Shown: positions 1 to 61,461 of the stretch, one piece after another
Position numbering within the stretch: the stretch's first letter is position 1
Layout of the letters: the number at the start of each line of letters is the position of its first letter
Origin: a virus
Taxonomy: Duplodnaviria > Caudoviricetes
DNA length: 61,461 bases
Strand: one strand, 5' to 3'
Virus record (IMG/VR): IMGVR_UViG_3300025759_000099
Span: 1 to 61,461 of that record
Position numbers and translations under genes: made by a program
The notes under the pieces: generated by a model
What the model saw: only the letters and a program-made list of their open reading frames with translations
What the model was told of the DNA's origin: nothing
Database searches by the model: none

Positions 1-135
1 GCTTACTTGCGGGGGGCTAACTTGTATGGGGCTTACTTGTGGGGGGCTGACTTGTATGGGGCTGACTTGCGGGGGGCTTACTTGCGGGGGGCTTACTTGT
101 ATGGGGCTGACTTGCAGGGGGCTAACTTGCAGGAG
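1..135 (+). repeat. 15-bp tandem repeat GCT-NAC-TTG-NNN-NNG, 9 units
   Basis: Directly visible, period 15. Confidence 0.95.
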
Positions 136-321
136 GCGAAACTACCGATAAATGTGGTAGACCTGAACAAGCCTGTACCGGAACACCTACAGAAACAGGT
201 AGCAACACTACTTGTAATGCACGCAGATCGTGAAGGTACTATCAAAGGGTTAGGCGAGTTCCTAAATAGGGAGCTTGTACTTGTATACACTAGTGGAGAT
301 GATGATGGCGATGACACCTGA
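1..321 (+). CDS. Pentapeptide-repeat protein, C-terminal part (5' part at 61201-61461; gene spans the contig break)
   Basis: A[DNY]L[RYWQ][GE] repeats in frame from base 1, then a unique tail; the same 15-bp repeat sits at the right end of the window. Confidence 0.85.
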   Translation, partial: AYLRGANLYGAYLWGADLYGADLRGAYLRGAYLYGADLQGANLQEAKLPINVVDLNKPVPEHLQKQVATLLVMHADREGTIKGLGEFLNRELVLVYTSGDDDGDDT

Positions 322-607
322 GAAAAAAGTTAAGCAAACAGTAACAAAGCACTTGAAAGAATACGGTAACGATGTATATTATTTCTTCCCTACTACCGGT
401 GGTTATGGGCGTAGTGGTGTGCCGGATATTGTAGGATGCTACAAGGGTAGATTCTTTGCTATTGAGTGTAAGGCTGCTAAGAATACTACAACTAAACTAC
501 AAGACTTAGAGATAGGTAAGATAAGACAAGCGGGCGCGACTGCTTGGATAGTCAACGAAGACAATGTTGACAGTATCCATACGGCATTGGCTAGTCTTAT
601 TAAATGA
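305..607 (+). CDS. VRR-NUC domain nuclease / Holliday junction resolvase-like
   Basis: TPEKKVK...GGYGRSGVPDIVGC...FFAIECKA...LQ motif; GGAG at 295-298 suggests a start at 302-311 rather than 275. Confidence 0.85.
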   Translation: MAMTPEKKVKQTVTKHLKEYGNDVYYFFPTTGGYGRSGVPDIVGCYKGRFFAIECKAAKNTTTKLQDLEIGKIRQAGATAWIVNEDNVDSIHTALASLIK

Positions 608-835
608 CTAACACCCGACCCAAGCGGGAGTCTTATGACAATGCCTTGGGGTAACCCCAGCGGGCGGTGGGTTGCTTCATGTAAAAACACCCGCAATGTA
701 CGACCATAAAGACTATGCTCCCAAAGTGAAGTCCTCCTAATGGGGCGTACATCGGAGAAGCCACGCTAAGGCTAGACCTTACGGATACGTAGACATCATT
801 GCCTACTCCTTGAGCAACACGTATCTGTAAGGCAC
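606..835 (+). ncRNA. Putative multi-hairpin antisense/regulatory RNA displaying anti-Shine-Dalgarno sequences
   Basis: About 250-nt gap between genes in a gene-dense arm; stems 647-659, 696-707/740-752 and 777-790/819-832 (14 bp, one G-U); internal segments carry TATGCTCC, GTCCTCCTAA and CATCATTGCCTACTCCTT. Confidence 0.6.
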
Positions 836-855
836 TAATTTATTTTAAGGAGAAG

Positions 856-993
856 ATGATGAGTGGTAGAGACCCAGTAGATGTAGCAGAACAGCAACGT
901 GATTACGATGAGACGCACGGCACGCCGGAGCAGAGAGCCGAGGATGAATACGAACGTGCTTTATATATAGCTGATATGGAAAGAGGAGCATAA
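856..993 (+). CDS. Small acidic hypothetical protein (45 aa, not in ORF track)
   Basis: AAGGAG RBS at 847; MMSGRDPVDVAEQQRDYDETHG...ERGA stop at 991-993. Confidence 0.7.
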   Translation: MMSGRDPVDVAEQQRDYDETHGTPEQRAEDEYERALYIADMERGA

Positions 994-996
994 ACC

Positions 997-1212
997 ATGT
1001 ATGAAATAGAGAAGAACATAAAACCTGTACCTGATTTGTGGGAAAGGTTAGCGAGAAATATGGAGAGTGGAGATTCGGTTTTAGTAGCAGACAGAATAGA
1101 AGCTCATGCTTTGCAAGATGCGTTGATGAAGGAACAGTTTACAGACACGCTTATACGTAAACACGAACACGGCTTTAGAGTATGGGGGTTCTTAGATGTT
1201 GATAGCTTGTGA
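997..1212 (+). CDS. Hypothetical protein
   Basis: GAGGAG RBS; ends GFRVW, like the GVRVWR ending of 12652-12873. Confidence 0.75.
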   Translation: MYEIEKNIKPVPDLWERLARNMESGDSVLVADRIEAHALQDALMKEQFTDTLIRKHEHGFRVWGFLDVDSL

Positions 1213-1735
1213 TGCAGAAACGTATTTACGTTATATAGAGGACGACCCTGTACGCCCCGATTTGTTTGAGGATAACCGCGTACGTTTTGAAGGTAACTTC
1301 CATGTATTTGCGGATGTAGATATAAATGAGGAAACTGGAGAGGAGATAGTTAACGCTATCTTGTGCGCAGTAATAACCCCCTTTGTATTACGGCAAGAAG
1401 CCGACTTACAAGAGATAGTAACAGAATCAGGTACGGTAAATGAATTCCAAGAAGCGCTTTCGGAAATTGCCGGAGAGGATGGTTTAGCTTCTATACTCAC
1501 ACCTTACAGTTTATGGTCATATAAAAAAGGCGCAGGTAAAAGACTTATAAACACGTTATTGACTACTGTACCTATACAGTTTCCCGAGGTTACCCACGTT
1601 ATTACTATGAGTCCTCCGACTAGAATGGCGATGAACTTCCATATCAGTAACGGTGCTGTGCTTCTTAGCCCTAACGTTGAAACAATAAACTATGAGTATA
1701 GGCTGGAGGATTCCGAGGATGTCATACTTCACTAA
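1196..1735 (+). CDS. GNAT-fold-like conserved phage protein
   Basis: DDPVRP...YSLWSYKKGAGKRLI...TMSPPTRMAMNFHISNGA; KGAG resembles the acetyl-CoA-binding motif A. Confidence 0.55.
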   Translation: MLIACDAETYLRYIEDDPVRPDLFEDNRVRFEGNFHVFADVDINEETGEEIVNAILCAVITPFVLRQEADLQEIVTESGTVNEFQEALSEIAGEDGLASILTPYSLWSYKKGAGKRLINTLLTTVPIQFPEVTHVITMSPPTRMAMNFHISNGAVLLSPNVETINYEYRLEDSEDVILH

Positions 1736-1910
1736 CCCAGAGTACGCTATAGAAGAAGCAGAGTATTTAGCTAACTTACACAAAGAACCGTTTGCGGTGG
1801 TAGACAGCGGAGACTTTGCTTACTTTGTCATGGACGCAAAAACTGCAAAAGAGTCCCTAACCAACATATTTGAAGTTGTTAATCCTTCTGACGAGGGAGA
1901 AGATGTATGA
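1719..1910 (+). CDS. Hypothetical protein
   Basis: GGAGG at 1705 then MSYFTNPEY; overlaps neighbours in an operon-like way. Confidence 0.7.
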   Translation: MSYFTNPEYAIEEAEYLANLHKEPFAVVDSGDFAYFVMDAKTAKESLTNIFEVVNPSDEGEDV

Positions 1911-2092
1911 CAGATACACTAAAGAAAATAAGTTGCCATTGTGGACACACGCAAGACCAAGTAATTAACGCGATTACAAGTACAAGAGTTGGGTGGTATT
2001 GCGGAAAGTGTAGGGCTTTCACAAAAGCTATAGGTAGAGAAAAGGTTTGGAGACCGTACAATGAAAACAAGGATACACATAAACCAACATAA
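1907..2092 (+). CDS. Small Zn-ribbon protein
   Basis: CHCG...WYCGKC; ATGA overlap with the previous gene. Confidence 0.7.
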   Translation: MTDTLKKISCHCGHTQDQVINAITSTRVGWYCGKCRAFTKAIGREKVWRPYNENKDTHKPT

Positions 2093-2276
2093 TATCCGCA
2101 AGAACAATAAGGGTGCTGACCTACCAGTAATAACAGTAAAGACGTATAAGGACAACACGTATTGCAACGAGGTCGAGTTTAAAAGCGGTAAAGTTGTGTA
2201 CTCACCAGATAAACCATTGTCCTGCGGTGCAAAAGTTTGGATAGAAACCGAAGAAGAAGTAACCATAATAAGATAG
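2061..2276 (+). CDS. Conserved phage hypothetical protein
   Basis: IHINQHNIRKN...PVITVK...YSPDKPLSCGAKVWIETE, a family I recognise from other phages. Confidence 0.75.
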   Translation: MKTRIHINQHNIRKNNKGADLPVITVKTYKDNTYCNEVEFKSGKVVYSPDKPLSCGAKVWIETEEEVTIIR

Positions 2277-2285
2277 GAGCAGACT

Positions 2286-2660
2286 ATGAGAGTAATATTT
2301 AGATTTAAACCTGATGATGAAAAAGCGTGGGTTGGTTTTACTGAAGGGAGTACATGGAGGGAAATATTCTGGAATATTGACGAGTTTGGTGACCCATTCG
2401 AAGCTAACGTAATAAAACTACCACATAAATATCATATGGGTTTCTGTATACCGTTTACTAATGACGAGAGCGAGGGATGGGATTCTGTAGCAGAAGATAG
2501 GGAAGTAACTGATATGTTCTATGCGGCAATACCTGATATAGATAGCCCAGAATGGGAAACTAAAGAATCTAAAGAGTGGAGAAAATATATTGTCGATGCC
2601 GCTAGTAACATATTTTTAGAGGAGGGAGTTAGTGGGGTTTATAGTGAATTCTACGATTAA
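2286..2660 (+). CDS. Hypothetical protein
   Basis: AGGAG RBS, 124-aa ORF. Confidence 0.7.
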   Translation: MRVIFRFKPDDEKAWVGFTEGSTWREIFWNIDEFGDPFEANVIKLPHKYHMGFCIPFTNDESEGWDSVAEDREVTDMFYAAIPDIDSPEWETKESKEWRKYIVDAASNIFLEEGVSGVYSEFYD

Positions 2661-2835
2661 AGAGATTATTTTTACAACACTACATGTAGTTGCACTGGGT
2701 ACTGCAATAGCAGTAGGTATTCAAACGCTAGATTATTTAGAGGTAGCTATGGTATCGGAAGATGCACGAACACGTTATTACAACGACTTGAAGTTGGTAT
2801 GTTCACAATACAAAGCGGCGGAGGTTAACCGATAA
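2632..2835 (+). CDS. Small putative membrane protein
   Basis: Hydrophobic IIFTTLHVVALGTAIAVGI; stop overlaps the polymerase start. Confidence 0.6.
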   Translation: MGFIVNSTIKEIIFTTLHVVALGTAIAVGIQTLDYLEVAMVSEDARTRYYNDLKLVCSQYKAAEVNR

Positions 2836-4709
2836 TGGACATAATAACTCTGGACTTTGAAACCTATTACGATAAACAGTTTTCTCTATCTAAGATGACA
2901 ACGGAAGAGTACATACGCAGTCCCGAGTTTCAAGTAATTGGGGTAGGTATAAAAGTAAATGACGACGAAACTGCTTGGTTAAGTGGAGGGTTCAATGCGC
3001 TCAAAACCTATATGCAAGATAACTACGATTGGGAGAACTCTGCGGTTCTGGCTCACAATACTATGTTCGATGGTGCTATTCTCTCTTGGCTTTTTGATAT
3101 ACATCCTAAGCTATGGCTTGATACTTTGTGTATGGCTAGGGCTTTACACGGGGTCGAAGTGTCGGGGTCACTTAAACGAGTTGCTGAAATGTACGCGATT
3201 GGGGAGAAAGGTGATGAGGTACTTAACGCGTTAGGTAAGAAGCTCGAAGACTTCAGTGAAGAAGAACTATCTAGATACGGTGACTACTGCATAAACGATG
3301 TAGAGCTTACCCACAAGTTGTTCAATATATTTATGGGTAAAGGGTTCCCGAAGAAAGAACTTAAAGTTATAGACATGACCTTAAGGATGTTTGTAGACCC
3401 CACACTAGAGTTAAACTTAGATAAGTTAGAGGAACATCTTGACCTACTACAACAGGAGAAGGATACCCTCCTTCAAGAGTGTGGTATCGAAAAAGAAGAA
3501 CTAATGTCTAACAATAAGTTTGCCGAAGCCCTACGCAAGTTGAGGGTAGAACCCCCTATGAAAACCAGTCTACGTACGGGCAAAGAAGCCTACGCTTTCG
3601 CCAAAAGCGATGAGGCGTTTAAAGCCCTACAAGAACATGAAGACCCTAAAGTACAGGCATTAGTTGCCGCACGTATAGGTCTAAAGAGTACACTTGAAGA
3701 AACACGTACTGAAAGGTTTATAGGTATCGGGACTAGAGGTGCGTTACCTGTACCTATTAGGTATTACGCGGCTCACACTGGTAGGTGGGGTGGCTCCGAT
3801 AAGGTTAACCTACAAAACCTACCATCCCGGGGGGATAACGCAAAGGTACTAAAATCCTGCATTACTGCACCTGAAGGATATACCTTAGTGGAGTCCGACT
3901 CAGCACAGATCGAAGCCCGAGTATTAGCGTGGCTTGCCGAAGAGCGGGTACTGGTATCAGCTTTTGAGCGTGGCGAAGATGTATACAAAAAGATGGCGGC
4001 TGCCATCTATGGTAAGAAGGAGGAACTTGTTTCTCCAGAAGAAAGGTTCATCGGTAAAACCACAATACTCGGTGCTGGCTACGGTATGGGTGCGGTAAGG
4101 TTCCGTGAGCAGTTGAGGACGTTCGGGGTCGATGTAAGTGAAGAAGAGTGCAAAAGAATTATAAGAGTGTACAGAGAAACAAATGGTTCTATCACTGCAT
4201 TGTGGAGACAGGCGCAAAGTGCATTATCTAATATGTACCAAGGCGAGAATACGGTAATAGGTAAAAAGGGTGTGTTAGGCGTAGTACACCAAGAAAACGC
4301 AATACGGTTACCATCCGGTTTACTAATGCGGTATGAAGACCTTAAAGCTAAAGAGGGCGAGAAAGGATTACAGTTTTCTTACAAGACCCGTCGAGGTCGA
4401 GTCAACATCTATGGTGGTAAGGTTACCGAGAATGTTTGTCAAGGTATCGCTAGATGCGTTATGGCAGAACAAATGCTACGTATTTCAAAAAGATATAGAG
4501 TCCTACTGACAGTACACGATTCTGTGATATGCTGTGTAAGGGACTCAGAAGTAGACGAAGCATCCGCTTATGTCGCTGAGTGCATGCGTTACGTACCAGA
4601 ATGGGCAGAAGGACTCCCCGTTCGTGGAGACGTGGAAGTAGGTAAAGACTATGGGAACTGTAAAGCATGGGAATCGACACAAAGCCAGCTTGGTCATTCA
4701 GTAGTATAA
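2835..4709 (+). CDS. polA: DNA polymerase family A with 3'-5' exonuclease domain
   Basis: Exo I LDFETY, exo II AHNTMFD, exo III YCINDV; HTGRWGG, NLQNLP, motif A DSAQIEAR, motif B GKTTILGAGYG, motif C TVHDS. Confidence 0.95.
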   Translation: MDIITLDFETYYDKQFSLSKMTTEEYIRSPEFQVIGVGIKVNDDETAWLSGGFNALKTYMQDNYDWENSAVLAHNTMFDGAILSWLFDIHPKLWLDTLCMARALHGVEVSGSLKRVAEMYAIGEKGDEVLNALGKKLEDFSEEELSRYGDYCINDVELTHKLFNIFMGKGFPKKELKVIDMTLRMFVDPTLELNLDKLEEHLDLLQQEKDTLLQECGIEKEELMSNNKFAEALRKLRVEPPMKTSLRTGKEAYAFAKSDEAFKALQEHEDPKVQALVAARIGLKSTLEETRTERFIGIGTRGALPVPIRYYAAHTGRWGGSDKVNLQNLPSRGDNAKVLKSCITAPEGYTLVESDSAQIEARVLAWLAEERVLVSAFERGEDVYKKMAAAIYGKKEELVSPEERFIGKTTILGAGYGMGAVRFREQLRTFGVDVSEEECKRIIRVYRETNGSITALWRQAQSALSNMYQGENTVIGKKGVLGVVHQENAIRLPSGLLMRYEDLKAKEGEKGLQFSYKTRRGRVNIYGGKVTENVCQGIARCVMAEQMLRISKRYRVLLTVHDSVICCVRDSEVDEASAYVAECMRYVPEWAEGLPVRGDVEVGKDYGNCKAWESTQSQLGHSVV

Positions 4710-5353
4710 AAACGTTTGACCAATGCCCAAAGAAATACTACCACTTAAAAGTTGCAAAAGATTACAAAGAAGATTTTAACACTGACGCTATTCTATATGG
4801 TAACGAGTTTCACACTGCCGCCGAGTTATATATAAGAGGTGATGTGGAGGAGTTAGACCCTAGGTTCGACTACGCTAAAAGCGCGTTAGATAAACTTAAG
4901 GGTATGAAAGGTGAGAAGTTGTGTGAACACAGGATGGGGCTTACTTCTAATCTCGATCCTTGCAATTTTTTCGATGGCAACGTGTGGTTCAGAGGTGTTG
5001 TTGATTTAGCTATACTAGATAGGGAAACGGGTGTAGCTAAAGTCATAGACTATAAAACTGGTAAGTCTGCTAAGTACGCAGACAAAGGGCAGTTAGAGTT
5101 GATGGCATTGGCTATATTTAAACACTTCCCAGAGATACATACAGTCAGGGGTGGGTTGTTGTTTGTAGTATGTAACGCGTTCATAAAAGAGACATACGAG
5201 ATAAAACAAGAGTCCGAACTTTGGCGTAAATGGTTGACCGAATACGGTAAAATAGAGAAAGCATACGAAAATAATGTATGGAATCCACGTCCTACTGGGT
5301 TATGTAGGGCGCATTGCATAATCTTAGAGTGCCCTCACAATGGTAGGCGATAA
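4667..5353 (+). CDS. PD-(D/E)XK exonuclease, Cas4/RecB-like
   Basis: WSFSSIKTFDQCPK, RGVVDL, IDYKTGK, QLELMA, C-terminal C..C....C. Confidence 0.85.
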   Translation: MGIDTKPAWSFSSIKTFDQCPKKYYHLKVAKDYKEDFNTDAILYGNEFHTAAELYIRGDVEELDPRFDYAKSALDKLKGMKGEKLCEHRMGLTSNLDPCNFFDGNVWFRGVVDLAILDRETGVAKVIDYKTGKSAKYADKGQLELMALAIFKHFPEIHTVRGGLLFVVCNAFIKETYEIKQESELWRKWLTEYGKIEKAYENNVWNPRPTGLCRAHCIILECPHNGRR

Positions 5354-5867
5354 TAAACCAAAGCGTAAAAAGTGTAGGGAATGTAAAAACTTGTTCCCTT
5401 TAGCTAACTTCCCAGAAGATAGAGTTATATGCAATATATGTACGCAAGCTAAACGTAAGATAGCAACGTCAAAAGGTTACATCCCCTATATAAAAAGGGT
5501 GTACTCTCAAATGAAGTATACGCATACAAATAGGAAAAGTAACAAAGGGCATATAAAAGCGGAGTTTAATATAACCGTAGAAGATTTGGTTAAAGTGTGG
5601 GAGAGACAGGAAGGTAGATGTGCACTGTCTGGTATAGTACTTACTCATCATGTTGATGGGAGTGGTAAAAAAGACTTTAACGCTAGTATAGATAGGATAA
5701 TCCCGCACGATCCGTACAATCAAAACAACGTGCAGTTGGTAGCGTATAGAGTAAACATTATGAAACACGAGCTTACAGAAGATTTGTTTTATTGGTGGAT
5801 ACGAACTATCCACGATAATATGAAATTTAGAGTGGAGAACAACGATGCCTTACAAGAACAAAGCTGA
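5340..5867 (+). CDS. HNH-type endonuclease with N-terminal Zn finger (possible homing endonuclease)
   Basis: CxxC...CxxC; QEGRCALSG...SIDRI...YNQNNVQLV...VN. Confidence 0.7.
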   Translation: MVGDNKPKRKKCRECKNLFPLANFPEDRVICNICTQAKRKIATSKGYIPYIKRVYSQMKYTHTNRKSNKGHIKAEFNITVEDLVKVWERQEGRCALSGIVLTHHVDGSGKKDFNASIDRIIPHDPYNQNNVQLVAYRVNIMKHELTEDLFYWWIRTIHDNMKFRVENNDALQEQS

Positions 5868-6126
5868 TAGACCTAAACAAAAAAACAAACCCGTAGGGAG
5901 TAGAGAATTTGAAGCCCGTATGGAACGCCAGCGTGCTAGACGCGCAGTAGATAAGAAGGGTGTAGACAAGAACAAGAACGGCAAGGCTGACAAACGCGAA
6001 GGTAAAGACATCAGCCACAAGAAAGCCTTGAGTAAAGGTGGAAGTAACAAAAACGGGTACACAATAGAAAGTAGTAGTAAGAATCGCGCAAGAAACTATA
6101 AGAAAAGAAAAACTACTAAAAAGTAG
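5845..6126 (+). CDS. Small HNH/His-Me finger protein
   Basis: GKDISHKKALSKGGSN...KNRARN. Confidence 0.7.
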   Translation: MPYKNKADRPKQKNKPVGSREFEARMERQRARRAVDKKGVDKNKNGKADKREGKDISHKKALSKGGSNKNGYTIESSSKNRARNYKKRKTTKK

Positions 6127-6138
6127 TGTAGAGAGAGA

Positions 6139-6552
6139 ATGATGATATATGAAACGGAAGCTGATCGTGCAAACGAATCAGGGGTTTTCGGCACTATAAC
6201 TAAAAAGTATAAGTGTACGGTAGAAAGGTGTGAGCAATTGTCTTACGCGGATGGGTATTTACTATATGGAGACGGTTCCCGTGGGGCACTTGTCGAGGTA
6301 AAGAAACGTAATAATCCCCACAACCGGTACCCCACTTACATGTTAAGTGCTAACAAGCACCGTAATCTTATCGACATATCTACCCCGCAAAACATACCGG
6401 CACTACTGTTTGTAGGGTTTACCGACGGTGTTTATGCGACAAAACTAAAACCCGAATACCCCACTGGAAAAGGTGGTAGGTATGACAGGAATAACCCGTA
6501 CGATGTAGAGACTTGTGTCTACATCCCTTTAGAAGAGTTTAAACAGATATGA
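6139..6552 (+). CDS. PD-(D/E)XK-family nuclease-like protein
   Basis: YADGYL...LVEVKKR, RYDRNNPYDVE. Confidence 0.6.
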   Translation: MMIYETEADRANESGVFGTITKKYKCTVERCEQLSYADGYLLYGDGSRGALVEVKKRNNPHNRYPTYMLSANKHRNLIDISTPQNIPALLFVGFTDGVYATKLKPEYPTGKGGRYDRNNPYDVETCVYIPLEEFKQI

Positions 6553-8090
6553 GAGTAGTAGATAACAGAGGTTTACTTCTGAGGGTACGTGACCCTAACA
6601 AAATCACAACCGCTATACCCAACAGTAAGAATCTAGGCGATAACAACGTCCTTGTTAAGTGGGGTGTAGATGAGTCCCGAGTACTGCGGAATTTAAATGT
6701 ACGCGACGTACCATCACCAATATTGGGTAAGTATGACTGGGCTGGTAAATATGAGCCGTTCGACCATCAGAAAACAACCGCTTCCTTCTTAACGATGAAC
6801 CGTAGAGCGTTCTGCTTTAATGAGCAGGGCACTGGTAAAACAGGTTCAGCTATCTGGGCATCTGACTTTTTAATAAAAGAGAAGTTAATACGCAGAGTAC
6901 TTGTTATATGCCCACTATCTATTATGGATTCGGCATGGCGTAACGACTTATTTAACTTCGCTATGCACCGCTCAGTAGACATAGCCTATGGTGCCCGTAA
7001 GAAACGAGCCGAAATAATTAGTGGCGGTGCTGAATATGTAATCATTAACTATGATGGTGTTGAGATAGTACGGGAAGAAATAATAAATGGTGGGTTCGAT
7101 TTAATAATTGTCGATGAGGCTAATCATTATAAGAACGCGCAATCCAAACGTTGGAAGACTTTAAACGCTATCCTAACTCCTGATACGTGGTTATGGATGA
7201 TGACGGGTACACCGGCTGCGCAATCCCCCGTAGACGCATTTGGTATAGCCAAGTTGGTAAACCCAAAATCAGTGCCGAGATTCTTTGGGGCTTTCCGTGA
7301 GATGGTTATGTACAAAGTGACTAACTTTAAATGGGCACCCAAAGCTAATGCCACAGACATAGTGTTTAATTGCCTACAACCTGCAATACGTTTTACTAAA
7401 GAGCAATGCTTAGACCTACCCGAAATGACATACTCAAAGCGGGAAATAGAATTAAGTCCTCAACAAAAGAAATACTATAAAGAGTTGAAGAATGAAATGG
7501 TATCCGTCGCGGCTGGGGAGCAGATAACCGCAGTTAACGCGGCTGTTAACATGAACAAACTATTACAGATTTCCTGTGGTGCTGTGTATACGGATACAGG
7601 GGAGACAGTAGAGTTTGATATAAAGAACCGATACAAGGTACTGAAAGAAGTAATCGACGAGTCCAGTCAGAAAGTACTTATATTTGTACCGTTTAGGCAC
7701 GTTATAGATATATTAGCCGACAAGCTAAACAAAGACGGGGTATCTAACGCAATCATCCGAGGGGATGTATCTGCTGGAAAACGTACTGAGATATTTAAAA
7801 AGTTTCAAGACACTGAAGACCCTCAAGTGCTAATCATACAACCACAATCAGCGTCGCATGGTGTAACGCTCACTGCCGCAAATACTATCGTATGGTGGGG
7901 GCCAACATCTTCATTAGAAACATACGCACAGGCTAACGCTAGGGTTCACCGTTCGGGACAGAAACATCCATGTACTGTAATTCAATTACAAGGATCGGCA
8001 GTAGAGAAACGGATATACGCTCTTCTTGATGGAAGAATAGACGTACATTCAAAAATGATAGATTTATATAACGATATACTTGAAATATAA
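6549..8090 (+). CDS. SNF2-family (SF2) helicase
   Basis: EQGTGKT, IVDEAN, MTGTP, HGVTLT, QANARVHRSGQ. Confidence 0.93.
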   Translation: MRVVDNRGLLLRVRDPNKITTAIPNSKNLGDNNVLVKWGVDESRVLRNLNVRDVPSPILGKYDWAGKYEPFDHQKTTASFLTMNRRAFCFNEQGTGKTGSAIWASDFLIKEKLIRRVLVICPLSIMDSAWRNDLFNFAMHRSVDIAYGARKKRAEIISGGAEYVIINYDGVEIVREEIINGGFDLIIVDEANHYKNAQSKRWKTLNAILTPDTWLWMMTGTPAAQSPVDAFGIAKLVNPKSVPRFFGAFREMVMYKVTNFKWAPKANATDIVFNCLQPAIRFTKEQCLDLPEMTYSKREIELSPQQKKYYKELKNEMVSVAAGEQITAVNAAVNMNKLLQISCGAVYTDTGETVEFDIKNRYKVLKEVIDESSQKVLIFVPFRHVIDILADKLNKDGVSNAIIRGDVSAGKRTEIFKKFQDTEDPQVLIIQPQSASHGVTLTAANTIVWWGPTSSLETYAQANARVHRSGQKHPCTVIQLQGSAVEKRIYALLDGRIDVHSKMIDLYNDILEI

Positions 8091-8108
8091 ACTAAACTGC
8101 ACTATATT
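8080..8108 (+). promoter_or_regulatory. Putative sigma70 promoter TTGAAA-17-TATATT
   Basis: Consensus-like hexamers at the helicase 3' end; shares AAACTGCACTATA with the promoter at 57591. Confidence 0.5.
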
Positions 8109-8150
8109 ACAAAAAACATAAACAAACCAATAATACCAAGGAGTGATGAT

Positions 8151-8552
8151 ATGTCTGATACTAAACCAGACTTAAATAAACTTGTCTCCGTGTACCTAAA
8201 GATACGGGATAAGAAAGCTGAAATAACCGGTGAACTCAATAGCAAGATAGAGGAACTGGACACCAAATTAAAACTTATAAGTAGTGCCCTGCTAGAACAC
8301 TGTAAGGAAGGTAATGTCGAATCCGTCCGTACAGAAGCTGGCACCTTCTACCGCTCGACCAGAACTAAGTACTGGACTGGTGACTGGGAGGCTATGAGTA
8401 AGTTTATAGTCAAACATGACGCCGTTGACCTAATGGAAAAACGTCTCCATCAGGGTAACATGCGCACATTTTTAGAAGAAAATCCCGAAGTGCTACCGCC
8501 GGGGTTAAACGTGGATAGCGAATACACTGTAACCGTAAGGAGAAAAAAATGA
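8151..8552 (+). CDS. Conserved coiled-coil phage replication-module protein
   Basis: YLKIRD...SVRTEAGT...DW...LMEKRLHQ...PPGLN; AAGGAG RBS. Confidence 0.8.
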   Translation: MSDTKPDLNKLVSVYLKIRDKKAEITGELNSKIEELDTKLKLISSALLEHCKEGNVESVRTEAGTFYRSTRTKYWTGDWEAMSKFIVKHDAVDLMEKRLHQGNMRTFLEENPEVLPPGLNVDSEYTVTVRRKK

Positions 8553-8839
8553 ACGACGCCTATGTACCTATAGACGACTTAGCAAAACACCTTTGTGTGA
8601 AGGTCAGTACCGTAAGATCGTGGGTTCAGAAACGATATATTCCAGAGAACACCTACATAAAGGTTGGGAGTACATACCGTTTCAACATACCTGCTGTAGT
8701 AGCTGGCCTGAAAGGGGAAAAAGTTGAGAACTCAATCAGTGACGATATTAAAGATATAGTAGATGAGTTTGAAGATGCCGTAACAGAACCATTAACAGAA
8801 CAACTAAACTTTGACTTTGATGAGGATGATGACCTATGA
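8549..8839 (+). CDS. Excisionase/MerR-like helix-turn-helix DNA-binding protein
   Basis: IDDLAKHLCVKVSTVRSWV...IKVGSTYRF, acidic tail. Confidence 0.75.
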   Translation: MNDAYVPIDDLAKHLCVKVSTVRSWVQKRYIPENTYIKVGSTYRFNIPAVVAGLKGEKVENSISDDIKDIVDEFEDAVTEPLTEQLNFDFDEDDDL

Positions 8840-9762
8840 CTACCGATGTAACTTTATTTGACAGTATGCCTGATGAATATAAAGACCTTCTGGCGCAACT
8901 AGAACCTGAGAATACCGGTAGCCCTAGTACCGGCGGTATTAAACGACTAAGTATTCGTGGTGGTGTGTTCCGCAAAGTAGTAAGCGGGCAGGAAGTTGCC
9001 GAATTAGAACAGCGTAGCATTAACGTGATTATCGTTAAGACCGCCCCTATTTCTAGAACGTACTACGCTGGTCAGTACGTTGCCGGTCAGAATTCTCCCC
9101 CTACCTGTTGGTCAGGTGACACTAGCACTGGGAAGCCTTCGGATGAGGTTGCAGCAAGTGACCGTCAGTCAGCTACTTGTTTTGATTGTCCTCAGAACAT
9201 AAAAGGTTCTGGCATGGGTGAGAGCCGTGCGTGTAGATATAACCAACGTCTTGCGGTACTTATTGCCGATCAGGATGGTACGGTTAAAAACAATGAGGTA
9301 TTTCAGCTTATCCTACCAGCCACCAGCGTATTCGGGGACGATAAGAAAAAGCTAGGACTTCAGAGTTATGCGCGATTCTTAAACTCTCAGAAAGCCCCAC
9401 TTGCATCGGTTATTACAGAGATACGTTTTGATACAGATAGCAGTACGCCTAAACTGTGTTTCAAACCTGTCCGTCCTGTAACACAGGATGAATTGAAGAT
9501 GACATTAGACCTCCAAAAAGATACAGAAGTACTTAAGTTGGTAACAATGTCAGTAAAACCGAAACAAGATACTAGCGTTCCACAACTAAGTAGTGATAAA
9601 GTGGCAACCCCCACCCCGTTATTCCCCCAGCCTGATGCTGAGGAAGAAGATAAGGTGGATGAGCCTATTGAGGAGCCAGTAGTAAAGAAATCTAAAAAGG
9701 CGAAGGCTGAATCAGCCCCTCAAGTTGATCTCGCTAGTTTACTGGATGAGTTCGACGATTAA
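8836..9762 (+). CDS. Putative ssDNA-binding/annealing protein
   Basis: RLSIRGGVF, PTCWS, C..CPQNIKGSG...RACR, acidic C-terminus LDEFDD; lies before the primase. Confidence 0.65.
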   Translation: MTTDVTLFDSMPDEYKDLLAQLEPENTGSPSTGGIKRLSIRGGVFRKVVSGQEVAELEQRSINVIIVKTAPISRTYYAGQYVAGQNSPPTCWSGDTSTGKPSDEVAASDRQSATCFDCPQNIKGSGMGESRACRYNQRLAVLIADQDGTVKNNEVFQLILPATSVFGDDKKKLGLQSYARFLNSQKAPLASVITEIRFDTDSSTPKLCFKPVRPVTQDELKMTLDLQKDTEVLKLVTMSVKPKQDTSVPQLSSDKVATPTPLFPQPDAEEEDKVDEPIEEPVVKKSKKAKAESAPQVDLASLLDEFDD

Positions 9763-9773
9763 TTAAAATTTGG

Positions 9774-9798
9774 TATGGGCGTCCTAGTGGCGCCCGTA
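9774..9798 (+). other. Intergenic hairpin (attenuator or processing site?)
   Basis: TATGGGCGTC-CTAGT-GGCGCCCGTA, no strong U tract. Confidence 0.35.
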
Positions 9799-9821
9799 TC
9801 TCTCAAATACGTGGATGAGAT

Positions 9822-12674
9822 ATGGAAACTAAGCAATTTCTCAGTAACGTGTTGAGTGATGAAGGCTATTACTGCGTAGTAGGAATAAAGAATAATAAGA
9901 CAGTACAAAAATTCTACGACTCGCTAGAATCTCTGGCGGAATCAGCAGTTAACTTAGATACAGAAGGATACGACGCATACTTTGCTTTAGGTACGTTTGT
10001 TGAGTGTACTAGCCGAAAGGCCGATAACGTACAACAACTAAAAGCATTGTTTCTCGACCTAGACTGTGGAACAGGTAAGCCATACGCAACCCAACACGAT
10101 GCTCTTATAGCCCTACGGGGATTCTATAAGAAGTATGACCTCCCAAAACCAACCAGCGTAGTAAACTCTGGACGTGGTATACATGTATATTGGACGTTGA
10201 CTCGCCCCTACTCTAGAGAGGATTGGCTTCCAGTAGCGGAACGATTAAAAGCGGCTTGTATCGAATACGGACTTGAGGCTGACCCAGTTGTCACCGCTGA
10301 TGCCGCACGAATACTACGCGTACCGAACACACATAATTTTAAATCGGAACCTGCATTAGACGTTAAAGTCTTAAGAATGGCAGAGCAACATGTAGACCTA
10401 GACAGCTTTGCCGCAAATCTACCTGAAACATTGATACCAGTACCCTCTGCCCGCACCTTTACTGATGAAGATAGTAAGGATATGGCGGCGGCGTTGGGGG
10501 AAGAAAAATACAGGAAGGTATTCTTAAAAGTCGCTAAAGCCTCTCTCAGTGGGGGAGGATGCAAACAAATACGTAGGGCATTCCTTGAACCCGATTCGGT
10601 TTCTTATGGGGATTGGCTACATGTACTGTCCATAGCGAAACATTGTGAGGATGGAGCGCAAGCTATACACGTAGTGTCAAAGGGGTACACCGGCTACGAC
10701 CCAGTAGAAACGGAAAAGATAGCATCATCTATTGATACCCCCCATCTATGTATGACGTTTGAGAAAGACAACCCAAGCGGTTGTGAAGGGTGCCCCCATA
10801 AAGGGAAGATACGAACACCCATTAAGTTATGTATGGAAGCAAAGGAAGCCGAATCCAATACGGTAGAGGTGCCGGTAGAAGCCCCGAAACCAATGGCTGA
10901 AGGGGAAGAAGCGGCGGTAGAGGAACCCGTATCAACTAAAACCATAAACATACCGGAGTACCCGCACCCGTATTTTCGCGGTGTTAACGGTGGGGTGTGG
11001 AGACGCGTTACTGATAAAGACGGCAATACGGATGAGATTTTAATATACCAAAGAGACCTCTACCCGGTAAAACGTATGCGAGACCCTATCTCCGGCCCCT
11101 GTTATGAGTTTGAACACCACACTGCACGGGAGGGTGTGGCGACGTTTGTAGCTAGTAACGTACAACTATCTGGTAAAGAAGAATTCCGTAAGGTTATGGC
11201 TATGAACGATATATTCGTATTAAGCAAACAGGCGGACGAACTTATGCAATATATAGCTGTATGGCTAGAAAAAATGAGGAAGTCAGTACCCTTCATACAC
11301 GTTAGAACCCAATTCGGGTGGACAGAGAAGCGAAAATCTTTTGTTATCGGGGACAGAGAAGTATTTGCCGATAAGATAGAGCCGAATCCCCCCGGTGGGC
11401 GTACTGCACAGTATTTTCCTCATTTTGAGAAAGCTGGGACACTCGAAGGTTGGAAGAAAGTAATTAAGTTTTATGATAAGCCGGGGTTTGAAGAACATCA
11501 GTTTATGTTTGGTTTAAGTTTTGGCTCTCCACTGATGGATATGATACCCAATGTAGCTGGTGGTATATTTCACGCAATGAGTAGTGAAACAGGTCATGGT
11601 AAGACAACGGGTATGTGGGGTGGCGCTTCCGTATGGGGGAACCATAAGAGGCTCGTGTTGCACGGTAAAGACACTCCTAATTCTGCGTGGAACCGTGCGG
11701 AAATATACAAAAATATAGTCCTGTATATCGACGAGGTTTCAAACTACAAAGCCGCTGATGCTAGTGATTTTGTCTATGCTATATCTGATGGTGAGCAACG
11801 TAATCGACTAAGTTCGAAAGGGGAAAACCTTGAGCGTTACAGAGGTGAGGAGTGGAGTTTAAATTGTGGTACCTCTGGAAACGGAGGACTGTTAGAGACA
11901 ATAAGTCAGTTCAGGGAAAACCCGAAAGGGGAAGCAGGGCGTGTTATAGAAGCTAACATAGAGCAGAGGCTTTTTGGTTCCGAAGGTGCGTTACAAGCGA
12001 ATACCCTAAACGAAGATTTATCTAGCAACTACGGACATGCTGGGGAAGTTTACATACAACATGTCCTACAGAACTACGTTACGGTACAGAAACTGCTAAC
12101 TCAGGTACGAAAAGAGATAATTGTAAAGGCAGGACTAGAAGCCCAGCATAGGCACCACGCGGCTATGGCTTCTACAACTTACACTGGGTTATTGATAGCC
12201 AAACAGATAGGCTTGATAGATTGGGACTTAGACGGATTATATTCTTGGATTTTGGAAAAATTAAGAGCTACACGAGAGGGTTTAACAGATATGACTATAG
12301 ATATACGCGATCTTATATCTCAATTTTACGCTGACCACCCACGCGGTATCTTACGAATTAGAAGCGATGCCGGTATGGATGAGGACATGCAGAATATACT
12401 ACCCGCTGATAGTACGCCTATGTTCCAGTGGGTTGCTAGGCACGAGTACGACATTGATAAGCTCTACATACTGCCTTCTAAACTTAAAGAGTGGTGTGTT
12501 AGGCGGGGGCATCACTACCACGCAATACGTCAATTAGTTTTCAAAGAAATGCGGGGTAAGCCAAATAAGATACGCTTCGGTAGGGGGACTAAACTTAAAG
12601 TAGACTCTATGAATGTAATCGAATTGTATTGGGCAGACGCTGGAGATAGAAATGACGAGGGTGATGCTGACTGA
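9822..12674 (+). CDS. Primase-helicase: AEP/RepB-like primase, PriCT/Zn domain and DUF927-type P-loop helicase
   Basis: FLDLDCG, VNSGRGIHVYW, RILRVPNT, CEGCPH, QFGW, ETGHGKTT, LYIDE, NYGHAG. Confidence 0.88.
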   Translation: METKQFLSNVLSDEGYYCVVGIKNNKTVQKFYDSLESLAESAVNLDTEGYDAYFALGTFVECTSRKADNVQQLKALFLDLDCGTGKPYATQHDALIALRGFYKKYDLPKPTSVVNSGRGIHVYWTLTRPYSREDWLPVAERLKAACIEYGLEADPVVTADAARILRVPNTHNFKSEPALDVKVLRMAEQHVDLDSFAANLPETLIPVPSARTFTDEDSKDMAAALGEEKYRKVFLKVAKASLSGGGCKQIRRAFLEPDSVSYGDWLHVLSIAKHCEDGAQAIHVVSKGYTGYDPVETEKIASSIDTPHLCMTFEKDNPSGCEGCPHKGKIRTPIKLCMEAKEAESNTVEVPVEAPKPMAEGEEAAVEEPVSTKTINIPEYPHPYFRGVNGGVWRRVTDKDGNTDEILIYQRDLYPVKRMRDPISGPCYEFEHHTAREGVATFVASNVQLSGKEEFRKVMAMNDIFVLSKQADELMQYIAVWLEKMRKSVPFIHVRTQFGWTEKRKSFVIGDREVFADKIEPNPPGGRTAQYFPHFEKAGTLEGWKKVIKFYDKPGFEEHQFMFGLSFGSPLMDMIPNVAGGIFHAMSSETGHGKTTGMWGGASVWGNHKRLVLHGKDTPNSAWNRAEIYKNIVLYIDEVSNYKAADASDFVYAISDGEQRNRLSSKGENLERYRGEEWSLNCGTSGNGGLLETISQFRENPKGEAGRVIEANIEQRLFGSEGALQANTLNEDLSSNYGHAGEVYIQHVLQNYVTVQKLLTQVRKEIIVKAGLEAQHRHHAAMASTTYTGLLIAKQIGLIDWDLDGLYSWILEKLRATREGLTDMTIDIRDLISQFYADHPRGILRIRSDAGMDEDMQNILPADSTPMFQWVARHEYDIDKLYILPSKLKEWCVRRGHHYHAIRQLVFKEMRGKPNKIRFGRGTKLKVDSMNVIELYWADAGDRNDEGDAD

Positions 12675-12873
12675 TATATCGCCGGACGGGGTGCGGATAG
12701 TTATAGATTGGAGTAAGTTTTTACCCGGAACATCCGTATTTATCCCCGCTATAAACACGAATAAAGCGGTGGATCACTTACTCAAAGCCGCTAGAATCGA
12801 CAAGGAGGACATAACTAAACGTGTTGGTATAGAAAATGGTAAATATGGAGTTAGAGTATGGAGGATGAAATAA
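12652..12873 (+). CDS. Conserved hypothetical protein
   Basis: IDWSKFLPGTSVFIP...GVRVWR; last gene of the plus arm. Confidence 0.75.
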   Translation: MTRVMLTDISPDGVRIVIDWSKFLPGTSVFIPAINTNKAVDHLLKAARIDKEDITKRVGIENGKYGVRVWRMK

Positions 12874-12949
12874 TACGGGGTTGGATGGGATTGGATGGGA
12901 TTAGACAACTATTTAAACCCTACATGTAGTAGTATCCCGTAAGATTTGA

Positions 12950-13012
12950 TACCATATAGGCTCATCATTCTCCTTGAGAGATACTTAGCCCCCTTCATTG
13001 GGGGCTTTTTTT
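12950..13012 (+). ncRNA. Putative small antisense RNA (loop-displayed anti-SD/anti-AUG seed plus intrinsic terminator)
   Basis: CTCA-TCATTCTCCT-TGAG hairpin at 12961-12978 followed by a terminator; 5' end unknown. Confidence 0.5.
12987..13012 (+). terminator. Rho-independent terminator at the convergence of the early and late arms
   Basis: AGCCCCC-TTCATT-GGGGGCT followed by a T tract. Confidence 0.85.
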
Positions 13013-16000
13013 ATGTAATATCTTCTAGACGTTGGCGCAGTACAGTGGGTATACGACGGCGGTTAATCGTAATACCACTAAACTGTCTTGCTATCTCATC
13101 CGTCAAACTATGTGAATTCATAGAACGTATAAAAGTTTCGGGAGTGATAGCTACTTCTGGATGCCTCTTATTGAAGCCTTGGAATTCTTTGACTAACTCT
13201 CGCATCTCATCGGTATCCCCAACTCGGCGTGCTAAGTGAAACTGACGCAATAGTTTACGTTTGCTTTCGCTTATTTCTCGGTCTATACGTTTATCTTTCG
13301 CATTCATCTCGATCATCTGCATATAACTAGCAGGGGCAAAACCTAGCGTTTGAGCCAATACGTTCCACGCGTTCAAATCCTCGACCACAGGGTCTCCGCG
13401 TAGTGTAGTAGCGCCCTCTATACCGAACCGTGCACCACGCATACCATTCGAGATAGCAGAAGGAAGCATTTTTTCCAAACCCCGAAGGATTTCTCCTTCT
13501 CCTATGAGACTAGCGCCGTCTTCCATCCTACTTACGATACCGAATACAGGCCCACCTACGGTCTCCATAGCTTGTAATATCATACTATCTTGCTCTCGGT
13601 TGGGTAGCGTACGATACACAAGGTTAGTCATACCGATACGTGGGGCTACATCTACCCCAAAAATACTATTAAGCGCACCTGAATAGAACCCCTCACCAAA
13701 GAAACTAGCCGCTATACTATCGAAGTTTTCATCTTCGTCGTCCAAGAATACTGTATCTGCTATCATTGAGATTATGCCGTACAGAGGTAACCCTTGCACC
13801 CCCGCAAATAGACCGGACATCGCAAACAATCCAGATATTTGTCTAACTGCTTCGGCACGTTCCCCTTTGTCTTTTACCCCTTTTAACACCTGTCGACCCA
13901 TCTTAGCTTGTAGATAGAGTATAGATATACCAAATCGTTTGTACATCATAAGCCAGCTACCCCAGTTACTCTGCGCTATTCTTGGGCCTGTTTCGGTCAT
14001 TGCGCCACTGTTAGTAAGTTCTGTGGTCTCAAGAGCTAACTCGGCGGCCATATCGCGGTCTTGTTCGGTAAGTTCGGATACAGGCACTTTTTTCTTTTTA
14101 GCCATAGCATCTAGTTCTAGCTTATAACTTGCTATTGCAGTAATCTGCCTGTTAGCGCGTTCCCCTTGGTGGAACATGTACCCCATAATTGCATTCGTCT
14201 TAGTCCACCAGCCATTCGAAGGGTTGTCATAATCAAGTGCATCGGCAATAGTAGAAGCGTTTGACTGCCCCCGTATTTCGAGAAGCTCCATTAACGGGCC
14301 TAGGTCTTCTGCACCCTTGGGTAAGCTATCGGGGTTGTTAAAATCTAAATTACTAAGGTTAGGGCCGTCAACCTCTGTACCGCCTTCTCGATCGAGAAAG
14401 TCTTTTCTGGTGCGCCGCATACCCGTACTCATGTATATTTTACGGGCGTCTTCCATAGCCTTCGCTGATTTTCTAAACCCAAATTTACCCCCCAAGTATG
14501 GTAGCACCACGATAGGTAAGTTGGTCGCATTAACCACTACAGAGGATACGTTGAGTCCAAGCGTCATCCCGAATCCAGCAGACTTAAGCGCCCTGCTCCA
14601 TGTAGCTAATTGCGGGTTACGTGCAAACGTAATGTATTCCTGTAAGAGTTGCGCTAAATCATTCGCATGGTTTTGTTTATCTGTACTTATATATTCATCA
14701 GCAGATTTTTTAATATCGGCACTAATTTGCGAGAAAGGTAAGTCATACTGTAGATTTACTTTTTGCTGTACAAAATTAGGCATACGCTCCCGAAATACTT
14801 TTAAAGCGTCTAGTTGAAAACCTAATACATTTTTACGTTTGCGGAAAGCGTTAAGGGCAGAACGTTCCGGCATAGCGTCAAGTAGCGCTTGCAATACTAT
14901 GTCTTGAGCATTTTGATCTACACCTGCGGCTTGCAAATCTTGAAATATACCGTAAGCCCACTGCGCGTCTACCGCACCAAAGTTGGTTATGCCCCCGTTC
15001 TTATTGCGTTCAAACGTACTTATGTTGGTGGCGTCCTCGGGCAACATAGCTCTAGCTTTACTACGCTGTGCTTCGGATTCAAACAATTCTTTATAAAATT
15101 CCTTGTTTCCGGTGCGTGGGTCTACTGATCGGTATGTGAGCCAGTGCGTGCCCTTACGGTATAACGGGAAATATGGTTCTATACTATCCTTAGTAAGTTG
15201 TTGTAGTAATTTGTCTTTAATAGTTCTACGAGCACCTTCTTCCATTTCTATATTGTTTAATCTTGTTTCTAAAGTTTCTATAAGGTCGTCGTAAACTTTA
15301 CGGTAGGAATCCCGCAAATCAGTATAGGCTTTTTTAAACGCTTGCTGTTCACTAGGAGACAGTTCGCGTATCTTTGCGTTCAAGACATCCCACTCATTTT
15401 GTTTAACTGGGTCAGCGGCGTAGTCACTGCGGGGTTTAGTAGGATCAACTTTTAGTAACGTACTTTCCGCCACTACAAAATTAAACACCTTACGTAATTG
15501 TTCGGACTTACCCTTAAACAAATCACTTATTTCTCTTGCCGTATCTTTTACTTTAGACATTTCGGCTGATCGAGCACCGTTCTTTTCTTGGATAAGTTTA
15601 AACAGGATGCCTGCATCCTTGCTTATTCCGGGGAAATCCAGTTTCGATACATTTACTATAGCGTTTAGGGGTAGAAAAGAATACGCGAAACGCCTGATAG
15701 CCCGCCCTGCCCCACGTAAAAACCCACTAACAGTAGCAATATCCGTTTCAGAAACCGTGCCTCTCGAAAACCGTCCTAACGAATTAAGTACAGTATCAGA
15801 CATTTCTGTAAGGGTAGCCGAATACAAATCGGCGGCATCGCGGTATTCAGGTGCAGGAGAAATTAAACTATCCAGTAGTTTATCCACGGCGTTTCTTGCC
15901 GACTCTACTTTTTTAGTAGGGACTCCACGGAACCGGGCAATAATGTTGGATATGATATTATTAAATTTTTGTAGTAGCCCTATCTTCTCGCCCTTTTCGT

Positions 16001-18800
16001 TAATCCTCGCTAATTTAGCTTGTAGTTCAGGATTACTAAATACTTCAGCGACGAACTCATCCAGACTAGTTGCACCATACGCTGTGTCGAGTCTACCTCG
16101 TACAGATTCAAACAAGTTACGCATTTGTATGGCGGCGGGTGTGTTTCTAGCTATTTCATGTGAGGTTACCGCATGTAAAGTTTCGTGTAGGAAAGTGTGA
16201 GTAGTAAGTTCTACATCTGGGTTAAGTACTATTTCGTTTGTACGGGGTCTAAATACACCCGCTATAGGCTCACCCTTCCTGTTTACTATCCCACCTTCAA
16301 ATCTGACACTAGTAGTGCCTATACCTTTAAGTACTGCACGCACCACACGGGCTACGTCTTTATCGGCTCCTACTAATAGGCGCTCCAAAGCCCTCTGCAA
16401 ACTACCGTTGTTTAACGCCGCAGATACTTCGGGACTTACTGGTACACCTACTTCAACCATTGCGTCTATAGGGAGAGGTAAACCCTGAAGTTCCCTATGT
16501 TTGGCTATTGCCCAACCTAAACGCCTATTGGACACAGGACTTAAGTTTTCTTGTACCCAACGGTATGCGGTTTCGTTTGCTTTCGTAAGACCTTCTGCGT
16601 TTATTTTTTTACCCAATTGCATAATTGCTTTAAAGGGGGACTTATCCTTAAAGAAATTAATGTACATAGGGTCGCGTTTCTTAAGCCGGTTTATTTTTTT
16701 AATGTCGCCCGCTATATTTGTAGATTTTACTGTTGTTGGGCGTGGAGGTATACGCGTACGGGGGCCACCTTTAGGCCCAATAAGTTCACCTTGTTCTGTA
16801 AGTAGTTCTTCGGCTTCTTGTTGGTCGGGTGTAGGTTGTTGCTGTGCCTGTTCTGTGGCTGCAATGCGTTCTTCCACACCCCTTAGTTCTTGTATGGTCG
16901 GGTCAGCCGTGGGTATAGCCGATATTCCTAGTTGTTGCTCTCCCGGTATTACCCGCCCGCGTTCATCTGTACGTTGCTGTACTTGTTGTGCTTGTTGCAT
17001 AGCTAAAGCTGTAGCTGTAGGTTGCGCGGCTAACTCTTGTTCACTACGCGCTAAAACTTCCTGCCCAGCTATTTGATCTTCCCTAGCGGCTTCAGCTTCT
17101 TCAAAAGCGGCTGTTCTAGCAGCTTCAGCGTCTATTTCCTGTTGCGCACGTTCTTGCTGTATCTGGTCAAAAGCGGCTGTACGGGCGGCTTCAGCTTCTT
17201 GTTCTTGCGTAGCTAAAACATCCGCGTCGATTTGCTGTTCTATATCAATCTGACCCGGCGATGTTTCTGTGGCTGGTACTCGTCCTTCCCCCGCTTCAAT
17301 TGCTTTTAGTAAAGGATTAGTATTTAGTAACCTAGCAACTGCCTCTCGGTTTGCTTTACTGGCATTTTTATTTTGTGTAAACGAAGTAAGGTCAGAAATA
17401 ACAGATTCCCGTACTTTTGGGTCGGATAAGTCTTTACCGATTGCTCTTGTTACAGCGGGGATTCTCAAACTAACGCCCGCATTTTGCATATCTTCTTTAC
17501 TTAGTATGGGAGTGCGAGTATCTGGGAACATCTCCCGTTGTCCAGCCGGTAGGCTTTCGATAGCGCCCTCAGCTTCAACAGCTTGCCTACGTTCAGCTAC
17601 AGCTTTCTCTCTTTCTTCTATAGCCCGCTGTCTAGCTTCAGCTTCTTGACCCGGCAGTATAAGTTCACCTTCAGGTGTTCCTACTATCCTTGGCTCCGCG
17701 ACTACAGGTAAGTCCCTAGGGCTAATCGGTTTTTGCCCCCTACGCGTATCAAATAAATCATATTGGGATAAATCAGATACAGGCCCAGTTTCTTCATCTA
17801 GTGGTGCGGGGGCGCGTGTGTCAACCGGGCCTTGGAATTCTCTTTCAGCTTCTACTTGCTCTGCTGGAAATAAATCCATTTGCCCAGCTTGTTCTTTTTC
17901 TATATCTTGTATGCGAGCTAAGTCTCTCTGAGCACTCGCATTAGCCCGAGGGCGTCCCGGTATAGCCAATTCTGCCAATGCCGCAAGTAGACCACCCACC
18001 CCTGCGCCATAACCCAGTGACTCTCCAGTTCCGGCAAAAGTACCGGTTTCAGGATCATATACACCTTGAGATATAAGATTTTGGGCTACTTCTGTACTTG
18101 CTTCTTGTAGTCCTTCACCACCTGCCGCTTGTGCTACCCTACGTAACCGCATTAAAGTAGTCTGAGCTACTTCTTCACCTAATACATCTTTTAATCCTTT
18201 GGCAACACGCATAGCCTTTACGGTTTTACCAATAGCAAACGGTACTAATGTCTCGCCCAGCCCCGGCAGTATACCTAGACCAGCGGCTTGACTTATTTGA
18301 TCTTCTGTAGCGCCAGCGGCTTCAGCACGTTTAGCGGCTTCGCCCGCACCAGCGGCACCACCTACAGCAACACCAGCGGCAAGTCCTGCCAAACCGAAGG
18401 GGGCAGTAGCTAAAAACGGTGCAGTTGAGCCAAGGGCTTCCGAACCTTTACGCGTTATTGTGTCTTCATACCCAGCACGCGGAGCTAAATCAGCTTGTAC
18501 ACCGGCACCAATTTCAGCTATTTTTTCACGCGCTTGTTGTTCTAGTTCTTCGGGGAGAAGAAAAGCCGCACCAGTAGCGGCAGATTCTAGGAGTCCGGCG
18601 GCACCAGAAGCTAAACCTCTAGGGATTTCAGCTAAGGCTCCACCAATAGTAGTTTCGGGGGGTTTGGTTGGGTCTTCTCCACGGGCTTGTTTTTTAAGCG
18701 CAGCGCTACCGTATATAGGTAGTTGGTCTTCCTTTACACCTACAGGTACATAAAAGTCAATATACCCTCCGTCTGTAAGGTTACCCCGTACGATAGGCAT
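13011..18800 (-). CDS. Large internal virion/ejection protein (polyvalent-protein-like) with zincin-like HExxH domain
   Basis: 1929 aa, last late gene; Gly/Ala-rich hydrophobic N-terminus; AGVF...IVL...FLHETLHAVT...DEFVAE. Confidence 0.7.
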   Translation of the reverse strand: MPIVRGNLTDGGYIDFYVPVGVKEDQLPIYGSAALKKQARGEDPTKPPETTIGGALAEIPRGLASGAAGLLESAATGAAFLLPEELEQQAREKIAEIGAGVQADLAPRAGYEDTITRKGSEALGSTAPFLATAPFGLAGLAAGVAVGGAAGAGEAAKRAEAAGATEDQISQAAGLGILPGLGETLVPFAIGKTVKAMRVAKGLKDVLGEEVAQTTLMRLRRVAQAAGGEGLQEASTEVAQNLISQGVYDPETGTFAGTGESLGYGAGVGGLLAALAELAIPGRPRANASAQRDLARIQDIEKEQAGQMDLFPAEQVEAEREFQGPVDTRAPAPLDEETGPVSDLSQYDLFDTRRGQKPISPRDLPVVAEPRIVGTPEGELILPGQEAEARQRAIEEREKAVAERRQAVEAEGAIESLPAGQREMFPDTRTPILSKEDMQNAGVSLRIPAVTRAIGKDLSDPKVRESVISDLTSFTQNKNASKANREAVARLLNTNPLLKAIEAGEGRVPATETSPGQIDIEQQIDADVLATQEQEAEAARTAAFDQIQQERAQQEIDAEAARTAAFEEAEAAREDQIAGQEVLARSEQELAAQPTATALAMQQAQQVQQRTDERGRVIPGEQQLGISAIPTADPTIQELRGVEERIAATEQAQQQPTPDQQEAEELLTEQGELIGPKGGPRTRIPPRPTTVKSTNIAGDIKKINRLKKRDPMYINFFKDKSPFKAIMQLGKKINAEGLTKANETAYRWVQENLSPVSNRRLGWAIAKHRELQGLPLPIDAMVEVGVPVSPEVSAALNNGSLQRALERLLVGADKDVARVVRAVLKGIGTTSVRFEGGIVNRKGEPIAGVFRPRTNEIVLNPDVELTTHTFLHETLHAVTSHEIARNTPAAIQMRNLFESVRGRLDTAYGATSLDEFVAEVFSNPELQAKLARINEKGEKIGLLQKFNNIISNIIARFRGVPTKKVESARNAVDKLLDSLISPAPEYRDAADLYSATLTEMSDTVLNSLGRFSRGTVSETDIATVSGFLRGAGRAIRRFAYSFLPLNAIVNVSKLDFPGISKDAGILFKLIQEKNGARSAEMSKVKDTAREISDLFKGKSEQLRKVFNFVVAESTLLKVDPTKPRSDYAADPVKQNEWDVLNAKIRELSPSEQQAFKKAYTDLRDSYRKVYDDLIETLETRLNNIEMEEGARRTIKDKLLQQLTKDSIEPYFPLYRKGTHWLTYRSVDPRTGNKEFYKELFESEAQRSKARAMLPEDATNISTFERNKNGGITNFGAVDAQWAYGIFQDLQAAGVDQNAQDIVLQALLDAMPERSALNAFRKRKNVLGFQLDALKVFRERMPNFVQQKVNLQYDLPFSQISADIKKSADEYISTDKQNHANDLAQLLQEYITFARNPQLATWSRALKSAGFGMTLGLNVSSVVVNATNLPIVVLPYLGGKFGFRKSAKAMEDARKIYMSTGMRRTRKDFLDREGGTEVDGPNLSNLDFNNPDSLPKGAEDLGPLMELLEIRGQSNASTIADALDYDNPSNGWWTKTNAIMGYMFHQGERANRQITAIASYKLELDAMAKKKKVPVSELTEQDRDMAAELALETTELTNSGAMTETGPRIAQSNWGSWLMMYKRFGISILYLQAKMGRQVLKGVKDKGERAEAVRQISGLFAMSGLFAGVQGLPLYGIISMIADTVFLDDEDENFDSIAASFFGEGFYSGALNSIFGVDVAPRIGMTNLVYRTLPNREQDSMILQAMETVGGPVFGIVSRMEDGASLIGEGEILRGLEKMLPSAISNGMRGARFGIEGATTLRGDPVVEDLNAWNVLAQTLGFAPASYMQMIEMNAKDKRIDREISESKRKLLRQFHLARRVGDTDEMRELVKEFQGFNKRHPEVAITPETFIRSMNSHSLTDEIARQFSGITINRRRIPTVLRQRLEDIT

Positions 18801-18802
18801 AG

Positions 18803-20353
18803 TTAACTTCCTATAGTGTCGAAACTATTAAATGATTGGCTCCCTGTGGTTGGTGCACTACCACCCATAACACCCGCACCTCTAAGCGTAGCGCTAACAG
18901 CTTCGCTTACTAACCTATCTTTTAGTTCTTGTACTGCCGCTCTATACGCATCAGGATTGCCTTTGTATATATCCGCGAGTTCGTCTACTGCTTCCATATA
19001 ATCAGGGTTTAAGTCCAGCCCCGCTAAAGTATCCGCCGCTATTTTAAGTTGAGCTTCGGTATACACTTTTGATAGGTCATTAAGCATTTTACGTTCCGCT
19101 ATGTCTAAGTCGTACTCGGCAAGTAGCATTTTTAACTGCCGGTCAGCGGCTTGCTGGGCTTCTTCACTAGCCATAGTTTCACGACGTCGGAGTTCTTCAC
19201 CTACAGCACTTGCACCAGCACCTAAAGCACCACCTATAGAAGTTTGTCCCGCCATACCTGCACCCATCTCGCGTAGCAAGTCCCAGTCGATCTCACGTTT
19301 CTTTTTAGCTTCGGGTTCACTTGTTTTAACTTCAGGTTCACTTGTTGAGCCGGGGTCTTCCATCATCTTAAGAATTTCTTCTAACTCCGCATCTGACATT
19401 TCTTCAGCAGGAGTGGTTGCGGTTGTCGGTGCGGTTGTCGGTGCGGTTGTCGGTGCGGTTGGGTCAACTACTGAACTAACGCCAGTACCTGCGTACTCTT
19501 CTCTCCCAAGAACCTCCCCTGTTCTTCTACGAGACTCCTTGGTGCCTTCGGCACTGAACAAGTAAAGAAAATCGTCCCACAATTCTGAAGCTGTTTTCCT
19601 GCGCTGGATGTCGCTTTCTGTACTGGGGGAGTCATTCCCTATAGGTATAACCGGCAATTCTTCCTCATCTATGGGTACTCTTCTGCCCACCGCTCCGGTA
19701 CGGCCTCCAATCTGATAGCGTTGGACTTCTCCACCGCCGTACATGCCACCCTGTTCCTGCATTGAGCGTTCGTATTCAGCGGCGGGGTCAAAACCACGGG
19801 CACGTTCGATTTCTAGCATAAAGCGTGATTCATCCTGTGCCTGACGTTTCATATCCTCCAACATCATGGTAATAGCTTGCGCGGCTTCAGGTGTAATGTT
19901 AGGGTCTTTGAGCTTTTCAGTAAGCCGAATGTATTCATTAGCGGCGGCAACATCCCCACCTTCTTGGAACGCAACAATGCCCCCACCCGCCATGCGGGCC
20001 ATATTAGGAGAGGCGAGTTGAGGTAGCCCCCCCTGACCTTGCGGCATTGGAGGACGTTGTTGTGCCATAGCCATTTGACGGCCCTGTTGCTGTACACCCG
20101 GTATCATTGACGCAATATCGCGCCCTACTTCTTGCTTTTCTGCGGCTATAAGCTGTTGCTCAAGCTGATCTTTTACAGATGCGGGATTAGTCTGCATCTG
20201 AGCTTGAATAGCTTTAGCAGCGTCGGCTTTATCCTTACTTAGTTTCTGAAGTGCAAGTAAGTCAACAAGCTGTTGAGTCTGAGCGTATCTCTGCTGTAGA
20301 GCCTGTGGGCCAAGCGCCATACGTTGTGCTATTTGTGCGTCTATTCCAGCCAT
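18803..20353 (-). CDS. Putative internal virion/ejection protein
   Basis: Q/A-rich helical; MAGGGIVAFQEGGDV motif; lies in the ejection cluster. Confidence 0.6.
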   Translation of the reverse strand: MAGIDAQIAQRMALGPQALQQRYAQTQQLVDLLALQKLSKDKADAAKAIQAQMQTNPASVKDQLEQQLIAAEKQEVGRDIASMIPGVQQQGRQMAMAQQRPPMPQGQGGLPQLASPNMARMAGGGIVAFQEGGDVAAANEYIRLTEKLKDPNITPEAAQAITMMLEDMKRQAQDESRFMLEIERARGFDPAAEYERSMQEQGGMYGGGEVQRYQIGGRTGAVGRRVPIDEEELPVIPIGNDSPSTESDIQRRKTASELWDDFLYLFSAEGTKESRRRTGEVLGREEYAGTGVSSVVDPTAPTTAPTTAPTTATTPAEEMSDAELEEILKMMEDPGSTSEPEVKTSEPEAKKKREIDWDLLREMGAGMAGQTSIGGALGAGASAVGEELRRRETMASEEAQQAADRQLKMLLAEYDLDIAERKMLNDLSKVYTEAQLKIAADTLAGLDLNPDYMEAVDELADIYKGNPDAYRAAVQELKDRLVSEAVSATLRGAGVMGGSAPTTGSQSFNSFDTIGS

Positions 20354-21540
20354 TATTTTTTACCTGTGTCTAAAAAGCCCAAACCCTGTAGCAGTCCAAT
20401 GACCGCACTAGCGCCTCCACCAAAATTAGCTAATCCCGTAGGTTCAGCATACTGATAGGACTGAGTTTCTATTGGTAACCCTTGCAGTAGTGACTGCATG
20501 TACTGTACTTGTTTGTAGGGGTAATCACGCTCTTGTTCAAACTGCCTAATATCCGCCGCGATACCTTCAGACTCTATCCCACGCTGTGTACCACCAGCAC
20601 CAAGCTGTTGCTGTAAGGCTTGTAAGCCATAGTTACGTTCTTGACCAAATAAGTCAGCCGCTTTATCGTAAGCTTTCTCCATCCCAGTACCGTATATATT
20701 GGCAAGATTTCTTTGTAGTGCGCCTGACAATTCAGCTTCAGCTACGGCCTGACGTCCACCGCCGTACGCACCGGCTCTTCCATATCTGCTCTGAAGGTTC
20801 TGCTGTTCTATCTGTGCCTGACGACGCGCCTCTTCCATTTGAGGCTGAAGTGCCATATCCACGTACGGGTTCATATACTGCTGGGCTACGGACTGCCGGG
20901 CTACGGACTGCGGTGCTACGGATTGCTGTGCTTGCGGTGTTTGTGACATTCGGGGAGATTGGGCGCCCATTGCAGAAGGCATGCCTTGCGCACCTTTATA
21001 CGCTTGAAATTCTGTACTTCTAGTGAAGTCAAAAATATCTTTGTCCGGGTTATTAGACAGCCAAGTTTGTGCCAATGAATCAAACTCTGGGTCTTGGTCT
21101 ACACCGCGCATACGCAAGCTATCAGCCCCTGACTCCATAGCTTCAAATTGTTTTTGTATATTTTCAGGCACATAGTTACGGGAATCGTAGCCGACGCCAC
21201 CGCCAACTGGGCCACTAGGCCCACCCAGATTATATCCACCACCGCCAACTGGGCCACTAGGCCCACCCAGATTATACCCACCACTATAGCTAGGCATACT
21301 CCCCGTAAAAGACCCCACAGTGGTTGCAGTAGGGACGGCTAAACCAGCCAAACCTTGAAAAGCCTGTTGCTGTAGATCGGATGCGCCAGCAGTCAGTGGG
21401 CCTTGGTACGCGGTATAGGGCATATTAGCAAGAGCAGCGCCCTTACCGAGCATATCAGTAACATAAGGCCCAGCCCACGGGGAAAGGGACGAAGACTGCC
21501 CAAGTGCGCCTGCTGTCCCACCTACATTAAATTTTTGCAT
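20353..21540 (-). CDS. Putative DNA-transfer (ejection) protein
   Basis: PYTAYQGPLTA, QQYMNPYV, AGAYGGGRQAV, glycine-rich hydrophobic C-terminus typical of pilot proteins. Confidence 0.65.
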   Translation of the reverse strand: MQKFNVGGTAGALGQSSSLSPWAGPYVTDMLGKGAALANMPYTAYQGPLTAGASDLQQQAFQGLAGLAVPTATTVGSFTGSMPSYSGGYNLGGPSGPVGGGGYNLGGPSGPVGGGVGYDSRNYVPENIQKQFEAMESGADSLRMRGVDQDPEFDSLAQTWLSNNPDKDIFDFTRSTEFQAYKGAQGMPSAMGAQSPRMSQTPQAQQSVAPQSVARQSVAQQYMNPYVDMALQPQMEEARRQAQIEQQNLQSRYGRAGAYGGGRQAVAEAELSGALQRNLANIYGTGMEKAYDKAADLFGQERNYGLQALQQQLGAGGTQRGIESEGIAADIRQFEQERDYPYKQVQYMQSLLQGLPIETQSYQYAEPTGLANFGGGASAVIGLLQGLGFLDTGKK

Positions 21541-21547
21541 GTCAACC

Positions 21548-22645
21548 TCAGCCCATTAAGTAGTTATTGGGGTTTATTTGTTTACCTTGTCGGGTAGTTC
21601 CAGTACGGTCTTTCCGTATTCTGTCCATCATAGAGTATAACTGTTTTGCTCCGGCATCGGAATTACCGTTGCCTAAGTGACCTACTACATCGGCGGGAAT
21701 AACAAACTCACCATCACTAAGCCGAGCCGGTTCCCTACCATCAATAGTTGCGGGTACTTTATCTGCCATACCATCAGTAGTTCCGCCTAAGTAGTAACCC
21801 TGCCCACCAAGGGAAGCTATACCACCTTGTGCGTATCCAGCGGCGGCATACTGATCGGCAATAGCCTTTCTATCGTAGCCGGTTATTTTAGCCATAGTAT
21901 CGGGAGTGATCCCGAAACGGTTCATCATATCAGCAACTTCTTGTATAGCGGCAGGTTTCGCTAAATTACCGTATTTACTACGTATAGTCCTTAACATTTG
22001 CTTTACGGTATTGTATGCTGGCTCATATACCGCATCCCCTACTGCCCCACCTGCAAGCCCTTCTGGAGCGGTTGGTTGCGTGGGTATTATTTCTGTTTTT
22101 GGTAGTACATCTATTGGTTGTACGAGGGATGTTTCCTTTATTGGTGATGTAGTCGGTGTAGTGCCCGTGGTGGATGCTTGACGCATCATCTGGTTAGCTA
22201 TTAACGCTTGTAGTAACCCTTGGTTAGCGGCTTCACCTTGCTGCTGTCGGGCAAGAGCATCGGCGTTTAATTGAGCTAGATAATCTCCACCCATAACAGT
22301 CTGGATACCTGCGGCATCTGTCTTTGGAATGTACTGAGTATCGGTAAAATATCTTCTACCAGCTTCACCGGGACGTCTACCTGTAGGATCAAAAACACCC
22401 GGTACTAATTCTCGTTGGGTTGTATATTCGGGAATACCACCGGTATAACCCTGCGAACCTTGAGTATCGCCACCACCGCCCGCAAGTCCAAACAATCCAC
22501 CTATACCTGCGGCTATGGCTTTACCCGCGTCCCCACTGAGAAAATTCCCAGCTTTCTGGAAAAAACTTGGGTCGTCGACCTTGTTAGGAGTTGTATTAGT
22601 AGCTGCGTCCATCAAAGCTACATAATCTGCCGCTGTTAATGCCAT
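21548..22645 (-). CDS. Putative internal virion protein with C-terminal GG...SDGEFV domain
   Basis: YAQGG...GTTDGMADKVPA...RLSDGEFVIPADVV...GAKQLYSMM. Confidence 0.65.
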   Translation of the reverse strand: MALTAADYVALMDAATNTTPNKVDDPSFFQKAGNFLSGDAGKAIAAGIGGLFGLAGGGGDTQGSQGYTGGIPEYTTQRELVPGVFDPTGRRPGEAGRRYFTDTQYIPKTDAAGIQTVMGGDYLAQLNADALARQQQGEAANQGLLQALIANQMMRQASTTGTTPTTSPIKETSLVQPIDVLPKTEIIPTQPTAPEGLAGGAVGDAVYEPAYNTVKQMLRTIRSKYGNLAKPAAIQEVADMMNRFGITPDTMAKITGYDRKAIADQYAAAGYAQGGIASLGGQGYYLGGTTDGMADKVPATIDGREPARLSDGEFVIPADVVGHLGNGNSDAGAKQLYSMMDRIRKDRTGTTRQGKQINPNNYLMG

Positions 22646-22646
22646 C

Positions 22647-24449
22647 TTACCTTCCTCTAATCAAACGACGTAGAATCTCATCTGTCAAGTCGTAATTATT
22701 GTGTATCATACCACCACTTTTAGCGTAAACGTAGGGTCTATTATCGTCTGTTTCACCTTCGTCCTGTAAACGTGGGGCAAATATACTGCTCCCAGAAATA
22801 TCATATAGATAATCTAAATCTACTACGTCACCGGGTGCGCCAGTAATTACTGCTACGCCTTGCCCGTAACCGCCGGTACCTGTTCCATCACCATCACCAT
22901 CACCACCATCACCCTCACCAGTCCCATCGTTTCCTTTACCTTCTCCATTTTCCCCTTCACCCTCTCCATTTTCTCCTTCACCAGTTCCATCGTTTCCTTC
23001 ACCTTCTCCATTTTCTCCTTCCCCACCATCACCGCCGTTACCGGGGTCGTTCAATGCGCACATGCCATTGGCACCTTTTGTGTAACCTGCTTTACATGTA
23101 CCGTCTGCATTGGCGTTGGGGTCAAGATTAATAACGTCGGATACCTCCGGCCCCTCTGACCCATTTGTAAGAACTTCCACAATATCAACGGTGTTGGGGT
23201 CTGCTGAGGGGACGCCATTATTACCCCCCGGCACATATACAGGAACAACTCTCGGTGTACCTAACCCTCCAGTAGTACCAGCTTGCCCTGTTGTTACGTT
23301 GGCTTCTTGTGCGGCTTGTTTTTCGGCTTTTCTCTGTGCGGCGTCAGCGTCTAGCTCTGCCTGTGTTTTCTTTGTAGGGGTGGGTGGGTTATTTGGGTCG
23401 TAAGTACCATACGTACCCTCGTAGTCTTTAATAAGTTTTTCCCGTAGCGTAGGGTCGATCTCACCTAATATAGCTTCGTGTAGCTGACCGGCGATAGGGT
23501 CGTAGTTATACAAATCAGGGTTAACTTTATAGTCTTCGTAGTTGAAGTCTTTGCCCCCTTCTAGGCCACCCTCAAGGAGTATGCGAGCCGCTTCCGCATC
23601 TGCCGCCGCTTGCGCCGCCGTATCAGCCGCACCGCCACCACCACCGCCACCACCACTAGTGCTTGAATCGTCAGTAGGAACTTCTTGTGGAGGTGTAGGT
23701 TCAGACATAACCCATTTCCTACCCAGCATGTCATAACCCCACCTTCTACCGTCGGGGTCTACATAAGTGCCTTCCATCAAGTCCCCCGGAATGCCCGCAA
23801 CGTCTATAGTCCCGGTTATGTCGGTATAGTCTCGTGGGTTGGTAGTACCTGAAACGTCTTGGGCTACCTCTGATGTGGTAGCGGTGAGTTGTTTTTTGTA
23901 GTCAGCGTAATCCAAACCCGACGCTAAAAAATCGTCATAGCGCTTCTGCATAACATCTTGGTTTTGTTCGCGCCACTCCCAAATACTCCGGTCTACAGCG
24001 TCCAATTGTTTTTCTTCTGCCCACTCTTCTGGGGAAAGAGTACCATCCCCACTCTCCATAGCAGAGGAGAACTCCGAAATCATATTAGGGTTAGTGTTTG
24101 GGTCGAACATATCTATGGGGAATTGTTCGTAAGGGTCTACCCCAGCCTTTCTCATTTCATCTTCAGTAAGCAGTTTGAGGTTGTCCATCTTCTGGCGTTC
24201 TGCTGTCTTTCTACCGCTATAGCCTTTGTAAAGCTGTTGTCCAAGTAATGCTACACTTAGGGGGTTAATAGGATTAGTAAATAGCGACCCTATACCTTGC
24301 GCCCCCTGTGCCGCCACCGTGTTAAGGCCAGTCTGGGCAACTGAAGCTAAAGTAGGGGGTACAGTGCCACCCCACATTCTTTCTAGTGCGGCTTGCTCAA
24401 GTGCTGTATTGCCACCGAATAAACCGCCACCACCTTGAAATTTCTTCAT
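22647..24449 (-). CDS. Low-complexity acidic putative internal virion protein
   Basis: 600 aa, G/E/N/D repeats near the C-terminus. Confidence 0.6.
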   Translation of the reverse strand: MKKFQGGGGLFGGNTALEQAALERMWGGTVPPTLASVAQTGLNTVAAQGAQGIGSLFTNPINPLSVALLGQQLYKGYSGRKTAERQKMDNLKLLTEDEMRKAGVDPYEQFPIDMFDPNTNPNMISEFSSAMESGDGTLSPEEWAEEKQLDAVDRSIWEWREQNQDVMQKRYDDFLASGLDYADYKKQLTATTSEVAQDVSGTTNPRDYTDITGTIDVAGIPGDLMEGTYVDPDGRRWGYDMLGRKWVMSEPTPPQEVPTDDSSTSGGGGGGGGAADTAAQAAADAEAARILLEGGLEGGKDFNYEDYKVNPDLYNYDPIAGQLHEAILGEIDPTLREKLIKDYEGTYGTYDPNNPPTPTKKTQAELDADAAQRKAEKQAAQEANVTTGQAGTTGGLGTPRVVPVYVPGGNNGVPSADPNTVDIVEVLTNGSEGPEVSDVINLDPNANADGTCKAGYTKGANGMCALNDPGNGGDGGEGENGEGEGNDGTGEGENGEGEGENGEGKGNDGTGEGDGGDGDGDGTGTGGYGQGVAVITGAPGDVVDLDYLYDISGSSIFAPRLQDEGETDDNRPYVYAKSGGMIHNNYDLTDEILRRLIRGR

Positions 24450-24457
24450 CTCATCAC

Positions 24458-25108
24458 CTACGGAGGAGTCGGCAGCGTGTCAGGCAACGCTGATACTAGA
24501 CTAACTGCCATAACAGCAGACGGTATACCGGGGTGGGGGCTAGACGGCGCGGCGGCTTCAAGAATGGCTGCCGTATCGGAAGTAGCCCATATCATCTCCA
24601 AATACTGTCCTGTGGTCATATCTATATTAAAGTTCCACGTTACCGGGACGGCATCCCCAGAGCCGGACAATACGTACTGCTTAGTGGAGTAACCAATATC
24701 AGTACCGTTACGCCTAATCCAGAAGTACACATTCTTAGGCGACGCAGAGACACTATACACAGACCCAGTAAACTGGAAGTTATATATACCTGAGTATTCT
24801 ATGGTTATCTGCGAGCTAGACGCGCCGTTTATTGTAACACCATGATTTAAATAAGTATTCTCAAATTGAATCGGGTATCCTGTGTTTGTAGTGGCGGCTG
24901 TCTGGTCTACAATAGAGTAGAAAAGCGCGTTAGCTTGGTCTAAAAACCTACCACCAAGGTGACCTGTTACGTTATTTATGGCATTAGAGACGCGTCCGAA
25001 GTACAACCTCAATACGTTATTCTGTGAGTCTATATACCGCTTATCGACATTATCGCCCGGTATTGGTAGGGCTGGGGGCGGTGTCCTGCTGATTAGGGAT
25101 TCACTCAT
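24458..25108 (-). CDS. Virion structural protein
   Basis: PPALP...NVLRLYF N-terminus plus a beta-rich domain (SGIYNFQF). Confidence 0.6.
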   Translation of the reverse strand: MSESLISRTPPPALPIPGDNVDKRYIDSQNNVLRLYFGRVSNAINNVTGHLGGRFLDQANALFYSIVDQTAATTNTGYPIQFENTYLNHGVTINGASSSQITIEYSGIYNFQFTGSVYSVSASPKNVYFWIRRNGTDIGYSTKQYVLSGSGDAVPVTWNFNIDMTTGQYLEMIWATSDTAAILEAAAPSSPHPGIPSAVMAVSLVSALPDTLPTPP

Positions 25109-27003
25109 TACCCTCTCCTGCCATCAGGACGCATATCAAAACGTGTAGCACCTAGTTTCCAAGCCACCCCTTCCGCAGTAGACTCGACCTTAAATGCCAT
25201 CTGCCGACCCCTAAGACGTACATAAGCCTGCCCTGTGAACTCTTCAATAGGTACAGTAGCAGTACGCGTTACAGTAGCCGAACTGTTTCCACCTTCAGAA
25301 AGTGGAGTGTTATATCCAGAACCGGAGTTAACCATAGGAGATATAGTCATTGTTACTGCTGGTGTAGATGCAGTAGACCCTGCAAAAGTAACGTCAGGTA
25401 AGACGCGGGAAATAAACATAGCTCTGTCGCCGTCGTCTAGATCAAACTCTGCTGATACTAACGTAGCAGTAATTGGGTATACCGAAGATGTTTCTTTGTC
25501 ATCGTACCCTATCTCGTGTTTTACTATGTTGTTGCTATATGTAGCGGCTAATGGGAGTTCTCGTAAGTCAGCGTCAATCCAAGCGGTTCTAGCCATGTTA
25601 CCGTACGCCCAAGCATCTTCCCCATAATTATATATGACGTACCTATCCACAGTAGTGGAACCTGAAGAGCAGTAAAACCACCACACTTCGTTAAACCTCT
25701 CATTAGTACCACATATAACTTGATCGGTTTGCTGTTGGTTAAAGTCGTCAAATATATAACTACGGATAGAACAGGGTAATGTTTTAACCACACCGTCATA
25801 GCTGTAGAACTTATCTTTACCCATCCAGTAAGCAATATCACTGGCAATTATAGCCGCGTTCTGACTGGCTATTGTTAAGTTACTACCTAATAAATTAGCC
25901 CCCCACACTTCTGGGGCACCCAGATACTGCATGCCGTAGAGGGCGGCGTCTGTCCAAACCAACATTTCTTGCCTTGATTGAAGGGCAGTAACTATCTCAC
26001 TACCATTAGAAAGGCGTAAACTACCAGCTTGGTTAGTCGCTTGAGGTGTCCAATTTATTGCATCTTCTTGGTCTGACCAACGTATAAGCATAGGATCAAG
26101 GACACTAGAGCCTACCGGATTGCAACCAAAACAAAATACAAAACGGAATATATCAGATACGGTAGTGTAATTTACTATAGTGGGTACACCAGATTGACCC
26201 GCCGCTTCAGTTAAAAATGTCGCTCTGTTACCTGCAACAGCACCAGCACTAGCATCCCAAATGTAAATATCCCCGCCACGGTCAGCTAAAATAAGGTCTT
26301 CTCCAAAGTTAGCTTGACTCCAAAGACGTATATTTGCAGTAGTGGTAGCTCCTAGACCCCAAGTACTAGACCCCCATGTGCCCGCACCCCAACCGGAAAA
26401 AGGTACTGCATACTCCGCTCCGGGGGCTATTTCGTAAGAAGCTACAGTGGAAGCGCCACCATTACCAGTGTCAGAAACATTAGCCAACACCGTTGCGCCA
26501 GAAGTATCAACCGCTTCTACCGTAAAATTGTCTGCATCTACTACACTATCTATTATATAGTTTTGATTAAGTACATCAGCAGTAATGTTGCCACCTAGGC
26601 TAACCGCATCGGAAAAGGTTACATAACTACCTGCCACAGCCCCGTGAGCTACTTCAGTTACGGTAATAGTAGCGTCACCATTAACAGCGGCAAATGTGGC
26701 ATCTCCGGCACCGGAAATAAGGCGGTAGGGGGTAGAGTCGTAATAAGCTCCACCACGTTCGATATAGTATTTGATGTTAGTACCGACTGATACTAAGTTT
26801 TGTCCACCTAGAGTAACCCAGTTGAACATAGACCGACACACACCCAAAAACGTGTCTGAGGAGATACGCTCCCAACCACCAATCTTCTGGGGCATACCAC
26901 GGCGGAAACGGACTTTATCTGTCTCGTACCATGTGCCTTCGGCGTTGTAGCGAGTAGTTTCTCTATCTACACCGGGCTTAAATTGAATTTTTTGTATCGG
27001 CAT
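25108..27003 (-). CDS. Tail nozzle/DNA-stabilisation protein (P22 gp10 / tubular protein B-like)
   Basis: KPGV...VRFRRGMPQKIGGW, IRWSDQED, FNEVWWFY, RLRGRQ, DGRR C-terminus. Confidence 0.75.
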   Translation of the reverse strand: MPIQKIQFKPGVDRETTRYNAEGTWYETDKVRFRRGMPQKIGGWERISSDTFLGVCRSMFNWVTLGGQNLVSVGTNIKYYIERGGAYYDSTPYRLISGAGDATFAAVNGDATITVTEVAHGAVAGSYVTFSDAVSLGGNITADVLNQNYIIDSVVDADNFTVEAVDTSGATVLANVSDTGNGGASTVASYEIAPGAEYAVPFSGWGAGTWGSSTWGLGATTTANIRLWSQANFGEDLILADRGGDIYIWDASAGAVAGNRATFLTEAAGQSGVPTIVNYTTVSDIFRFVFCFGCNPVGSSVLDPMLIRWSDQEDAINWTPQATNQAGSLRLSNGSEIVTALQSRQEMLVWTDAALYGMQYLGAPEVWGANLLGSNLTIASQNAAIIASDIAYWMGKDKFYSYDGVVKTLPCSIRSYIFDDFNQQQTDQVICGTNERFNEVWWFYCSSGSTTVDRYVIYNYGEDAWAYGNMARTAWIDADLRELPLAATYSNNIVKHEIGYDDKETSSVYPITATLVSAEFDLDDGDRAMFISRVLPDVTFAGSTASTPAVTMTISPMVNSGSGYNTPLSEGGNSSATVTRTATVPIEEFTGQAYVRLRGRQMAFKVESTAEGVAWKLGATRFDMRPDGRRG

Positions 27004-27415
27004 ATTCCCCAGACCTAATCATGTCAGTCAATTCAATAGCCCTATTTTTTACTTGCGTTGCCCACCTGCTGTCTAAAAAATGCTCAGATGCAGATTCAAA
27101 ATCGCCAGAACTCATTGATTCTAAAGCGTTTTTAAATTTAAGCAACCTTGGTAAACCTAGGTTGAATCCTAACGAAATCATGGCATCTTTACGGGCTTCG
27201 TTTAGCCCAGAAAACCAAGGAAAAGCACCGCTTAACTCGTTGATTACGCGGGAAATATCATTCTGCAAAAGGTAGTTTACCTCATCATCCGACAAACCTA
27301 AACCTGTTTTTGAAATGTTTCTACCTACGCCAATAGTCTCAAGATTTTCAGTATCTAGGTAAACGTGTGTCTCTACTCCTTCATGTCTTCGGAGCATTTC
27401 TGTCAACTTACTCAT
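26978..27415 (-). CDS. Endolysin, GH24/T4-lysozyme-like
   Basis: HEG...YLDT...TIGVGRN catalytic E-D-T, FNLG, LDSRWATQV..RA. Confidence 0.9.
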   Translation of the reverse strand: MSKLTEMLRRHEGVETHVYLDTENLETIGVGRNISKTGLGLSDDEVNYLLQNDISRVINELSGAFPWFSGLNEARKDAMISLGFNLGLPRLLKFKNALESMSSGDFESASEHFLDSRWATQVKNRAIELTDMIRSGEYADTKNSI

Positions 27416-27903
27416 TTATCGTCCTTAGTATTGGATGCACCAAAATAGAAACTTATGATTGCACTTGTAGTACCACCTAACCAACCAAGCACTAAGTTTA
27501 TGATTTCTAAAGGATTCTCTTCTGGGTCTGCTACAGTAATCATAAATATATAACCTAGGAACCCAGCAACTAAAGTCACTGCAATTATTCGTGGTGTCCA
27601 GTCTTTAGCAAAATATTTACGTGCATCCTGAATATCAGCGGTCTGTAGGGCAAACAAATCTACATCCATTTCTTTCATTTGAGCTTCGAATTCAAGCTCT
27701 TGGCGTTTAATCTCAGCTAGTTGGTCTGGCGTTACTTCCTGCATAGCCTTTTCGATAGAACCAGCAGAAGGCTCACAACCTAAAACACCGGCAATAATCT
27801 TCCCGGCAGCACCACCCAGTGGACCACCCATAGCTGCACCAAGAGATGGGGCAACAGCGCCAACCAGATTCTTTATCTTCAGAAATTTCATCACCAATCC
27901 CAC
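27412..27903 (-). CDS. Holin-like membrane protein
   Basis: Two C-terminal hydrophobic helices, IISFYFGAS; adjacent to the lysozyme. Confidence 0.75.
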   Translation of the reverse strand: MGLVMKFLKIKNLVGAVAPSLGAAMGGPLGGAAGKIIAGVLGCEPSAGSIEKAMQEVTPDQLAEIKRQELEFEAQMKEMDVDLFALQTADIQDARKYFAKDWTPRIIAVTLVAGFLGYIFMITVADPEENPLEIINLVLGWLGGTTSAIISFYFGASNTKDDK

Positions 27904-27925
27904 TTATCTCTATGCCACGGGCAAC

Positions 27926-28060
27926 TTACCCGATTACGATGAGTATCATCAGGACGGCTACTACGATTGTTTTCACACCCAGACAGGAGTCGCAATCCCC
28001 GTGTACTATCTTGCCGATTTTCTCCAAACCTTCCACTACCTTTGCTTTTACCTTTTCCAT
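27926..28060 (-). CDS. Small membrane protein (44 aa, not in ORF track)
   Basis: MEKVKAKVV...KTIVVAVLMILIVIG; start overlaps the previous stop. Confidence 0.55.
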   Translation of the reverse strand: MEKVKAKVVEGLEKIGKIVHGDCDSCLGVKTIVVAVLMILIVIG

Positions 28061-28296
28061 TACTTTTTATCCTCTTTGTTATCCAGCTTATTAAAGATGC
28101 CCGAAAGCATTGACTTAATTTCCCGTATATCTTCTCGATAATCGTCTTTTTTAACGAAATCCGCATACAGTAACCTTTCTAACTGTACTTGATCGCTCCT
28201 CAATTTATTAATGGCATCGTAAACGGATCGGATCATCCAGCCACTTAGCATCATAACTACACTAAGTGCTACGTTAAATAATACTTGAAAATCCAT
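28060..28296 (-). CDS. Small membrane-anchored coiled-coil protein of the lysis region
   Basis: N-terminal TM then FVKKDDYREDI...IFNKLDNK. Confidence 0.7.
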   Translation of the reverse strand: MDFQVLFNVALSVVMMLSGWMIRSVYDAINKLRSDQVQLERLLYADFVKKDDYREDIREIKSMLSGIFNKLDNKEDKK

Positions 28297-28336
28297 AACT
28301 ACTTCCTTCTACGACTTAAAGTTATACATGCTTATA

Positions 28337-28810
28337 TTATTGGGCTTCTGCTATTAAAGCAACAATAACGGCTAGTACACCTCCACCTAGACCAAAAAGG
28401 AAAACAATAAGCGCCAAGTCCATCGCATCTTTTTTGGCTAGTTCCTGCGCCCTTTTCTTCCGAAGACGCTGGTTCTTGATAGCCCGCCTTTCCCGCAACA
28501 TTTCGCGGTAGAACTCACCTTGCCCAGAATAAATCAGGAATTCACGCAGCTCGTTCTCCATCTTCCTTGCTTTGGTCTTTGCTATGGTAATTTCTAGTGC
28601 TTGCGATTCGATGCTTTTACCATTTAGTAACTTTTGGGCATAAGTGGCGGTTTCGTTCTCAATACTAGCTTGCGTAATACGCTCATTAGCATCCCAAAAC
28701 TTGCCAAGAGTCTCGCCCATGTCCTGTAGTTCTTTGCCTTTTTCCAATCCTGACTTGAGGGCATTGAAGGCACTATTTGCAAGGCTAACTGCCGCCATGA
28801 CCTCTATCAT
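28337..28810 (-). CDS. Conserved hypothetical protein with C-terminal TM helix
   Basis: ORF track; hydrophobic C-terminus. Confidence 0.7.
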   Translation of the reverse strand: MIEVMAAVSLANSAFNALKSGLEKGKELQDMGETLGKFWDANERITQASIENETATYAQKLLNGKSIESQALEITIAKTKARKMENELREFLIYSGQGEFYREMLRERRAIKNQRLRKKRAQELAKKDAMDLALIVFLFGLGGGVLAVIVALIAEAQ

Positions 28811-28814
28811 TTTT

Positions 28815-29405
28815 CTAACCTATAGTTATCCAACCTGTAGTGTTGTCTTCTTGGTACGCATCTTCATCCCAGTACGCTTCACCTTCTGGTTTAGGCAGTG
28901 GGGCATTCCAGACAAAGTTAGTGCTGTCGTATGTCCAAGAATCATAAGGCTGCTGGTCTGGGCCTTCAGGCAGTGCGTTGTTCGGGAACCCAGCCTGTGC
29001 CGGGACATCCCGCAGTGCAGTACGGTAGCTTGCCATCAAGCCTTTGTCGTAGTCGATGAGAGGAGAGTCAGGCATCATGGCCCAGTCAGTCTCAGCCAGT
29101 CGTGCGTTACGCTGTGCCCGTACGTTAGCTTTCTTGTTAGCCAGTTCGTTAGCTATAGCTTCGGCAGGGCGGGCTATTACGCTGTAGGTCTGATAAGCCA
29201 CGCCATCGCGTACTTCTATGACATCTTCAATAACCTTCTCGGTAGCTGCGTCATAGGTTGGTTTGGTGTCGTCTGTCAGTCTGACCAAGTTAAGAGAAGC
29301 CAGTGTCGCGTCACTAAAGGGTAACGCAAATGATGTATTGGGGTTATCTCTGAGAACTTGCCTCTCGCTAACCACTGTTGATGTTTCTGTCTTGTAGTAT
29401 TTCAT
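28815..29405 (-). CDS. Tail fibre assembly chaperone-like protein
   Basis: VRAQRNARLAETDW...YRTALRDVPAQAGFP, plus a C-terminal PYDSW...W..P.P module. Confidence 0.75.
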   Translation of the reverse strand: MKYYKTETSTVVSERQVLRDNPNTSFALPFSDATLASLNLVRLTDDTKPTYDAATEKVIEDVIEVRDGVAYQTYSVIARPAEAIANELANKKANVRAQRNARLAETDWAMMPDSPLIDYDKGLMASYRTALRDVPAQAGFPNNALPEGPDQQPYDSWTYDSTNFVWNAPLPKPEGEAYWDEDAYQEDNTTGWITIG

Positions 29406-29413
29406 TATGTTAC

Positions 29414-31789
29414 CTATCGTGCGTTTGCGTATTTAAATGGGTTCTCTGCGAATGCCATGTAGATGTATGTTTGTCCTGACCTGTTCAAAGAATCTCCAGT
29501 CTGCCTTAATTTAAATCCATTTGATAAATAATCTATCCATGTATAAGGACTAAATTCAGCATTAGAAGAATCTGCTGCTAGATATGTGTCTACCACGTTA
29601 TATTCATTCGGGTCAGCAGACATTAGCCAAAAAGTACCTGCATAAGTTGATGATTTAACCAGCACAAAAGCAGGACGCATACCTGTGAAAATCATGGGGC
29701 CGTCACTGGAGCCATTCCCGGTGTAGCTTCCGCATTTGCACATACCGTCCAAGTTTTTCCAAAGATACAAGACCCATTTATCACCTGAACCTCCATAGTA
29801 GGAAGCATAGCTAATATCTGTACTGTTCCAGTTAGTAATACCAGAACCAGAATTTAAAAACGCTCCGCTAGTATTTAAAGAGCCGTAGGCAGGGTTTGTA
29901 TAGTTTGATGTTACCGGAGACATAAAGTACCAACTATCCGCAGCGTCCCTTCTTTTGACTACTCCCATATCTGGTGTGCCGTTTAGGTTATGAGATATAG
30001 TCCCAGCACCCCCAGTACCTGTCCATGTAACTATGTCAAAAAATTCTGAGTTTTCTTTCCAGTTCCATGCTACATAGTCTTCAGCATTAGTATTTACTTG
30101 TACGTTGTTGCCCACAGAAAAACCATTGGAGTTAAAGCTAGATAGTGATTGCGCATCTGTTGCTTCAGCGTTGGTTGAGTTGGATGACAGGTACTTAGTC
30201 GCTCCACGAACAGCATCAAACAGCATATGTCTGTCAGCGGCATCCCTGTTCTTAATCCATGTGAAGTCAGGCTGGAACTCTAAAGTGCTGATGCTCTGGC
30301 TTGTGCCATTGCCTGTATAAAGGATTGGTTCAAATACTTCATCAGGCTTAGTGTCTGAGTTCGGCCCGATAGTGGGTTCTGGGAGGTTGGCTGCTTTTAG
30401 TTCTAAAAAGTCTGTAGGCGCTGAACCAACGAACGCATATTGACCAAAATTAACTCCAAACTTGCTCCATCTACCAGAGTCGTTTGTCTGAGTCAAAGCA
30501 ATGGGGAAATAAGTCTGACTTGCAGATAAGGCTGTAAGTGTTTTCCACGGGTTTGTCCCGTTTGCAGGGTCGCCAGAAGCAAGCCATGTATTATCTCTTT
30601 CTGACCAAAGCCACATTTTGCGGGTGTCAGCATCGTAGGCAATACCAAACCAATCGCCATCTACGACAGCGTTACTTAGAGTTATGTTATCTGCTGGAGT
30701 ATAAGCACCATCTTCGTAAGCGTAGGTTGTTGTACTGCCGGGTATAGTTGCAATGACTGCGCCAGTTGAATATCCTGAGTCTCCTATTCCGTCATTGTCT
30801 GATACACCTATACCAAAAGCCGTGCTTGGAGGGTCGGTAGCCCTTGCATCAATAAACTGAACTTCCCAATACCACTTCCCAGTTGTTGGCAAACCAAAAG
30901 TAGCGCGAGTGTGTTTAAAAGCCCCGCTATCTTGTTGAGCCTCTAAATTACCGTTGGAATATGTTGTAGCAGAAATAGAAAAAGCGGCTTGCAGGGTTGG
31001 GTAATTGTTGGTGGGAGTATCTGTCATCTGGTCAGAACTTGTCAGCCCTGAAGAAGTGAAGTCGTTGTTGTTACCTGAAACATCATTGCCAAGGTCGGCT
31101 GAGTTGGAGAAGTCTAAGTAGAAGCCGTTGGTTCCGAATGTGAGTCCTGATATGTTCTTTGGAACCCAGACACCGTTCTTGTCCTCACCGAATGATGTAG
31201 GGTCTAGTGCTGTGCCGTCCACATGAGATACTTGTGAGTAATAGCCATCCCAAAATAAAATTGGAGTCCCGCTAGCATTAACACTGCAATTTATGTAGTG
31301 TCCAACCGCAGTATTCCAAATCATGTTAGCGTTTTGTGCGGGGTATGAGGATGTTGAGAAACTTGTTATTTGCACCCCATTTACATATATCTTACACCTA
31401 TCAGACGATGTTGCTTGTGTTGTATCCATAGCAACAACAATGTGATACCAAGAAGATACATCTCTGTGGAGTGCATTACTTACTAAATTTAGCGCATCTG
31501 AGTTTTGTGAGTCGTTTACTTGCAACGCACCGTTTGTGTTGTACTTGATGGAAAAAAAAGCCCCGCCAGAACTGTTTCGTGCGGCAAGCATAAAGTCAAC
31601 TGGAGTGGGACTGGCAACCTTCATCCAATAAGAAATTGTAAATGTTTTGGAGTTTCCCGCAGATGGCGTTCTACTAAGATAAGCAGAATCATCGTCATTA
31701 AAGCGCGCAGAATTATCCACCGTGTACGGGTAGAAGCTACCACCGCCAACACCAGCACTTGCCTGTATTAAGTTCTTAGAACTAGTCAT
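29414..31789 (-). CDS. Receptor-binding/tail fibre protein B (LamG/ConA plus SPRY-like and C-terminal domains), 791 aa
   Basis: Likely start MTSSKNLIQAS overlapping the upstream stop; WYHIVVA, GKWYWE, YTGNG, PDFTWIKNR. Confidence 0.8.
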   Translation of the reverse strand: MTSSKNLIQASAGVGGGSFYPYTVDNSARFNDDDSAYLSRTPSAGNSKTFTISYWMKVASPTPVDFMLAARNSSGGAFFSIKYNTNGALQVNDSQNSDALNLVSNALHRDVSSWYHIVVAMDTTQATSSDRCKIYVNGVQITSFSTSSYPAQNANMIWNTAVGHYINCSVNASGTPILFWDGYYSQVSHVDGTALDPTSFGEDKNGVWVPKNISGLTFGTNGFYLDFSNSADLGNDVSGNNNDFTSSGLTSSDQMTDTPTNNYPTLQAAFSISATTYSNGNLEAQQDSGAFKHTRATFGLPTTGKWYWEVQFIDARATDPPSTAFGIGVSDNDGIGDSGYSTGAVIATIPGSTTTYAYEDGAYTPADNITLSNAVVDGDWFGIAYDADTRKMWLWSERDNTWLASGDPANGTNPWKTLTALSASQTYFPIALTQTNDSGRWSKFGVNFGQYAFVGSAPTDFLELKAANLPEPTIGPNSDTKPDEVFEPILYTGNGTSQSISTLEFQPDFTWIKNRDAADRHMLFDAVRGATKYLSSNSTNAEATDAQSLSSFNSNGFSVGNNVQVNTNAEDYVAWNWKENSEFFDIVTWTGTGGAGTISHNLNGTPDMGVVKRRDAADSWYFMSPVTSNYTNPAYGSLNTSGAFLNSGSGITNWNSTDISYASYYGGSGDKWVLYLWKNLDGMCKCGSYTGNGSSDGPMIFTGMRPAFVLVKSSTYAGTFWLMSADPNEYNVVDTYLAADSSNAEFSPYTWIDYLSNGFKLRQTGDSLNRSGQTYIYMAFAENPFKYANAR

Positions 31790-32169
31790 TACGCCATTGC
31801 CTGTCCAGCAGTAAAGCCGTACCAAGTAGTACCGCCATCGTGCGTGATGAAAACAAAGTAGTCTGTTGCGCCACTGGCTGACAGTGTAGGAGCAGTAGCA
31901 GCAGGCCAATCAACTGAAGTAGGCCATGTGATAGCGTTACCGTCATTGACAACCTTCAGGGTAAAAGATGAAGATTTACCACTGGCTGCTGGGTTACTAA
32001 AAGTATAGGTGACTGCACCCGCCATAGCTGTAGAGAAGTTAGTGCCAGTGTCTAAGTCAATAGTGACTGCACCACTAGTACCTGTCGCGTTATATTCTTC
32101 AATAACGCCAGAGTCAAAGGTTGTTACTTTTGTGAATAGGCTATCAGCCAAGTCTCTTGCTAAACTCAT
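31789..32169 (-). CDS. Tail fibre adaptor protein (paralog of the C-terminal domain of 34498-35163)
   Basis: MSLARDLAD N-peptide; WPTSVDWP..TAPTL...DGGTTWYGF. Confidence 0.7.
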   Translation of the reverse strand: MSLARDLADSLFTKVTTFDSGVIEEYNATGTSGAVTIDLDTGTNFSTAMAGAVTYTFSNPAASGKSSSFTLKVVNDGNAITWPTSVDWPAATAPTLSASGATDYFVFITHDGGTTWYGFTAGQAMA

Positions 32170-32175
32170 TGTCGT

Positions 32176-34497
32176 TTACCTTGCGTTACTGTATTTAGAG
32201 GATGTGCCAATTGATAGGGTTATGTAGTCACCGCCAGATGCGTTGGTAGTAGAACCTGTACCCCGCAACTTCACACCATTTGATAGTGCATCTTTTATAC
32301 CACCTGATGTAGTGTTTTCAACATTTGGCGAATCAAGGAACAGTTGTTTATCCATTGGGTTGTATGGGCTACGCTTTGTATCGTAAATATTCCAACTAGC
32401 AGCTGCGTCAGTCCTTTTATTTATGTGTAAGATAGGACTAAAACCCAAATACTGAAACGCCCCGTCAGCACTTCCATTCCCTTCGTAATATCCAATCTTG
32501 CAGAAATTGGGAACATTGGCGAATAAATAAACAATCGAATTAACACCGTTTAAATTAGTGACGTTAGTCCCTACGGAAAAAACGGAGGATGTTGGCGCGG
32601 TATCGTTCCACATGGTGCTGTCGTCTATTATAGCAAGAGTGCCATTCAAAATTTGATTGTCCGTTTCTGGGTCTGGTACAGGCCATGCTTCACAATAAAC
32701 AGGCCAGTTACTTCCTGTGCCTCGGTCGTATGCTTTATTAATTATAAAAGCTGGGACTACTCCCAAATCATGCGCTACTGTTTTTGCGACTCCTGTGCCT
32801 AAATTATTTTGTATGTCAAAAAACCCCGCTGTGATTTTGAAACAATAAGCAACATAATTTTCCGTATTGGTATTGACTGCGTTTTGGTTGCCAAGGGTAA
32901 ATCCATCTGCGTCAAAACTCGTAAGACTTTCTGTACTCGTTGCTTCATCAGCAGTGGAATTCAAACTCAGATACTTAGTAGCACCACGAACCGAATCAAA
33001 GACCATCCAAGAGTCAGCGGCATCCCTGTTCTTAATCCACACCATATCAGGCTGAAAGCCGACACCTGTGATTACTTTACCGCCAGAACCAATCGCTGTG
33101 CCGTTGCCTGTGTAGAGTACAGTGGCGAAACAGTCTTCTGGTTTAATGTCTGAGTTAGGCCCGATAGTGGGTTCTGGTAAGTTGGCTGTGGATAGGGCTA
33201 AGTGGTCTGTTGGGGGTGTATGAACAAAAGCTGTTTGACCAAAATTCCATCTACCTGCTGCGCTACTATTACCAGTATAAATGCTAGTACCAAAAATATA
33301 ACCAGCAGAAGGTAAATCTATATTACTTAAAGTGTCTATTAACGTGCCATCATCATATACTTTTATTGTTCTGGGGGATGAATCTAAATCTAAAGCAAGC
33401 CCGATTACACTTCCTGTTGATATTGATGTTGTATTAGATTGTAAGAGAGTTTGGTTTCTATACCAGCCTAAGCCGGGGTAAAAACCATATCCACCCCCAT
33501 TAGTGCTTCCGATATAATTAACGTTAGATGGGTTTGTTGCTATGGCTGCATCCGCTTCAACTATTCCAAAACCGGGATAAGTACCATTCTTAGTAATTGT
33601 GCATTCTGCATACCACTTCCCGCTAGTTACAGATAATGTGCTAACAGCACTATCATAAGTTCCACTAATATAGGTATGGTATAAGTTTCCGTCAGAGATA
33701 GAGGTAGTAAGCAGAGCGTTCAGCGTAGCAAAGTTGTTACTGGGAGTATCAGTGACTTGGTCAGAACTTGTCAGCCCTGAAGATGTGAAATTGTTTGCGT
33801 TGCCTGATACGTCTGTGCCGAGTGCGGCAGAGTTGCCAAAGTCTAGCAAGAATCCGTTATTTCCCCATGTGATGCCTGATAAATCTGATGGGCAAAGTAC
33901 ACCGTTTTTAAATTCGGTGAAATCATCGTAATCAAGGTATTGACCATCAACAAAAGCTACCTGTGATAGATAATAGTCACCGTAGTTATTGGGATATGAG
34001 GCAGTAAGTCTCCCAATGTTTTGCTCTGTTGAAGCCACGTTCATATAGTTTGTGAACGCAGAAGGCGTATGCGTATCCAGAGACACGCCATTGACTATTA
34101 TTTCTGATGCTGTAGTTCCGTTTTTCCTTACTAGAAGGTGTAACCACCCGGAAGGGTCGCGGTGTGATACGTTTGCATTGCCTAGTAAATCCCTTTGTAT
34201 TCCAGAGGTTGTTTTATCCCAATAAAAAGTAGATGTGCTTCCTGTAAACGTCACCCTTTCATAGTTACTTACATTCGGGCCTGACGCCAAAATTTCTGCG
34301 GAATCGCTGGGGCTTACTAGTTTTATCCATGTACTGAACGTCCATACTCCGGCACTTGTTGGTGTCGCCTGTGTTCTGGTTAGATACGGACTGTCACCAT
34401 CATTAAACCGGCAGGAGTAATCCACCGTGTACGGGTAGAAGCTACCACCGCCAACGCCAGAGGCTGCTTGCTGCATTAGTTTGGTAAAGTTACTCAT
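32176..34497 (-). CDS. Receptor-binding/tail fibre protein A (paralog of 29414-31789)
   Basis: Same architecture; shared GVGGGSFYPYTVD, NLPEPTIGPNSD, WIKNRDAAD. Confidence 0.8.
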   Translation of the reverse strand: MSNFTKLMQQAASGVGGGSFYPYTVDYSCRFNDGDSPYLTRTQATPTSAGVWTFSTWIKLVSPSDSAEILASGPNVSNYERVTFTGSTSTFYWDKTTSGIQRDLLGNANVSHRDPSGWLHLLVRKNGTTASEIIVNGVSLDTHTPSAFTNYMNVASTEQNIGRLTASYPNNYGDYYLSQVAFVDGQYLDYDDFTEFKNGVLCPSDLSGITWGNNGFLLDFGNSAALGTDVSGNANNFTSSGLTSSDQVTDTPSNNFATLNALLTTSISDGNLYHTYISGTYDSAVSTLSVTSGKWYAECTITKNGTYPGFGIVEADAAIATNPSNVNYIGSTNGGGYGFYPGLGWYRNQTLLQSNTTSISTGSVIGLALDLDSSPRTIKVYDDGTLIDTLSNIDLPSAGYIFGTSIYTGNSSAAGRWNFGQTAFVHTPPTDHLALSTANLPEPTIGPNSDIKPEDCFATVLYTGNGTAIGSGGKVITGVGFQPDMVWIKNRDAADSWMVFDSVRGATKYLSLNSTADEATSTESLTSFDADGFTLGNQNAVNTNTENYVAYCFKITAGFFDIQNNLGTGVAKTVAHDLGVVPAFIINKAYDRGTGSNWPVYCEAWPVPDPETDNQILNGTLAIIDDSTMWNDTAPTSSVFSVGTNVTNLNGVNSIVYLFANVPNFCKIGYYEGNGSADGAFQYLGFSPILHINKRTDAAASWNIYDTKRSPYNPMDKQLFLDSPNVENTTSGGIKDALSNGVKLRGTGSTTNASGGDYITLSIGTSSKYSNAR

Positions 34498-35163
34498 TTA
34501 TGCGAGTGCCTGTCCTGAAGTAAACCCATACCAAGTTGTTCCACCGTCAACGGTAGAAAAAACAAACCAATCTACAGCACTGGCAGTAGCGGTCAATGTG
34601 GGAGCCGTAGCGGAGGGCCAGTCAACAGAAGCAGGCCATGTTACTGCAAAGCCTGACGCACTAGCGTCCTGCACAATCCTTAATGAGAAAGCGTAGGCAG
34701 TCCCAGTAGTAGGAGGGTTGCTAAAGGTAAACGTGGTCGCTTCAGTCAACGTGTGGCTAAAAACATTACCTGTTTCGCAATCTACAGTAGTGGCGTTTGA
34801 GGTAGATGTAACCGCGTTATAGGACTCGTTGTAGCTGTCGGCTATAAGTTCAGCACTAATTGTCTGGTCTGCGGTGAAAGTATTAGCAGTATTCAAACCA
34901 GCAGCGTCAGAAGGGGTAAACGTAGAATAGGCAATAATGTCTATTAAATCACCGGACGCGGCACCCGAAGCAAGAACCACGGTACTGCCATCAGTAGCTG
35001 TGAAATCTGAACCTGTTAGCCTTACACCGTTCATAAACACGTCGATAAACCCCACAGAGTATCCTTGGGACGTTGTAAACGTGGTCTGACTTGCGGTAGC
35101 AGTAAAGCTGTCTCTTGTTTGCGTAGCCTCTGGTACCGGCTGATTTCCTATATATCCTGACAT
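34498..35163 (-). CDS. Tail fibre adaptor/branching protein
   Basis: YIGNQP, FTATASQTTF...VFMNGVRL, C-terminal VDWP...DGGTTWYGF. Confidence 0.7.
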   Translation of the reverse strand: MSGYIGNQPVPEATQTRDSFTATASQTTFTTSQGYSVGFIDVFMNGVRLTGSDFTATDGSTVVLASGAASGDLIDIIAYSTFTPSDAAGLNTANTFTADQTISAELIADSYNESYNAVTSTSNATTVDCETGNVFSHTLTEATTFTFSNPPTTGTAYAFSLRIVQDASASGFAVTWPASVDWPSATAPTLTATASAVDWFVFSTVDGGTTWYGFTSGQALA

Positions 35164-35471
35164 TAGGTCTGCTCCAGTACGCTCACAATCGCATCTATTG
35201 AAGATGCCGTATCAGATGTAACTACTATAGTTTCTGTGGTTTCTGCAATAATTTTACCGTCTAAGACACTTAATGCTGATCCAGAAGGTACAGGTGCCGC
35301 TTTGACAATATACGTAGAGCCTAGTTGTACATCTACAGTCACGCTACTTGCAGTACGGTTAGCCAAGTTCAGCCCGATGATAACCGCCGTGGTACTCGCT
35401 GGGACGGTGTATACAGTGCTGGGAGACGTTCCTATTGAGGCACCCGTGTAATTTTTAAAAGTATTAGCCAT
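35163..35471 (-). CDS. Small tail-fibre-associated beta protein
   Basis: MANTFKN...YTVPASTTAVIIGLNLAN...SVLEQT. Confidence 0.7.
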   Translation of the reverse strand: MANTFKNYTGASIGTSPSTVYTVPASTTAVIIGLNLANRTASSVTVDVQLGSTYIVKAAPVPSGSALSVLDGKIIAETTETIVVTSDTASSIDAIVSVLEQT

Positions 35472-35476
35472 GATGA

Positions 35477-36007
35477 TTACCCTAAAGCTATAGACAATGC
35501 CAAGGCATCATCAACTGTTGCTTTCGTATTTAATTGAGTTTGTATATTTGATGTAACTCCATCACTGTATTGTAATTGAGTATTAGCCATAGCGTCGATA
35601 ACTGCCGCTCCCGCACCAGCGCCATCAAGATAAATAATCCTTGTCGCACCATTTTCTATGGTGACGTTTGCGCCAGAACCTTGGCTTATATCAATACTTT
35701 GGGAGCCTGTGGTAGCGTTTTCTACCCACATCAAACGACTAATTGTGTTGGGGGCAATTGTCAGTACACGAGTAGCAGTAAGGGTTGCGCTGGAAGTAAC
35801 CTTAAAATACATAGCACGACTAGGGTCAGCAGAGCCGTCAGGTACCGTAGTTGTTGAGTTTGAGTCGGTAGAGAAGCAATCTTGGGTGCCATAACCGAGT
35901 GAATCAGCAATAAGCTCTAAATTAGTATTCGATACTGTACCCCAGCTACCGATCTCGTCGCCTGTAGTTAGCTCTGTTAAGCGTAAATCATTATCGTAAG
36001 TAGCCAT
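35477..36007 (-). CDS. Tail fibre anchor protein 2
   Basis: N-terminal ~140 aa paralogous to 37035-37967; ends ALALSIALG. Confidence 0.7.
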   Translation of the reverse strand: MATYDNDLRLTELTTGDEIGSWGTVSNTNLELIADSLGYGTQDCFSTDSNSTTTVPDGSADPSRAMYFKVTSSATLTATRVLTIAPNTISRLMWVENATTGSQSIDISQGSGANVTIENGATRIIYLDGAGAGAAVIDAMANTQLQYSDGVTSNIQTQLNTKATVDDALALSIALG

Positions 36008-36019
36008 GTTCGCACCTAA

Positions 36020-36376
36020 TTAATCTTTAATTTCCCACTGCTGGGTGTCTTCATTCCAATTATAGCGTTTTCCGTCTGTCGGGTAAGGTACTGGAGGTTC
36101 CCAAATACAACTTGTTTCGTTTAGTGTCCAGCTTGGGTAAGGCTGTGGCGGTATAAAGGCATCCCTTGCGGCGTCGTAAGTAAAACCTATACCGGCAAAG
36201 TTTTTTCGCAACGGTGTGTGATTTTCGCGTAGACTTTCACCTTCCCACGCGTCCCGGTCTGTTTCCACCCATTCGCACCCGTCCGGCGTTTTTGCGTGGT
36301 TATCAATGAAATCTTGATCTGCCACTATAACGTCAACAACGACATCGTTTTGATCTATTAAAGCGAAACAATTCAC
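36020..36376 (-). CDS. Tail fibre chaperone-like protein
   Basis: RKNFAGIGFTYD..RDAFIPPQPYPSW...WEPPVPYP. Confidence 0.7.
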   Translation of the reverse strand: MNCFALIDQNDVVVDVIVADQDFIDNHAKTPDGCEWVETDRDAWEGESLRENHTPLRKNFAGIGFTYDAARDAFIPPQPYPSWTLNETSCIWEPPVPYPTDGKRYNWNEDTQQWEIKD

Positions 36377-37035
36377 GCCGTATAACTCCCACTAGAAATC
36401 CATGCCAAAATGGTGTAATCCCCATCTGTGCTAATAGACGGGGAGCCGGTATAAGTGCCGGTGTAATCATCGGTTAATAATTTTAGTTTTACAACGCCAG
36501 AACCACCACGCGCCCCGGCGGATGATTCCGTTGTGCTAGAGCCACCGCCACCGCCGCCACCTTCGCCATCCGTTCCCGGTTGTGCGACTATCCATCCAAT
36601 GCCAGCAACACCACCGTTACCGCCACCGTCAGTCCCGGCACCACCATTACCACCGCCACCGCCGCCACCAATAGCGGATTGACCTTCCCACGAAATACCA
36701 ACACCGCCAGTTGAACCGGAATTTGCGCCACCAGCACCATCGCCGCCAACTGACCCGGCGGCAGGTAGGCCACGCGCACCACCGGCGGCGGAAAGGATAG
36801 AACCGAAACTTGAAGACCCACCGTCGGTACCGCTAACACCGCCGTTTCCATTAGCCCCAACGGTAACGGTGTAAACTTTGCCCGGCACAAGTTTGCCGCT
36901 CGCTAGAGAATCACCGTTTCCACTACCACCGCTCCCAAGGGCGCTCCCGCCACCACCACCGCCAGCAATAACTAAAATACTGGCGTCTATCGTTCTGCCC
37001 CTGCCTCCTAGAACTGCTAAATGGATACCACTCAT
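36373..37035 (-). CDS. Glycine-rich receptor-binding/adhesin-like protein
   Basis: LVIAGGGGGG...YTVTVG...GGSGVV; likely start MSGIHL at 37035. Confidence 0.7.
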   Translation of the reverse strand: MSGIHLAVLGGRGRTIDASILVIAGGGGGGSALGSGGSGNGDSLASGKLVPGKVYTVTVGANGNGGVSGTDGGSSSFGSILSAAGGARGLPAAGSVGGDGAGGANSGSTGGVGISWEGQSAIGGGGGGGNGGAGTDGGGNGGVAGIGWIVAQPGTDGEGGGGGGGSSTTESSAGARGGSGVVKLKLLTDDYTGTYTGSPSISTDGDYTILAWISSGSYTA

Positions 37036-37967
37036 TAGCCGACGTTTCCTGTGATTACACAAACCGTACCAGAGATAAACAAAATAGTAGCAACGCCTCT
37101 TGTATCTAAAGTAATACTAGCTACGTCTGTATCTGTCCCAGCAATATACGCCGTAGTAATAGAACACGTTATGGTTATCCCACCAGTAGTGTTATTAAAT
37201 ACGCTTATGGCGTCGCCTTCGGAGAAAGTAGCGTCTGGGATGGTAATAGACCCGCCACTACCTACCTGTACATATTGACCTACATCAGAGGTTGTAAGGG
37301 TGTAGCTGGTCGTTTTAGTGCCAACAGGAGGAATCGCTCTTACACTACCATCTTGATCGGACAGCGTAGTAAACGTACCGGCTCCTGCCGACGAACCTCC
37401 CACAGTCACACCATCAACCGTACCGCCGTTTATGTCAGCGGTAGTAACCGACCCTAAATTAGAGACTGTTGCACCTGTGAAATTAACCGTGCCAGTAGCG
37501 GTAAGGTCTGTAAACGACCCCGGTATTGCCGCCAGAGAAAGGTTGGCAGTTATATCAACTACTGCCGCAGTAGCCCCTGCGCCGTCTAAATAAACTAGTT
37601 TTGAACTGCCATTTGGGACTGTTACATTTGACCCACTACCTTGACTAATCTGAATACTTTGAGAGCCAGTAGTAGCGTTCTCAATAAACATGACCCTAGA
37701 TATTGTATTAGGGGCTATTGTGAGTGTTCTAGTAGCTGTGAGAGTTGCGCTAGATGTTACTTTGAGATAAAAAGCCCTAGTAGGGTCAGCAACCCCATCA
37801 GCGACTGTTATGGTGGCATCCGCATCAGTAGCAAACCCATCTTCAGTGCCGTACCCTAAAGCATCAGCAATAAGCTCAAGATTGGTGTTCGTACTTGTAC
37901 CCCAAGTACCGTCCTCATCGCCCGTGGTTATTTCTTTTAGTCTTAAATTATTTATATAGGTAGCCAT
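37035..37967 (-). CDS. Tail fibre anchor protein 1
   Basis: TGDEDGTWGTSTNTNLELI N-terminus; Thr/Gly-rich shaft INGGTVDG. Confidence 0.75.
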   Translation of the reverse strand: MATYINNLRLKEITTGDEDGTWGTSTNTNLELIADALGYGTEDGFATDADATITVADGVADPTRAFYLKVTSSATLTATRTLTIAPNTISRVMFIENATTGSQSIQISQGSGSNVTVPNGSSKLVYLDGAGATAAVVDITANLSLAAIPGSFTDLTATGTVNFTGATVSNLGSVTTADINGGTVDGVTVGGSSAGAGTFTTLSDQDGSVRAIPPVGTKTTSYTLTTSDVGQYVQVGSGGSITIPDATFSEGDAISVFNNTTGGITITCSITTAYIAGTDTDVASITLDTRGVATILFISGTVCVITGNVG

Positions 37968-37978
37968 TATTCTTTACC

Positions 37979-38191
37979 TCAAACCATCGTATGGCCTTCT
38001 GCCACCGGGACGCTCGTAGCGTATATTTTTAAATTTTTTTGTAGGTTAAGTGTTTGCCCACAATCAGAACAAGTATCTGCTTCTAACTCAGATTCGTCTA
38101 GGTCAAACCCACAATTAGCGCATAAAATCTCAATTTCATGTTTTGGGTCTATACCACTTTCTAAAGTAACTGCTGTTGTTACCGTTTTCAT
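37979..38191 (-). CDS. Small Zn-ribbon protein of the structural module
   Basis: CANCG...CSDCG; start MKTVTT overlaps the previous stop. Confidence 0.65.
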   Translation of the reverse strand: MKTVTTAVTLESGIDPKHEIEILCANCGFDLDESELEADTCSDCGQTLNLQKNLKIYATSVPVAEGHTMV

Positions 38192-38856
38192 GCTGCAATA
38201 TCCGTCCAGTTCGATGTTTGATTCGGGACTATTTCCGTCCAGTTTGCATTTTGATTTGGGATTATTTCCCCCCAAACTAGTACAGTATTTAGTTGTCCAG
38301 TTGCCTCTACACCTGTTGGGAAGGCAGTCGCACCTAGCTCTAGCGTTACATCTCCAACCGCACTGTTAGCTGCAACTCCCGTAACATTTACGTAAGTTAT
38401 TGTTATTACAGTAGCCGTACCTAACGCGCTAGTACCTACAACCCCTGTAACACTTACATTAGCATCGGCGGTGACTGAAGTTGTACCTAACTCAGAGGTA
38501 GCTTCAACACCGTTGACGTTTGCATTAGCATCACCCGTCGCAGTTGCCGTACCCAGCGCCGTAGTTCCGGCTACACCGGTAATACTTACATTAGCCTCGG
38601 CGCTTACGGTTATAGTCCCAAGCTCTGCTGTAGCGGCTTGACCTAATACATCTACATTCCCATCAGCATTAGCAACAACATTACCTAGAGTTGTAGTGCC
38701 TTGAACACCCGTAAGACTAACGCTAACGCCGGTGGTTACAGATTCTTCCCCAAGAGACGTAGTGAGTTCGAAGGTGCCGTAGCTACCTTCTCCCCACGGG
38801 CCAAAACCCCACGGGCCTCGACCCCAACCCTCAAATACGACTCTTACGTCTGCCAT
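38188..38856 (-). CDS. Virion structural protein with ~24-aa T/G/V repeats
   Basis: GWGRGPWGFGPWGE then repeated VTGV.GT.ALGT units. Confidence 0.7.
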   Translation of the reverse strand: MADVRVVFEGWGRGPWGFGPWGEGSYGTFELTTSLGEESVTTGVSVSLTGVQGTTTLGNVVANADGNVDVLGQAATAELGTITVSAEANVSITGVAGTTALGTATATGDANANVNGVEATSELGTTSVTADANVSVTGVVGTSALGTATVITITYVNVTGVAANSAVGDVTLELGATAFPTGVEATGQLNTVLVWGEIIPNQNANWTEIVPNQTSNWTDIAA

Positions 38857-38857
38857 A

Positions 38858-39304
38858 CTAGGCTATCCGTATAATCGCGTTACTAGCATCCGCCGTTGGG
38901 AAAACAATGGTAAAGTCACCCGCAGAGGATGATTTGTCCGAACCGAAGTCCAGTACAGCAACTGCCTTATCAGACTGAGTGCTGTTATAGATCAACGCGC
39001 CTCTGGCGGTAATAGTCGATGAAGACCAAGTAGTATCCGCAAAGTCAGTAAACGCAGTTGTTCCAGAGCTTGTGGGGGCTACAGTAGTAAGAGTATTACC
39101 TCCTGCAACATACCCTGTTCCAGACGTTTCGTCAGACGTGCTATACGCCGTTGTGGTCGCATCTAAAGTAGCAGAGCTAGTGAACAGGGCAATTTTCATT
39201 GTATCCGCTGTTGTGCCAGCACGAGCCACTGTAGTACCAAAGGCGTGAATGCCATTAAGCATTTCAACCTTAAAAGAAGTACACATTGCCTGTGTAATTG
39301 CCAT
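38858..39304 (-). CDS. Conserved virion structural protein
   Basis: AMCTSFKVE...KIALFTSSA...GYVAGG...ARGALIYN...VLDFGSDK. Confidence 0.75.
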   Translation of the reverse strand: MAITQAMCTSFKVEMLNGIHAFGTTVARAGTTADTMKIALFTSSATLDATTTAYSTSDETSGTGYVAGGNTLTTVAPTSSGTTAFTDFADTTWSSSTITARGALIYNSTQSDKAVAVLDFGSDKSSSAGDFTIVFPTADASNAIIRIA

Positions 39305-39314
39305 GATTATTACC

Positions 39315-39608
39315 TCATATTTTGCTAATAATTCGAGCCAAGTCAGCGTGGCCCTGTTTTGCTAACTCAGCGCAAATAGTTGTCCTATCTGAGCGAATCG
39401 CTTCTTTCATATAAAAAGTAATTAACTCTCTTATATGATCCTTAAACACCATCGCTTGTGCCTTGACCATTGGATCGGCTGTTTCACTAACAGAAATTAA
39501 CTTCTCCATAGCCCGCTCTGCAAGCTCTTCTGGTGTATGTCCACGGTTGTTTGTGGTAAAAACTTTTATATCTGCACCAAGCTCATTGTTTGCTGTGTTA
39601 CCTAACAT
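39315..39608 (-). CDS. Conserved hypothetical protein
   Basis: TTNNRGHTPEELAE...QAMVFK...SDRTT. Confidence 0.7.
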   Translation of the reverse strand: MLGNTANNELGADIKVFTTNNRGHTPEELAERAMEKLISVSETADPMVKAQAMVFKDHIRELITFYMKEAIRSDRTTICAELAKQGHADLARIISKI

Positions 39609-40237
39609 TACGCTACCTTCCTTCTAACTTGACCAGAACGGTACGCATCTTGGCGCATCTTACCGCTACCAAGATTAGTCAACAGCGCAATAGACTGTGC
39701 ATACATGTTATCGTACAAAGCGACCATATCAGGTTCACCTTTGAGGAACCTGATAGCTTCTACCAACGCACCATTTAGTAGGGCAGAGTCAAATTCATCC
39801 CCCAACCAAGTAGTACCGGCGGTAACAATGGACTCTGGATAGTAGCCATAGTGAAGCTCTACTACGTAGTTACTATCCGGTGTCGGCCCTAAGATAAATG
39901 CAGTATCGTCAAAGAACGCATAGTGTTTAGGGAGTCCAGTAGTGCTTGGGTTAGGATAGGCTTCACGAACAAAATTTACATCTTTATCAAGTAAGTATTG
40001 AAAATTACCGTCGTCATCCGTTACCGCTATAGAAAACACATATAACATATCTGTAGGGTATATCAGATATTTATTCCCAGAAGTCACGTTACCTGTCTGG
40101 TTTCGACGCAACTCAGGTATCTGTACAGTGTTATATATCTTCTGTTCCGCTTGTTCTGTAAACATAGCAAGCTGGTCATCTGTAAAAGTGTTCTCACAAA
40201 TGTCTTGGATATTAGTTTTTAACTCGGTGTAGTTCAC
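39608..40237 (-). CDS. Head-tail adaptor/connector-like protein
   Basis: MNYTELK...AEQKIYN...GLPKHYA...LGPTPD...LLNGALVEA. Confidence 0.7.
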   Translation of the reverse strand: MNYTELKTNIQDICENTFTDDQLAMFTEQAEQKIYNTVQIPELRRNQTGNVTSGNKYLIYPTDMLYVFSIAVTDDDGNFQYLLDKDVNFVREAYPNPSTTGLPKHYAFFDDTAFILGPTPDSNYVVELHYGYYPESIVTAGTTWLGDEFDSALLNGALVEAIRFLKGEPDMVALYDNMYAQSIALLTNLGSGKMRQDAYRSGQVRRKVA

Positions 40238-40249
40238 CAGAATTACCTC

Positions 40250-40408
40250 TTACGCCATAGGGCCACGGGCCATAGTGCCTTTAATAGCTGCTCCGTTACC
40301 ACGAGTTTTAACACCCGAAGTTTTCATATTGATCGGCTGATTACAGCAATCAGCAACTTTATATACTTTAGGCTGGTTCGGCATTTTCTTTACTTTACTT
40401 ATTTTCAT
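40250..40408 (-). CDS. Small basic protein (52 aa, not in ORF track)
   Basis: Ends KTSGVKTRGNGAAIKGTMARGPMA; AGGTG RBS. Confidence 0.7.
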   Translation of the reverse strand: MKISKVKKMPNQPKVYKVADCCNQPINMKTSGVKTRGNGAAIKGTMARGPMA

Positions 40409-40417
40409 CTTAATCAC

Positions 40418-40765
40418 CTAATCTGTTGATACTGTTACAGTTCCTACGGCTCCAGAACCTTCTAAATTATCTGGAGTTAGTCCATCGTTACCATTTAATC
40501 CTACAGGGTTCCAACCCCATTGAATATCTCTACTAACTTCTAATTCGGCTGAATCTGGTCTTGGGTCACGCACAGCCTGTGGGTCTTCTACTACAAATTC
40601 ACCCAAATGTAACTGTGGATGATCTGGGTTCCAACACTCAGGGCAAGCCTTTATATTTGTTTCCTTACCCTTTCGCACTAAATTATGCAGTTCACGTAAA
40701 CGATACTGAAATCCACACACATCACATATCGCAATAGCATTAACAGCAGCACTATATCTAGCCAT
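40418..40765 (-). CDS. Zn-finger virion-associated protein
   Basis: CDVCGF...CPECWNPDHPQL...DPRPD. Confidence 0.7.
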   Translation of the reverse strand: MARYSAAVNAIAICDVCGFQYRLRELHNLVRKGKETNIKACPECWNPDHPQLHLGEFVVEDPQAVRDPRPDSAELEVSRDIQWGWNPVGLNGNDGLTPDNLEGSGAVGTVTVSTD

Positions 40766-41454
40766 TACATAGCCCTAAACATACGTGGGACAAATCTTAC
40801 CGAGGCTTTTTCTCTATCCTCTCCCGCTGCCAAATCAAACTGCCTTTCATATTCAGCCTGTAACATAGGTATCCTAGGCATTAATTCTGGGTCTTTTTGC
40901 GCTATATAATACGCCAACCCAGATACTAAACATGGTAAGAATCTGAAGTTCATATCTGCTGTTTCTGCACCCGCCCCAGCGTCTTCGATCCTACGCATAC
41001 GCCAGTAAACAAGTGTGTAGTTGTTGCTGTCAGGTACAGGCCAAACAGTAACAGAGGGATTATCTCTACCGCGCTCAACCTTAAGTTGTATTGGGCGACC
41101 TTGTGATAGTTTATTGGGGATAGACGAGTATGTAGAAACACTTATTCTGGACATATTTAGATCAGATTGTGTACTTACACTACCTGCACCCGTTCTCACA
41201 ACTTGTTCTAGTAAGTCAATGGTGTCAGCGGGTAGATTGTAAGTAGCTGTGCCTGAAGTAAGAGCTACACTGCCTTCTTCAATAGTCCACATATTTATGC
41301 CACGATTTTGCCATTCTATAGTCAGCAAATTCATAGACCGTCTGGCAGTACGTAAATCATAGCCAGAACGCATCTCTCTACCGGCACGTTCCCACGCTTC
41401 TTCTGCTATTTCAGTGAAGTCTGGATTAAATGCTGTAGTGCCTGATGTAGCCAT
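40765..41454 (-). CDS. Head-tail adaptor / tail tubular protein A-like
   Basis: MATSGTTAF...EEAWER..GYDLRTARRS...WPVPD...RFLPCLVSGLAYY. Confidence 0.7.
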   Translation of the reverse strand: MATSGTTAFNPDFTEIAEEAWERAGREMRSGYDLRTARRSMNLLTIEWQNRGINMWTIEEGSVALTSGTATYNLPADTIDLLEQVVRTGAGSVSTQSDLNMSRISVSTYSSIPNKLSQGRPIQLKVERGRDNPSVTVWPVPDSNNYTLVYWRMRRIEDAGAGAETADMNFRFLPCLVSGLAYYIAQKDPELMPRIPMLQAEYERQFDLAAGEDREKASVRFVPRMFRAM

Positions 41455-41744
41455 TATTTCTTCTTCCTAGCTGTCTTTCGCTTTAGCGATTGCACTCTTC
41501 TTGGTTTGCCCGCTGGCTGCCCCAAGCGTTTTTTCTGACTTACTCTTGACTTCTTCTCTGCTGAAGTCATTTCAGAAGCTGTTTTAGGGGTCTTACTAGA
41601 CACCCTCTTAGTGGGCCTACAATACGGCGTACCACGTTTTTCACCCTTTTGACGCCCGCAAGCCTTCCCTGTCCGAACGTCCTTCCAGTCCTCTTTAAAC
41701 CACCTTTTAAGGGCTGCACCCTTTTTGGTTTTACGAACCGCCAC
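41454..41744 (-). CDS. Small basic protein (DUF5872-like)
   Basis: LKRWFKEDWKDV...CGR...PYCRP..RVSSKTPKT; GTG start at 41744. Confidence 0.65.
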   Translation of the reverse strand: MAVRKTKKGAALKRWFKEDWKDVRTGKACGRQKGEKRGTPYCRPTKRVSSKTPKTASEMTSAEKKSRVSQKKRLGQPAGKPRRVQSLKRKTARKKK

Positions 41745-41874
41745 TGGCTTTCTTTTTCCTGCATTTAGCAATAGCGCCAGAAGCATAGGCAGACGGGAAA
41801 ACTTTATACTGCGCCTTTACCTTACGATAACACGCATCTTTTACCGTACCGCCTTTTTTATAGTAGCGCTTCAT
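41731..41874 (-). CDS. Small basic protein (47 aa, not in ORF track)
   Basis: MKRYYKKGGTVKDACYRKVKAQYKVFPSAYASGAIAKCRK. Confidence 0.7.
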   Translation of the reverse strand: MKRYYKKGGTVKDACYRKVKAQYKVFPSAYASGAIAKCRKKKASGGS

Positions 41875-42194
41875 CTAATACTTGTAGGTCGTTTACGGGC
41901 TATACCGTTACCCCGGCACATAACCTTACCGCCGTCGTTGTAGCCTTTAGCCTTGTGTTCCGAATCTTTCATCATAGAACCATCAGGCATTTTGTGATAA
42001 CCGGTCATACCACCGCTTCTCATTCTTTTAGTACCGCAATTTGACATTTCTCCACCTCGATTAAATTTTCTACCTTCGTCAGCCTTTTCATAGTCTTTAC
42101 CCACGCTCTGTGGGATTCCAACTTGTTTAGCAAACTTAGGGTTATTAGCTACAGCTACCATAAGATTATGCTGTTTTTTACTTTTACTCGGCAT
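41871..42194 (-). CDS. Small basic protein
   Basis: MPSKSKKQHNLM.AVANNPKFAKQVGIPQSVG; three xxGG motifs. Confidence 0.75.
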   Translation of the reverse strand: MPSKSKKQHNLMVAVANNPKFAKQVGIPQSVGKDYEKADEGRKFNRGGEMSNCGTKRMRSGGMTGYHKMPDGSMMKDSEHKAKGYNDGGKVMCRGNGIARKRPTSIR

Positions 42195-42197
42195 AGC

Positions 42198-42491
42198 CTA
42201 CCACTTAACCTTATCGGCCCAGTACGCCGCACTCATCTTACCTTTCTTGATGTTGCGTCCGTGGCGGGCCTTGAAGGATTTACGCTTTGCTTTCATACGC
42301 GCAGATTCACCCTTCTTAGGTTTACCGGCGGTACTTGCGCCTTGCTCGCCAAAACGTATTATCTTCTTTTTCCCACCCTCACATGCTTTAACTACATGAG
42401 ACTTTTTTGGGTGTGAAGGAGTACGCCTTGGCTTGTTGCAAGCCATAGCTTGTTTGTCGACCTTACCGCCAGCTTTATAATAGCGACGCAT
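42198..42491 (-). CDS. Small basic protein
   Basis: KKSHVV...IIRFGEQG...RKSFKARH...SAAYWADKVKW. Confidence 0.75.
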   Translation of the reverse strand: MRRYYKAGGKVDKQAMACNKPRRTPSHPKKSHVVKACEGGKKKIIRFGEQGASTAGKPKKGESARMKAKRKSFKARHGRNIKKGKMSAAYWADKVKW

Positions 42492-42500
42492 AAGAATCTC

Positions 42501-42776
42501 CTAGCTATAGAACACAGTCATTGCGGTTATATTGGTAGCAGTAGTCACATAGACATCATTGCTAAATCTAATCCCGTTATCAGGAATGTTTACTGAGTGG
42601 GAATCAGAAGCTAGAAAGTCTATGTCCAACAGAGTTTCCCCACCATTACCATTAGTAACAGTAAGTCTACCCGCTCCTGCGCTTGTAAGAACTTGTATCT
42701 GCCTTACACGCGCTGGGCCTACACCAAGAGAACCGGTACCTGTGACTCGCTTACTGGAAACATCAGAGCTTGACAT
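42501..42776 (-). CDS. Small virion structural protein
   Basis: GPARVR...IPDNGIRF...TVFY. Confidence 0.7.
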   Translation of the reverse strand: MSSSDVSSKRVTGTGSLGVGPARVRQIQVLTSAGAGRLTVTNGNGGETLLDIDFLASDSHSVNIPDNGIRFSNDVYVTTATNITAMTVFYS

Positions 42777-42779
42777 AGG

Positions 42780-42899
42780 TTACTCCTTCGGCTTAGTAGC
42801 CTTAATTTTTGGGGTAGCTTTTTTCTTGGGTGTACCATCTGGATTTAACCCACGAGCTGCTAGTTCTTCAGCGCTTGGTTTTTTAAACCTATCACTCAT
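42780..42899 (-). CDS. Small basic protein (39 aa, not in ORF track)
   Basis: GAGGTG RBS; MSDRFKKPSAEELAARG...KPKE. Confidence 0.6.
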   Translation of the reverse strand: MSDRFKKPSAEELAARGLNPDGTPKKKATPKIKATKPKE

Positions 42900-42910
42900 A
42901 AGTCACCTCA

Positions 42911-43153
42911 TTAAGCAGATGCAGTTGCGCCAGTATCTACACGAATCCAGTTAGAACCATCGGAAAATACAAGGTTACCTGTACCATTACCTGTAGTTTC
43001 AGAAGCCTTCAGGGCGTTTGACGCATACAGAACAGTACCCGCACCTGCCGAAGCTGCCGCTGGGAGTGCAGCTACAGTGTAGCTGGGGACTTTAATATCG
43101 CCGACAAAGCCATTAGTGCTTGTTACCGGCCCGGAAAAAGTAGTTGAAGCCAT
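42911..43153 (-). CDS. Capsid-associated (decoration/fibre-like) protein
   Basis: GAGGT RBS then MASTTFSGPV; FSDGSNW. Confidence 0.7.
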   Translation of the reverse strand: MASTTFSGPVTSTNGFVGDIKVPSYTVAALPAAASAGAGTVLYASNALKASETTGNGTGNLVFSDGSNWIRVDTGATASA

Positions 43154-43165
43154 TAGAATTACCTC

Positions 43166-43228
43166 TTGCACAAGGTTTGGTTTCGTAGTCTGTGCAACGT
43201 CAGGCGGGCAAAAACCTGTCTACGAAAC
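43166..43228 (-). ncRNA. Pseudoknotted RNA element downstream of the capsid gene (candidate Mu-gpT-DE-like motif)
   Basis: Crossed pairings 43220-43228/43180-43188 (9 bp) and 43191-43197/43166-43172 (7 bp), plus hairpin 43201-43218. Confidence 0.6.
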
Positions 43229-43248
43229 TAATTGGTGCCCAAAAATTT

Positions 43249-43277
43249 AGTGTATCTCAAAAGAAAGGGGGCGACAA
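43249..43277 (-). promoter_or_regulatory. Putative sigma70 promoter TTGTCG-17-TACACT embedded in the capsid terminator
   Basis: Hexamers with 17-nt spacing just upstream of the pseudoknot. Confidence 0.4.
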
Positions 43278-43286
43278 GCGCCCCCT
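43259..43286 (-). terminator. Intrinsic terminator after the major capsid gene
   Basis: AGGGGGCG-CTTGT-CGCCCCCT then TTCTTTT on the minus strand. Confidence 0.8.
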
Positions 43287-43294
43287 AGTACCTT

Positions 43295-44203
43295 TTATGC
43301 TCCTTCGGAGCCGAAGATACCTAATGGATCAGATACACCAAAGGAGTATCTTTCACGAGCTTTGTAGCGGCTGTTGCCGGTATCAAAGTCAGCATCCATA
43401 GAGGTCTGCATCGGAGTACGAACGAAGTGTTTCAGTCCGTTCGGTACGTCTGTCAGCAGGAACCAAGCATCTACATCTGTCAGGTAATGGTTGACAGTGT
43501 AACCTTCAGGAATCGCACCCATGTTGCGGATAGCGTTGATGTCGTTATCAGCAGTGGCTACGCGCCCTTCAGTTTCTAGCAGACGATCAGCAACGAACTG
43601 AAGATCAGCCGGGACAACCAATTTACGTGGTTTCGCAGCAATCAACAGACCGCGCTCATCTGTCCAACCAGCAATCTGAATGATAGCGGCTTCCAGAGAA
43701 GTTTCGTTCAGGTCAGCAGACACAGCAGGCTCGTTAGAGTTAGTACCACCAGACACCAAAGGATGGGCAGTAGAACAAAGTTCTACACCGTCACCGTAAG
43801 TGACGCTACTATCGAACGCACTGTTCAAAATAGCGGCGGCTTTAACCTGCTTGGTGTAAGCCATAGCGCGGGCCAGAGCTTTGGTATAACGAGAAGACAG
43901 TGAATCGTACAGGTTGTCTTCAATCGCTTCTTCAGTGATTGAAAAGCCCATAGAAACAGTCTCGTGGTTGTACCTTGCAGTCCACGCTTCCTGAGCGTTG
44001 TCATAAGCAATGGCAGAGCCTTCGTTCTTGACGGGGGCGGCTGCAAAGCCTGACAACTTAGTTTCTTCTTCAAAAGAACGATCAGAAGATTCTGTTTCAA
44101 AAATCTCTGCGTGTTCTTCACCATATTTCTGATACTCAAGGCCGAACAAGGCGTTTAGGCCCGGTAAGAGTTCCTTGAGCAGTTGTGCTCTTGATATAGC
44201 CAT
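43295..44203 (-). CDS. Major capsid protein (Mu gpT-like, HK97 fold)
   Basis: MAISRAQLLKELLPGLNALFGLEY...ITEEAIEDNLY...AWFL.TD.PNGLK...KARERYSFG. Confidence 0.9.
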   Translation of the reverse strand: MAISRAQLLKELLPGLNALFGLEYQKYGEEHAEIFETESSDRSFEEETKLSGFAAAPVKNEGSAIAYDNAQEAWTARYNHETVSMGFSITEEAIEDNLYDSLSSRYTKALARAMAYTKQVKAAAILNSAFDSSVTYGDGVELCSTAHPLVSGGTNSNEPAVSADLNETSLEAAIIQIAGWTDERGLLIAAKPRKLVVPADLQFVADRLLETEGRVATADNDINAIRNMGAIPEGYTVNHYLTDVDAWFLLTDVPNGLKHFVRTPMQTSMDADFDTGNSRYKARERYSFGVSDPLGIFGSEGA

Positions 44204-44217
44204 GTGTCAGTTACTCC

Positions 44218-44820
44218 TTAGACGCCAGTGTTCATCGTAACACGATGAGCGCCGGTGGTGAATTTAACCAGAACGTCCGGGTACGTATCATCGGTAGCTG
44301 ATACGAAGTCCATAATCAACAGGCCACCAACGGTAGTTTGTACTGTAGCATCAAGTGCCATAGTAGAGTTACCGGTAGCTGTATTGCCTGAAGTAAGGGC
44401 GTTCTGAGCGGCGGGAAAGCCGGTAATAGTGCCAAGATCGTCCTGACCACTAACACCGTCAAGCTGCGCCTGAAACAGTACGTTAGGATCGTCAACGATG
44501 TAAGCTACTGCATTCACTGCGCCAGAAGGGTAGTACTGAGAGTGTACTGTCTGACCCTGATCGTTTACGTATTCACAACCAACAAATACACCAGCGGCTC
44601 CAATAGAGGAACCACCAAAGTTATTGGTTGTAATGTCTTTACCAGTACCATCGGCAAGCTCGATATAACCAGCAGCAGTTAGCTGCACAATCGAACCATT
44701 GAAGATGTTATTGGCGACCCCAGCAGGGTCAATTTTGTAGTGGGTTACGGCTCCCGCATAGGGAAGACCGTCAGCCCGCTTAACGGGCTTTAGCCCGTAG
44801 GGTGTAGCTGAAGATGCCAT
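44218..44820 (-). CDS. Capsid decoration/minor capsid protein
   Basis: PYGLKPV...GVFVGCEY...DDPNVLF; immediately upstream of the MCP. Confidence 0.7.
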   Translation of the reverse strand: MASSATPYGLKPVKRADGLPYAGAVTHYKIDPAGVANNIFNGSIVQLTAAGYIELADGTGKDITTNNFGGSSIGAAGVFVGCEYVNDQGQTVHSQYYPSGAVNAVAYIVDDPNVLFQAQLDGVSGQDDLGTITGFPAAQNALTSGNTATGNSTMALDATVQTTVGGLLIMDFVSATDDTYPDVLVKFTTGAHRVTMNTGV

Positions 44821-44837
44821 GATAGACTCCTAATAGA

Positions 44838-45284
44838 TTAACCTTTTCCGAAAGTCACCTTAGAGCGCCTGTCATTAAATATAGGCATTCTAGGATCACT
44901 TTCTCGCATCAAGTTGTTGTCGACAGAGTGCATCTGGTTACGAGACTGCTCTCGATAATATCCATTACGTTCGTCGACAAGTTCTTGTGGAGCTTTGCAA
45001 AGCATCAAACCACCTATAACTACATTGTCCTTGAAGCGGTCATTTTCGACTACTGCAAGTTCAATTTCAGGGTGATCTGAAGCCTTAACTGGCTCCCATC
45101 CTTGTCTTAATTTAGAGGTCACATTGGTGGGATCAGCATTTCCACGAGTAGATACACGCACCCATTTGAAACTCCACCCGTCCTGCGAATCAGGGGTCGG
45201 CAATGTTTCTGGCCTACTCCACGATCTTTTACGGGTTTTCTTCTCACGAGATTCTAACTCTCTGTTAATTCTGTTCTCAGCCAT
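44838..45284 (-). CDS. Conserved head-module protein
   Basis: WVRVS...KLRQGWEPV...GGLMLCK...VDNNLMRE. Confidence 0.7.
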   Translation of the reverse strand: MAENRINRELESREKKTRKRSWSRPETLPTPDSQDGWSFKWVRVSTRGNADPTNVTSKLRQGWEPVKASDHPEIELAVVENDRFKDNVVIGGLMLCKAPQELVDERNGYYREQSRNQMHSVDNNLMRESDPRMPIFNDRRSKVTFGKG

Positions 45285-46357
45285 TATGTGTTCCTCAATA
45301 GTTGTGCAACCTGTTTGGCGTATACATCCAAAGGTACGTTAAGACGTTTCGCGATAGCAATTTGTGATTGAGTAAGTCGCACCTTGTTAGGTGAAGTGCT
45401 CCGCGTAGCGGGGGCAACCACGTTGCTAGATTTCTTCTTTGGTTCCTCTGGTTCATCTATCCCGTCATCAAATTGATCTGGGAATACATTTCGCATACGA
45501 GAATTTATCTTCTCGTAGTAATCGTCAGATTGGGGGTCAACCCCCTCTTTGACTAGTTTATTATGGTACCCCAACGCGAAAGCGGTCATTTCATCGTCAG
45601 AACCGAACCACGGATTTTCATCTCTCCATGCTTCAGCCTTTTCATCCCGCGTAATTTGCGGCGTTGAAGGTGCCTCTACTTGTTGTTGTACCGTATTATA
45701 GCTACGTTGTAAAGGGGTTTCTTCCTCTATTGCAGGTTCTTTAAAGGTATTAACCTTCTCCATACGTATTTGTGCAGTATTTAGTAGCTGTTGTGCTTCC
45801 ACAATAGCGTCTGTTTCTCCTGCTTCGTACGCATCTCTATAGGCACGTTTAGCGGCATTAAGTTCTGCTTCTACCTGCCGTTTAGCAGATTGAATTAAAG
45901 CAGCTTGGTTTTTAGTGCTTGATTGTTTTAACTGTTTATTTTCTTCAATTAACTGTTTAGCGTACGCTTCTGCGGCTTCACGCTCACGTAGTGCTTGTTC
46001 TTTAGCCCTACGCTCGTCATGGTACCCTTTACTAAAATGATTAATACGCTTTTTAACCTTTTCAGAGTAATTCTCTAACTCCTCATCGGTTACTTCTTCA
46101 GGAGGTTTTGACGGTTTGCGCCCCTTATCTTTCTCGGGAGTATCGTCTTCGATCTCAATTTCTACCTCTCCAGCTTCTATTTTTGTATCTTCTGCGCCAT
46201 TTTTAACAGATTTGGGCTTCTGTTGGATGTCATCGCGCCCAACAGCAGGTTCAACCTCTATACTAGTGTTAACCTCTTCCTCGGCAGTTATTTCTATTTC
46301 TGTAAGAGATTCATCCTTTTCGTTGGGGAATTCATACTCTACTTGTTGCATAGCCAT
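45284..46357 (-). CDS. Capsid scaffolding protein-like
   Basis: Acidic N-terminus, coiled coil, W...NPWFG, C-terminal LTQSQIAIAKRL...YAK. Confidence 0.7.
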   Translation of the reverse strand: MAMQQVEYEFPNEKDESLTEIEITAEEEVNTSIEVEPAVGRDDIQQKPKSVKNGAEDTKIEAGEVEIEIEDDTPEKDKGRKPSKPPEEVTDEELENYSEKVKKRINHFSKGYHDERRAKEQALREREAAEAYAKQLIEENKQLKQSSTKNQAALIQSAKRQVEAELNAAKRAYRDAYEAGETDAIVEAQQLLNTAQIRMEKVNTFKEPAIEEETPLQRSYNTVQQQVEAPSTPQITRDEKAEAWRDENPWFGSDDEMTAFALGYHNKLVKEGVDPQSDDYYEKINSRMRNVFPDQFDDGIDEPEEPKKKSSNVVAPATRSTSPNKVRLTQSQIAIAKRLNVPLDVYAKQVAQLLRNT

Positions 46358-46367
46358 AATTTATACC

Positions 46368-46778
46368 TCACGCACGAGTAATTTTACTCGGATCATCAAC
46401 AACGGCTTCTACGGAATCGTCGTTTATTAGACGGTATTCCTGTCTGCCGACCTTAAATCGCGTACCACTATTAGCACGGAACATCACGTAATCACCCTGT
46501 TTGCACCACGGGCCAGTTGGGAAACGCTCTGTATCTGCATACGCTTGATCCCCCACGTCTAGTACCACACCAATCATAGACAAGATATACTCATCCCTCA
46601 TGGTCTGTTCTGACTTCAAAAGCCCACTTTCACCGTAGGTTTCATCAATACTCGGTAGAGCTATCAGAACCCTATACCCGACAGGTTTTGGTATTTGCTC
46701 GTTTAAAACCACTTCCTGTGCTTTATCGTCCTCTATCTTTTGCTTGCGCTTCTGCTCTAGTGCAGTAAGTTCAGTCAT
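46368..46778 (-). CDS. groES: GroES-like co-chaperonin
   Basis: PVGYRVLI...SGLL...GVVLDVG..AY...WCKQGDYV...RLINDDSVEAVV. Confidence 0.8.
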   Translation of the reverse strand: MTELTALEQKRKQKIEDDKAQEVVLNEQIPKPVGYRVLIALPSIDETYGESGLLKSEQTMRDEYILSMIGVVLDVGDQAYADTERFPTGPWCKQGDYVMFRANSGTRFKVGRQEYRLINDDSVEAVVDDPSKITRA

Positions 46779-46968
46779 CTTCGTCTTCCATATAGTTACG
46801 CGAGAGGTCTTGTAGTTCTCTTATTGCGGTAGTTAGACCTCGAATTACCCCACAAATCTCACGGTACTGGGCGTAGTCTTTCGCAGCCCCAGAAACCAAT
46901 GATTCTTCGCAAGAGTCTACGGACTCTTGTAGTTTTTCTCTTAGCACGTCAAAGACGGTTTTAGCCAT
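46771..46968 (-). CDS. Conserved hypothetical protein
   Basis: LVSGAAKDYAQYREICGVIRGL. Confidence 0.75.
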   Translation of the reverse strand: MAKTVFDVLREKLQESVDSCEESLVSGAAKDYAQYREICGVIRGLTTAIRELQDLSRNYMEDEDD

Positions 46969-47114
46969 TATCTACCTTGCCCTCTATACTTTTTAAACGA
47001 CATTTTCTTGGCTTTATTCATAGAAGCCATTTTTAATTTACCATTGCCAATGCTGGTACCTTTGACGCTTTTACCCTCACGAATGAGGTCTTGGTTAGAG
47101 ACTTGTTTAGCCAC
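46968..47114 (-). CDS. Small basic protein (48 aa, not in ORF track)
   Basis: GTG start; KGTSIG...SMNK...FKKYRGQGR. Confidence 0.65.
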   Translation of the reverse strand: MAKQVSNQDLIREGKSVKGTSIGNGKLKMASMNKAKKMSFKKYRGQGR

Positions 47115-49542
47115 GTCCAGACTCCTTAGCTTGAGTTTTAGCCAAGTCTAATAGTGCTTTAGCCTCGTCCAAGTCCTGTTTAGCAGAGGCTTGTTCGGTC
47201 TGTGCGGCTATACGTCCTGCCTCTAGAGTGGCAGTATTGTTAGCTTTCTTCTCTTCCAACTGCAATTTAGCTGCCGCTATCTGTGCATCCGCTTGGTCTT
47301 TCTGCGCTTTGCGTTGTACTTCAGCCTCTTTAAGCTGTAGTTCTTTCTGTTGCATCTGAACTATAGGGTCTTGCTGTGCCTGCTGTGCAGCCTGCTGTGC
47401 GGCTTGTGCTTGTTTCTGCTGAGTTAATTGCGTTCCGGCTTGTGCCATAGTCTGAGCCAAAAGTACTTCAATATCTTCTGGTAACTCTTCGTTCGGTGTA
47501 GGTAGCGGAGCACCTAGCTTCTCTTCTATCTGCCTACGATACTCAAACGCCATGTGTTCTGCGATATGGGCTTGTAGAGACGCCATGATCTGCTGTGCCG
47601 CTGGGTTTTGCCCAATCATTGCCGCTATCTGTGGGTCTTGCATGAACGACTGATGGGTAGCGATATGCGCCTGATGGTCTTGATATATGAATGCTTTCAT
47701 AGGCTTACCGTTAAGTGAATTCATATTCTCACTTACTGGGTCTACCGGTTTCATGTCATTCTCAAGTGGGATTAGTTTATCCGCGTTCTTAATCCCCATC
47801 ACCTCTATCATCTGACGATGTAGCTGGGGTAGGTCATATATCTGTGGCGCCTGTTGTGCCATCTGCAACACCGCTTGATACTGCACAACACGTTGCGCCA
47901 TCGTAGTATTGTTAGGGTCACTTACAGGGATTACATCAGAGACGGCATAGTCCATCTGTCTGGCACGAGGGGCACCTCGGTTGGGGACATATCCATACTC
48001 TTCTGGGGCGTACTCAGCCATGATAGCCCGAAGTAATTTAAACTCCTGTTTCATTGCATAGTGGACACGAGCCTGTACTGCCGCCATTGGCTTTAAGGTG
48101 CGTTCCAAAAGAGCAAGAGTAGTCCCCACTGGCGCGTTGGCACTCATATCACTGATATTCATGTCTGAAATTGCGCCCAGACGACGACCTTCCTCAGTGA
48201 TACGGTTTAACAACGCCAGCAGGGTCTGCGATGGCTCGTTATAGGGTAAGGGCATGATGTTGTCACGGATGCTACCGCTAGGGACATCCACGTCACGAAA
48301 CTCCCCCGGGCTAATGGGGGTGTCATCACCTTTTATACGTAACCCACGAGATTTCAAGCCTCCCGGTAAATTAGATAAGGTTCCCGCATCTACTAACTGG
48401 CGTATAAGCGAGGTACCAGCCCTAGCGTATCCACCGATGATGTGTATCAAACCAAGCCCGTAAAAGCCAAATCCCGGTACATAAACGTAATGCACAAAAT
48501 GCTGACGTTTAAGCATTAATTCATCGTCAGGGTTCCAGTTACGGCGTATGGCTAGTATCTCGCCTGTACCCTGCTCTATAGTCACAACGTAAGGTTTAGC
48601 AATCTGTGGATAATCTTCACCTTCTTCATCCACACCTTCGATAATTAAATCCGCATGTACCTCACATAGCGTATAACGGTCATCAGAAGTCAGGGTAAAC
48701 CCACCTTCTTCTGCTTTTTTCTCTTCAATATCTGTGAAGAACGACTGTGGCTCACCAAGTTCTGTATCTAAATAGAACCCAGCAGCCTGTAGTTTAGACA
48801 ATTCATTCTTAGTTTTACGCATTACATGGGTAACGCGCTCGGCTGACTCTATATTAGAGGCACCGTAGGGGACAATAACGTCTTCAGCGGGGATATATAC
48901 GGCTACCTGACGCCCCAAATTTGGGTCAAAATACACCTTTTTAAACGCTGAACCGGCTAAACCAAGGCTATATAGAAGCCTTTCGTGCTCTGGGCGATAC
49001 TCACTCATCACCTCAGTTAACTCATAATTCATATCCGCACGGACGCGTTCTGCCGCTTCTTCTTTCTCGCGGGTTGTTTCCCCTATTATCTTAGTCTTAA
49101 CAGGCCCAGCCGCAGGGAATGTCTCGCTCATGGCTTCAGCTTGGAAACGAATTGCGGCTTCGGACAACACGGTGCTATACACACCACAGGCATCATCCCA
49201 AGGCTCTACTCGCTCTTCGTACTTAAACCCCAACACTTCCAAGCCTTTAACGAACGTATCCGCCCACTCTTTACGTGAGCTAGTATCGGCAGAGACATAG
49301 CCAAGCAATTCATTAGACAGGGAGGTAAGTTCTCCCTCATCTATATATTCTGCTAAGTTGGCATCGAACGGCGCTTCCATAATGTCGTCCGCGTCCGCAC
49401 CCGGTACGAGGGTTATCTCTACACTTCCGTCATCCAGTACTACCATCTCAGGATCAACGACAGTTATCTCCATCTCGGAGCCTTCCATCATCTCTTCTTC
49501 CATCCCTTCTGGTGCTTGATATATACTCGGTTCAATAGCCAT
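47107..49542 (-). CDS. Portal protein (P22-like, with C-terminal coiled-coil barrel)
   Basis: 811 aa after TerL; GSAFKKVYFD, GFGFYGLG, RQLVDAGTLSNLPGG, Q-rich C-terminus. Confidence 0.85.
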   Translation of the reverse strand: MAIEPSIYQAPEGMEEEMMEGSEMEITVVDPEMVVLDDGSVEITLVPGADADDIMEAPFDANLAEYIDEGELTSLSNELLGYVSADTSSRKEWADTFVKGLEVLGFKYEERVEPWDDACGVYSTVLSEAAIRFQAEAMSETFPAAGPVKTKIIGETTREKEEAAERVRADMNYELTEVMSEYRPEHERLLYSLGLAGSAFKKVYFDPNLGRQVAVYIPAEDVIVPYGASNIESAERVTHVMRKTKNELSKLQAAGFYLDTELGEPQSFFTDIEEKKAEEGGFTLTSDDRYTLCEVHADLIIEGVDEEGEDYPQIAKPYVVTIEQGTGEILAIRRNWNPDDELMLKRQHFVHYVYVPGFGFYGLGLIHIIGGYARAGTSLIRQLVDAGTLSNLPGGLKSRGLRIKGDDTPISPGEFRDVDVPSGSIRDNIMPLPYNEPSQTLLALLNRITEEGRRLGAISDMNISDMSANAPVGTTLALLERTLKPMAAVQARVHYAMKQEFKLLRAIMAEYAPEEYGYVPNRGAPRARQMDYAVSDVIPVSDPNNTTMAQRVVQYQAVLQMAQQAPQIYDLPQLHRQMIEVMGIKNADKLIPLENDMKPVDPVSENMNSLNGKPMKAFIYQDHQAHIATHQSFMQDPQIAAMIGQNPAAQQIMASLQAHIAEHMAFEYRRQIEEKLGAPLPTPNEELPEDIEVLLAQTMAQAGTQLTQQKQAQAAQQAAQQAQQDPIVQMQQKELQLKEAEVQRKAQKDQADAQIAAAKLQLEEKKANNTATLEAGRIAAQTEQASAKQDLDEAKALLDLAKTQAKESGRG

Positions 49543-49552
49543 TACTTAATCC

Positions 49553-51307
49553 TCAGTAGTACCCGCCCTTGCGCTGTTTAAAATATAGTTTGTCTTCTGG
49601 CTCGTCAGTTGGTAATGTAATAAAGCCGCCCTGTCTAAACCGTATTAGGGCCATTACAGTCGAGTCAACTAAGTCATCATGGCTCATAAATGGAAATCCT
49701 GCAATCTCTTCCACGACTTCCTCTGCCCAACGCGTTTGTGGTACCCAACATAACCCGGACATTACTATATCAGCAACGGAATTTAAACGTGCTGTTTTAT
49801 CACCTGTACCCCTGTGTGGGGTAAACTCTTGTACTAATAATCCCATTCGGCGAAGTTCTTGATATAGCGGCGTACCACTACTCTTTTTCTCCACTATAAA
49901 CGCGTCGGGTTGCCACTCGTCATACTGCTCAAAGGCAAGTTGTTTTAACTCTGGGAACTCCACGCGCTCCTTGATGCTGTTTAATAGTATTATATTATAA
50001 GTGTCCGGTATACCTATAGTATCTCCGTCCTCGTCCTTAAACTGCCCCTCATACCTAAATACGCCCCATACTGTCAGGGCGGTAAAGTCAGCACGGTTGT
50101 GTTTTTCTGCCGCAGCGTCAAGCGACATTATCACATACTCACACGTCGGTGGTTTCTCTATGGGCCACTCGTTCCACCACTCGCGCTTAACGAGCGCTGC
50201 TTCTTCGGCTGTAGGTACCTGTTGATACTGCGCATTCCACTGAAACAGCGGCATAGACGCTTTAGTGCGTACAAGAGCATCAAGATTAAAAAACTCAGGC
50301 CATAGCGGTTTCTCTACGATCTGGTTAGTTTTCTTGTCTTCTACCTCTAATATCGCCGGAAACTCTACTACCTCGTACTGGTCAGCCTGCTCGTTCTGCG
50401 ACATATCCCGCGTTACGCGACCTGTCAAATCATCAAGATGCCATCGGGTCTGGATAATAGCCACACGACCACCCGGCATGAGACGAGTACGAGCACCATA
50501 TGTGAACCATTCATACGCTTTATCAAAAACATCAAAATTCCCACTCAACACATCTTGTTCTGAATGCGGGTCATCAACCAAGAGCAGGTGAGCACCACGA
50601 CCAGCGATGGAGCTACCTATACCACAGGCGTAATACTCTCCACCCATGTTAGTGTTCCAACGCCCCGCAGATTTACTGTCTGAGGCTAACTGCACGTTTG
50701 GGAATATAGACTGATACTCGGCGGTAGATATAAGGTTTCGCACCTTCCTACCGAAGTCCACCGCTAGGTCGGTGGTATGTGACACCATCATTACTTTTTT
50801 ATCGGGGTTACGCCCCAAAAACCAAGCGGGGAAGTATATAGAAACTAACTGTGATTTACCATGACGCGGTGGGATGTTTACACATATCCTGTCTTTTCCA
50901 GTTTCTTCTAGTTCTGCGCCGTTCTCGTCGTATTCTTTGCCAATCTCGATCTCCATCAGGAGGTCTGCGAGTATCCTGTGGTGCTTACCCACCTTATAAT
51001 CCGCCTGCATGAACTTACAAAACTCTATTAAGTCAAGATAAGCCGCTTCCGCCCGCTTTTTACCCTCTAACTCCTCGACTATTTTGTATATCTCTGCTTG
51101 TTCTTCGAGAGAGTACGAATCGAGGCTGTTTAACAGCAGGTCTAGCTCTTCCTGCGTGAACTCAGGGACAGGTGGAGGGGTGTTTAAGTCTGTAGAGGGC
51201 TTAGGTGTGGGGGTCATTACGAGAGACTTAGCTATAATCCGCTTCTTACGGGCTTCCTGAGCCTCTTTCTGGGCTTTTCCCGACATTTTTGATATTTGCG
51301 CTGTCAT
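49553..51307 (-). CDS. terL: Terminase large subunit
   Basis: PPRHGKS Walker A, LLLVDDPH, QTRWHLDDL, YQQ.P, SLDAA, VEKKSSG, HDDLVDS. Confidence 0.93.
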   Translation of the reverse strand: MTAQISKMSGKAQKEAQEARKKRIIAKSLVMTPTPKPSTDLNTPPPVPEFTQEELDLLLNSLDSYSLEEQAEIYKIVEELEGKKRAEAAYLDLIEFCKFMQADYKVGKHHRILADLLMEIEIGKEYDENGAELEETGKDRICVNIPPRHGKSQLVSIYFPAWFLGRNPDKKVMMVSHTTDLAVDFGRKVRNLISTAEYQSIFPNVQLASDSKSAGRWNTNMGGEYYACGIGSSIAGRGAHLLLVDDPHSEQDVLSGNFDVFDKAYEWFTYGARTRLMPGGRVAIIQTRWHLDDLTGRVTRDMSQNEQADQYEVVEFPAILEVEDKKTNQIVEKPLWPEFFNLDALVRTKASMPLFQWNAQYQQVPTAEEAALVKREWWNEWPIEKPPTCEYVIMSLDAAAEKHNRADFTALTVWGVFRYEGQFKDEDGDTIGIPDTYNIILLNSIKERVEFPELKQLAFEQYDEWQPDAFIVEKKSSGTPLYQELRRMGLLVQEFTPHRGTGDKTARLNSVADIVMSGLCWVPQTRWAEEVVEEIAGFPFMSHDDLVDSTVMALIRFRQGGFITLPTDEPEDKLYFKQRKGGYY

Positions 51308-51849
51308 TCTTTGTTTATTTCGTACACGCCTTCGCTGTTTTGTTTAAGCACTTCCAGTTTTTCGCGCAATTTTTCACGTAGTTCGTCTGCGTTCTGGTGT
51401 GTAACTGTGATTTCTTTGCGTTCTGTGAACAATCCTACGTCTGTCATCTTACCTAGTAGCTCTAAAGCGCGGATTCTGACCCGTGCGTCAGGGTTCTCTG
51501 TCTCCAGTATCAGCTTATTAACCACTGTGTTACGTATTTCAGCGGCGTGGGTGGCTACTATTTGACCGAATTCTTTGAGGATGGCGTTGGTTTGGATGAG
51601 AGAGGCAGGACGCAGGGTGGCGGTGCGGTTGTGGGATAGTGCTTTGGAAGTCTCTTCAACGTCTTTTGCATACGCAGTCAGGAAGGTAGCGGCAATATCG
51701 TTGTCCTCATCGGTCGGTTCAATATCCAAACCGTGTTCGCTAAGCATAAGAGCAGTGTTACACGCCGCTTCAGCGCGTTCTTTAAGGTCTATATACTTTA
51801 CGTCGTCGGGGATTTCTATCCCGAACTCTGGGGTGAGGGCTACTGCCAT
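51304..51849 (-). CDS. terS: Putative terminase small subunit
   Basis: Directly upstream of TerL; RIRALELLGK..DVGLFTE. Confidence 0.65.
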   Translation of the reverse strand: MAVALTPEFGIEIPDDVKYIDLKERAEAACNTALMLSEHGLDIEPTDEDNDIAATFLTAYAKDVEETSKALSHNRTATLRPASLIQTNAILKEFGQIVATHAAEIRNTVVNKLILETENPDARVRIRALELLGKMTDVGLFTERKEITVTHQNADELREKLREKLEVLKQNSEGVYEINKE

Positions 51850-51884
51850 CGTTGTTTCCTTCGCAGACTTTACGTCGTCTAGGC

Positions 51885-51914
51885 AGTATAACCGGTTTCT
51901 GTAGATTTTTACAA
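51885..51914 (-). promoter_or_regulatory. Putative late-arm promoter TTGTAA-18-TATACT
   Basis: Hexamers upstream of terS. Confidence 0.4.
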
Positions 51915-51944
51915 AAAATTTTTTTGTTTTACCTTTTTTCTTTA

Positions 51945-52114
51945 GGGGTGGGGGGTTTCCTATATAGAGGGGGGTGGGTAAGTCGTTGATTTAATTATAA
52001 AAAATAGGGGGTGGGGGGTCGAAAACTTTGAAAACCGAAATTATTCGTGTGAAATAGTATTACATACTAGCGTGTAGCCTCGCAGAGTTTTTGGGGGGTG
52101 GGGGGTAGGTGGGG
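51945..52114 (+). repeat. Four G(4-6)-T-G(3-6) tracts
   Basis: 51945-55, 51969-78, 52007-18 and 52093-114. Confidence 0.85.
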
Positions 52115-52169
52115 TCAGCATAGTCATAAAACACAATAAAAGACCCCTATACTGAAAGAAAATAAACAA

Positions 52170-52197
52170 TTGACAATTAAACTCAATTTGCTATTAT
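52170..52197 (+). promoter_or_regulatory. Strong early sigma70 promoter TTGACA-16-(TGn)TATTAT
   Basis: Perfect -35, extended -10, A-rich upstream element. Confidence 0.75.
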
Positions 52198-52281
52198 GTT
52201 CACAAGTCAGGCAATCCTGACCCGCTGTTATAACACGTTATAACAGGTAACTTTAAACTTAACTTAATAGGAAATTAAATC

Positions 52282-52908
52282 ATGAAACTATCTATATCTA
52301 CTTTTGATCTAACTGTAAAAAGCGCAGCCGCTGATGCTACTGCTGACAATCGACGCTCTGCTATGATCGACGCCTACATCGCCGATGGCATCACCAGTAA
52401 GATGTTACTGGCCGATACAAAAAAAGCGCCGAATGATGGTTATGATGCGGAATTGACTGAAAGCATTAATCTGGCTTTTGTTACCGGCTGGGGTAAGAAT
52501 GAGCTGGTACTGTATAAAGCGGATCATGCCAGCCTGACCCCTGTTATGAGGGAAAGACGTAATGAGCTGACCAGACGTTTGGGTTCATATCGCGGGGCAT
52601 TACGGCGCGATCTGGATAACAGGGCGGCAAAGGCAAAGGAAGAAAAGGAAGAAAAGGAATTTTTGGAAAAGATAAATGGATACAAAACAGAGGCCGCGAA
52701 AAAGAGAGCGATTAATCTGCGCGAAACCCAAAAAACTGAGGCAAAAAAGGCACGTACTACTAAACCAGCCCAATCTGCCGAGGCCGAGGTTATCGAATAC
52801 CTGACAGCAACTTACAATGTTCTGAAGAAAAAGGATTTCGCTATCATCTTCAATCGCGAAGATGTGCTAGAACAAGTAAATGAGTTGCTGGCAATATTCG
52901 AAGCATAA
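52282..52908 (+). CDS. First early protein, hypothetical
   Basis: 208-aa ORF after the strong promoter; AGGA RBS; charged helical middle. Confidence 0.8.
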   Translation: MKLSISTFDLTVKSAAADATADNRRSAMIDAYIADGITSKMLLADTKKAPNDGYDAELTESINLAFVTGWGKNELVLYKADHASLTPVMRERRNELTRRLGSYRGALRRDLDNRAAKAKEEKEEKEFLEKINGYKTEAAKKRAINLRETQKTEAKKARTTKPAQSAEAEVIEYLTATYNVLKKKDFAIIFNREDVLEQVNELLAIFEA

Positions 52909-53191
52909 TCCATTAACCTTAAACCCCGTTCGAAAGAGCGGGGTTTTTTAATACAGGAAAAAACAATATGTCATTTAATACTGAAAGCCCCGTATGTAAT
53001 GGAAACGTATGTCCCAAAAAGAAAGAGTGCAATCGTTACATAGGATTCGAAATCGCGCAGGGATTGAACGTTGAACGTTATTGGACTCTTAACCCTACGT
53101 TACAGGAACGGTGTCAGGTAATACCTTGTAAGCATTTCGTTCCCGCATAATCCATTAACCTTAAACCCCGTTCGAGAGAGCGGGGTTTTTT
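52903..53191 (+). repeat. 47-bp direct repeats (52903-52949, 53145-53191), each containing an intrinsic terminator
   Basis: 46/47 identical; AAACCCCGTTC-GARA-GAGCGGGGTTT plus T tract. Confidence 0.95.
52968..53150 (+). CDS. Small Cys-rich protein
   Basis: C....CPKKKECNRY...C.....C.HF; CAGGA RBS. Confidence 0.7.
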   Translation: MSFNTESPVCNGNVCPKKKECNRYIGFEIAQGLNVERYWTLNPTLQERCQVIPCKHFVPA

Positions 53192-53326
53192 TTCGCCTGT
53201 AATAAATACAATCCCTCCCTGTACCTGCATCAAATCCGGCTTTGCCCTGCTCTGTTCCCTCCCTGTTATAACACGTTATAACAAGTCACTTGATCTCCCT
53301 CTGTTCACTAAGGTTCAACTTCGTTC

Positions 53327-53567
53327 GATACCAGTACCCTAGGGGCGCATCGCCTTAGTGGTTTTTATGATGGGTACGGGATGTAGGATTGACGCTGTTA
53401 TAACATGTTATAACGACCCTGATACCAGTACCTTAGGGGCGCATCGCCTACGCTGTTGCATAGTATTCAAGTCCGAGCATAACTAGGCAGGACGTGTTTG
53501 GCTAAATCCTCTTTGTTATAACATGTTATAACGACCCTGATACCAGTACCAGAGGGGCGCATCGCCT
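53327..53567 (+). repeat. Three-copy 29-bp repeat GATACCAGTACCNNAGGGGCGCATCGCCT separated by unique sequence
   Basis: 53327-55, 53421-49 and 53539-67; copies 2 and 3 extend to a 54-bp repeat. Confidence 0.95.
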
Positions 53568-53600
53568 GTGGCACATAACAAAGCTGAACAATACTCAATC

Positions 53601-53974
53601 AAACCCAAATGTTCCGCATGTTCCTTGATGTTCCGTTTTGTTTTTTTAGCACGGAACATTTGAGTTTGGTTAGGTTTGGTTGTGTTTGATATAGGTTTGG
53701 TGGGGTTTGGTTGTGTTATAAAACTTAATAATAATAAATAATAATATAATATAATGTAATGTACCAAATGTTCTGTTTTTTTCTTACTTTTTTCAAATCT
53801 GTAAAAACTTCTACTTTTTTTGGTTTAGCTAAACCTCCGCCTCCCCCCTCCTCTTTTACAGAAACCTCCAAAAATAACGGAACATTTGGAACATGTGGAA
53901 CATCCCTTTAGAATCAACAACTTAGCCAAAAACCCAAAATGGAACATGAAGGAACATGCGGAACATTTGAGTTT
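53601..53974. other. Candidate replication origin: 40-bp inverted repeats, GGAACAT iterons, AT-only core
   Basis: 53601-40 versus 53935-74, 37/40 complementary; 10 GGAACAT copies; A/T-only 53725-53755. Confidence 0.55.
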
Positions 53975-54016
53975 AATATAGTTTATTTTATTTTTATGTT
54001 TTTTTGTTTATTTTAG

Positions 54017-54045
54017 TTGACCTAAGCTCTCGGTTTTGAGACTAT
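54017..54045 (+). promoter_or_regulatory. Possible promoter TTGACC-17-GACTAT
   Basis: Good -35, weak -10; upstream of the triple GTTATAAC box and the early ORFs. Confidence 0.35.
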
Positions 54046-54135
54046 GTAAGCTCACTTAGAGAAACAAGTTTTACCAACCCCAACCAACCCGTTATAACAC
54101 GTTATAACACGTTATAACAAACAGAGGAGCAAAAC

Positions 54136-54357
54136 ATGAATGGCGAAACAACAAAGCTACGGCATGAGCTAATCCACATACAGGACGCACATGCACAAGC
54201 AATATACGAGTTGAAAGAAAGAATGAGCGAGGCACTTGAGTGTGTACGGCTTGCAAAGATAGCACTTAATCGTGACCCAGATACACACAGCAAGCACGAC
54301 ATAATCCAGTATCAATTAGAGTACGCAATCGAAGAACTGAAAGGAGGACAACCATGA
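54136..54357 (+). CDS. Hypothetical early protein
   Basis: GAGGAG RBS. Confidence 0.75.
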   Translation: MNGETTKLRHELIHIQDAHAQAIYELKERMSEALECVRLAKIALNRDPDTHSKHDIIQYQLEYAIEELKGGQP

Positions 54358-54653
54358 GAAAGATAGAAAAACAAATGATTCAAGCAATACGCGAAAAACG
54401 CGATTGGAAATCTAGCAACACCAAAGTGGTACAAGTACGTAGTAACGGCATTAACTACGCCTACATTTACCTGCACGATAACCACATTGCTACTGCTACA
54501 CCTGACACATGGGACAGAGCACCATTCGCCAACCCAAACAGAGATACATTCAGGTACTGGCCTACTGCTACAACGCGTAGCCGGTTACGTGCGCTGGGCG
54601 TAAACGCAAGTATTAAAAACCACTGTGCCGTACTGGACGGCATGACATTGTGA
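54354..54653 (+). CDS. Conserved phage hypothetical protein
   Basis: MRKIEKQMIQAI...NTKV...YLHDNHIA...TTRSRLRAL. Confidence 0.8.
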   Translation: MRKIEKQMIQAIREKRDWKSSNTKVVQVRSNGINYAYIYLHDNHIATATPDTWDRAPFANPNRDTFRYWPTATTRSRLRALGVNASIKNHCAVLDGMTL

Positions 54654-54701
54654 ATAACTTACAACCCGTTATAACACGTTATAACAGAGAGGAGCCAAAC
54701 C

Positions 54702-54893
54702 ATGAAAGCAATACGATATAACCCAACACATACTTATACCGAAGAACAGGCATGTTCTATCGCTGACCGATTAACAGCGGCAGAACAGCAATTCAGCAAG
54801 GGCGAACGGTTTACTTTTGTGCCTTACTGCGCGGGAGAGGATTGCTACAAGGTGGCAGTATATGACGCAGGCAAATTTGTCGTGTATTTTTAA
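54702..54893 (+). CDS. Hypothetical early protein
   Basis: GAGGAG RBS. Confidence 0.7.
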   Translation: MKAIRYNPTHTYTEEQACSIADRLTAAEQQFSKGERFTFVPYCAGEDCYKVAVYDAGKFVVYF

Positions 54894-54913
54894 AACTAAC
54901 AGAGGAGCAAAAC

Positions 54914-55123
54914 ATGATAAACGACTTTTACAACCTTTCAGACAGGCGTATATACGCAGTCGCATGGTTTTTTGGTAAACGTGTGAGGGAAATGCACGTA
55001 CACAATGTTGGCGCTGTCACCGCGCATTTTGAGGATGGTACAAAAAACGACTTAACTGGTAATGAGTACAACAAAGTCCTTACCAAATACTACAAACACA
55101 AAATGGCGGGAGACAAACCATGA
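54914..55123 (+). CDS. Hypothetical early protein
   Basis: GAGGAG RBS. Confidence 0.7.
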   Translation: MINDFYNLSDRRIYAVAWFFGKRVREMHVHNVGAVTAHFEDGTKNDLTGNEYNKVLTKYYKHKMAGDKP

Positions 55124-55329
55124 AAATAACCAAGTACAAGATTGACTACAACTCAATGCCATACGGCGCACTGGCAAAAATCCCGAAAGGCACACCGGTT
55201 ATTCCGGCAGTCGGTCACCCACATCGTGGCTACTGGGTAGAGAACTGGAAGGGTATGACGAAAGCACAGCGAAGCTGGGCAGACAACTACGGCTACCATG
55301 CAACCGAATCTGAAGTGGAGGAAGCATAA
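55120..55329 (+). CDS. Hypothetical early protein
   Basis: GGAG RBS, ATGA overlap. Confidence 0.7.
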   Translation: MKITKYKIDYNSMPYGALAKIPKGTPVIPAVGHPHRGYWVENWKGMTKAQRSWADNYGYHATESEVEEA

Positions 55330-55331
55330 CC

Positions 55332-55580
55332 ATGAGTAAAGTTAAAGAGTACATGCTATCGGATACGCCTTGCATTTACTGCGACGAGTTATACGACGTA
55401 CGACGTGCAAGAGCATTCCCGTACTGCATTGAGTGTACAAAAAAGTACAAGCTGGACGAACCAGTACGGTATCCGATTCTTGAGATGCACAAGCAAGCCC
55501 CAATGGTGTGCCGACCAGAAAGCGCGACCGACATAGCCAAACAAATCAACCCAAAACGATCAGAGAGGTGGATAAGATGA
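55332..55580 (+). CDS. Zn-finger protein (DksA/TraR C4-like)
   Basis: CIYCD....RRARAFPYCIEC...MHKQ...INPK. Confidence 0.6.
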   Translation: MSKVKEYMLSDTPCIYCDELYDVRRARAFPYCIECTKKYKLDEPVRYPILEMHKQAPMVCRPESATDIAKQINPKRSERWIR

Positions 55581-55777
55581 AGGATAACGAAGATAAATGC
55601 ACGAAGTGCAAAGCACCCATAGTAGACGGTGGTCACTGGGGTTACTGTGACCCGTGCTGGCACTGGATAGTGGATGAGGACGAGTGCGAGCACTGGATAG
55701 TGGATGAGGGCAGGTGCGAGAGATGTGGATACATAAACAAAAAACTACAGGAGATAAATGATGAAAATGGCAAATGA
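55577..55777 (+). CDS. Small Cys-rich protein with internal HWIVDE duplication
   Basis: CTKC, CDPC, CERC; 19-bp repeat at 55661 and 55691. Confidence 0.6.
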   Translation: MKDNEDKCTKCKAPIVDGGHWGYCDPCWHWIVDEDECEHWIVDEGRCERCGYINKKLQEINDENGK

Positions 55778-55955
55778 GGATTTTAGAGCATGGCTACGCT
55801 GGGCAATGCAAAGCCCACTACGCAAAGAGACAATGCTGTCACTACTAGACCAATGGGAGGAACAGGAACAACTACGCCAACAGCAACCAATACAGGAATT
55901 CAACACTGACTTTAACAAAGTACGCAACGCATTAGAAAACGGAGAGAAACCATGA
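55758..55955 (+). CDS. Hypothetical protein
   Basis: AGGAG RBS. Confidence 0.65.
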   Translation: MMKMANEDFRAWLRWAMQSPLRKETMLSLLDQWEEQEQLRQQQPIQEFNTDFNKVRNALENGEKP

Positions 55956-56428
55956 ATAAACAAAACATAATCTGCGACCTTGACGGTACGCTGGCTGACC
56001 TGACTCACAGGTTACACCACATTAAAGGTGACAAGAAAGACTGGGACGCGTTCCATGCGGAATGTGTAAATGACAAGCCCCACGATGATGTCATCGAGAT
56101 TGTGGATACCTTTCGGCTGGGGAGCTGCGGGTGTGCTTACCCAAGCAAAGACCTGTACATACTGTCTGGGCGTAACGAGGCGGTGCGTGATGAAACCGTA
56201 CGGTGGCTGGAAGAACACGTTTCTGGTGTGGAGGATTGGGATATACAACTGCGTATGCGCAAAGCAAACGACCGCAGACCTGACACCGAAGTAAAGCGGG
56301 ATATGGTACGCGAACTTGGATTGACTCCTGATAACACGTTATGCGTGTTTGATGACCGCCAGTGTGTAGTGGACATGTGGCGTGAGATGGGGTTCCGCTG
56401 TCTGCAAGTACAGGCATGGAGTGAGTGA
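55952..56428 (+). CDS. HAD-family phosphatase (T4 PseT 3'-phosphatase-like)
   Basis: CDLDGTL, LSGR, MRKANDRRPD..VK, FDDR...VDMWR. Confidence 0.85.
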   Translation: MNKQNIICDLDGTLADLTHRLHHIKGDKKDWDAFHAECVNDKPHDDVIEIVDTFRLGSCGCAYPSKDLYILSGRNEAVRDETVRWLEEHVSGVEDWDIQLRMRKANDRRPDTEVKRDMVRELGLTPDNTLCVFDDRQCVVDMWREMGFRCLQVQAWSE

Positions 56429-56562
56429 TGGAATATAGCCGCGAAGAATTGGAAGCTATGCTTGAAATGGTACGGCAGAAGATCGCTGACCAAGGATACA
56501 TAGTGGACGATAGACTGCTCGAAAAAGAGCGCAACATTAAACAACTGATAGATAAACTTTAA
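56428..56562 (+). CDS. Small hypothetical protein (44 aa, not in ORF track)
   Basis: GGAG RBS, TGATG overlap; MEYSREELEAML... Confidence 0.6.
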   Translation: MEYSREELEAMLEMVRQKIADQGYIVDDRLLEKERNIKQLIDKL

Positions 56563-56578
56563 ACAACGGAGAAAAACC

Positions 56579-57526
56579 ATGAACAACGCAATGCAAACAA
56601 ATGTTACGGAAACACATAACAAACCAACACCAACTGCGCCTACTGCGCCTGACATAAAACCACTGGGAGACTACGGTGTGATGCTGGAGGTACACGTATC
56701 ACTACCGGAGTTTAAGAAACAAGACAAGCGGGCAAGTAAGCAGGTGGCGCAGGATAACAACGCCAACGCCAAACAGGTGGGTGTAATCAAGACACTGCTG
56801 GACATGCCGGAACTCAAAACACTGAAAGGACTTAAAAGCGAGATATACGCGGTGCGCGGTGACTTTGGTACGCCGATGGGGGTGAATCAATACTTTATAC
56901 CCAACACTCGCATCATCGACTGTAAGAACGTGTTAGAGCAACTACTTAACGAATTTAACGGGACAGGCAAGCAATCCTTTATCAACGCGTATCCCGCTGG
57001 GGTGACCAGAGCGCAACTCAATGCTGAAGGGCTTGGCTACATGTTCGACGAATCACTGTACCCATCGGTAGATAGTCTGTACTCAAAAATCAATGCGAGT
57101 GCGTCGTGGAATCAACTACCGTCAACTGGGGTTATGTCTGAGATACACAAACAGGCGCAGGAGACCTTGAGAGAGGAGTTTGCACATAACGCGAACAAAG
57201 CCCAAGAGACCCTGATGAACGGGGTATGGGAGCGACTACGTACCCCCCTACTCAATATGTCTAAGCGGCTGGACTACGGGGACGATGGGAAACCAAAAGA
57301 CGGTGGCTTTAAAGGTACGCTGGTGAACAACGTGCTAGAGATTGTCGACCTGATGAAGCACTGCAATGTCGGAAACGACCCGCGTATGGAACAGGTACGC
57401 ATTGACCTGCGTAATGCACTGACTGGGGTAACCTACGACAGTCTCAAGAACAGCGACGGGATGCGACGCAAAACGAAAGCCGAGGTGGATAAGATCATAG
57501 ACAACTTGCCGTCACTGGGATGGTAA
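56579..57526 (+). CDS. DUF3150-like helical protein
   Basis: KKQDKRAS..VA...KTLL...F...YP...G.MFD...YP; typical neighbour of AAA/VWA genes. Confidence 0.55.
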   Translation: MNNAMQTNVTETHNKPTPTAPTAPDIKPLGDYGVMLEVHVSLPEFKKQDKRASKQVAQDNNANAKQVGVIKTLLDMPELKTLKGLKSEIYAVRGDFGTPMGVNQYFIPNTRIIDCKNVLEQLLNEFNGTGKQSFINAYPAGVTRAQLNAEGLGYMFDESLYPSVDSLYSKINASASWNQLPSTGVMSEIHKQAQETLREEFAHNANKAQETLMNGVWERLRTPLLNMSKRLDYGDDGKPKDGGFKGTLVNNVLEIVDLMKHCNVGNDPRMEQVRIDLRNALTGVTYDSLKNSDGMRRKTKAEVDKIIDNLPSLGW

Positions 57527-57535
57527 CAGAGCAAA

Positions 57536-57557
57536 TACCAAAAGCCGGCTTTTGGTA
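57536..57557. repeat. Perfect 22-bp palindrome TACCAAAAGCCGGCTTTTGGTA
   Basis: Self-reverse-complementary, intergenic. Confidence 0.9.
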
Positions 57558-57590
57558 ACGATTTCATGGAGCACAGGGACGTGCGTTACA

Positions 57591-57620
57591 TTGACTTAAA
57601 CAAACAAACTGCACTATAAT
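57591..57620 (+). promoter_or_regulatory. sigma70 promoter TTGACT-18-TATAAT upstream of the AAA/VWA genes
   Basis: Near-consensus hexamers. Confidence 0.65.
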
Positions 57621-57672
57621 ATGTATAACTTAATGAAACATCATATAACTAAATGTCTTAGGAGGACACGTT

Positions 57673-58758
57673 ATGACAACTGCAACATCAATGTATGCAC
57701 TTAACCACAATCAGATAGCACAACTAATCGCAACCGTAGGTAGGGACAACTGCGTGCTGGTGCAAGGTGAGACGGGTACAGGTAAAACGAGTATCCAGAA
57801 AATACTAGAGGTTAAATTCCCCAACCATATCTTGGTTTACTTTGATGGTACGACCAAGGATATGGGTGACCTGATGGTGCCGATGTTCCATACGATTGGT
57901 GACGATGGCGTGGTGCGCTACGCGACCAACGAGGAACTGGGACTGCACTTAGATAAACCCGTTATAGTAATGATAGACGAGTTTGGTAAATGTCTGCCAA
58001 CTGTTAAGAACGCATTGACCAGACTTATACTGGAACGTCAGATGGGTGCAAAAAAACTGCATGAGGAATCCTTGCTTTGGGCTACTACTAACTTACAAGC
58101 CGAGGGACTGGGTGACATGCTACCGGCACACGTACGTAATCGCATAACAACTGTGGAGATGCGTAAACCTGATGCTACCGAGTGGATAGAATGGGGTATC
58201 AATAACGACATTGACCCGATGATTTTAGCGTGGACTAAGGATACTCCCCAACTGTTCCACAGTTTCAAGGATTGTAAGCCGGAAGAAAATCCATACATTA
58301 ACCATCCACAGGCACAGCGTGCGTCGTTTGTATCCCCTCGTTCACTTGAGAAGGCGAGTAATATTCTCAAACAACGTGACCAGATAGACACGACTACACT
58401 GACCGCATCATTAATAGGTACGATAGGTGAACGTGGTGCACTAGACCTGATGGCATACGTAGCACTGGGTGACCAACTACCATCACTTGACTCTATCAAG
58501 AACGACCCGATGGGTGCCAAGGTTCCAACTGCCGCTGGTGCGGTGTGTATGGTGGTATATCGTTCACTTGCGACTATCGAGCGTAGCTGGATTAAACAGT
58601 GGATGACTTACCTAAACAGGTTGAACAAGGAAGCACAGGGCTTGTTTGTCAACGGTGCGCGTGCCAAGGGCTATAGCAAGCAGGATGTAGTAACACAGTC
58701 TAAGGAGTTTCAGGACTGGTGCTTGGCTAATAACTTTTTGTTTAGCGCAGATAAATAA
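57673..58758 (+). CDS. MoxR-like AAA+ ATPase
   Basis: GETGTGKT, VMIDEFGK, ATTN, RNR, SPRS. Confidence 0.85.
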   Translation: MTTATSMYALNHNQIAQLIATVGRDNCVLVQGETGTGKTSIQKILEVKFPNHILVYFDGTTKDMGDLMVPMFHTIGDDGVVRYATNEELGLHLDKPVIVMIDEFGKCLPTVKNALTRLILERQMGAKKLHEESLLWATTNLQAEGLGDMLPAHVRNRITTVEMRKPDATEWIEWGINNDIDPMILAWTKDTPQLFHSFKDCKPEENPYINHPQAQRASFVSPRSLEKASNILKQRDQIDTTTLTASLIGTIGERGALDLMAYVALGDQLPSLDSIKNDPMGAKVPTAAGAVCMVVYRSLATIERSWIKQWMTYLNRLNKEAQGLFVNGARAKGYSKQDVVTQSKEFQDWCLANNFLFSADK

Positions 58759-58779
58759 CAACTAACAGGAGTAGGAAAC

Positions 58780-59988
58780 ATGTTAGCAATAAATTTAGAC
58801 CTAACAGCCGAACAACGGCTACATAAATCTGTTGTGAGTATTATGTCCAACCCCCGCTACGTAGCGATGGCGGGACTGCTTATGATGGGTAAACGAACTA
58901 TCGACGAGACAACACCAACCGCGTGTACCAATGGACGCGATGAGGTGTACGGACGGGCGTTTGTAGATTCACTTACTGATGCCGAACTACGATTTGTGGT
59001 ACTGCATGAGTGTAAACATAAGATGTATCGCCATTTGATAACATGGAAACACTTGCATGACAAAGACCACAGGTGTGCAAATATGGCGTGTGACTACGTG
59101 ATTAACCTAGAGATTGAGGCTGAGAATCCAGATGGGTTTGCCACTATGCCACTAGATGAGAACGGTAAACGTATTGGGCTATTAGACCATAGGTTCCGAA
59201 ACATGAACTCGCAAGAGGTATTCAACATCATCTATGAGGAGCAGGAACAAGGAGGTGGTGCAGGTGAGGGTGAGGGTGAGGGTGAGACCCTAGACTCGCA
59301 TGACTGGGATGGAGCGCAGGAGATGTCTGACGGTGAGAAACGTCAACTGGAACAAGAGATAGACCAAGCAATACGCCAAGGTGCGTTGACCGCTGGCAAG
59401 ATGGGCGCGGATACACCACGGGGGTTTGAGCAACTACTACAACCACAGATAGATTGGCGTGAGGTGATGCGTGAGTTTGTTAGCACAACGTGTACAGGTA
59501 AGGACTATAGCACTTACAACCGACCCAACCGACGATTCATGTCTGCGGGAATGTACATGCCGAGTGCAGTGAGTGAACAGGTAGGTGAACTTGTAGTAGC
59601 TATCGATACAAGCGGTAGCATAGGCGATACCGAACTGGCTGTGTTCCTTAGCGAACTGAAATCTATCTGCGATACGGTGAACCCAAGCGGTGTACGACTA
59701 CTGTACTGGGGACATGAGGTAGTAGGTGATGAGAAGTATGGGGATATGGATACCCCGATAGACCAACTCGTTACGTCAACTAAACCCCAAGGTGGAGGTG
59801 GTACGGATGTGAACTGTGTATGCAACTACATACGCGAGGAGAACATCAATGCCGAAGCTGTTGTGGTGTTGACTGATGGGTATCTTGCAGGTGACTGGGG
59901 TACATGGACGCAACCCCTGTTGTGGTGCATATTGAATAATGCGAGCGCCAACCCTAGTGTTGGTAAATACGTTAACGTAACTTTATAG
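58780..59988 (+). CDS. Metallopeptidase-like (DUF2201) plus VWA domain protein
   Basis: TACTNG, LHECKH, NMACDYVIN, acidic linker, MIDAS DTSGS...GGGT...LTDG. Confidence 0.85.
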   Translation: MLAINLDLTAEQRLHKSVVSIMSNPRYVAMAGLLMMGKRTIDETTPTACTNGRDEVYGRAFVDSLTDAELRFVVLHECKHKMYRHLITWKHLHDKDHRCANMACDYVINLEIEAENPDGFATMPLDENGKRIGLLDHRFRNMNSQEVFNIIYEEQEQGGGAGEGEGEGETLDSHDWDGAQEMSDGEKRQLEQEIDQAIRQGALTAGKMGADTPRGFEQLLQPQIDWREVMREFVSTTCTGKDYSTYNRPNRRFMSAGMYMPSAVSEQVGELVVAIDTSGSIGDTELAVFLSELKSICDTVNPSGVRLLYWGHEVVGDEKYGDMDTPIDQLVTSTKPQGGGGTDVNCVCNYIREENINAEAVVVLTDGYLAGDWGTWTQPLLWCILNNASANPSVGKYVNVTL

Positions 59989-59995
59989 GAGAATA

Positions 59996-60970
59996 ATGAT
60001 GAGCATAAATAGCTATTTAATAAAAGAAGTAAGAGAGGTAGACCATACATACTCAACTGACTTTACGGCAGTGATAACTGGTATCAAAAAACGCCTGAAA
60101 CATCGAGTTTCGTTTGATGTATTAAAGGTAAATCACGATAACTGTGTGACCAAGGTAGGTGTACGTGTACCTAACTCTCTGTACTATACTTGTTTCATAG
60201 GAGAGCTAGGTACAGACATGAACTTTGAAACGGTATTCGGGATTAAGTCGTTCCGAATTCATAAGGATAGGTACAACTACGACTGGGGTGTTGAGTGGTC
60301 AAAGGCATCTATCACCAGAAAAATACCGCGTGCGGTATCAATAGCAAGTAACTTAGAACCCTTATACGACAACGGGGTAGTACACCAAGCTGTGGTCGAT
60401 ATGCGGAACACCGCAGAGGAAGCGTTGACTAAATCTGAAAACGAATACTCAAGATTAGATGTTACGCTTGTTGAGGCACTAACATCATACAAATTGAGGA
60501 CTGAAACGACGGCGCTTGTAAAGCAATTTATCGAATCATCCAAAGCGGGGCAAGTAGCAAGCGTAGACTCTAACAACCCTGTGCTACAGATGTATGATGA
60601 ATACTGCACGAAGAAGGAAGAACTACAAGAAGAACTAACGCACCTAGGTGAACGTGTTATTGTACATGTAATAAAACTTTTCAATCGTGAAGATATATTC
60701 ATGCGACTGGAGGGGAGGCAAGCACTACACATGCAAATGCAGGGGATGCAAGCACGACTACCTTCTGTGTCTACCCTACCCCAAAGCGTGCAGACTTTAG
60801 TACACACCGTAAACCTTATGGCTATAGGGAACGGATACAGCACTACGAAAACGTGTAGTGTAGGAGTGATGGACAATGCGGAACATAGAATAGTGGAAGA
60901 CCACTACGTAGTATTCTTACCGGTGGAAGAAGCAGAGGGCTTGAGGGAGATACTACATGTCCCTGAATAG
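59996..60970 (+). CDS. Hypothetical protein
   Basis: 324-aa ORF, AGGAG RBS. Confidence 0.75.
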   Translation: MMSINSYLIKEVREVDHTYSTDFTAVITGIKKRLKHRVSFDVLKVNHDNCVTKVGVRVPNSLYYTCFIGELGTDMNFETVFGIKSFRIHKDRYNYDWGVEWSKASITRKIPRAVSIASNLEPLYDNGVVHQAVVDMRNTAEEALTKSENEYSRLDVTLVEALTSYKLRTETTALVKQFIESSKAGQVASVDSNNPVLQMYDEYCTKKEELQEELTHLGERVIVHVIKLFNREDIFMRLEGRQALHMQMQGMQARLPSVSTLPQSVQTLVHTVNLMAIGNGYSTTKTCSVGVMDNAEHRIVEDHYVVFLPVEEAEGLREILHVPE

Positions 60971-61214
60971 AGTGTACCGTGTGGAGTTTACAGGTAGACA
61001 AGCTAAGGTAGATAAGTTTGATACATTAGATACTACGCCGGAACTGGATGGTGAATACCACATCGACGACCTACCTGACTGGATGCAGAAACGCATAGCG
61101 GTATTATCGTTTATGTCATACGAGCCGCCTACTGAGTACATAGAGAATGTAGGTAGGCGGATAGAGAAAAATGTTTATTGGGTTCTTTACCCAGAGGAGA
61201 ATGATGGAAATTAA
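60957..61214 (+). CDS. Conserved hypothetical protein
   Basis: DDLPDWMQKRIAVL...VGRRI...YWV. Confidence 0.75.
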   Translation: MSLNRVYRVEFTGRQAKVDKFDTLDTTPELDGEYHIDDLPDWMQKRIAVLSFMSYEPPTEYIENVGRRIEKNVYWVLYPEENDGN

Positions 61215-61461
61215 CGGGTACGAGTATCAGATAATACCTAAGGCTGACTTGCGGAAGGCTGACTTGCGGAGGGCTGACTTGCAGGAGGCTGACTTGCGGA
61301 GGGCTGACTTGCAGGAGGCTGACTTGCGGAAGGCTGACTTGCGGAAGGCTGACTTGTGGGGGGCTTACTTGCGGAAGGCTAACTTGTATGGGGCTGACTT
61401 GCAGGAGGCTAACTTGCAGGGGGCTAACTTGCGGGGGGCTGACTTGCGGGGGGCTGACTTG
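61201..61461 (+). CDS. Pentapeptide-repeat protein, N-terminal part (runs off the contig end)
   Basis: AGGAG RBS; MMEINGYEYQIIPK then A[DNY]Lxx repeats, open to the end. Confidence 0.85.
   Translation, partial: MMEINGYEYQIIPKADLRKADLRRADLQEADLRRADLQEADLRKADLRKADLWGAYLRKANLYGADLQEANLQGANLRGADLRGADL
61243..61461 (+). repeat. 15-bp tandem repeat, ~14.6 units
   Basis: GCT-NAC-TTG-NNN-NNG. Confidence 0.95.

Follow-up and report, generated by a model that had tools for sequence, protein, structure and literature searches.

A Widespread Phage RNA Family with a Predicted Pseudoknot, Its Kinship to Proteo-phage-1, and Its Proposed Pairing with Ribosome-Binding Sites

P1/P7 C4 and P4 CI are small and simple phage antisense RNAs that are defined by the pairing with their targets. 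A different type is represented by the leader of T4 gene 32, which is a pseudoknot-type translational operator, and the put RNA of HK022 is an RNA-based processive antiterminator with put sites close to both early promoters. Rfam also holds RF03044 (Proteo-phage-1), an uncharacterised motif of 82 nt from phages of Proteobacteria, which this database types as an sRNA gene. The name Proteo-phage-1 did not occur in the literature that we searched, and broader literature searches returned nothing relevant. The RNA described below is not mentioned in passages from the main text of a 2017 survey (PMC5737381), the supplements of which may describe the motif, nor in passages of bioRxiv 10.64898/2026.09.22.753630.

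The DNA analyzed here, which we call the window, is an IMG/VR virus record taken at its full length of 61,461 bp (completeness about 98% by CheckV). According to the original prediction, a gap between two genes at 606–835 folds into a multi-arm phage RNA, the arms of which silence several early genes by pairing with their ribosome-binding sites (RBSs). By sequence comparison we could establish that positions 619–834 (+ strand) are a copy of a widespread phage RNA family with a predicted pseudoknot. This RNA resembles C4 and CI in that it is a phage RNA from the same operon as its target and was proposed to mask an RBS; in the window, a 10-nt match covers the Shine–Dalgarno (SD) region of an AAA gene. 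Unlike C4 and CI, the window family is large and pseudoknotted, the pairing is absent in most relatives, and there are carriers of the RNA that lack the targets. A complex pseudoknot fold with many invariant unpaired bases is beyond the needs of a simple antisense RNA. With the T4 gene 32 leader the window RNA shares a pseudoknotted leader, an A/U-rich spacer, the RBS of the next gene and the location in a phage early transcript. In contrast to that operator, the window RNA comes without an identifiable autoregulated protein, and the genes that follow it are non-homologous; the two RNAs resemble each other neither in sequence nor by model.

Genomic setting and transcription

The early and replication genes of the window lie on the + strand in two blocks, from about 52 kb to the end of the record and from 1 to 12.7 kb, and the structural genes lie between these blocks on the − strand. 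Both ends of the record cut through a pentapeptide-repeat ORF, which makes circular permutation probable, and the AAA gene (start codon at 57673) is thereby placed about 4.4 kb upstream of the RNA on the same strand. The RNA itself occupies a gap (608–855) between the gene for an Hjc-like resolvase (308–607; Pfam Hjc, E = 1.6e-5) and a 45-codon ORF (856–993). This gap contains no + strand ORF of at least 30 aa, ARAGORN found no tRNA or tmRNA gene in the window, and blastn of positions 300–1300 against GenBank phages gave no match. Because its DNA polymerase is at most 35% identical to those of cultured phages, the virus has no close cultured relative; the sequencing runs (DNA) that contain the element are labelled freshwater and salt marsh. 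An SD (AAGGAG) and the ATG-ATG start of the next ORF are found at 847–861 (+ strand), 15–24 nt 3′ of the last helix, and in the relatives too a strong SD lies downstream of the last helix. As phage genomes are compact, such nearness to the next SD would be expected of any element in them.

Positions 1–1300 contain no terminator-like site. The two promoter-like sites of this region both fall inside the upstream gene and equal the shuffled expectation, and none was found in the gap upstream of the RNA. Contigs of a close variant from salt-marsh metatranscriptome libraries span 311–1085, 424–986, and 605–880, and bridge the RNA into both neighboring genes without a consistent break at the element. 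This observation is compatible with co-transcription of the RNA with its neighbors; library contigs of this kind give neither transcript ends nor levels, the parts that they leave uncovered carry no meaning, and DNA carry-over is possible. The close variant differs from the window at eight positions inside 614–836, seven of which are unpaired, and the remaining one (A740G) converts a U-A pair into a U-G pair.

Fold, conservation and distribution

The predicted structure is an RNA of about 215 nt on the sense strand (619–834) composed of P1, a pseudoknot, P3, P4, and P5. The P1 hairpin (619–650) consists of an outer helix (619–624/645–650) and an inner hairpin (630–632/637–639); the MFE fold leaves a G-rich internal loop (625–629), and the hairpin corresponds to the P1 part of RF03044. 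Relatives also have a hairpin of differing sequence just 5′ of the pseudoknot (z < −1 in 50 of 70 distinct sequences). The H-type pseudoknot (654–694) comprises P2 (654–657/669–672), an A-rich linker (683–689), and a second helix formed by the P2 loop (660–664 plus 667–668) with 690–694 (plus 687–688). It is followed by the P3 arm (696–752), which is built from P3a (696–702/746–752), P3b (704–707/740–743), and an apical P3c hairpin (711–733). In well-aligned members the P3c insert is 15–67 nt long. The CU-rich, anti-SD-like 3′ internal loop of P3 (734–739) lies inside GTCCTCCTAA (731–740), of which bases 731–733 and 740 are paired in the fold model.

J3/4 (753–758), with an invariant CG, leads to the P4 hairpin (759–762/770–773). 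The 7-nt loop of P4 has the form N-C-G-N-N-A-N (763–769), which may be read as GNRA-like, and TAG-N comes next, up to 776. In the P5 hairpin (777–834), the 14-bp stem that had been noted at 777–790/819–832 is indeed present, with one G-U pair; the apex (791–818) contains CCTACTCCT at 802–810, and CA follows the hairpin. A closing helix at the position of P5 (6 bp, varied sequence) occurs in 40 of 83 distinct sequences, 32 of which continue with CA. The sequences of P1 and P5 differ between lineages, and P5 is very variable in length. The P5 apex and the P3c hairpin are the most variable regions of the family, and the apex sequence of the window is common only to one relative, L009. Folding of the + strand gave z = −2.23, with 3 of 200 shuffles equally good, and the − strand scored below this value (z = −3.88). 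The covariation of the helices across relatives, given below, is far more important evidence for structure than these z-scores.

Loci of relatives were collected via the flanking proteins, and the gap was then searched with nhmmer. The gap is conserved at the nucleotide level in 22 loci, the flanking proteins of which are only 55–75% identical. Across 22 distinct sequences, 93.5% of the cells in the pairs of P2, the pseudoknot, P3, and P4 are paired, compared to 80.1% in shuffles. None of 500 shuffles matched the observed value, and changes on both sides were found in 20 of 27 pairs. When the 3′ partners were slid by 1–3 columns, pairing fell to 28.9–47.2%. The two pseudoknot helices are 97.7% (helix 1) and 97.4% (helix 2) paired, with both-side changes in 6 of 11 pairs; P3a and P3b show compensatory changes in 12 of 12 pairs, and P4 is 100% paired with changes on both sides in 2 of 4 pairs. 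This alignment of related phage loci, together with the + strand structure, confirms the first part of the original prediction, namely that the gap folds into a multi-arm phage RNA.

With a covariance model of the conserved part (R1: 129 positions, 23 pairs) we detected 43 matches in 100 sources, every one oriented as the neighboring genes. The window contains a single copy (650–776, 103.4 bits), and the same model gave no match on 30 further loci. Among 32 distinct matches, 92.6% of the cells are paired and compensatory changes occur in 19 of 23 pairs, in an alignment that is fitted to the model and leans towards structure. The paired cells of 80 distinct sequences contain 136 G-U and 6 A-C combinations. 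Since G-U so far outnumbers A-C, the + strand transcript is the selected molecule, despite the lower z-score of the − strand. About 20 unpaired bases are invariant in the family. Selection acts on the fold and on these invariant bases, and not on target-specific arms.

Rfam gave no match at the gathering threshold in the whole window, and none in four Pseudomonas provirus loci. The sole meaningful match at relaxed threshold was RF03044, to the full model of which (1–82) positions 614–698 were aligned with 26.1 bits (E = 0.0084, 341-nt search), below the gathering cut-off of 42 bits. Riboswitch and ribozyme families of Rfam did not match, even at E up to 10. The tested relatives also score below the RF03044 cut-off (L009: 40.3; L356: 33.4; PAJU2: 27.9 bits). 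Both RNAs have a P1 hairpin with a G-rich internal loop and a second hairpin, the loop of which pairs with the strand after an A-rich linker, and relatives of the window RNA, like the Rfam motif, occur in Proteobacteria or their phages. In contrast, the loop sequences are not alike, and the Rfam model ends after the pseudoknot, whereas the window family adds the covarying P3 and P4 and a variable P5, about 130 nt in all. Judged from model alignment and predicted fold, the window RNA is a longer, divergent, and 3′-extended relative of RF03044.

At least 120 IMG/VR contigs were found with a pattern scan for the pseudoknot. Among the matches listed, R1 recognized 80 of 80 loci; a few loci of the pattern scan hold only the pseudoknot part. 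A GC-rich branch resides in proviruses, and blastn found it in 90 GenBank records of Pseudomonas phages (P. aeruginosa). In PAJU2 and YMC11/02/R656, both of which are matched by R1, the RNA sits in an unannotated gap of the early-left operon, upstream of an Erf/RecT-exonuclease module. In species-representative genomes, R1 confirmed six of seven loci from the pattern scan, namely those in Alkalilimnicola, Endozoicomonas (2), Shimia, Silicibacter, and a Lysinibacter MAG. The Dehalococcoidia match (L361) was rejected, as R1 gave no confirmation. By clustering the neighboring proteins, we found no family common to the marine/freshwater, Pseudomonas, and other groups. The RNA neighbors in the freshwater/marine group are an Hjc-like gene and DNA polymerase A, and the genes downstream of the RNA are non-homologous. 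Several lineages carry a U-rich sequence after the last helix.

Complementarity to ribosome-binding sites

The three complementary words of the original prediction were verified. GTCCTCCTAA (731–740) is the exact complement of 57658–57667, which lies 6–15 nt 5′ of the start codon (ATG, 57673) of the AAA (AAA_5) gene, the proposed trans target (RBS and start codon at 57658–57675, + strand). CCTACTCCT (802–810) exactly complements 58767–58775 in front of the DUF2201 metallopeptidase/VWA gene (RBS and start codon at 58767–58782, + strand), and TATGCTCC (714–721) exactly complements 985–992 at ORF 997. Matches of 8 nt to late genes, which had been noted as well, are also present. For comparison we used 89 RBS windows from gene calls that are heuristic, as are the start codons in the relatives, and a null set of 4900 natural 223-nt windows from the same genome with antisense self-matches masked. 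An exact 10-mer complement to some RBS occurs in 24.8% of these natural windows, 9-mers to at least two genes occur in 29.3%, and both features together in 14.9%. At least 11 genes with 8-mer matches, as in the element, are found in 4.3% of the natural windows, and the element owes these many matches to its CTCC words.

Ranking by duplex energy over the whole element placed the AAA gene 20th, the VWA gene 39th, and ORF 997 76th among the 89 RBSs; this ranking permits unrealistically long loops, and exact-word and arm-wise tests were used instead. The AAA RBS is the first-ranked target of the P3-loop arm among the 89 (−17.7 kcal/mol); best targets as good were found for 10 of 300 shuffled arms. 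The VWA gene ranks third for the P5-apex arm and ORF 997 second for the P3c arm, with best targets as good in 156 and 91 of 300 shuffled arms, respectively. When the AAA RBS is taken as the pre-named target, 40 of 6093 same-genome windows match it equally well (p = 0.0067). Within the window, the AAA pairing stands out modestly (p about 0.007–0.03), and those with the VWA gene and ORF 997 do not exceed chance. The RBS ranking with shuffled controls thus upheld the AAA gene as best target of the P3-loop arm and left the other two proposed targets unsupported; on the question of complementarity beyond chance, the answer is mostly no. In the close variant, C721T occurs together with G985A, so that the ORF-997 pair stays complementary.

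Among the relatives, 21 genomes contain the RNA and an AAA start, and 22 contain a VWA start. Some near-duplicates were kept in these sets (L338 and G019 have a translation initiation region, TIR, in common; L341 and L279 have the VWA TIR in common). One of the relatives, G004, carries a different 12-nt word, GTTCTCCAATTG, which complements its own AAA RBS from −14 to −3 of the ATG. This word shares the P3 internal loop and the register with that of the window, and was matched by none of 1461 same-genome windows. Between the window and G004 three positions differ on both sides, and we read these differences in the two sequences as compensatory. In 20 of the 21 relatives the AAA match is only 5–9 nt long, and in 17 of 21 it does not exceed 7 nt (5–7). 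G003 and G007 have their 9-nt matches elsewhere in the RNA (p = 0.04 and p = 0.057). Against the same-genome null, the Fisher combined p for the AAA gene over 21 relatives is 0.18, or 0.66 without G004, and the corresponding value for the VWA gene is 0.20. The expectation that the arms co-vary with the AAA and VWA RBSs therefore failed, since the long AAA match is kept in only 1 of 21 relatives, namely G004.

When own and other AAA starts were compared, matches of at least 9 nt were counted in 4 of 17 genomes for the own start and in 8 of 272 cross pairs (p = 0.003 by permutation); genome-specific word usage is uncontrolled in this permutation, and the signal weakened under the same-genome null and with five more genomes. 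L009 retains the P5-apex word of the window and the VWA match, with diverged P5 stems. This match is not independent, because the VWA RBS of L009 is nearly identical to that of the window. Close relatives of the G004 AAA gene are found at only four loci, none of which adds an independent pair of RNA and RBS.

In complete records of Pseudomonas phages and proviruses, the RNA is present and homologues of the AAA and VWA genes are absent in 5 of 5 cases; the same queries detected homologues in 7 of 10 other records. Conversely, 43 AAA-anchored loci extend for at least 5.5 kb downstream, and the RNA is present in only 4 of them. In 29 loci the AAA gene is located 3–4.4 kb upstream on the same strand. 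Since the RNA occurs without these genes and few AAA loci contain it, the conserved function of the family is not the control of AAA and VWA. Silencing of these genes by RBS pairing is not a conserved property of the RNA family, and multi-target silencing is not supported. What stands of the proposal that the arms silence several early genes is the AAA match of the P3 loop and its counterpart in G004; the VWA gene, ORF 997, and most relatives speak against it.

Of the three complementary words, only that in the P3 loop has family-wide meaning. All through the family, the 3′ internal loop of P3 is rich in C and U: within the last 12 nt before P3b, TCC was counted in 60 of 83 distinct sequences, and CTCC and TTCC occur in 25 and 20 of 83. 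Several of these loops resemble the CCUCC core of the 16S rRNA 3′ end. Pairing of the loop with the downstream RBS in cis gave no signal (own 4.22 vs other 4.32, p = 0.80), nor did pairing with the P5 region (p = 0.72). With the G-rich P1 region of the same RNA we found a weak signal, uncorrected for related sequences (own 5.97 vs other 5.73, p = 0.03), and potential helices between the P3 loop and P1 reach up to 10 bp in L012 and L279. The P3 loop may serve as a tertiary or alternative-pairing partner within the RNA, as a surface that binds SDs generically, or in both ways. That the AAA matches of the window and of G004 share loop and register, with three differences that we read as compensatory, is unexplained by a purely cis model.

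Possible roles of the RNA

The best overall explanation, to which we give about an even chance of being right, is that the RNA is a domain of the early transcript with a preferred cis-acting role on downstream genes. The RNA lies between cistrons of the early/replication operon, on the strand of its neighbors, and would be transcribed within the polycistronic early mRNA. It would act via the host machinery or via its own transcript, rather than through an adjacent phage protein or through pairing with the AAA and VWA RBSs, and as a cis-acting domain would set the translation or stability of the downstream genes. The CU-rich P3 loop may engage a G-rich, SD-like partner, which would be the 5′ strand or the loop of P1, or an SD. 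Our confidence in a cis role on downstream translation or stability via this loop is only moderate. The long match to the AAA RBS in the window phage would be due to chance or to a lineage-specific add-on.

The alternative that we place next, and nevertheless consider unlikely, is a regulator acting in trans (or in long-range cis), the P3 loop of which would cover the AAA SD region while other arms perhaps cover the VWA and ORF-997 sites, thereby shutting down early-gene translation after the RNA has been produced. Such a regulator would account for the first rank and the p value of the AAA RBS in the window, the word in G004, the own-versus-other permutation, the upstream position of the AAA gene on the same strand, the P5-apex word that L009 retained despite diverged stems, and the coupled C721T and G985A changes. 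These points have to be weighed against the combined p values and short matches in the relatives, the displaced matches of G003 and G007, the chance-level scores of the P5-apex and P3c arms, the carriers without AAA and VWA genes, and the scarcity of the RNA at AAA loci. Furthermore, only 6 of the 10 nt of the AAA word are unpaired in the fold model, and both the RBS set and the start codons are heuristic. The anti-RBS model survives as a lineage-specific, and rather improbable, possibility for the AAA gene. More doubtful than this is a re-programmable translational silencer or timer, in which a 16S-like anti-SD word on a rigid pseudoknotted scaffold would have been retuned in the window (10 nt) and in G004 (12 nt); if true, the upstream AAA-VWA module would be shut off once transcription reaches the RNA. 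We are just as skeptical of a ligand-sensing riboswitch or self-cleaving ribozyme of an undescribed class that would serve to gate the polycistronic mRNA of the early genes or to process it. The lack of a common function among the downstream genes would be unusual for a riboswitch, we found neither a canonical terminator nor specific SD-sequestering covariation, and the Rfam families of this kind gave no match. The RNA-library contigs cross the element without a consistent break, which is weak evidence against such an RNA. Conversely, the complex fold, in which five helices and a pseudoknot combine with about 20 invariant unpaired bases and a P4 loop of the GNNA type, would suit it, as would the sense orientation, the intercistronic position, and the U-rich sequence after the last helix in several lineages. 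Phage-borne self-cleaving ribozymes are typically without a consistent neighboring gene, and the same is true for this family.

Less probable still is a stand-alone structured sRNA with a host factor (ribosome, RNA polymerase, RNase, or RNA chaperone) as its partner, which it would bind or titrate; a put-like antiterminator is one version of this reading. The sRNA type assigned by Rfam to the related RF03044 and the wide occurrence across unrelated phage types with no common phage protein nearby are consistent with it, as are the location inside long early operons and the left operon of PAJU2, which is without an annotated N-like antiterminator. Against it, neither an own promoter nor a terminator was found in the window, and PAJU2 has only one copy of the RNA, at a distance of several kb from the early promoter, in contrast to the put sites of HK022. 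Finally, we disfavor as highly improbable that the conservation stems from a small protein gene or from an element at the DNA level, such as an origin or a site of packaging or recombination. The excess of G-U over A-C shows selection on the + strand transcript, and the compensatory helix changes, the inserts of varying length, and the absence of a + strand ORF from the gap also argue against this reading; it can draw on the surrounding replication/recombination module with its adjoining resolvase-like gene and on the lower z-score of the − strand.

The locus has consequences for the annotation of phage genomes. The RNA occupies a conserved “empty” gap in many of them, and the 82-nt Proteo-phage-1 motif is apparently the 5′ part of a much larger RNA of about 115–220 nt. 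Since the RNA is present in about 90 sequenced records of temperate P. aeruginosa phages, its role is directly testable. Its complexity, the conserved anti-SD-like loop, and the lack of a protein partner make this RNA a good candidate for a new class, regulatory or catalytic, in the early gene expression of phages.

Genome ends and the genes preceding the RNA

An ORF for a pentapeptide-repeat protein (Pfam PF00805, E = 3.4e-24) is interrupted by both ends of the record (61171-61461 and 1-321 of the window), and because of this the genome is probably circularly permuted at this ORF. The + strand carries a string of genes (55952-60970) that encodes, in this order, a polynucleotide-kinase-like protein (PHROG 415), a 315-residue protein without any family match, an AAA_5 ATPase, a DUF2201 metallopeptidase/VWA protein and a 324-residue protein that matches no Pfam family. 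The succession of AAA gene, VWA gene, 3-4 kb of intervening DNA and RNA was found again in 29 loci.

Occurrence in cultured Pseudomonas phages, and a sub-threshold Rfam match in L009

The RNA also occurs in PAJU2 (L344 4084-4257) and in YMC11/02/R656 (L345 4084-4233), two cultured temperate phages of Pseudomonas aeruginosa, in each case within a gap in the early-left operon that carries no annotation. In these two RNAs the P4 hairpin is rich in G and C, and TTT and a CU-rich tract come after it; P1 and P5 are apparently absent. A match between L009, the locus from the nearest relative (5440-5542, − strand), and the Rfam family Pseudomon-1/ErsA remained below threshold (29.1 bits with a cut-off of 50, E = 0.093) and is probably due to chance.

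Possible pairing of the P3 and P5 loops

The original prediction paired window positions 714-721, in the RNA, with the ribosome-binding site of ORF 997 (985-992). A close natural variant, represented by a contig from RNA libraries (X13 record 1, spanning 311-1085), has both C721T and G985A. The affected bases lie opposite each other in this 8-nt pair, so that the C-G pair becomes U-A and complementarity is retained. The joint change is a single event, with p at roughly 0.01 when 775 nt contain 17 differences. Position 721 is located in the hypervariable apical loop of P3c, and G985A also replaces Gly by Arg in ORF 856-993.

As also proposed, the apical loop of P5 (794-811), with its CATCAT and CTCCTT words, could pair with the Shine-Dalgarno (SD) sequence and ATG-ATG of the next ORF (847-861), making this a candidate loop-to-downstream pseudoknot by complementarity. 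In L009 this pairing is retained only for the 4 nt of the SD core.

The internal loop of P3 in the relative G004 (L039 4005-4124) contains an exact 12-nt complement of the AAA ribosome-binding site of the same genome (L220/L132), and is also complementary over 7 bp to a GGAGAA word directly 5' of its own P1. In two other relatives (L012 376-503 and L279 4047-4174, each with 50 nt of upstream sequence), the CU-rich P3 loop and the 5' strand of P1, which is rich in G, can form a 10-bp helix that includes G-U pairs. Such a helix would compete with P1, which suggests, from base-pairing potential, that this RNA may adopt alternative conformations.

Follow-up and report, generated by a model that had tools for sequence, protein, structure and literature searches.

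The question raised by this locus is what function can be ascribed to a cluster of three direct repeats, parted by unique DNA, that lies between a terminator and the early genes of a virus. The window, i.e., the whole stretch of DNA that was analyzed, is an entire IMG/VR virus record of 61,461 nt; it is linear and has a CheckV completeness of 98%. Since both of its ends lie within a pentapeptide-repeat gene, they are assembly breaks and not genome ends. The late genes (small and large terminase, portal, capsid, tail-fibre-like genes and the gene of a 1929-aa virion protein) run leftward from 51849. The early and replication genes are read rightward; they begin at 54136, continue over the contig break and end at 12674, and among them are those of a family A DNA polymerase, a SNF2 helicase and a 950-aa primase-helicase with a DUF927 domain. 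Read rightward, the order between both blocks is G-rich 12-mers (located between the late block and the promoter at 52170-52197), this strong sigma-70-type promoter, box pair, ORF208, ORF60, repeat array, iterons, a weak promoter, three boxes and the first early gene. The coordinates are compiled in Table 1.

Table 1. Features of the control region and core copies within genes (positions of the window; "unit" denotes one repeat, "box" the palindrome GTTATAAC)
Feature	Position	Strand	Remarks
Sigma-70-type promoter, first rightward operon (TTGACA, 16 nt, TG-n-TATTAT)	52170..52197	+	11/12 hexamer matches, TG before second hexamer
Box pair GTTATAAC-AC-GTTATAAC	52227..52244		leader of ORF208
ORF208, all-alpha protein	52282..52908	+	no Pfam or PHROG match
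ORF60, small Cys-rich ORF	52968..53150	+	
Intrinsic terminator directly upstream of array	53163..53196	+	11 pairs, 6 G-C, then T run
Box pair 1	53265..53282		44 nt upstream of unit 1
Unit 1, core GATACCAGTACC plus tail	53327..53355	+	29-mer match, nhmmer profile match
Box pair 2, perfect 18-bp palindrome, central AT	53397..53414		6 nt before unit 2
Unit 2	53421..53449	+	29-mer match, nhmmer profile match
Box pair 3, central-AT form as box pair 2	53515..53532		6 nt before unit 3
Unit 3	53539..53567	+	29-mer match, nhmmer profile match
Origin-like region	53580..53995		inverted GGAACAT clusters, GTTTGG repeats, AT-rich core, C-rich element
Putative sigma-70 early promoter (TTGACC, 17 nt, GACTAT)	54017..54045	+	below scan threshold
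Three tandem boxes	54091..54118		directly before ribosome-binding site of first early gene (ATG 54136)
Further box pair	54668-54685		before gene at 54702
Exact core (14-mer TGATACCAGTACCC with flanks)	3947..3958	-	antisense in DNA polymerase gene
Exact 12-mer core	10433..10444	+	primase-helicase gene (9822-12674), codons L-I-P-V-P

The 29-mer GATACCAGTACCNNAGGGGCGCATCGCCT matches the plus strand at 53327, 53421, and 53539 without a mismatch, when none was expected by chance (0 in 100 shuffles), and no other match was found in the whole window even with up to 3 mismatches allowed. Together with their boxes, units 2 and 3 form a 54-nt repeat of 96% identity; the corresponding value for copy 1 is 69%. 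The segments of 40 nt and 64 nt between the units are unique sequence. ORF208 and ORF60 are each followed by a terminator module of 47 nt (52903-52949 and 53145-53191, 98% identical), the second of which contains the terminator-like site at 53163-53188 in front of the array. Only three ORFs of at least 30 aa are present across the array (42 aa on the plus strand, 43 and 83 aa on the minus strand), and inspection of the sequence revealed no ribosome-binding site for any of them. With regard to the three exact 29-mers, the spacing of the boxes (6, 6, and about 44 nt), the 54-bp repeat in copies 2 and 3, the unique segments, the location behind a terminator and the lack of a credible ORF, the preliminary description of this DNA was borne out.

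Promoter-like matches are not above chance in this region (7 found, 7.4 expected), and the call of the promoter at 52170-52197 therefore rests on match quality and position. The putative early promoter at 54017-54045 was assigned because better matches are present at the same place in relatives, for example TTGACA-17-TATAAT in L040. Counterparts of ORF208 are located at the same position in the array-bearing relatives; they are of similar size and fast evolving (11-20% identical). Only two close homologues of ORF208 were found, and a search of the PDB with its structural model (pLDDT 81.7) gave no Foldseek match at E ≤ 0.001.

The box palindrome is found 13 times in the window (1.57 expected), and all 13 occurrences lie within 52227-54685, where they are arranged as five pairs and one triple with a spacing of 10 bp. 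The pair at 52227 had not been listed in the preliminary description. Only box pairs 2 and 3 carry a central AT; the other box pairs carry CG. The central AT creates the sequence TG-T-TATAAC, which resembles an extended -10 element and ends 6 nt ahead of the initial G of the unit. This extended -10-like sequence (TGTTATAAC) is confined to boxes 2 and 3 of the window; it could be taken as a hint of a start site, but it did not generalise to the relatives. The palindrome itself differs from lineage to lineage (GTTATAAC pairs, CTGACAnnnTGTCAG, TTCGGGCAnnTGCCCGAA, TGATGACACTTGTCATCA and others). In the 11 loci of relatives where it was found there are 3-10 copies spread over several kilobases, mostly 2-25 nt before a Shine-Dalgarno sequence and sometimes before a promoter or within a gene. 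From this recurrence before Shine-Dalgarno sites we conclude that the box generally marks the places where early and middle genes begin. Modules consisting of box and unit fill the same kind of slot as modules consisting of box and gene. Judged by the sequences, the box is a lineage-specific palindrome shared with gene starts and no private part of the repeat, and it would either serve a phage regulator as an operator with many sites or be a hairpin site in RNA.

Parts of the array had been described as nearly antisense to the early leader. This complementarity is real (53507-53533 against 54667-54693, 27 nt, 93%; 53258-53282 against 54668-54692, 25 nt, 88%), but 18 nt of each stretch are the palindromic box itself. 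The pyrimidine runs before the boxes, which could act as anti-Shine-Dalgarno sequences and to which attention had been drawn as well, were not seen before the boxes of the relatives when these were inspected by eye.

The locus had further been likened to a repeat/spacer or guide array without Cas proteins, and with a CRISPR array it does share identical direct repeats parted by unique segments. CRISPR arrays consist of many near-identical direct repeats of 23-50 nt, and their unique spacers are almost uniform in length. Here there are only three repeats, and the gaps between the 29-mers are unequal (65 and 89 nt, or 40 and 64 nt when measured between the 54-nt units), each gap holding the recurring box. 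In contrast to CRISPR arrays, the core of the phage repeat is kept across lineages at a fixed genomic position, and neither a known repeat family nor any spacer turnover was seen. No cas gene or Cas family was detected among the ORFs scanned with Pfam or PHROGs. No Rfam family, CRISPR repeat families included, matched the window at the gathering threshold, nothing relevant was seen at E ≤ 1 in 52000-55500, and there was no tRNA match. Strain variants from salt-marsh and estuary runs differ from the array at 4 positions in 264 nt, at 1 in 151 and at 1 in 259. The divergence of the array is thus at most 1.5%, whereas the neighboring ORF208 differs by 9-10%. Since the DNA between the units holds a recurring box and does not turn over, the CRISPR-like reading is not supported, and the supposed spacers are ordinary DNA between sites. 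A composite protein-binding array, one of three alternatives that had been offered for the locus, fits what the sequences of the relatives reveal.

A terminase search of IMG/VR yielded 80 loci with 71-99% identity; in the array-bearing relatives the large terminase is 72-86% identical. Twelve of the 80 loci reach at least 3 kb upstream of the terminase gene. The relaxed core GAnnCCAGTW is present on the array strand (opposite to the terminase) in 11 of these 12 long loci, and on the other strand in 2 of the 12. L054, the sole long locus without units, is also devoid of an ORF208-like gene, and queries with 15 early and middle proteins gave no match there. The relatives have a common layout, namely an ORF208-like gene, a terminator, one to four units, iterons, an AT-rich core, inverted iterons, a sigma-70 promoter, the palindrome, a ribosome-binding site and the early genes. 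In all regions that were read, the units stand in direct orientation after the terminator and before the inverted iteron/AT-rich region. There are four units in G006, three in the window, L016, L114, L153, L164, and G002, and two in L024, L040, L041, L055, L168, L196, G003, L048, L078, and G005. A single unit is present in G004 and L077 and also in L011, L035, and L039, where the units of L035 and L039 lie near the contig end so that copies may be missed. The spacing of the units is 45-120 bp and does not follow the helical phase.

In an alignment of 36 units the first 10-12 nt are nearly invariant. A unit consists of the clade-wide core GAnnCCAGTW, mostly GAWACCAGTWYC, and a lineage-specific tail of about 17 nt, which is kept within a genome and loose between genomes (roughly GCGnTGnGCC). 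In seven loci (L041, L048, L055, L077, L078, L168, and L196) the tail of the last unit is immediately followed by the first iteron, at a distance of about 28-30 nt counted from where the unit starts. The iterons again differ between lineages (GGAACAT, GGTTGCAA, GGTAACA, AATGTTCG, and GGAACTT). As the core stays constant while iterons, boxes and neighboring ORFs change, we reason that it would be recognized by a slowly evolving partner.

The search of viral metagenomes that had been suggested for variation in copy number and spacers confirmed that the number of units varies (from 1 to 4) but gave no sign of spacer turnover. The exact 28-mer has no match in IMG/VR beyond the record of the window itself, which the scan may not include. 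A two-copy pattern returned at least 120 stretches from IMG/VR; among those listed, filtering by eye left only the true arrays of L114, L153, L164, L168, and L196, and what else remained after the first filter were repeats within coding sequence, for the most part collagen-like. In bacterial genomes a pattern of the same kind returned at least 120 stretches; there was no array among those listed, and all 7 loci that passed the filter for tail similarity were coding repeats. A comparison of the spacers with phage genomes, likewise suggested before, was negative in that 52900-54200 had no blastn match in the phage collection. The cultured phages nearest to the window, with a large terminase identity of 42-48%, are HTVC027P, HTVC023P, DSL-LC04, and Pag-Yong1. 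No array-bearing member was found among cultured phages by blastn with 52900-54200 and among the terminase neighbors. DSL-LC04 and HTVC027P have a different layout without an array, and the 10-mer core occurs 0 times in the former and once in the latter; the backwards control also occurs once. The phages of this group are remotely related to the pelagiphages of the HTVC023P type and occur widely in metagenomes from fresh water, estuaries, and salt marshes.

The hairpin GGCG-CAT-CGCC at the end of the repeat, which had been regarded as a key feature, is present only in the window, L016, and G003. When RNA energy parameters were applied to the 34-nt units, the folding energy was no better than that of shuffled sequences; for the 36 units, which come from 18 loci, the mean z was +0.18, and only 2 values were below -1.5. 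This lack of a conserved fold makes recognition of the duplex likelier than recognition of a hairpin in RNA or single-stranded DNA. Several known elements can be dismissed on these and similar grounds. An N4-type hairpin promoter has a conserved hairpin with a stem of 5-7 bp and a 3-nt loop and goes along with a virion RNA polymerase gene; here the hairpin is limited to three members, no such gene was found among the ORFs scanned, and the largest protein (1929 aa) has no polymerase match. A lambdoid nut site consists of a linear boxA followed by the conserved stem-loop boxB and lies behind a promoter and upstream of the terminators that are overridden; the units have no conserved stem-loop and follow, not precede, the two terminators. 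Single-strand initiation (ssi) signals are marked by a conserved hairpin in single-stranded DNA with specific bases next to it; they do not fit because there is no excess folding energy across the units under the RNA parameters. Sigma-70 promoters, with their -35 and -10 hexamers 16-18 bp apart and kept in position, are not contained in the units, as there is no promoter-like site inside and the 36-unit alignment has no conserved hexamers. Comparisons by eye with consensus sequences gave AG in place of the invariant GG of a sigma-54 promoter, a wrong spacing for an ECF-type promoter, no likeness of the core to an IHF site or a DnaA box, no more than TAGCG-TG in a few of the tails for the RfaH ops element, and a partial likeness in the same sense to the 790 region of 16S rRNA. 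A mini-ORF coding for I-P-V-P lacks an in-frame upstream start codon when the sequence is read by eye. A full-text literature search with three 12-mer forms of the core gave unrelated papers only among the matches listed.

Two further exact copies of the 12-mer core, which had not been reported in the preliminary description, are present in the window at 10433 (plus strand) and 3947 (minus strand). The former lies in the poorly conserved linker that joins the primase part of the primase-helicase to its DUF927 helicase part and is common to the window, G002, G003, and G004. The core in the primase linker is under constraint at the nucleotide level. In the 10 lineages with Pro-Val at this site the proline codon is always CCA, which makes up only 14-33% of the Pro codons, and the codon two before it ends in G in every case though it encodes L, A, V, or P (third-position G, 17-29%). 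The flanking codons are scrambled. Variant forms of the site in the primase gene among the lineages are GTCACCAGT, GACACCAGT, GATGCCAGT, and GAAGCCAGT. The core in the polymerase gene was not found elsewhere in the records of G002, G003, and G004, in which the polymerase gene was not located. In addition, the core is present in the leaders of middle genes, in L196 in the order terminator, box, core, Shine-Dalgarno sequence, ATG, and in G002 at 7755 in the order stop codon, core, Shine-Dalgarno sequence, ATG.

Just downstream of the array there are inverted GGAACAT clusters and an AT-rich core, which were also missing from the preliminary description. GGAACAT occurs 19 times in the window (6.83 expected), and 12 of these copies form inverted clusters in 53609-53966. 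The inverted arms of the region extend over 71 nt and are 79% complementary. GTTTGG repeats are located at 53664-53717, the GC content falls to 21% at 53700-53799, and a C-rich element is found at about 53838-53852. Clusters of short repeats flank an AT-rich stretch, which is the layout of an iteron-type origin, and the relatives have the same layout with other repeats. The assignment as a putative origin is based on this anatomy and on the GC skew, which is confounded with the gene strand.

Tentatively, we favor the explanation that the units are duplex-DNA recognition sites of a replication origin, used as accessory initiator or priming sites. The fixed place of the units beside the iteron/AT-rich structure, their fixed strand and their constant core suggest that the units are duplex sites at the origin and that their partner there evolves slowly, and the lack of a conserved fold and the copy in a replication gene support this further. 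In its favor we also count the junction of the last tail with the first iteron in seven loci, the near invariance of the array in strain variants beside a diverging ORF208, and the joint absence of units and ORF208-like gene from L054. The array would then be a conserved cis-acting element within the control and replication region of a clade of uncultured podophages from aquatic habitats, whose genomes measure about 60 kb, and each repeat would be a site of about 30 bp that is read as double-stranded DNA and comprises the core of 10-12 bp and the tail. Flanked on one side by the first operon's terminator and on the other by an origin of lineage-specific iterons around an AT-rich core, the units could act when an initiator bound to the iterons opens the origin and a conserved replication factor docks or starts synthesis at them. 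The anatomy, the conservation, the missing conserved fold and the constraint in the primase gene are seen in the sequences themselves; that the region is an origin, which factor binds to it and whether replication is affected are inferred. The factor would most likely be the primase domain of the phage primase-helicase, and otherwise a host initiation factor. The core in the primase-helicase linker would fit the habit of initiators to bind within their own gene. Probably the boxes of the array bind the same phage regulator as the other boxes and thereby couple the use of the origin to the early switch or bar read-through transcription from the origin. Two observations count against the favored explanation: the G006 lineage has four units and no core in its primase gene, and in G004 the core of the array (GAGGCCAGTTCC) does not covary with that of the primase gene (GATACCAGTTCC). 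If the core is a start or docking signal of the primase-helicase, it would define an origin type for a large uncultured group and would provide a simple sequence marker for such origins in metagenomes.

Other observations count against it as well, among them the lack of helical phasing in the spacing of the units. The first unit usually lies within 26 nt of the T run of the terminator, as it does in most lineages, and most of the later units have a box 4-15 nt upstream; this closeness to box and terminator is at least as natural for a start of transcription. The units could thus be cis elements acting on transcription, that is, regulated starts in the form of tandem weak promoters, whose transcripts would pass through the origin into the early/middle operon, or a conserved leader element that would be read on the transcript or the non-template strand, with the box as the site of the regulator. 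We regard this as a possibility of some standing, although a doubtful one. It would agree with the -10-like sequence 6 nt before units 2 and 3, which only the window has, and with the core in the middle-gene leaders of L196 and G002. In T7, tandem promoters lie upstream of the early genes or of the AT-rich primary origin, with A1-A3 about 125 bp apart, and the 2-4 tandem asymmetric units, which are 45-120 bp apart and closely precede an AT-rich region as well as the early genes, are similar in this respect. In contrast to T7, neither a phage RNA polymerase nor a sigma factor turned up among the ORFs that were compared with Pfam and PHROG, and the units are without conserved host-type hexamers. 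The 1929-aa virion protein resembles a polyvalent LPD-type protein and has no PDB sequence match. A pair of -35 and -10 elements is not conserved, the boxes of G003, G006, L016, and L153 are without anything -10-like, the early and middle genes are already served by good sigma-70 promoters, and the core in the primase linker has no consistent start codon downstream. Should the core be a promoter or leader element after all, this would suggest that the host polymerase is redirected in a manner not recognized before. That the units are recognition repeats of the small terminase subunit (pac or cosB-like) at which packaging starts is unlikely. In favor of it, an asymmetric site is repeated several times in direct orientation, the small-terminase gene is about 1.5 kb away, the units lie where leftward late and rightward early genes diverge, and the small terminase is 44-78% identical across lineages. 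However, an entire operon lies between the units and the terminase genes, the small terminase of L054 is 60% identical in the absence of units, and small-terminase identity does not separate lineages with units from those without. The core in the primase gene and the adjacent boxes would be left unexplained, and contig ends do not consistently fall at the units, those of the window lying in the pentapeptide-repeat gene.

It is improbable, and less probable than a role in packaging, that the array gives rise to small RNAs with a conserved 5′ handle that serve as antisense regulators, guides or protein decoys. Such unit RNAs of about 95-120 nt would be started or cut at the box hairpins that stand at every early gene and, carrying the handle GAUACCAGU, would act in trans on replication-gene messages or as protein handles or decoys. 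The handle would be antisense to the polymerase mRNA, to which the plus strand core is complementary over 14 nt, and identical to the constrained site in the primase-helicase mRNA. The shared slot type of box-plus-unit and box-plus-gene modules and the complementarity of the anti-Shine-Dalgarno runs of two boxes to early leaders would be in line with this, but neither these runs nor the polymerase match were seen in relatives. Contigs from one RNA library cover 53145-53535. The same library covers the non-coding origin and the structural genes at similar depth, so that DNA carry-over is possible, and because its contigs break at the repeated boxes they reveal neither transcription nor RNA ends. 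The missing conserved structure and Rfam match, the absence of a cas-like gene among the ORFs scanned, and the segments between the units, which are invariant between strains, speak against RNA products as well, as do two strong terminators upstream and the lack of a conserved promoter. If real, this would be a phage-borne, Cas-independent tandem array of small RNAs. We consider it very improbable that the core is a site-specific single-strand nick site or the target of another enzyme, e.g., of HNH or PD-(D/E)XK nucleases. Conserved nick motifs of 10-20 nt are known from T5-like and phiKMV-like phages, and there are about five core sites per genome, some of them within genes, as well as nuclease genes. 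The core sites of the window are, however, on both strands, and a cluster of 2-4 sites beside an origin would be atypical. The remaining probability we leave to something that was not considered.

The putative origin to which we tentatively assign the units can be compared with several known systems. RK2 oriV, P1 oriR, and pSC101 have iteron-type origins with host DnaA boxes beside the iterons, and the SaPI islands and phage P4 have AT-rich origins flanked by iterons. As in these, lineage-specific repeat clusters flank an AT-rich core here, and a second, more conserved site is present in few copies on one side. The window also encodes a primase-helicase with DUF927 of the P4/SaPI kind. Unlike these systems, the core has no likeness to an IHF site or a DnaA box, the units are about 30 bp long with a lineage-specific tail and are interleaved with a regulator-type palindrome, and the origin function is putative. 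The lambda ori lies in the linker-coding part of gene O, and SPP1 has oriL in gene 38 and a second site elsewhere. Similarly, a signal is found here in the interdomain linker of the primase-helicase and again at a distant non-coding site; however, it is only the core of about 10 nt, without iterons or an AT-rich stretch, and it is absent from the linker in at least one array-bearing lineage. Sequence-specific priming is known from ssiA and ssiB of RSF1010, which are read by RepB′, from the ColE2 origin and from the start site of the NrS-1 primase-polymerase. With these the window shares strand-fixed asymmetric sites by an iteron origin and an encoded primase of the archaeo-eukaryotic type fused to a helicase. 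The hairpin that defines the ssi sites of RSF1010 is not conserved in the units, and priming at them is putative.

The control region can thus be mapped as a clade-wide core of 10-12 bp, lineage-specific iterons, a palindrome at gene starts, and a core in the primase-helicase gene that is kept against synonymous drift. With regard to the palindrome, a comparison can be made with the stoperators and start-associated sequences of mycobacteriophages and with the T4-type promoter/stem-loop cassettes that flank early genes. Here, too, a short box recurs (3-10 times in 11 loci), mostly before ribosome-binding sites, but the boxes are palindromic and lineage-specific and also occur inside the unit array. 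A last likeness is that in the strain variants the early genes are rearranged at or beside the boxes or repeated leaders, with joints at 54119, 54691, and 54667.

On the array strand, which is that of the early genes, six relatives (loci L016, L039, L114, L164, L011 and L024 from IMG/VR) have the same arrangement in front of the first repeat unit: the T run of a terminator is followed by the string (G/A)TGCCT and, after 3-28 nt, by the unit core GAnnCCAGTW. Since this string is common to all six, conservation begins upstream of the core. In the window ORF208 and ORF60, of the first rightward operon, have their stop codons and terminators within two copies of one module. This near identity of the two gene ends suggests a terminator cassette which was duplicated or is mobile.

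Features of the window outside the repeat units
Feature	Position	Strand	Remark
Unit core with flanks, 14-nt exact copy	3947-3958	-	antisense within DNA polymerase gene
Virion-module protein, 1929 aa	13011-18800	-	
Two adjacent paralogous genes	29414-31909 and 32176-34497	-	DUF7483 in both
G-rich 12-mers, GGGGGTGGGGGG and near copies	51944-52112		clustered in the interval from small-terminase gene to first rightward promoter
47-nt module, stop codon through terminator	52903-52949 and 53145-53191		ends of ORF208 and ORF60; 98% identity
15-mer AAACTGCACTATAWT	8094-8108 and 57606-57620		two occurrences
DUF3150, AAA_5 ATPase and DUF2201 protein genes	56579-59988		downstream of early genes
Pentapeptide-repeat gene, ADLRK-type repeats	1-321 and ~61000-61461		both contig ends inside

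Contigs from salt marshes and estuaries skip, replace or re-order the first early genes (54119-55123). The joints (54119 to 54898, 54691 to 54914, and 55098 back to 54667) are found at or adjoining repeated leaders or the boxes, the lineage-specific palindromes placed mostly before ribosome-binding sites of early and middle genes. Possibly the boxes serve as recombination points in a shuffling of gene cassettes. Of the 21 loci searched, 15-18 keep the gene trio in this place after the early genes; the DUF2201 protein of the trio is metallopeptidase-like and VWA-like. At 57.6 kb the 15-mer is part of a TTGACT-17-TATAAT promoter upstream of the AAA ATPase gene, and it may represent a middle-promoter form common to both its sites.

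At 52022-51994 there is a leftward sigma-70-like site, whose spacer is overlapped by one of the G-rich 12-mers. The origin-like region contains a C-rich counterpart, CCTCCCCCCTCC, at about 53838-53852, and L016 and G006 have similar strings in their own origin regions. These elements may belong to late promoters or to the origin.

The + strand at the core copy in the DNA polymerase gene encodes R-V-L-V-S. This copy was not found in the core-bearing records of three relatives (G002, G003 and G004), in which the polymerase gene was not located.

The 1929-aa protein gave no match in Pfam; among PHROGs, the matches of its C-terminal part are to giant-protein families, of which one bears the label DarB-like. 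In language-model features the first 1100 residues, at the N-terminus, are similar to LPD-domain polyvalent proteins, and the protein is therefore likely to be a multi-domain one that is injected. The DUF7483 paralogues, one of which additionally carries a laminin-G-like domain, are probably tail-fibre or receptor-binding variants.

Finally, the pentapeptide repeats at the contig ends probably broke the assembly, and the record is therefore likely a closed genome cut within this gene.
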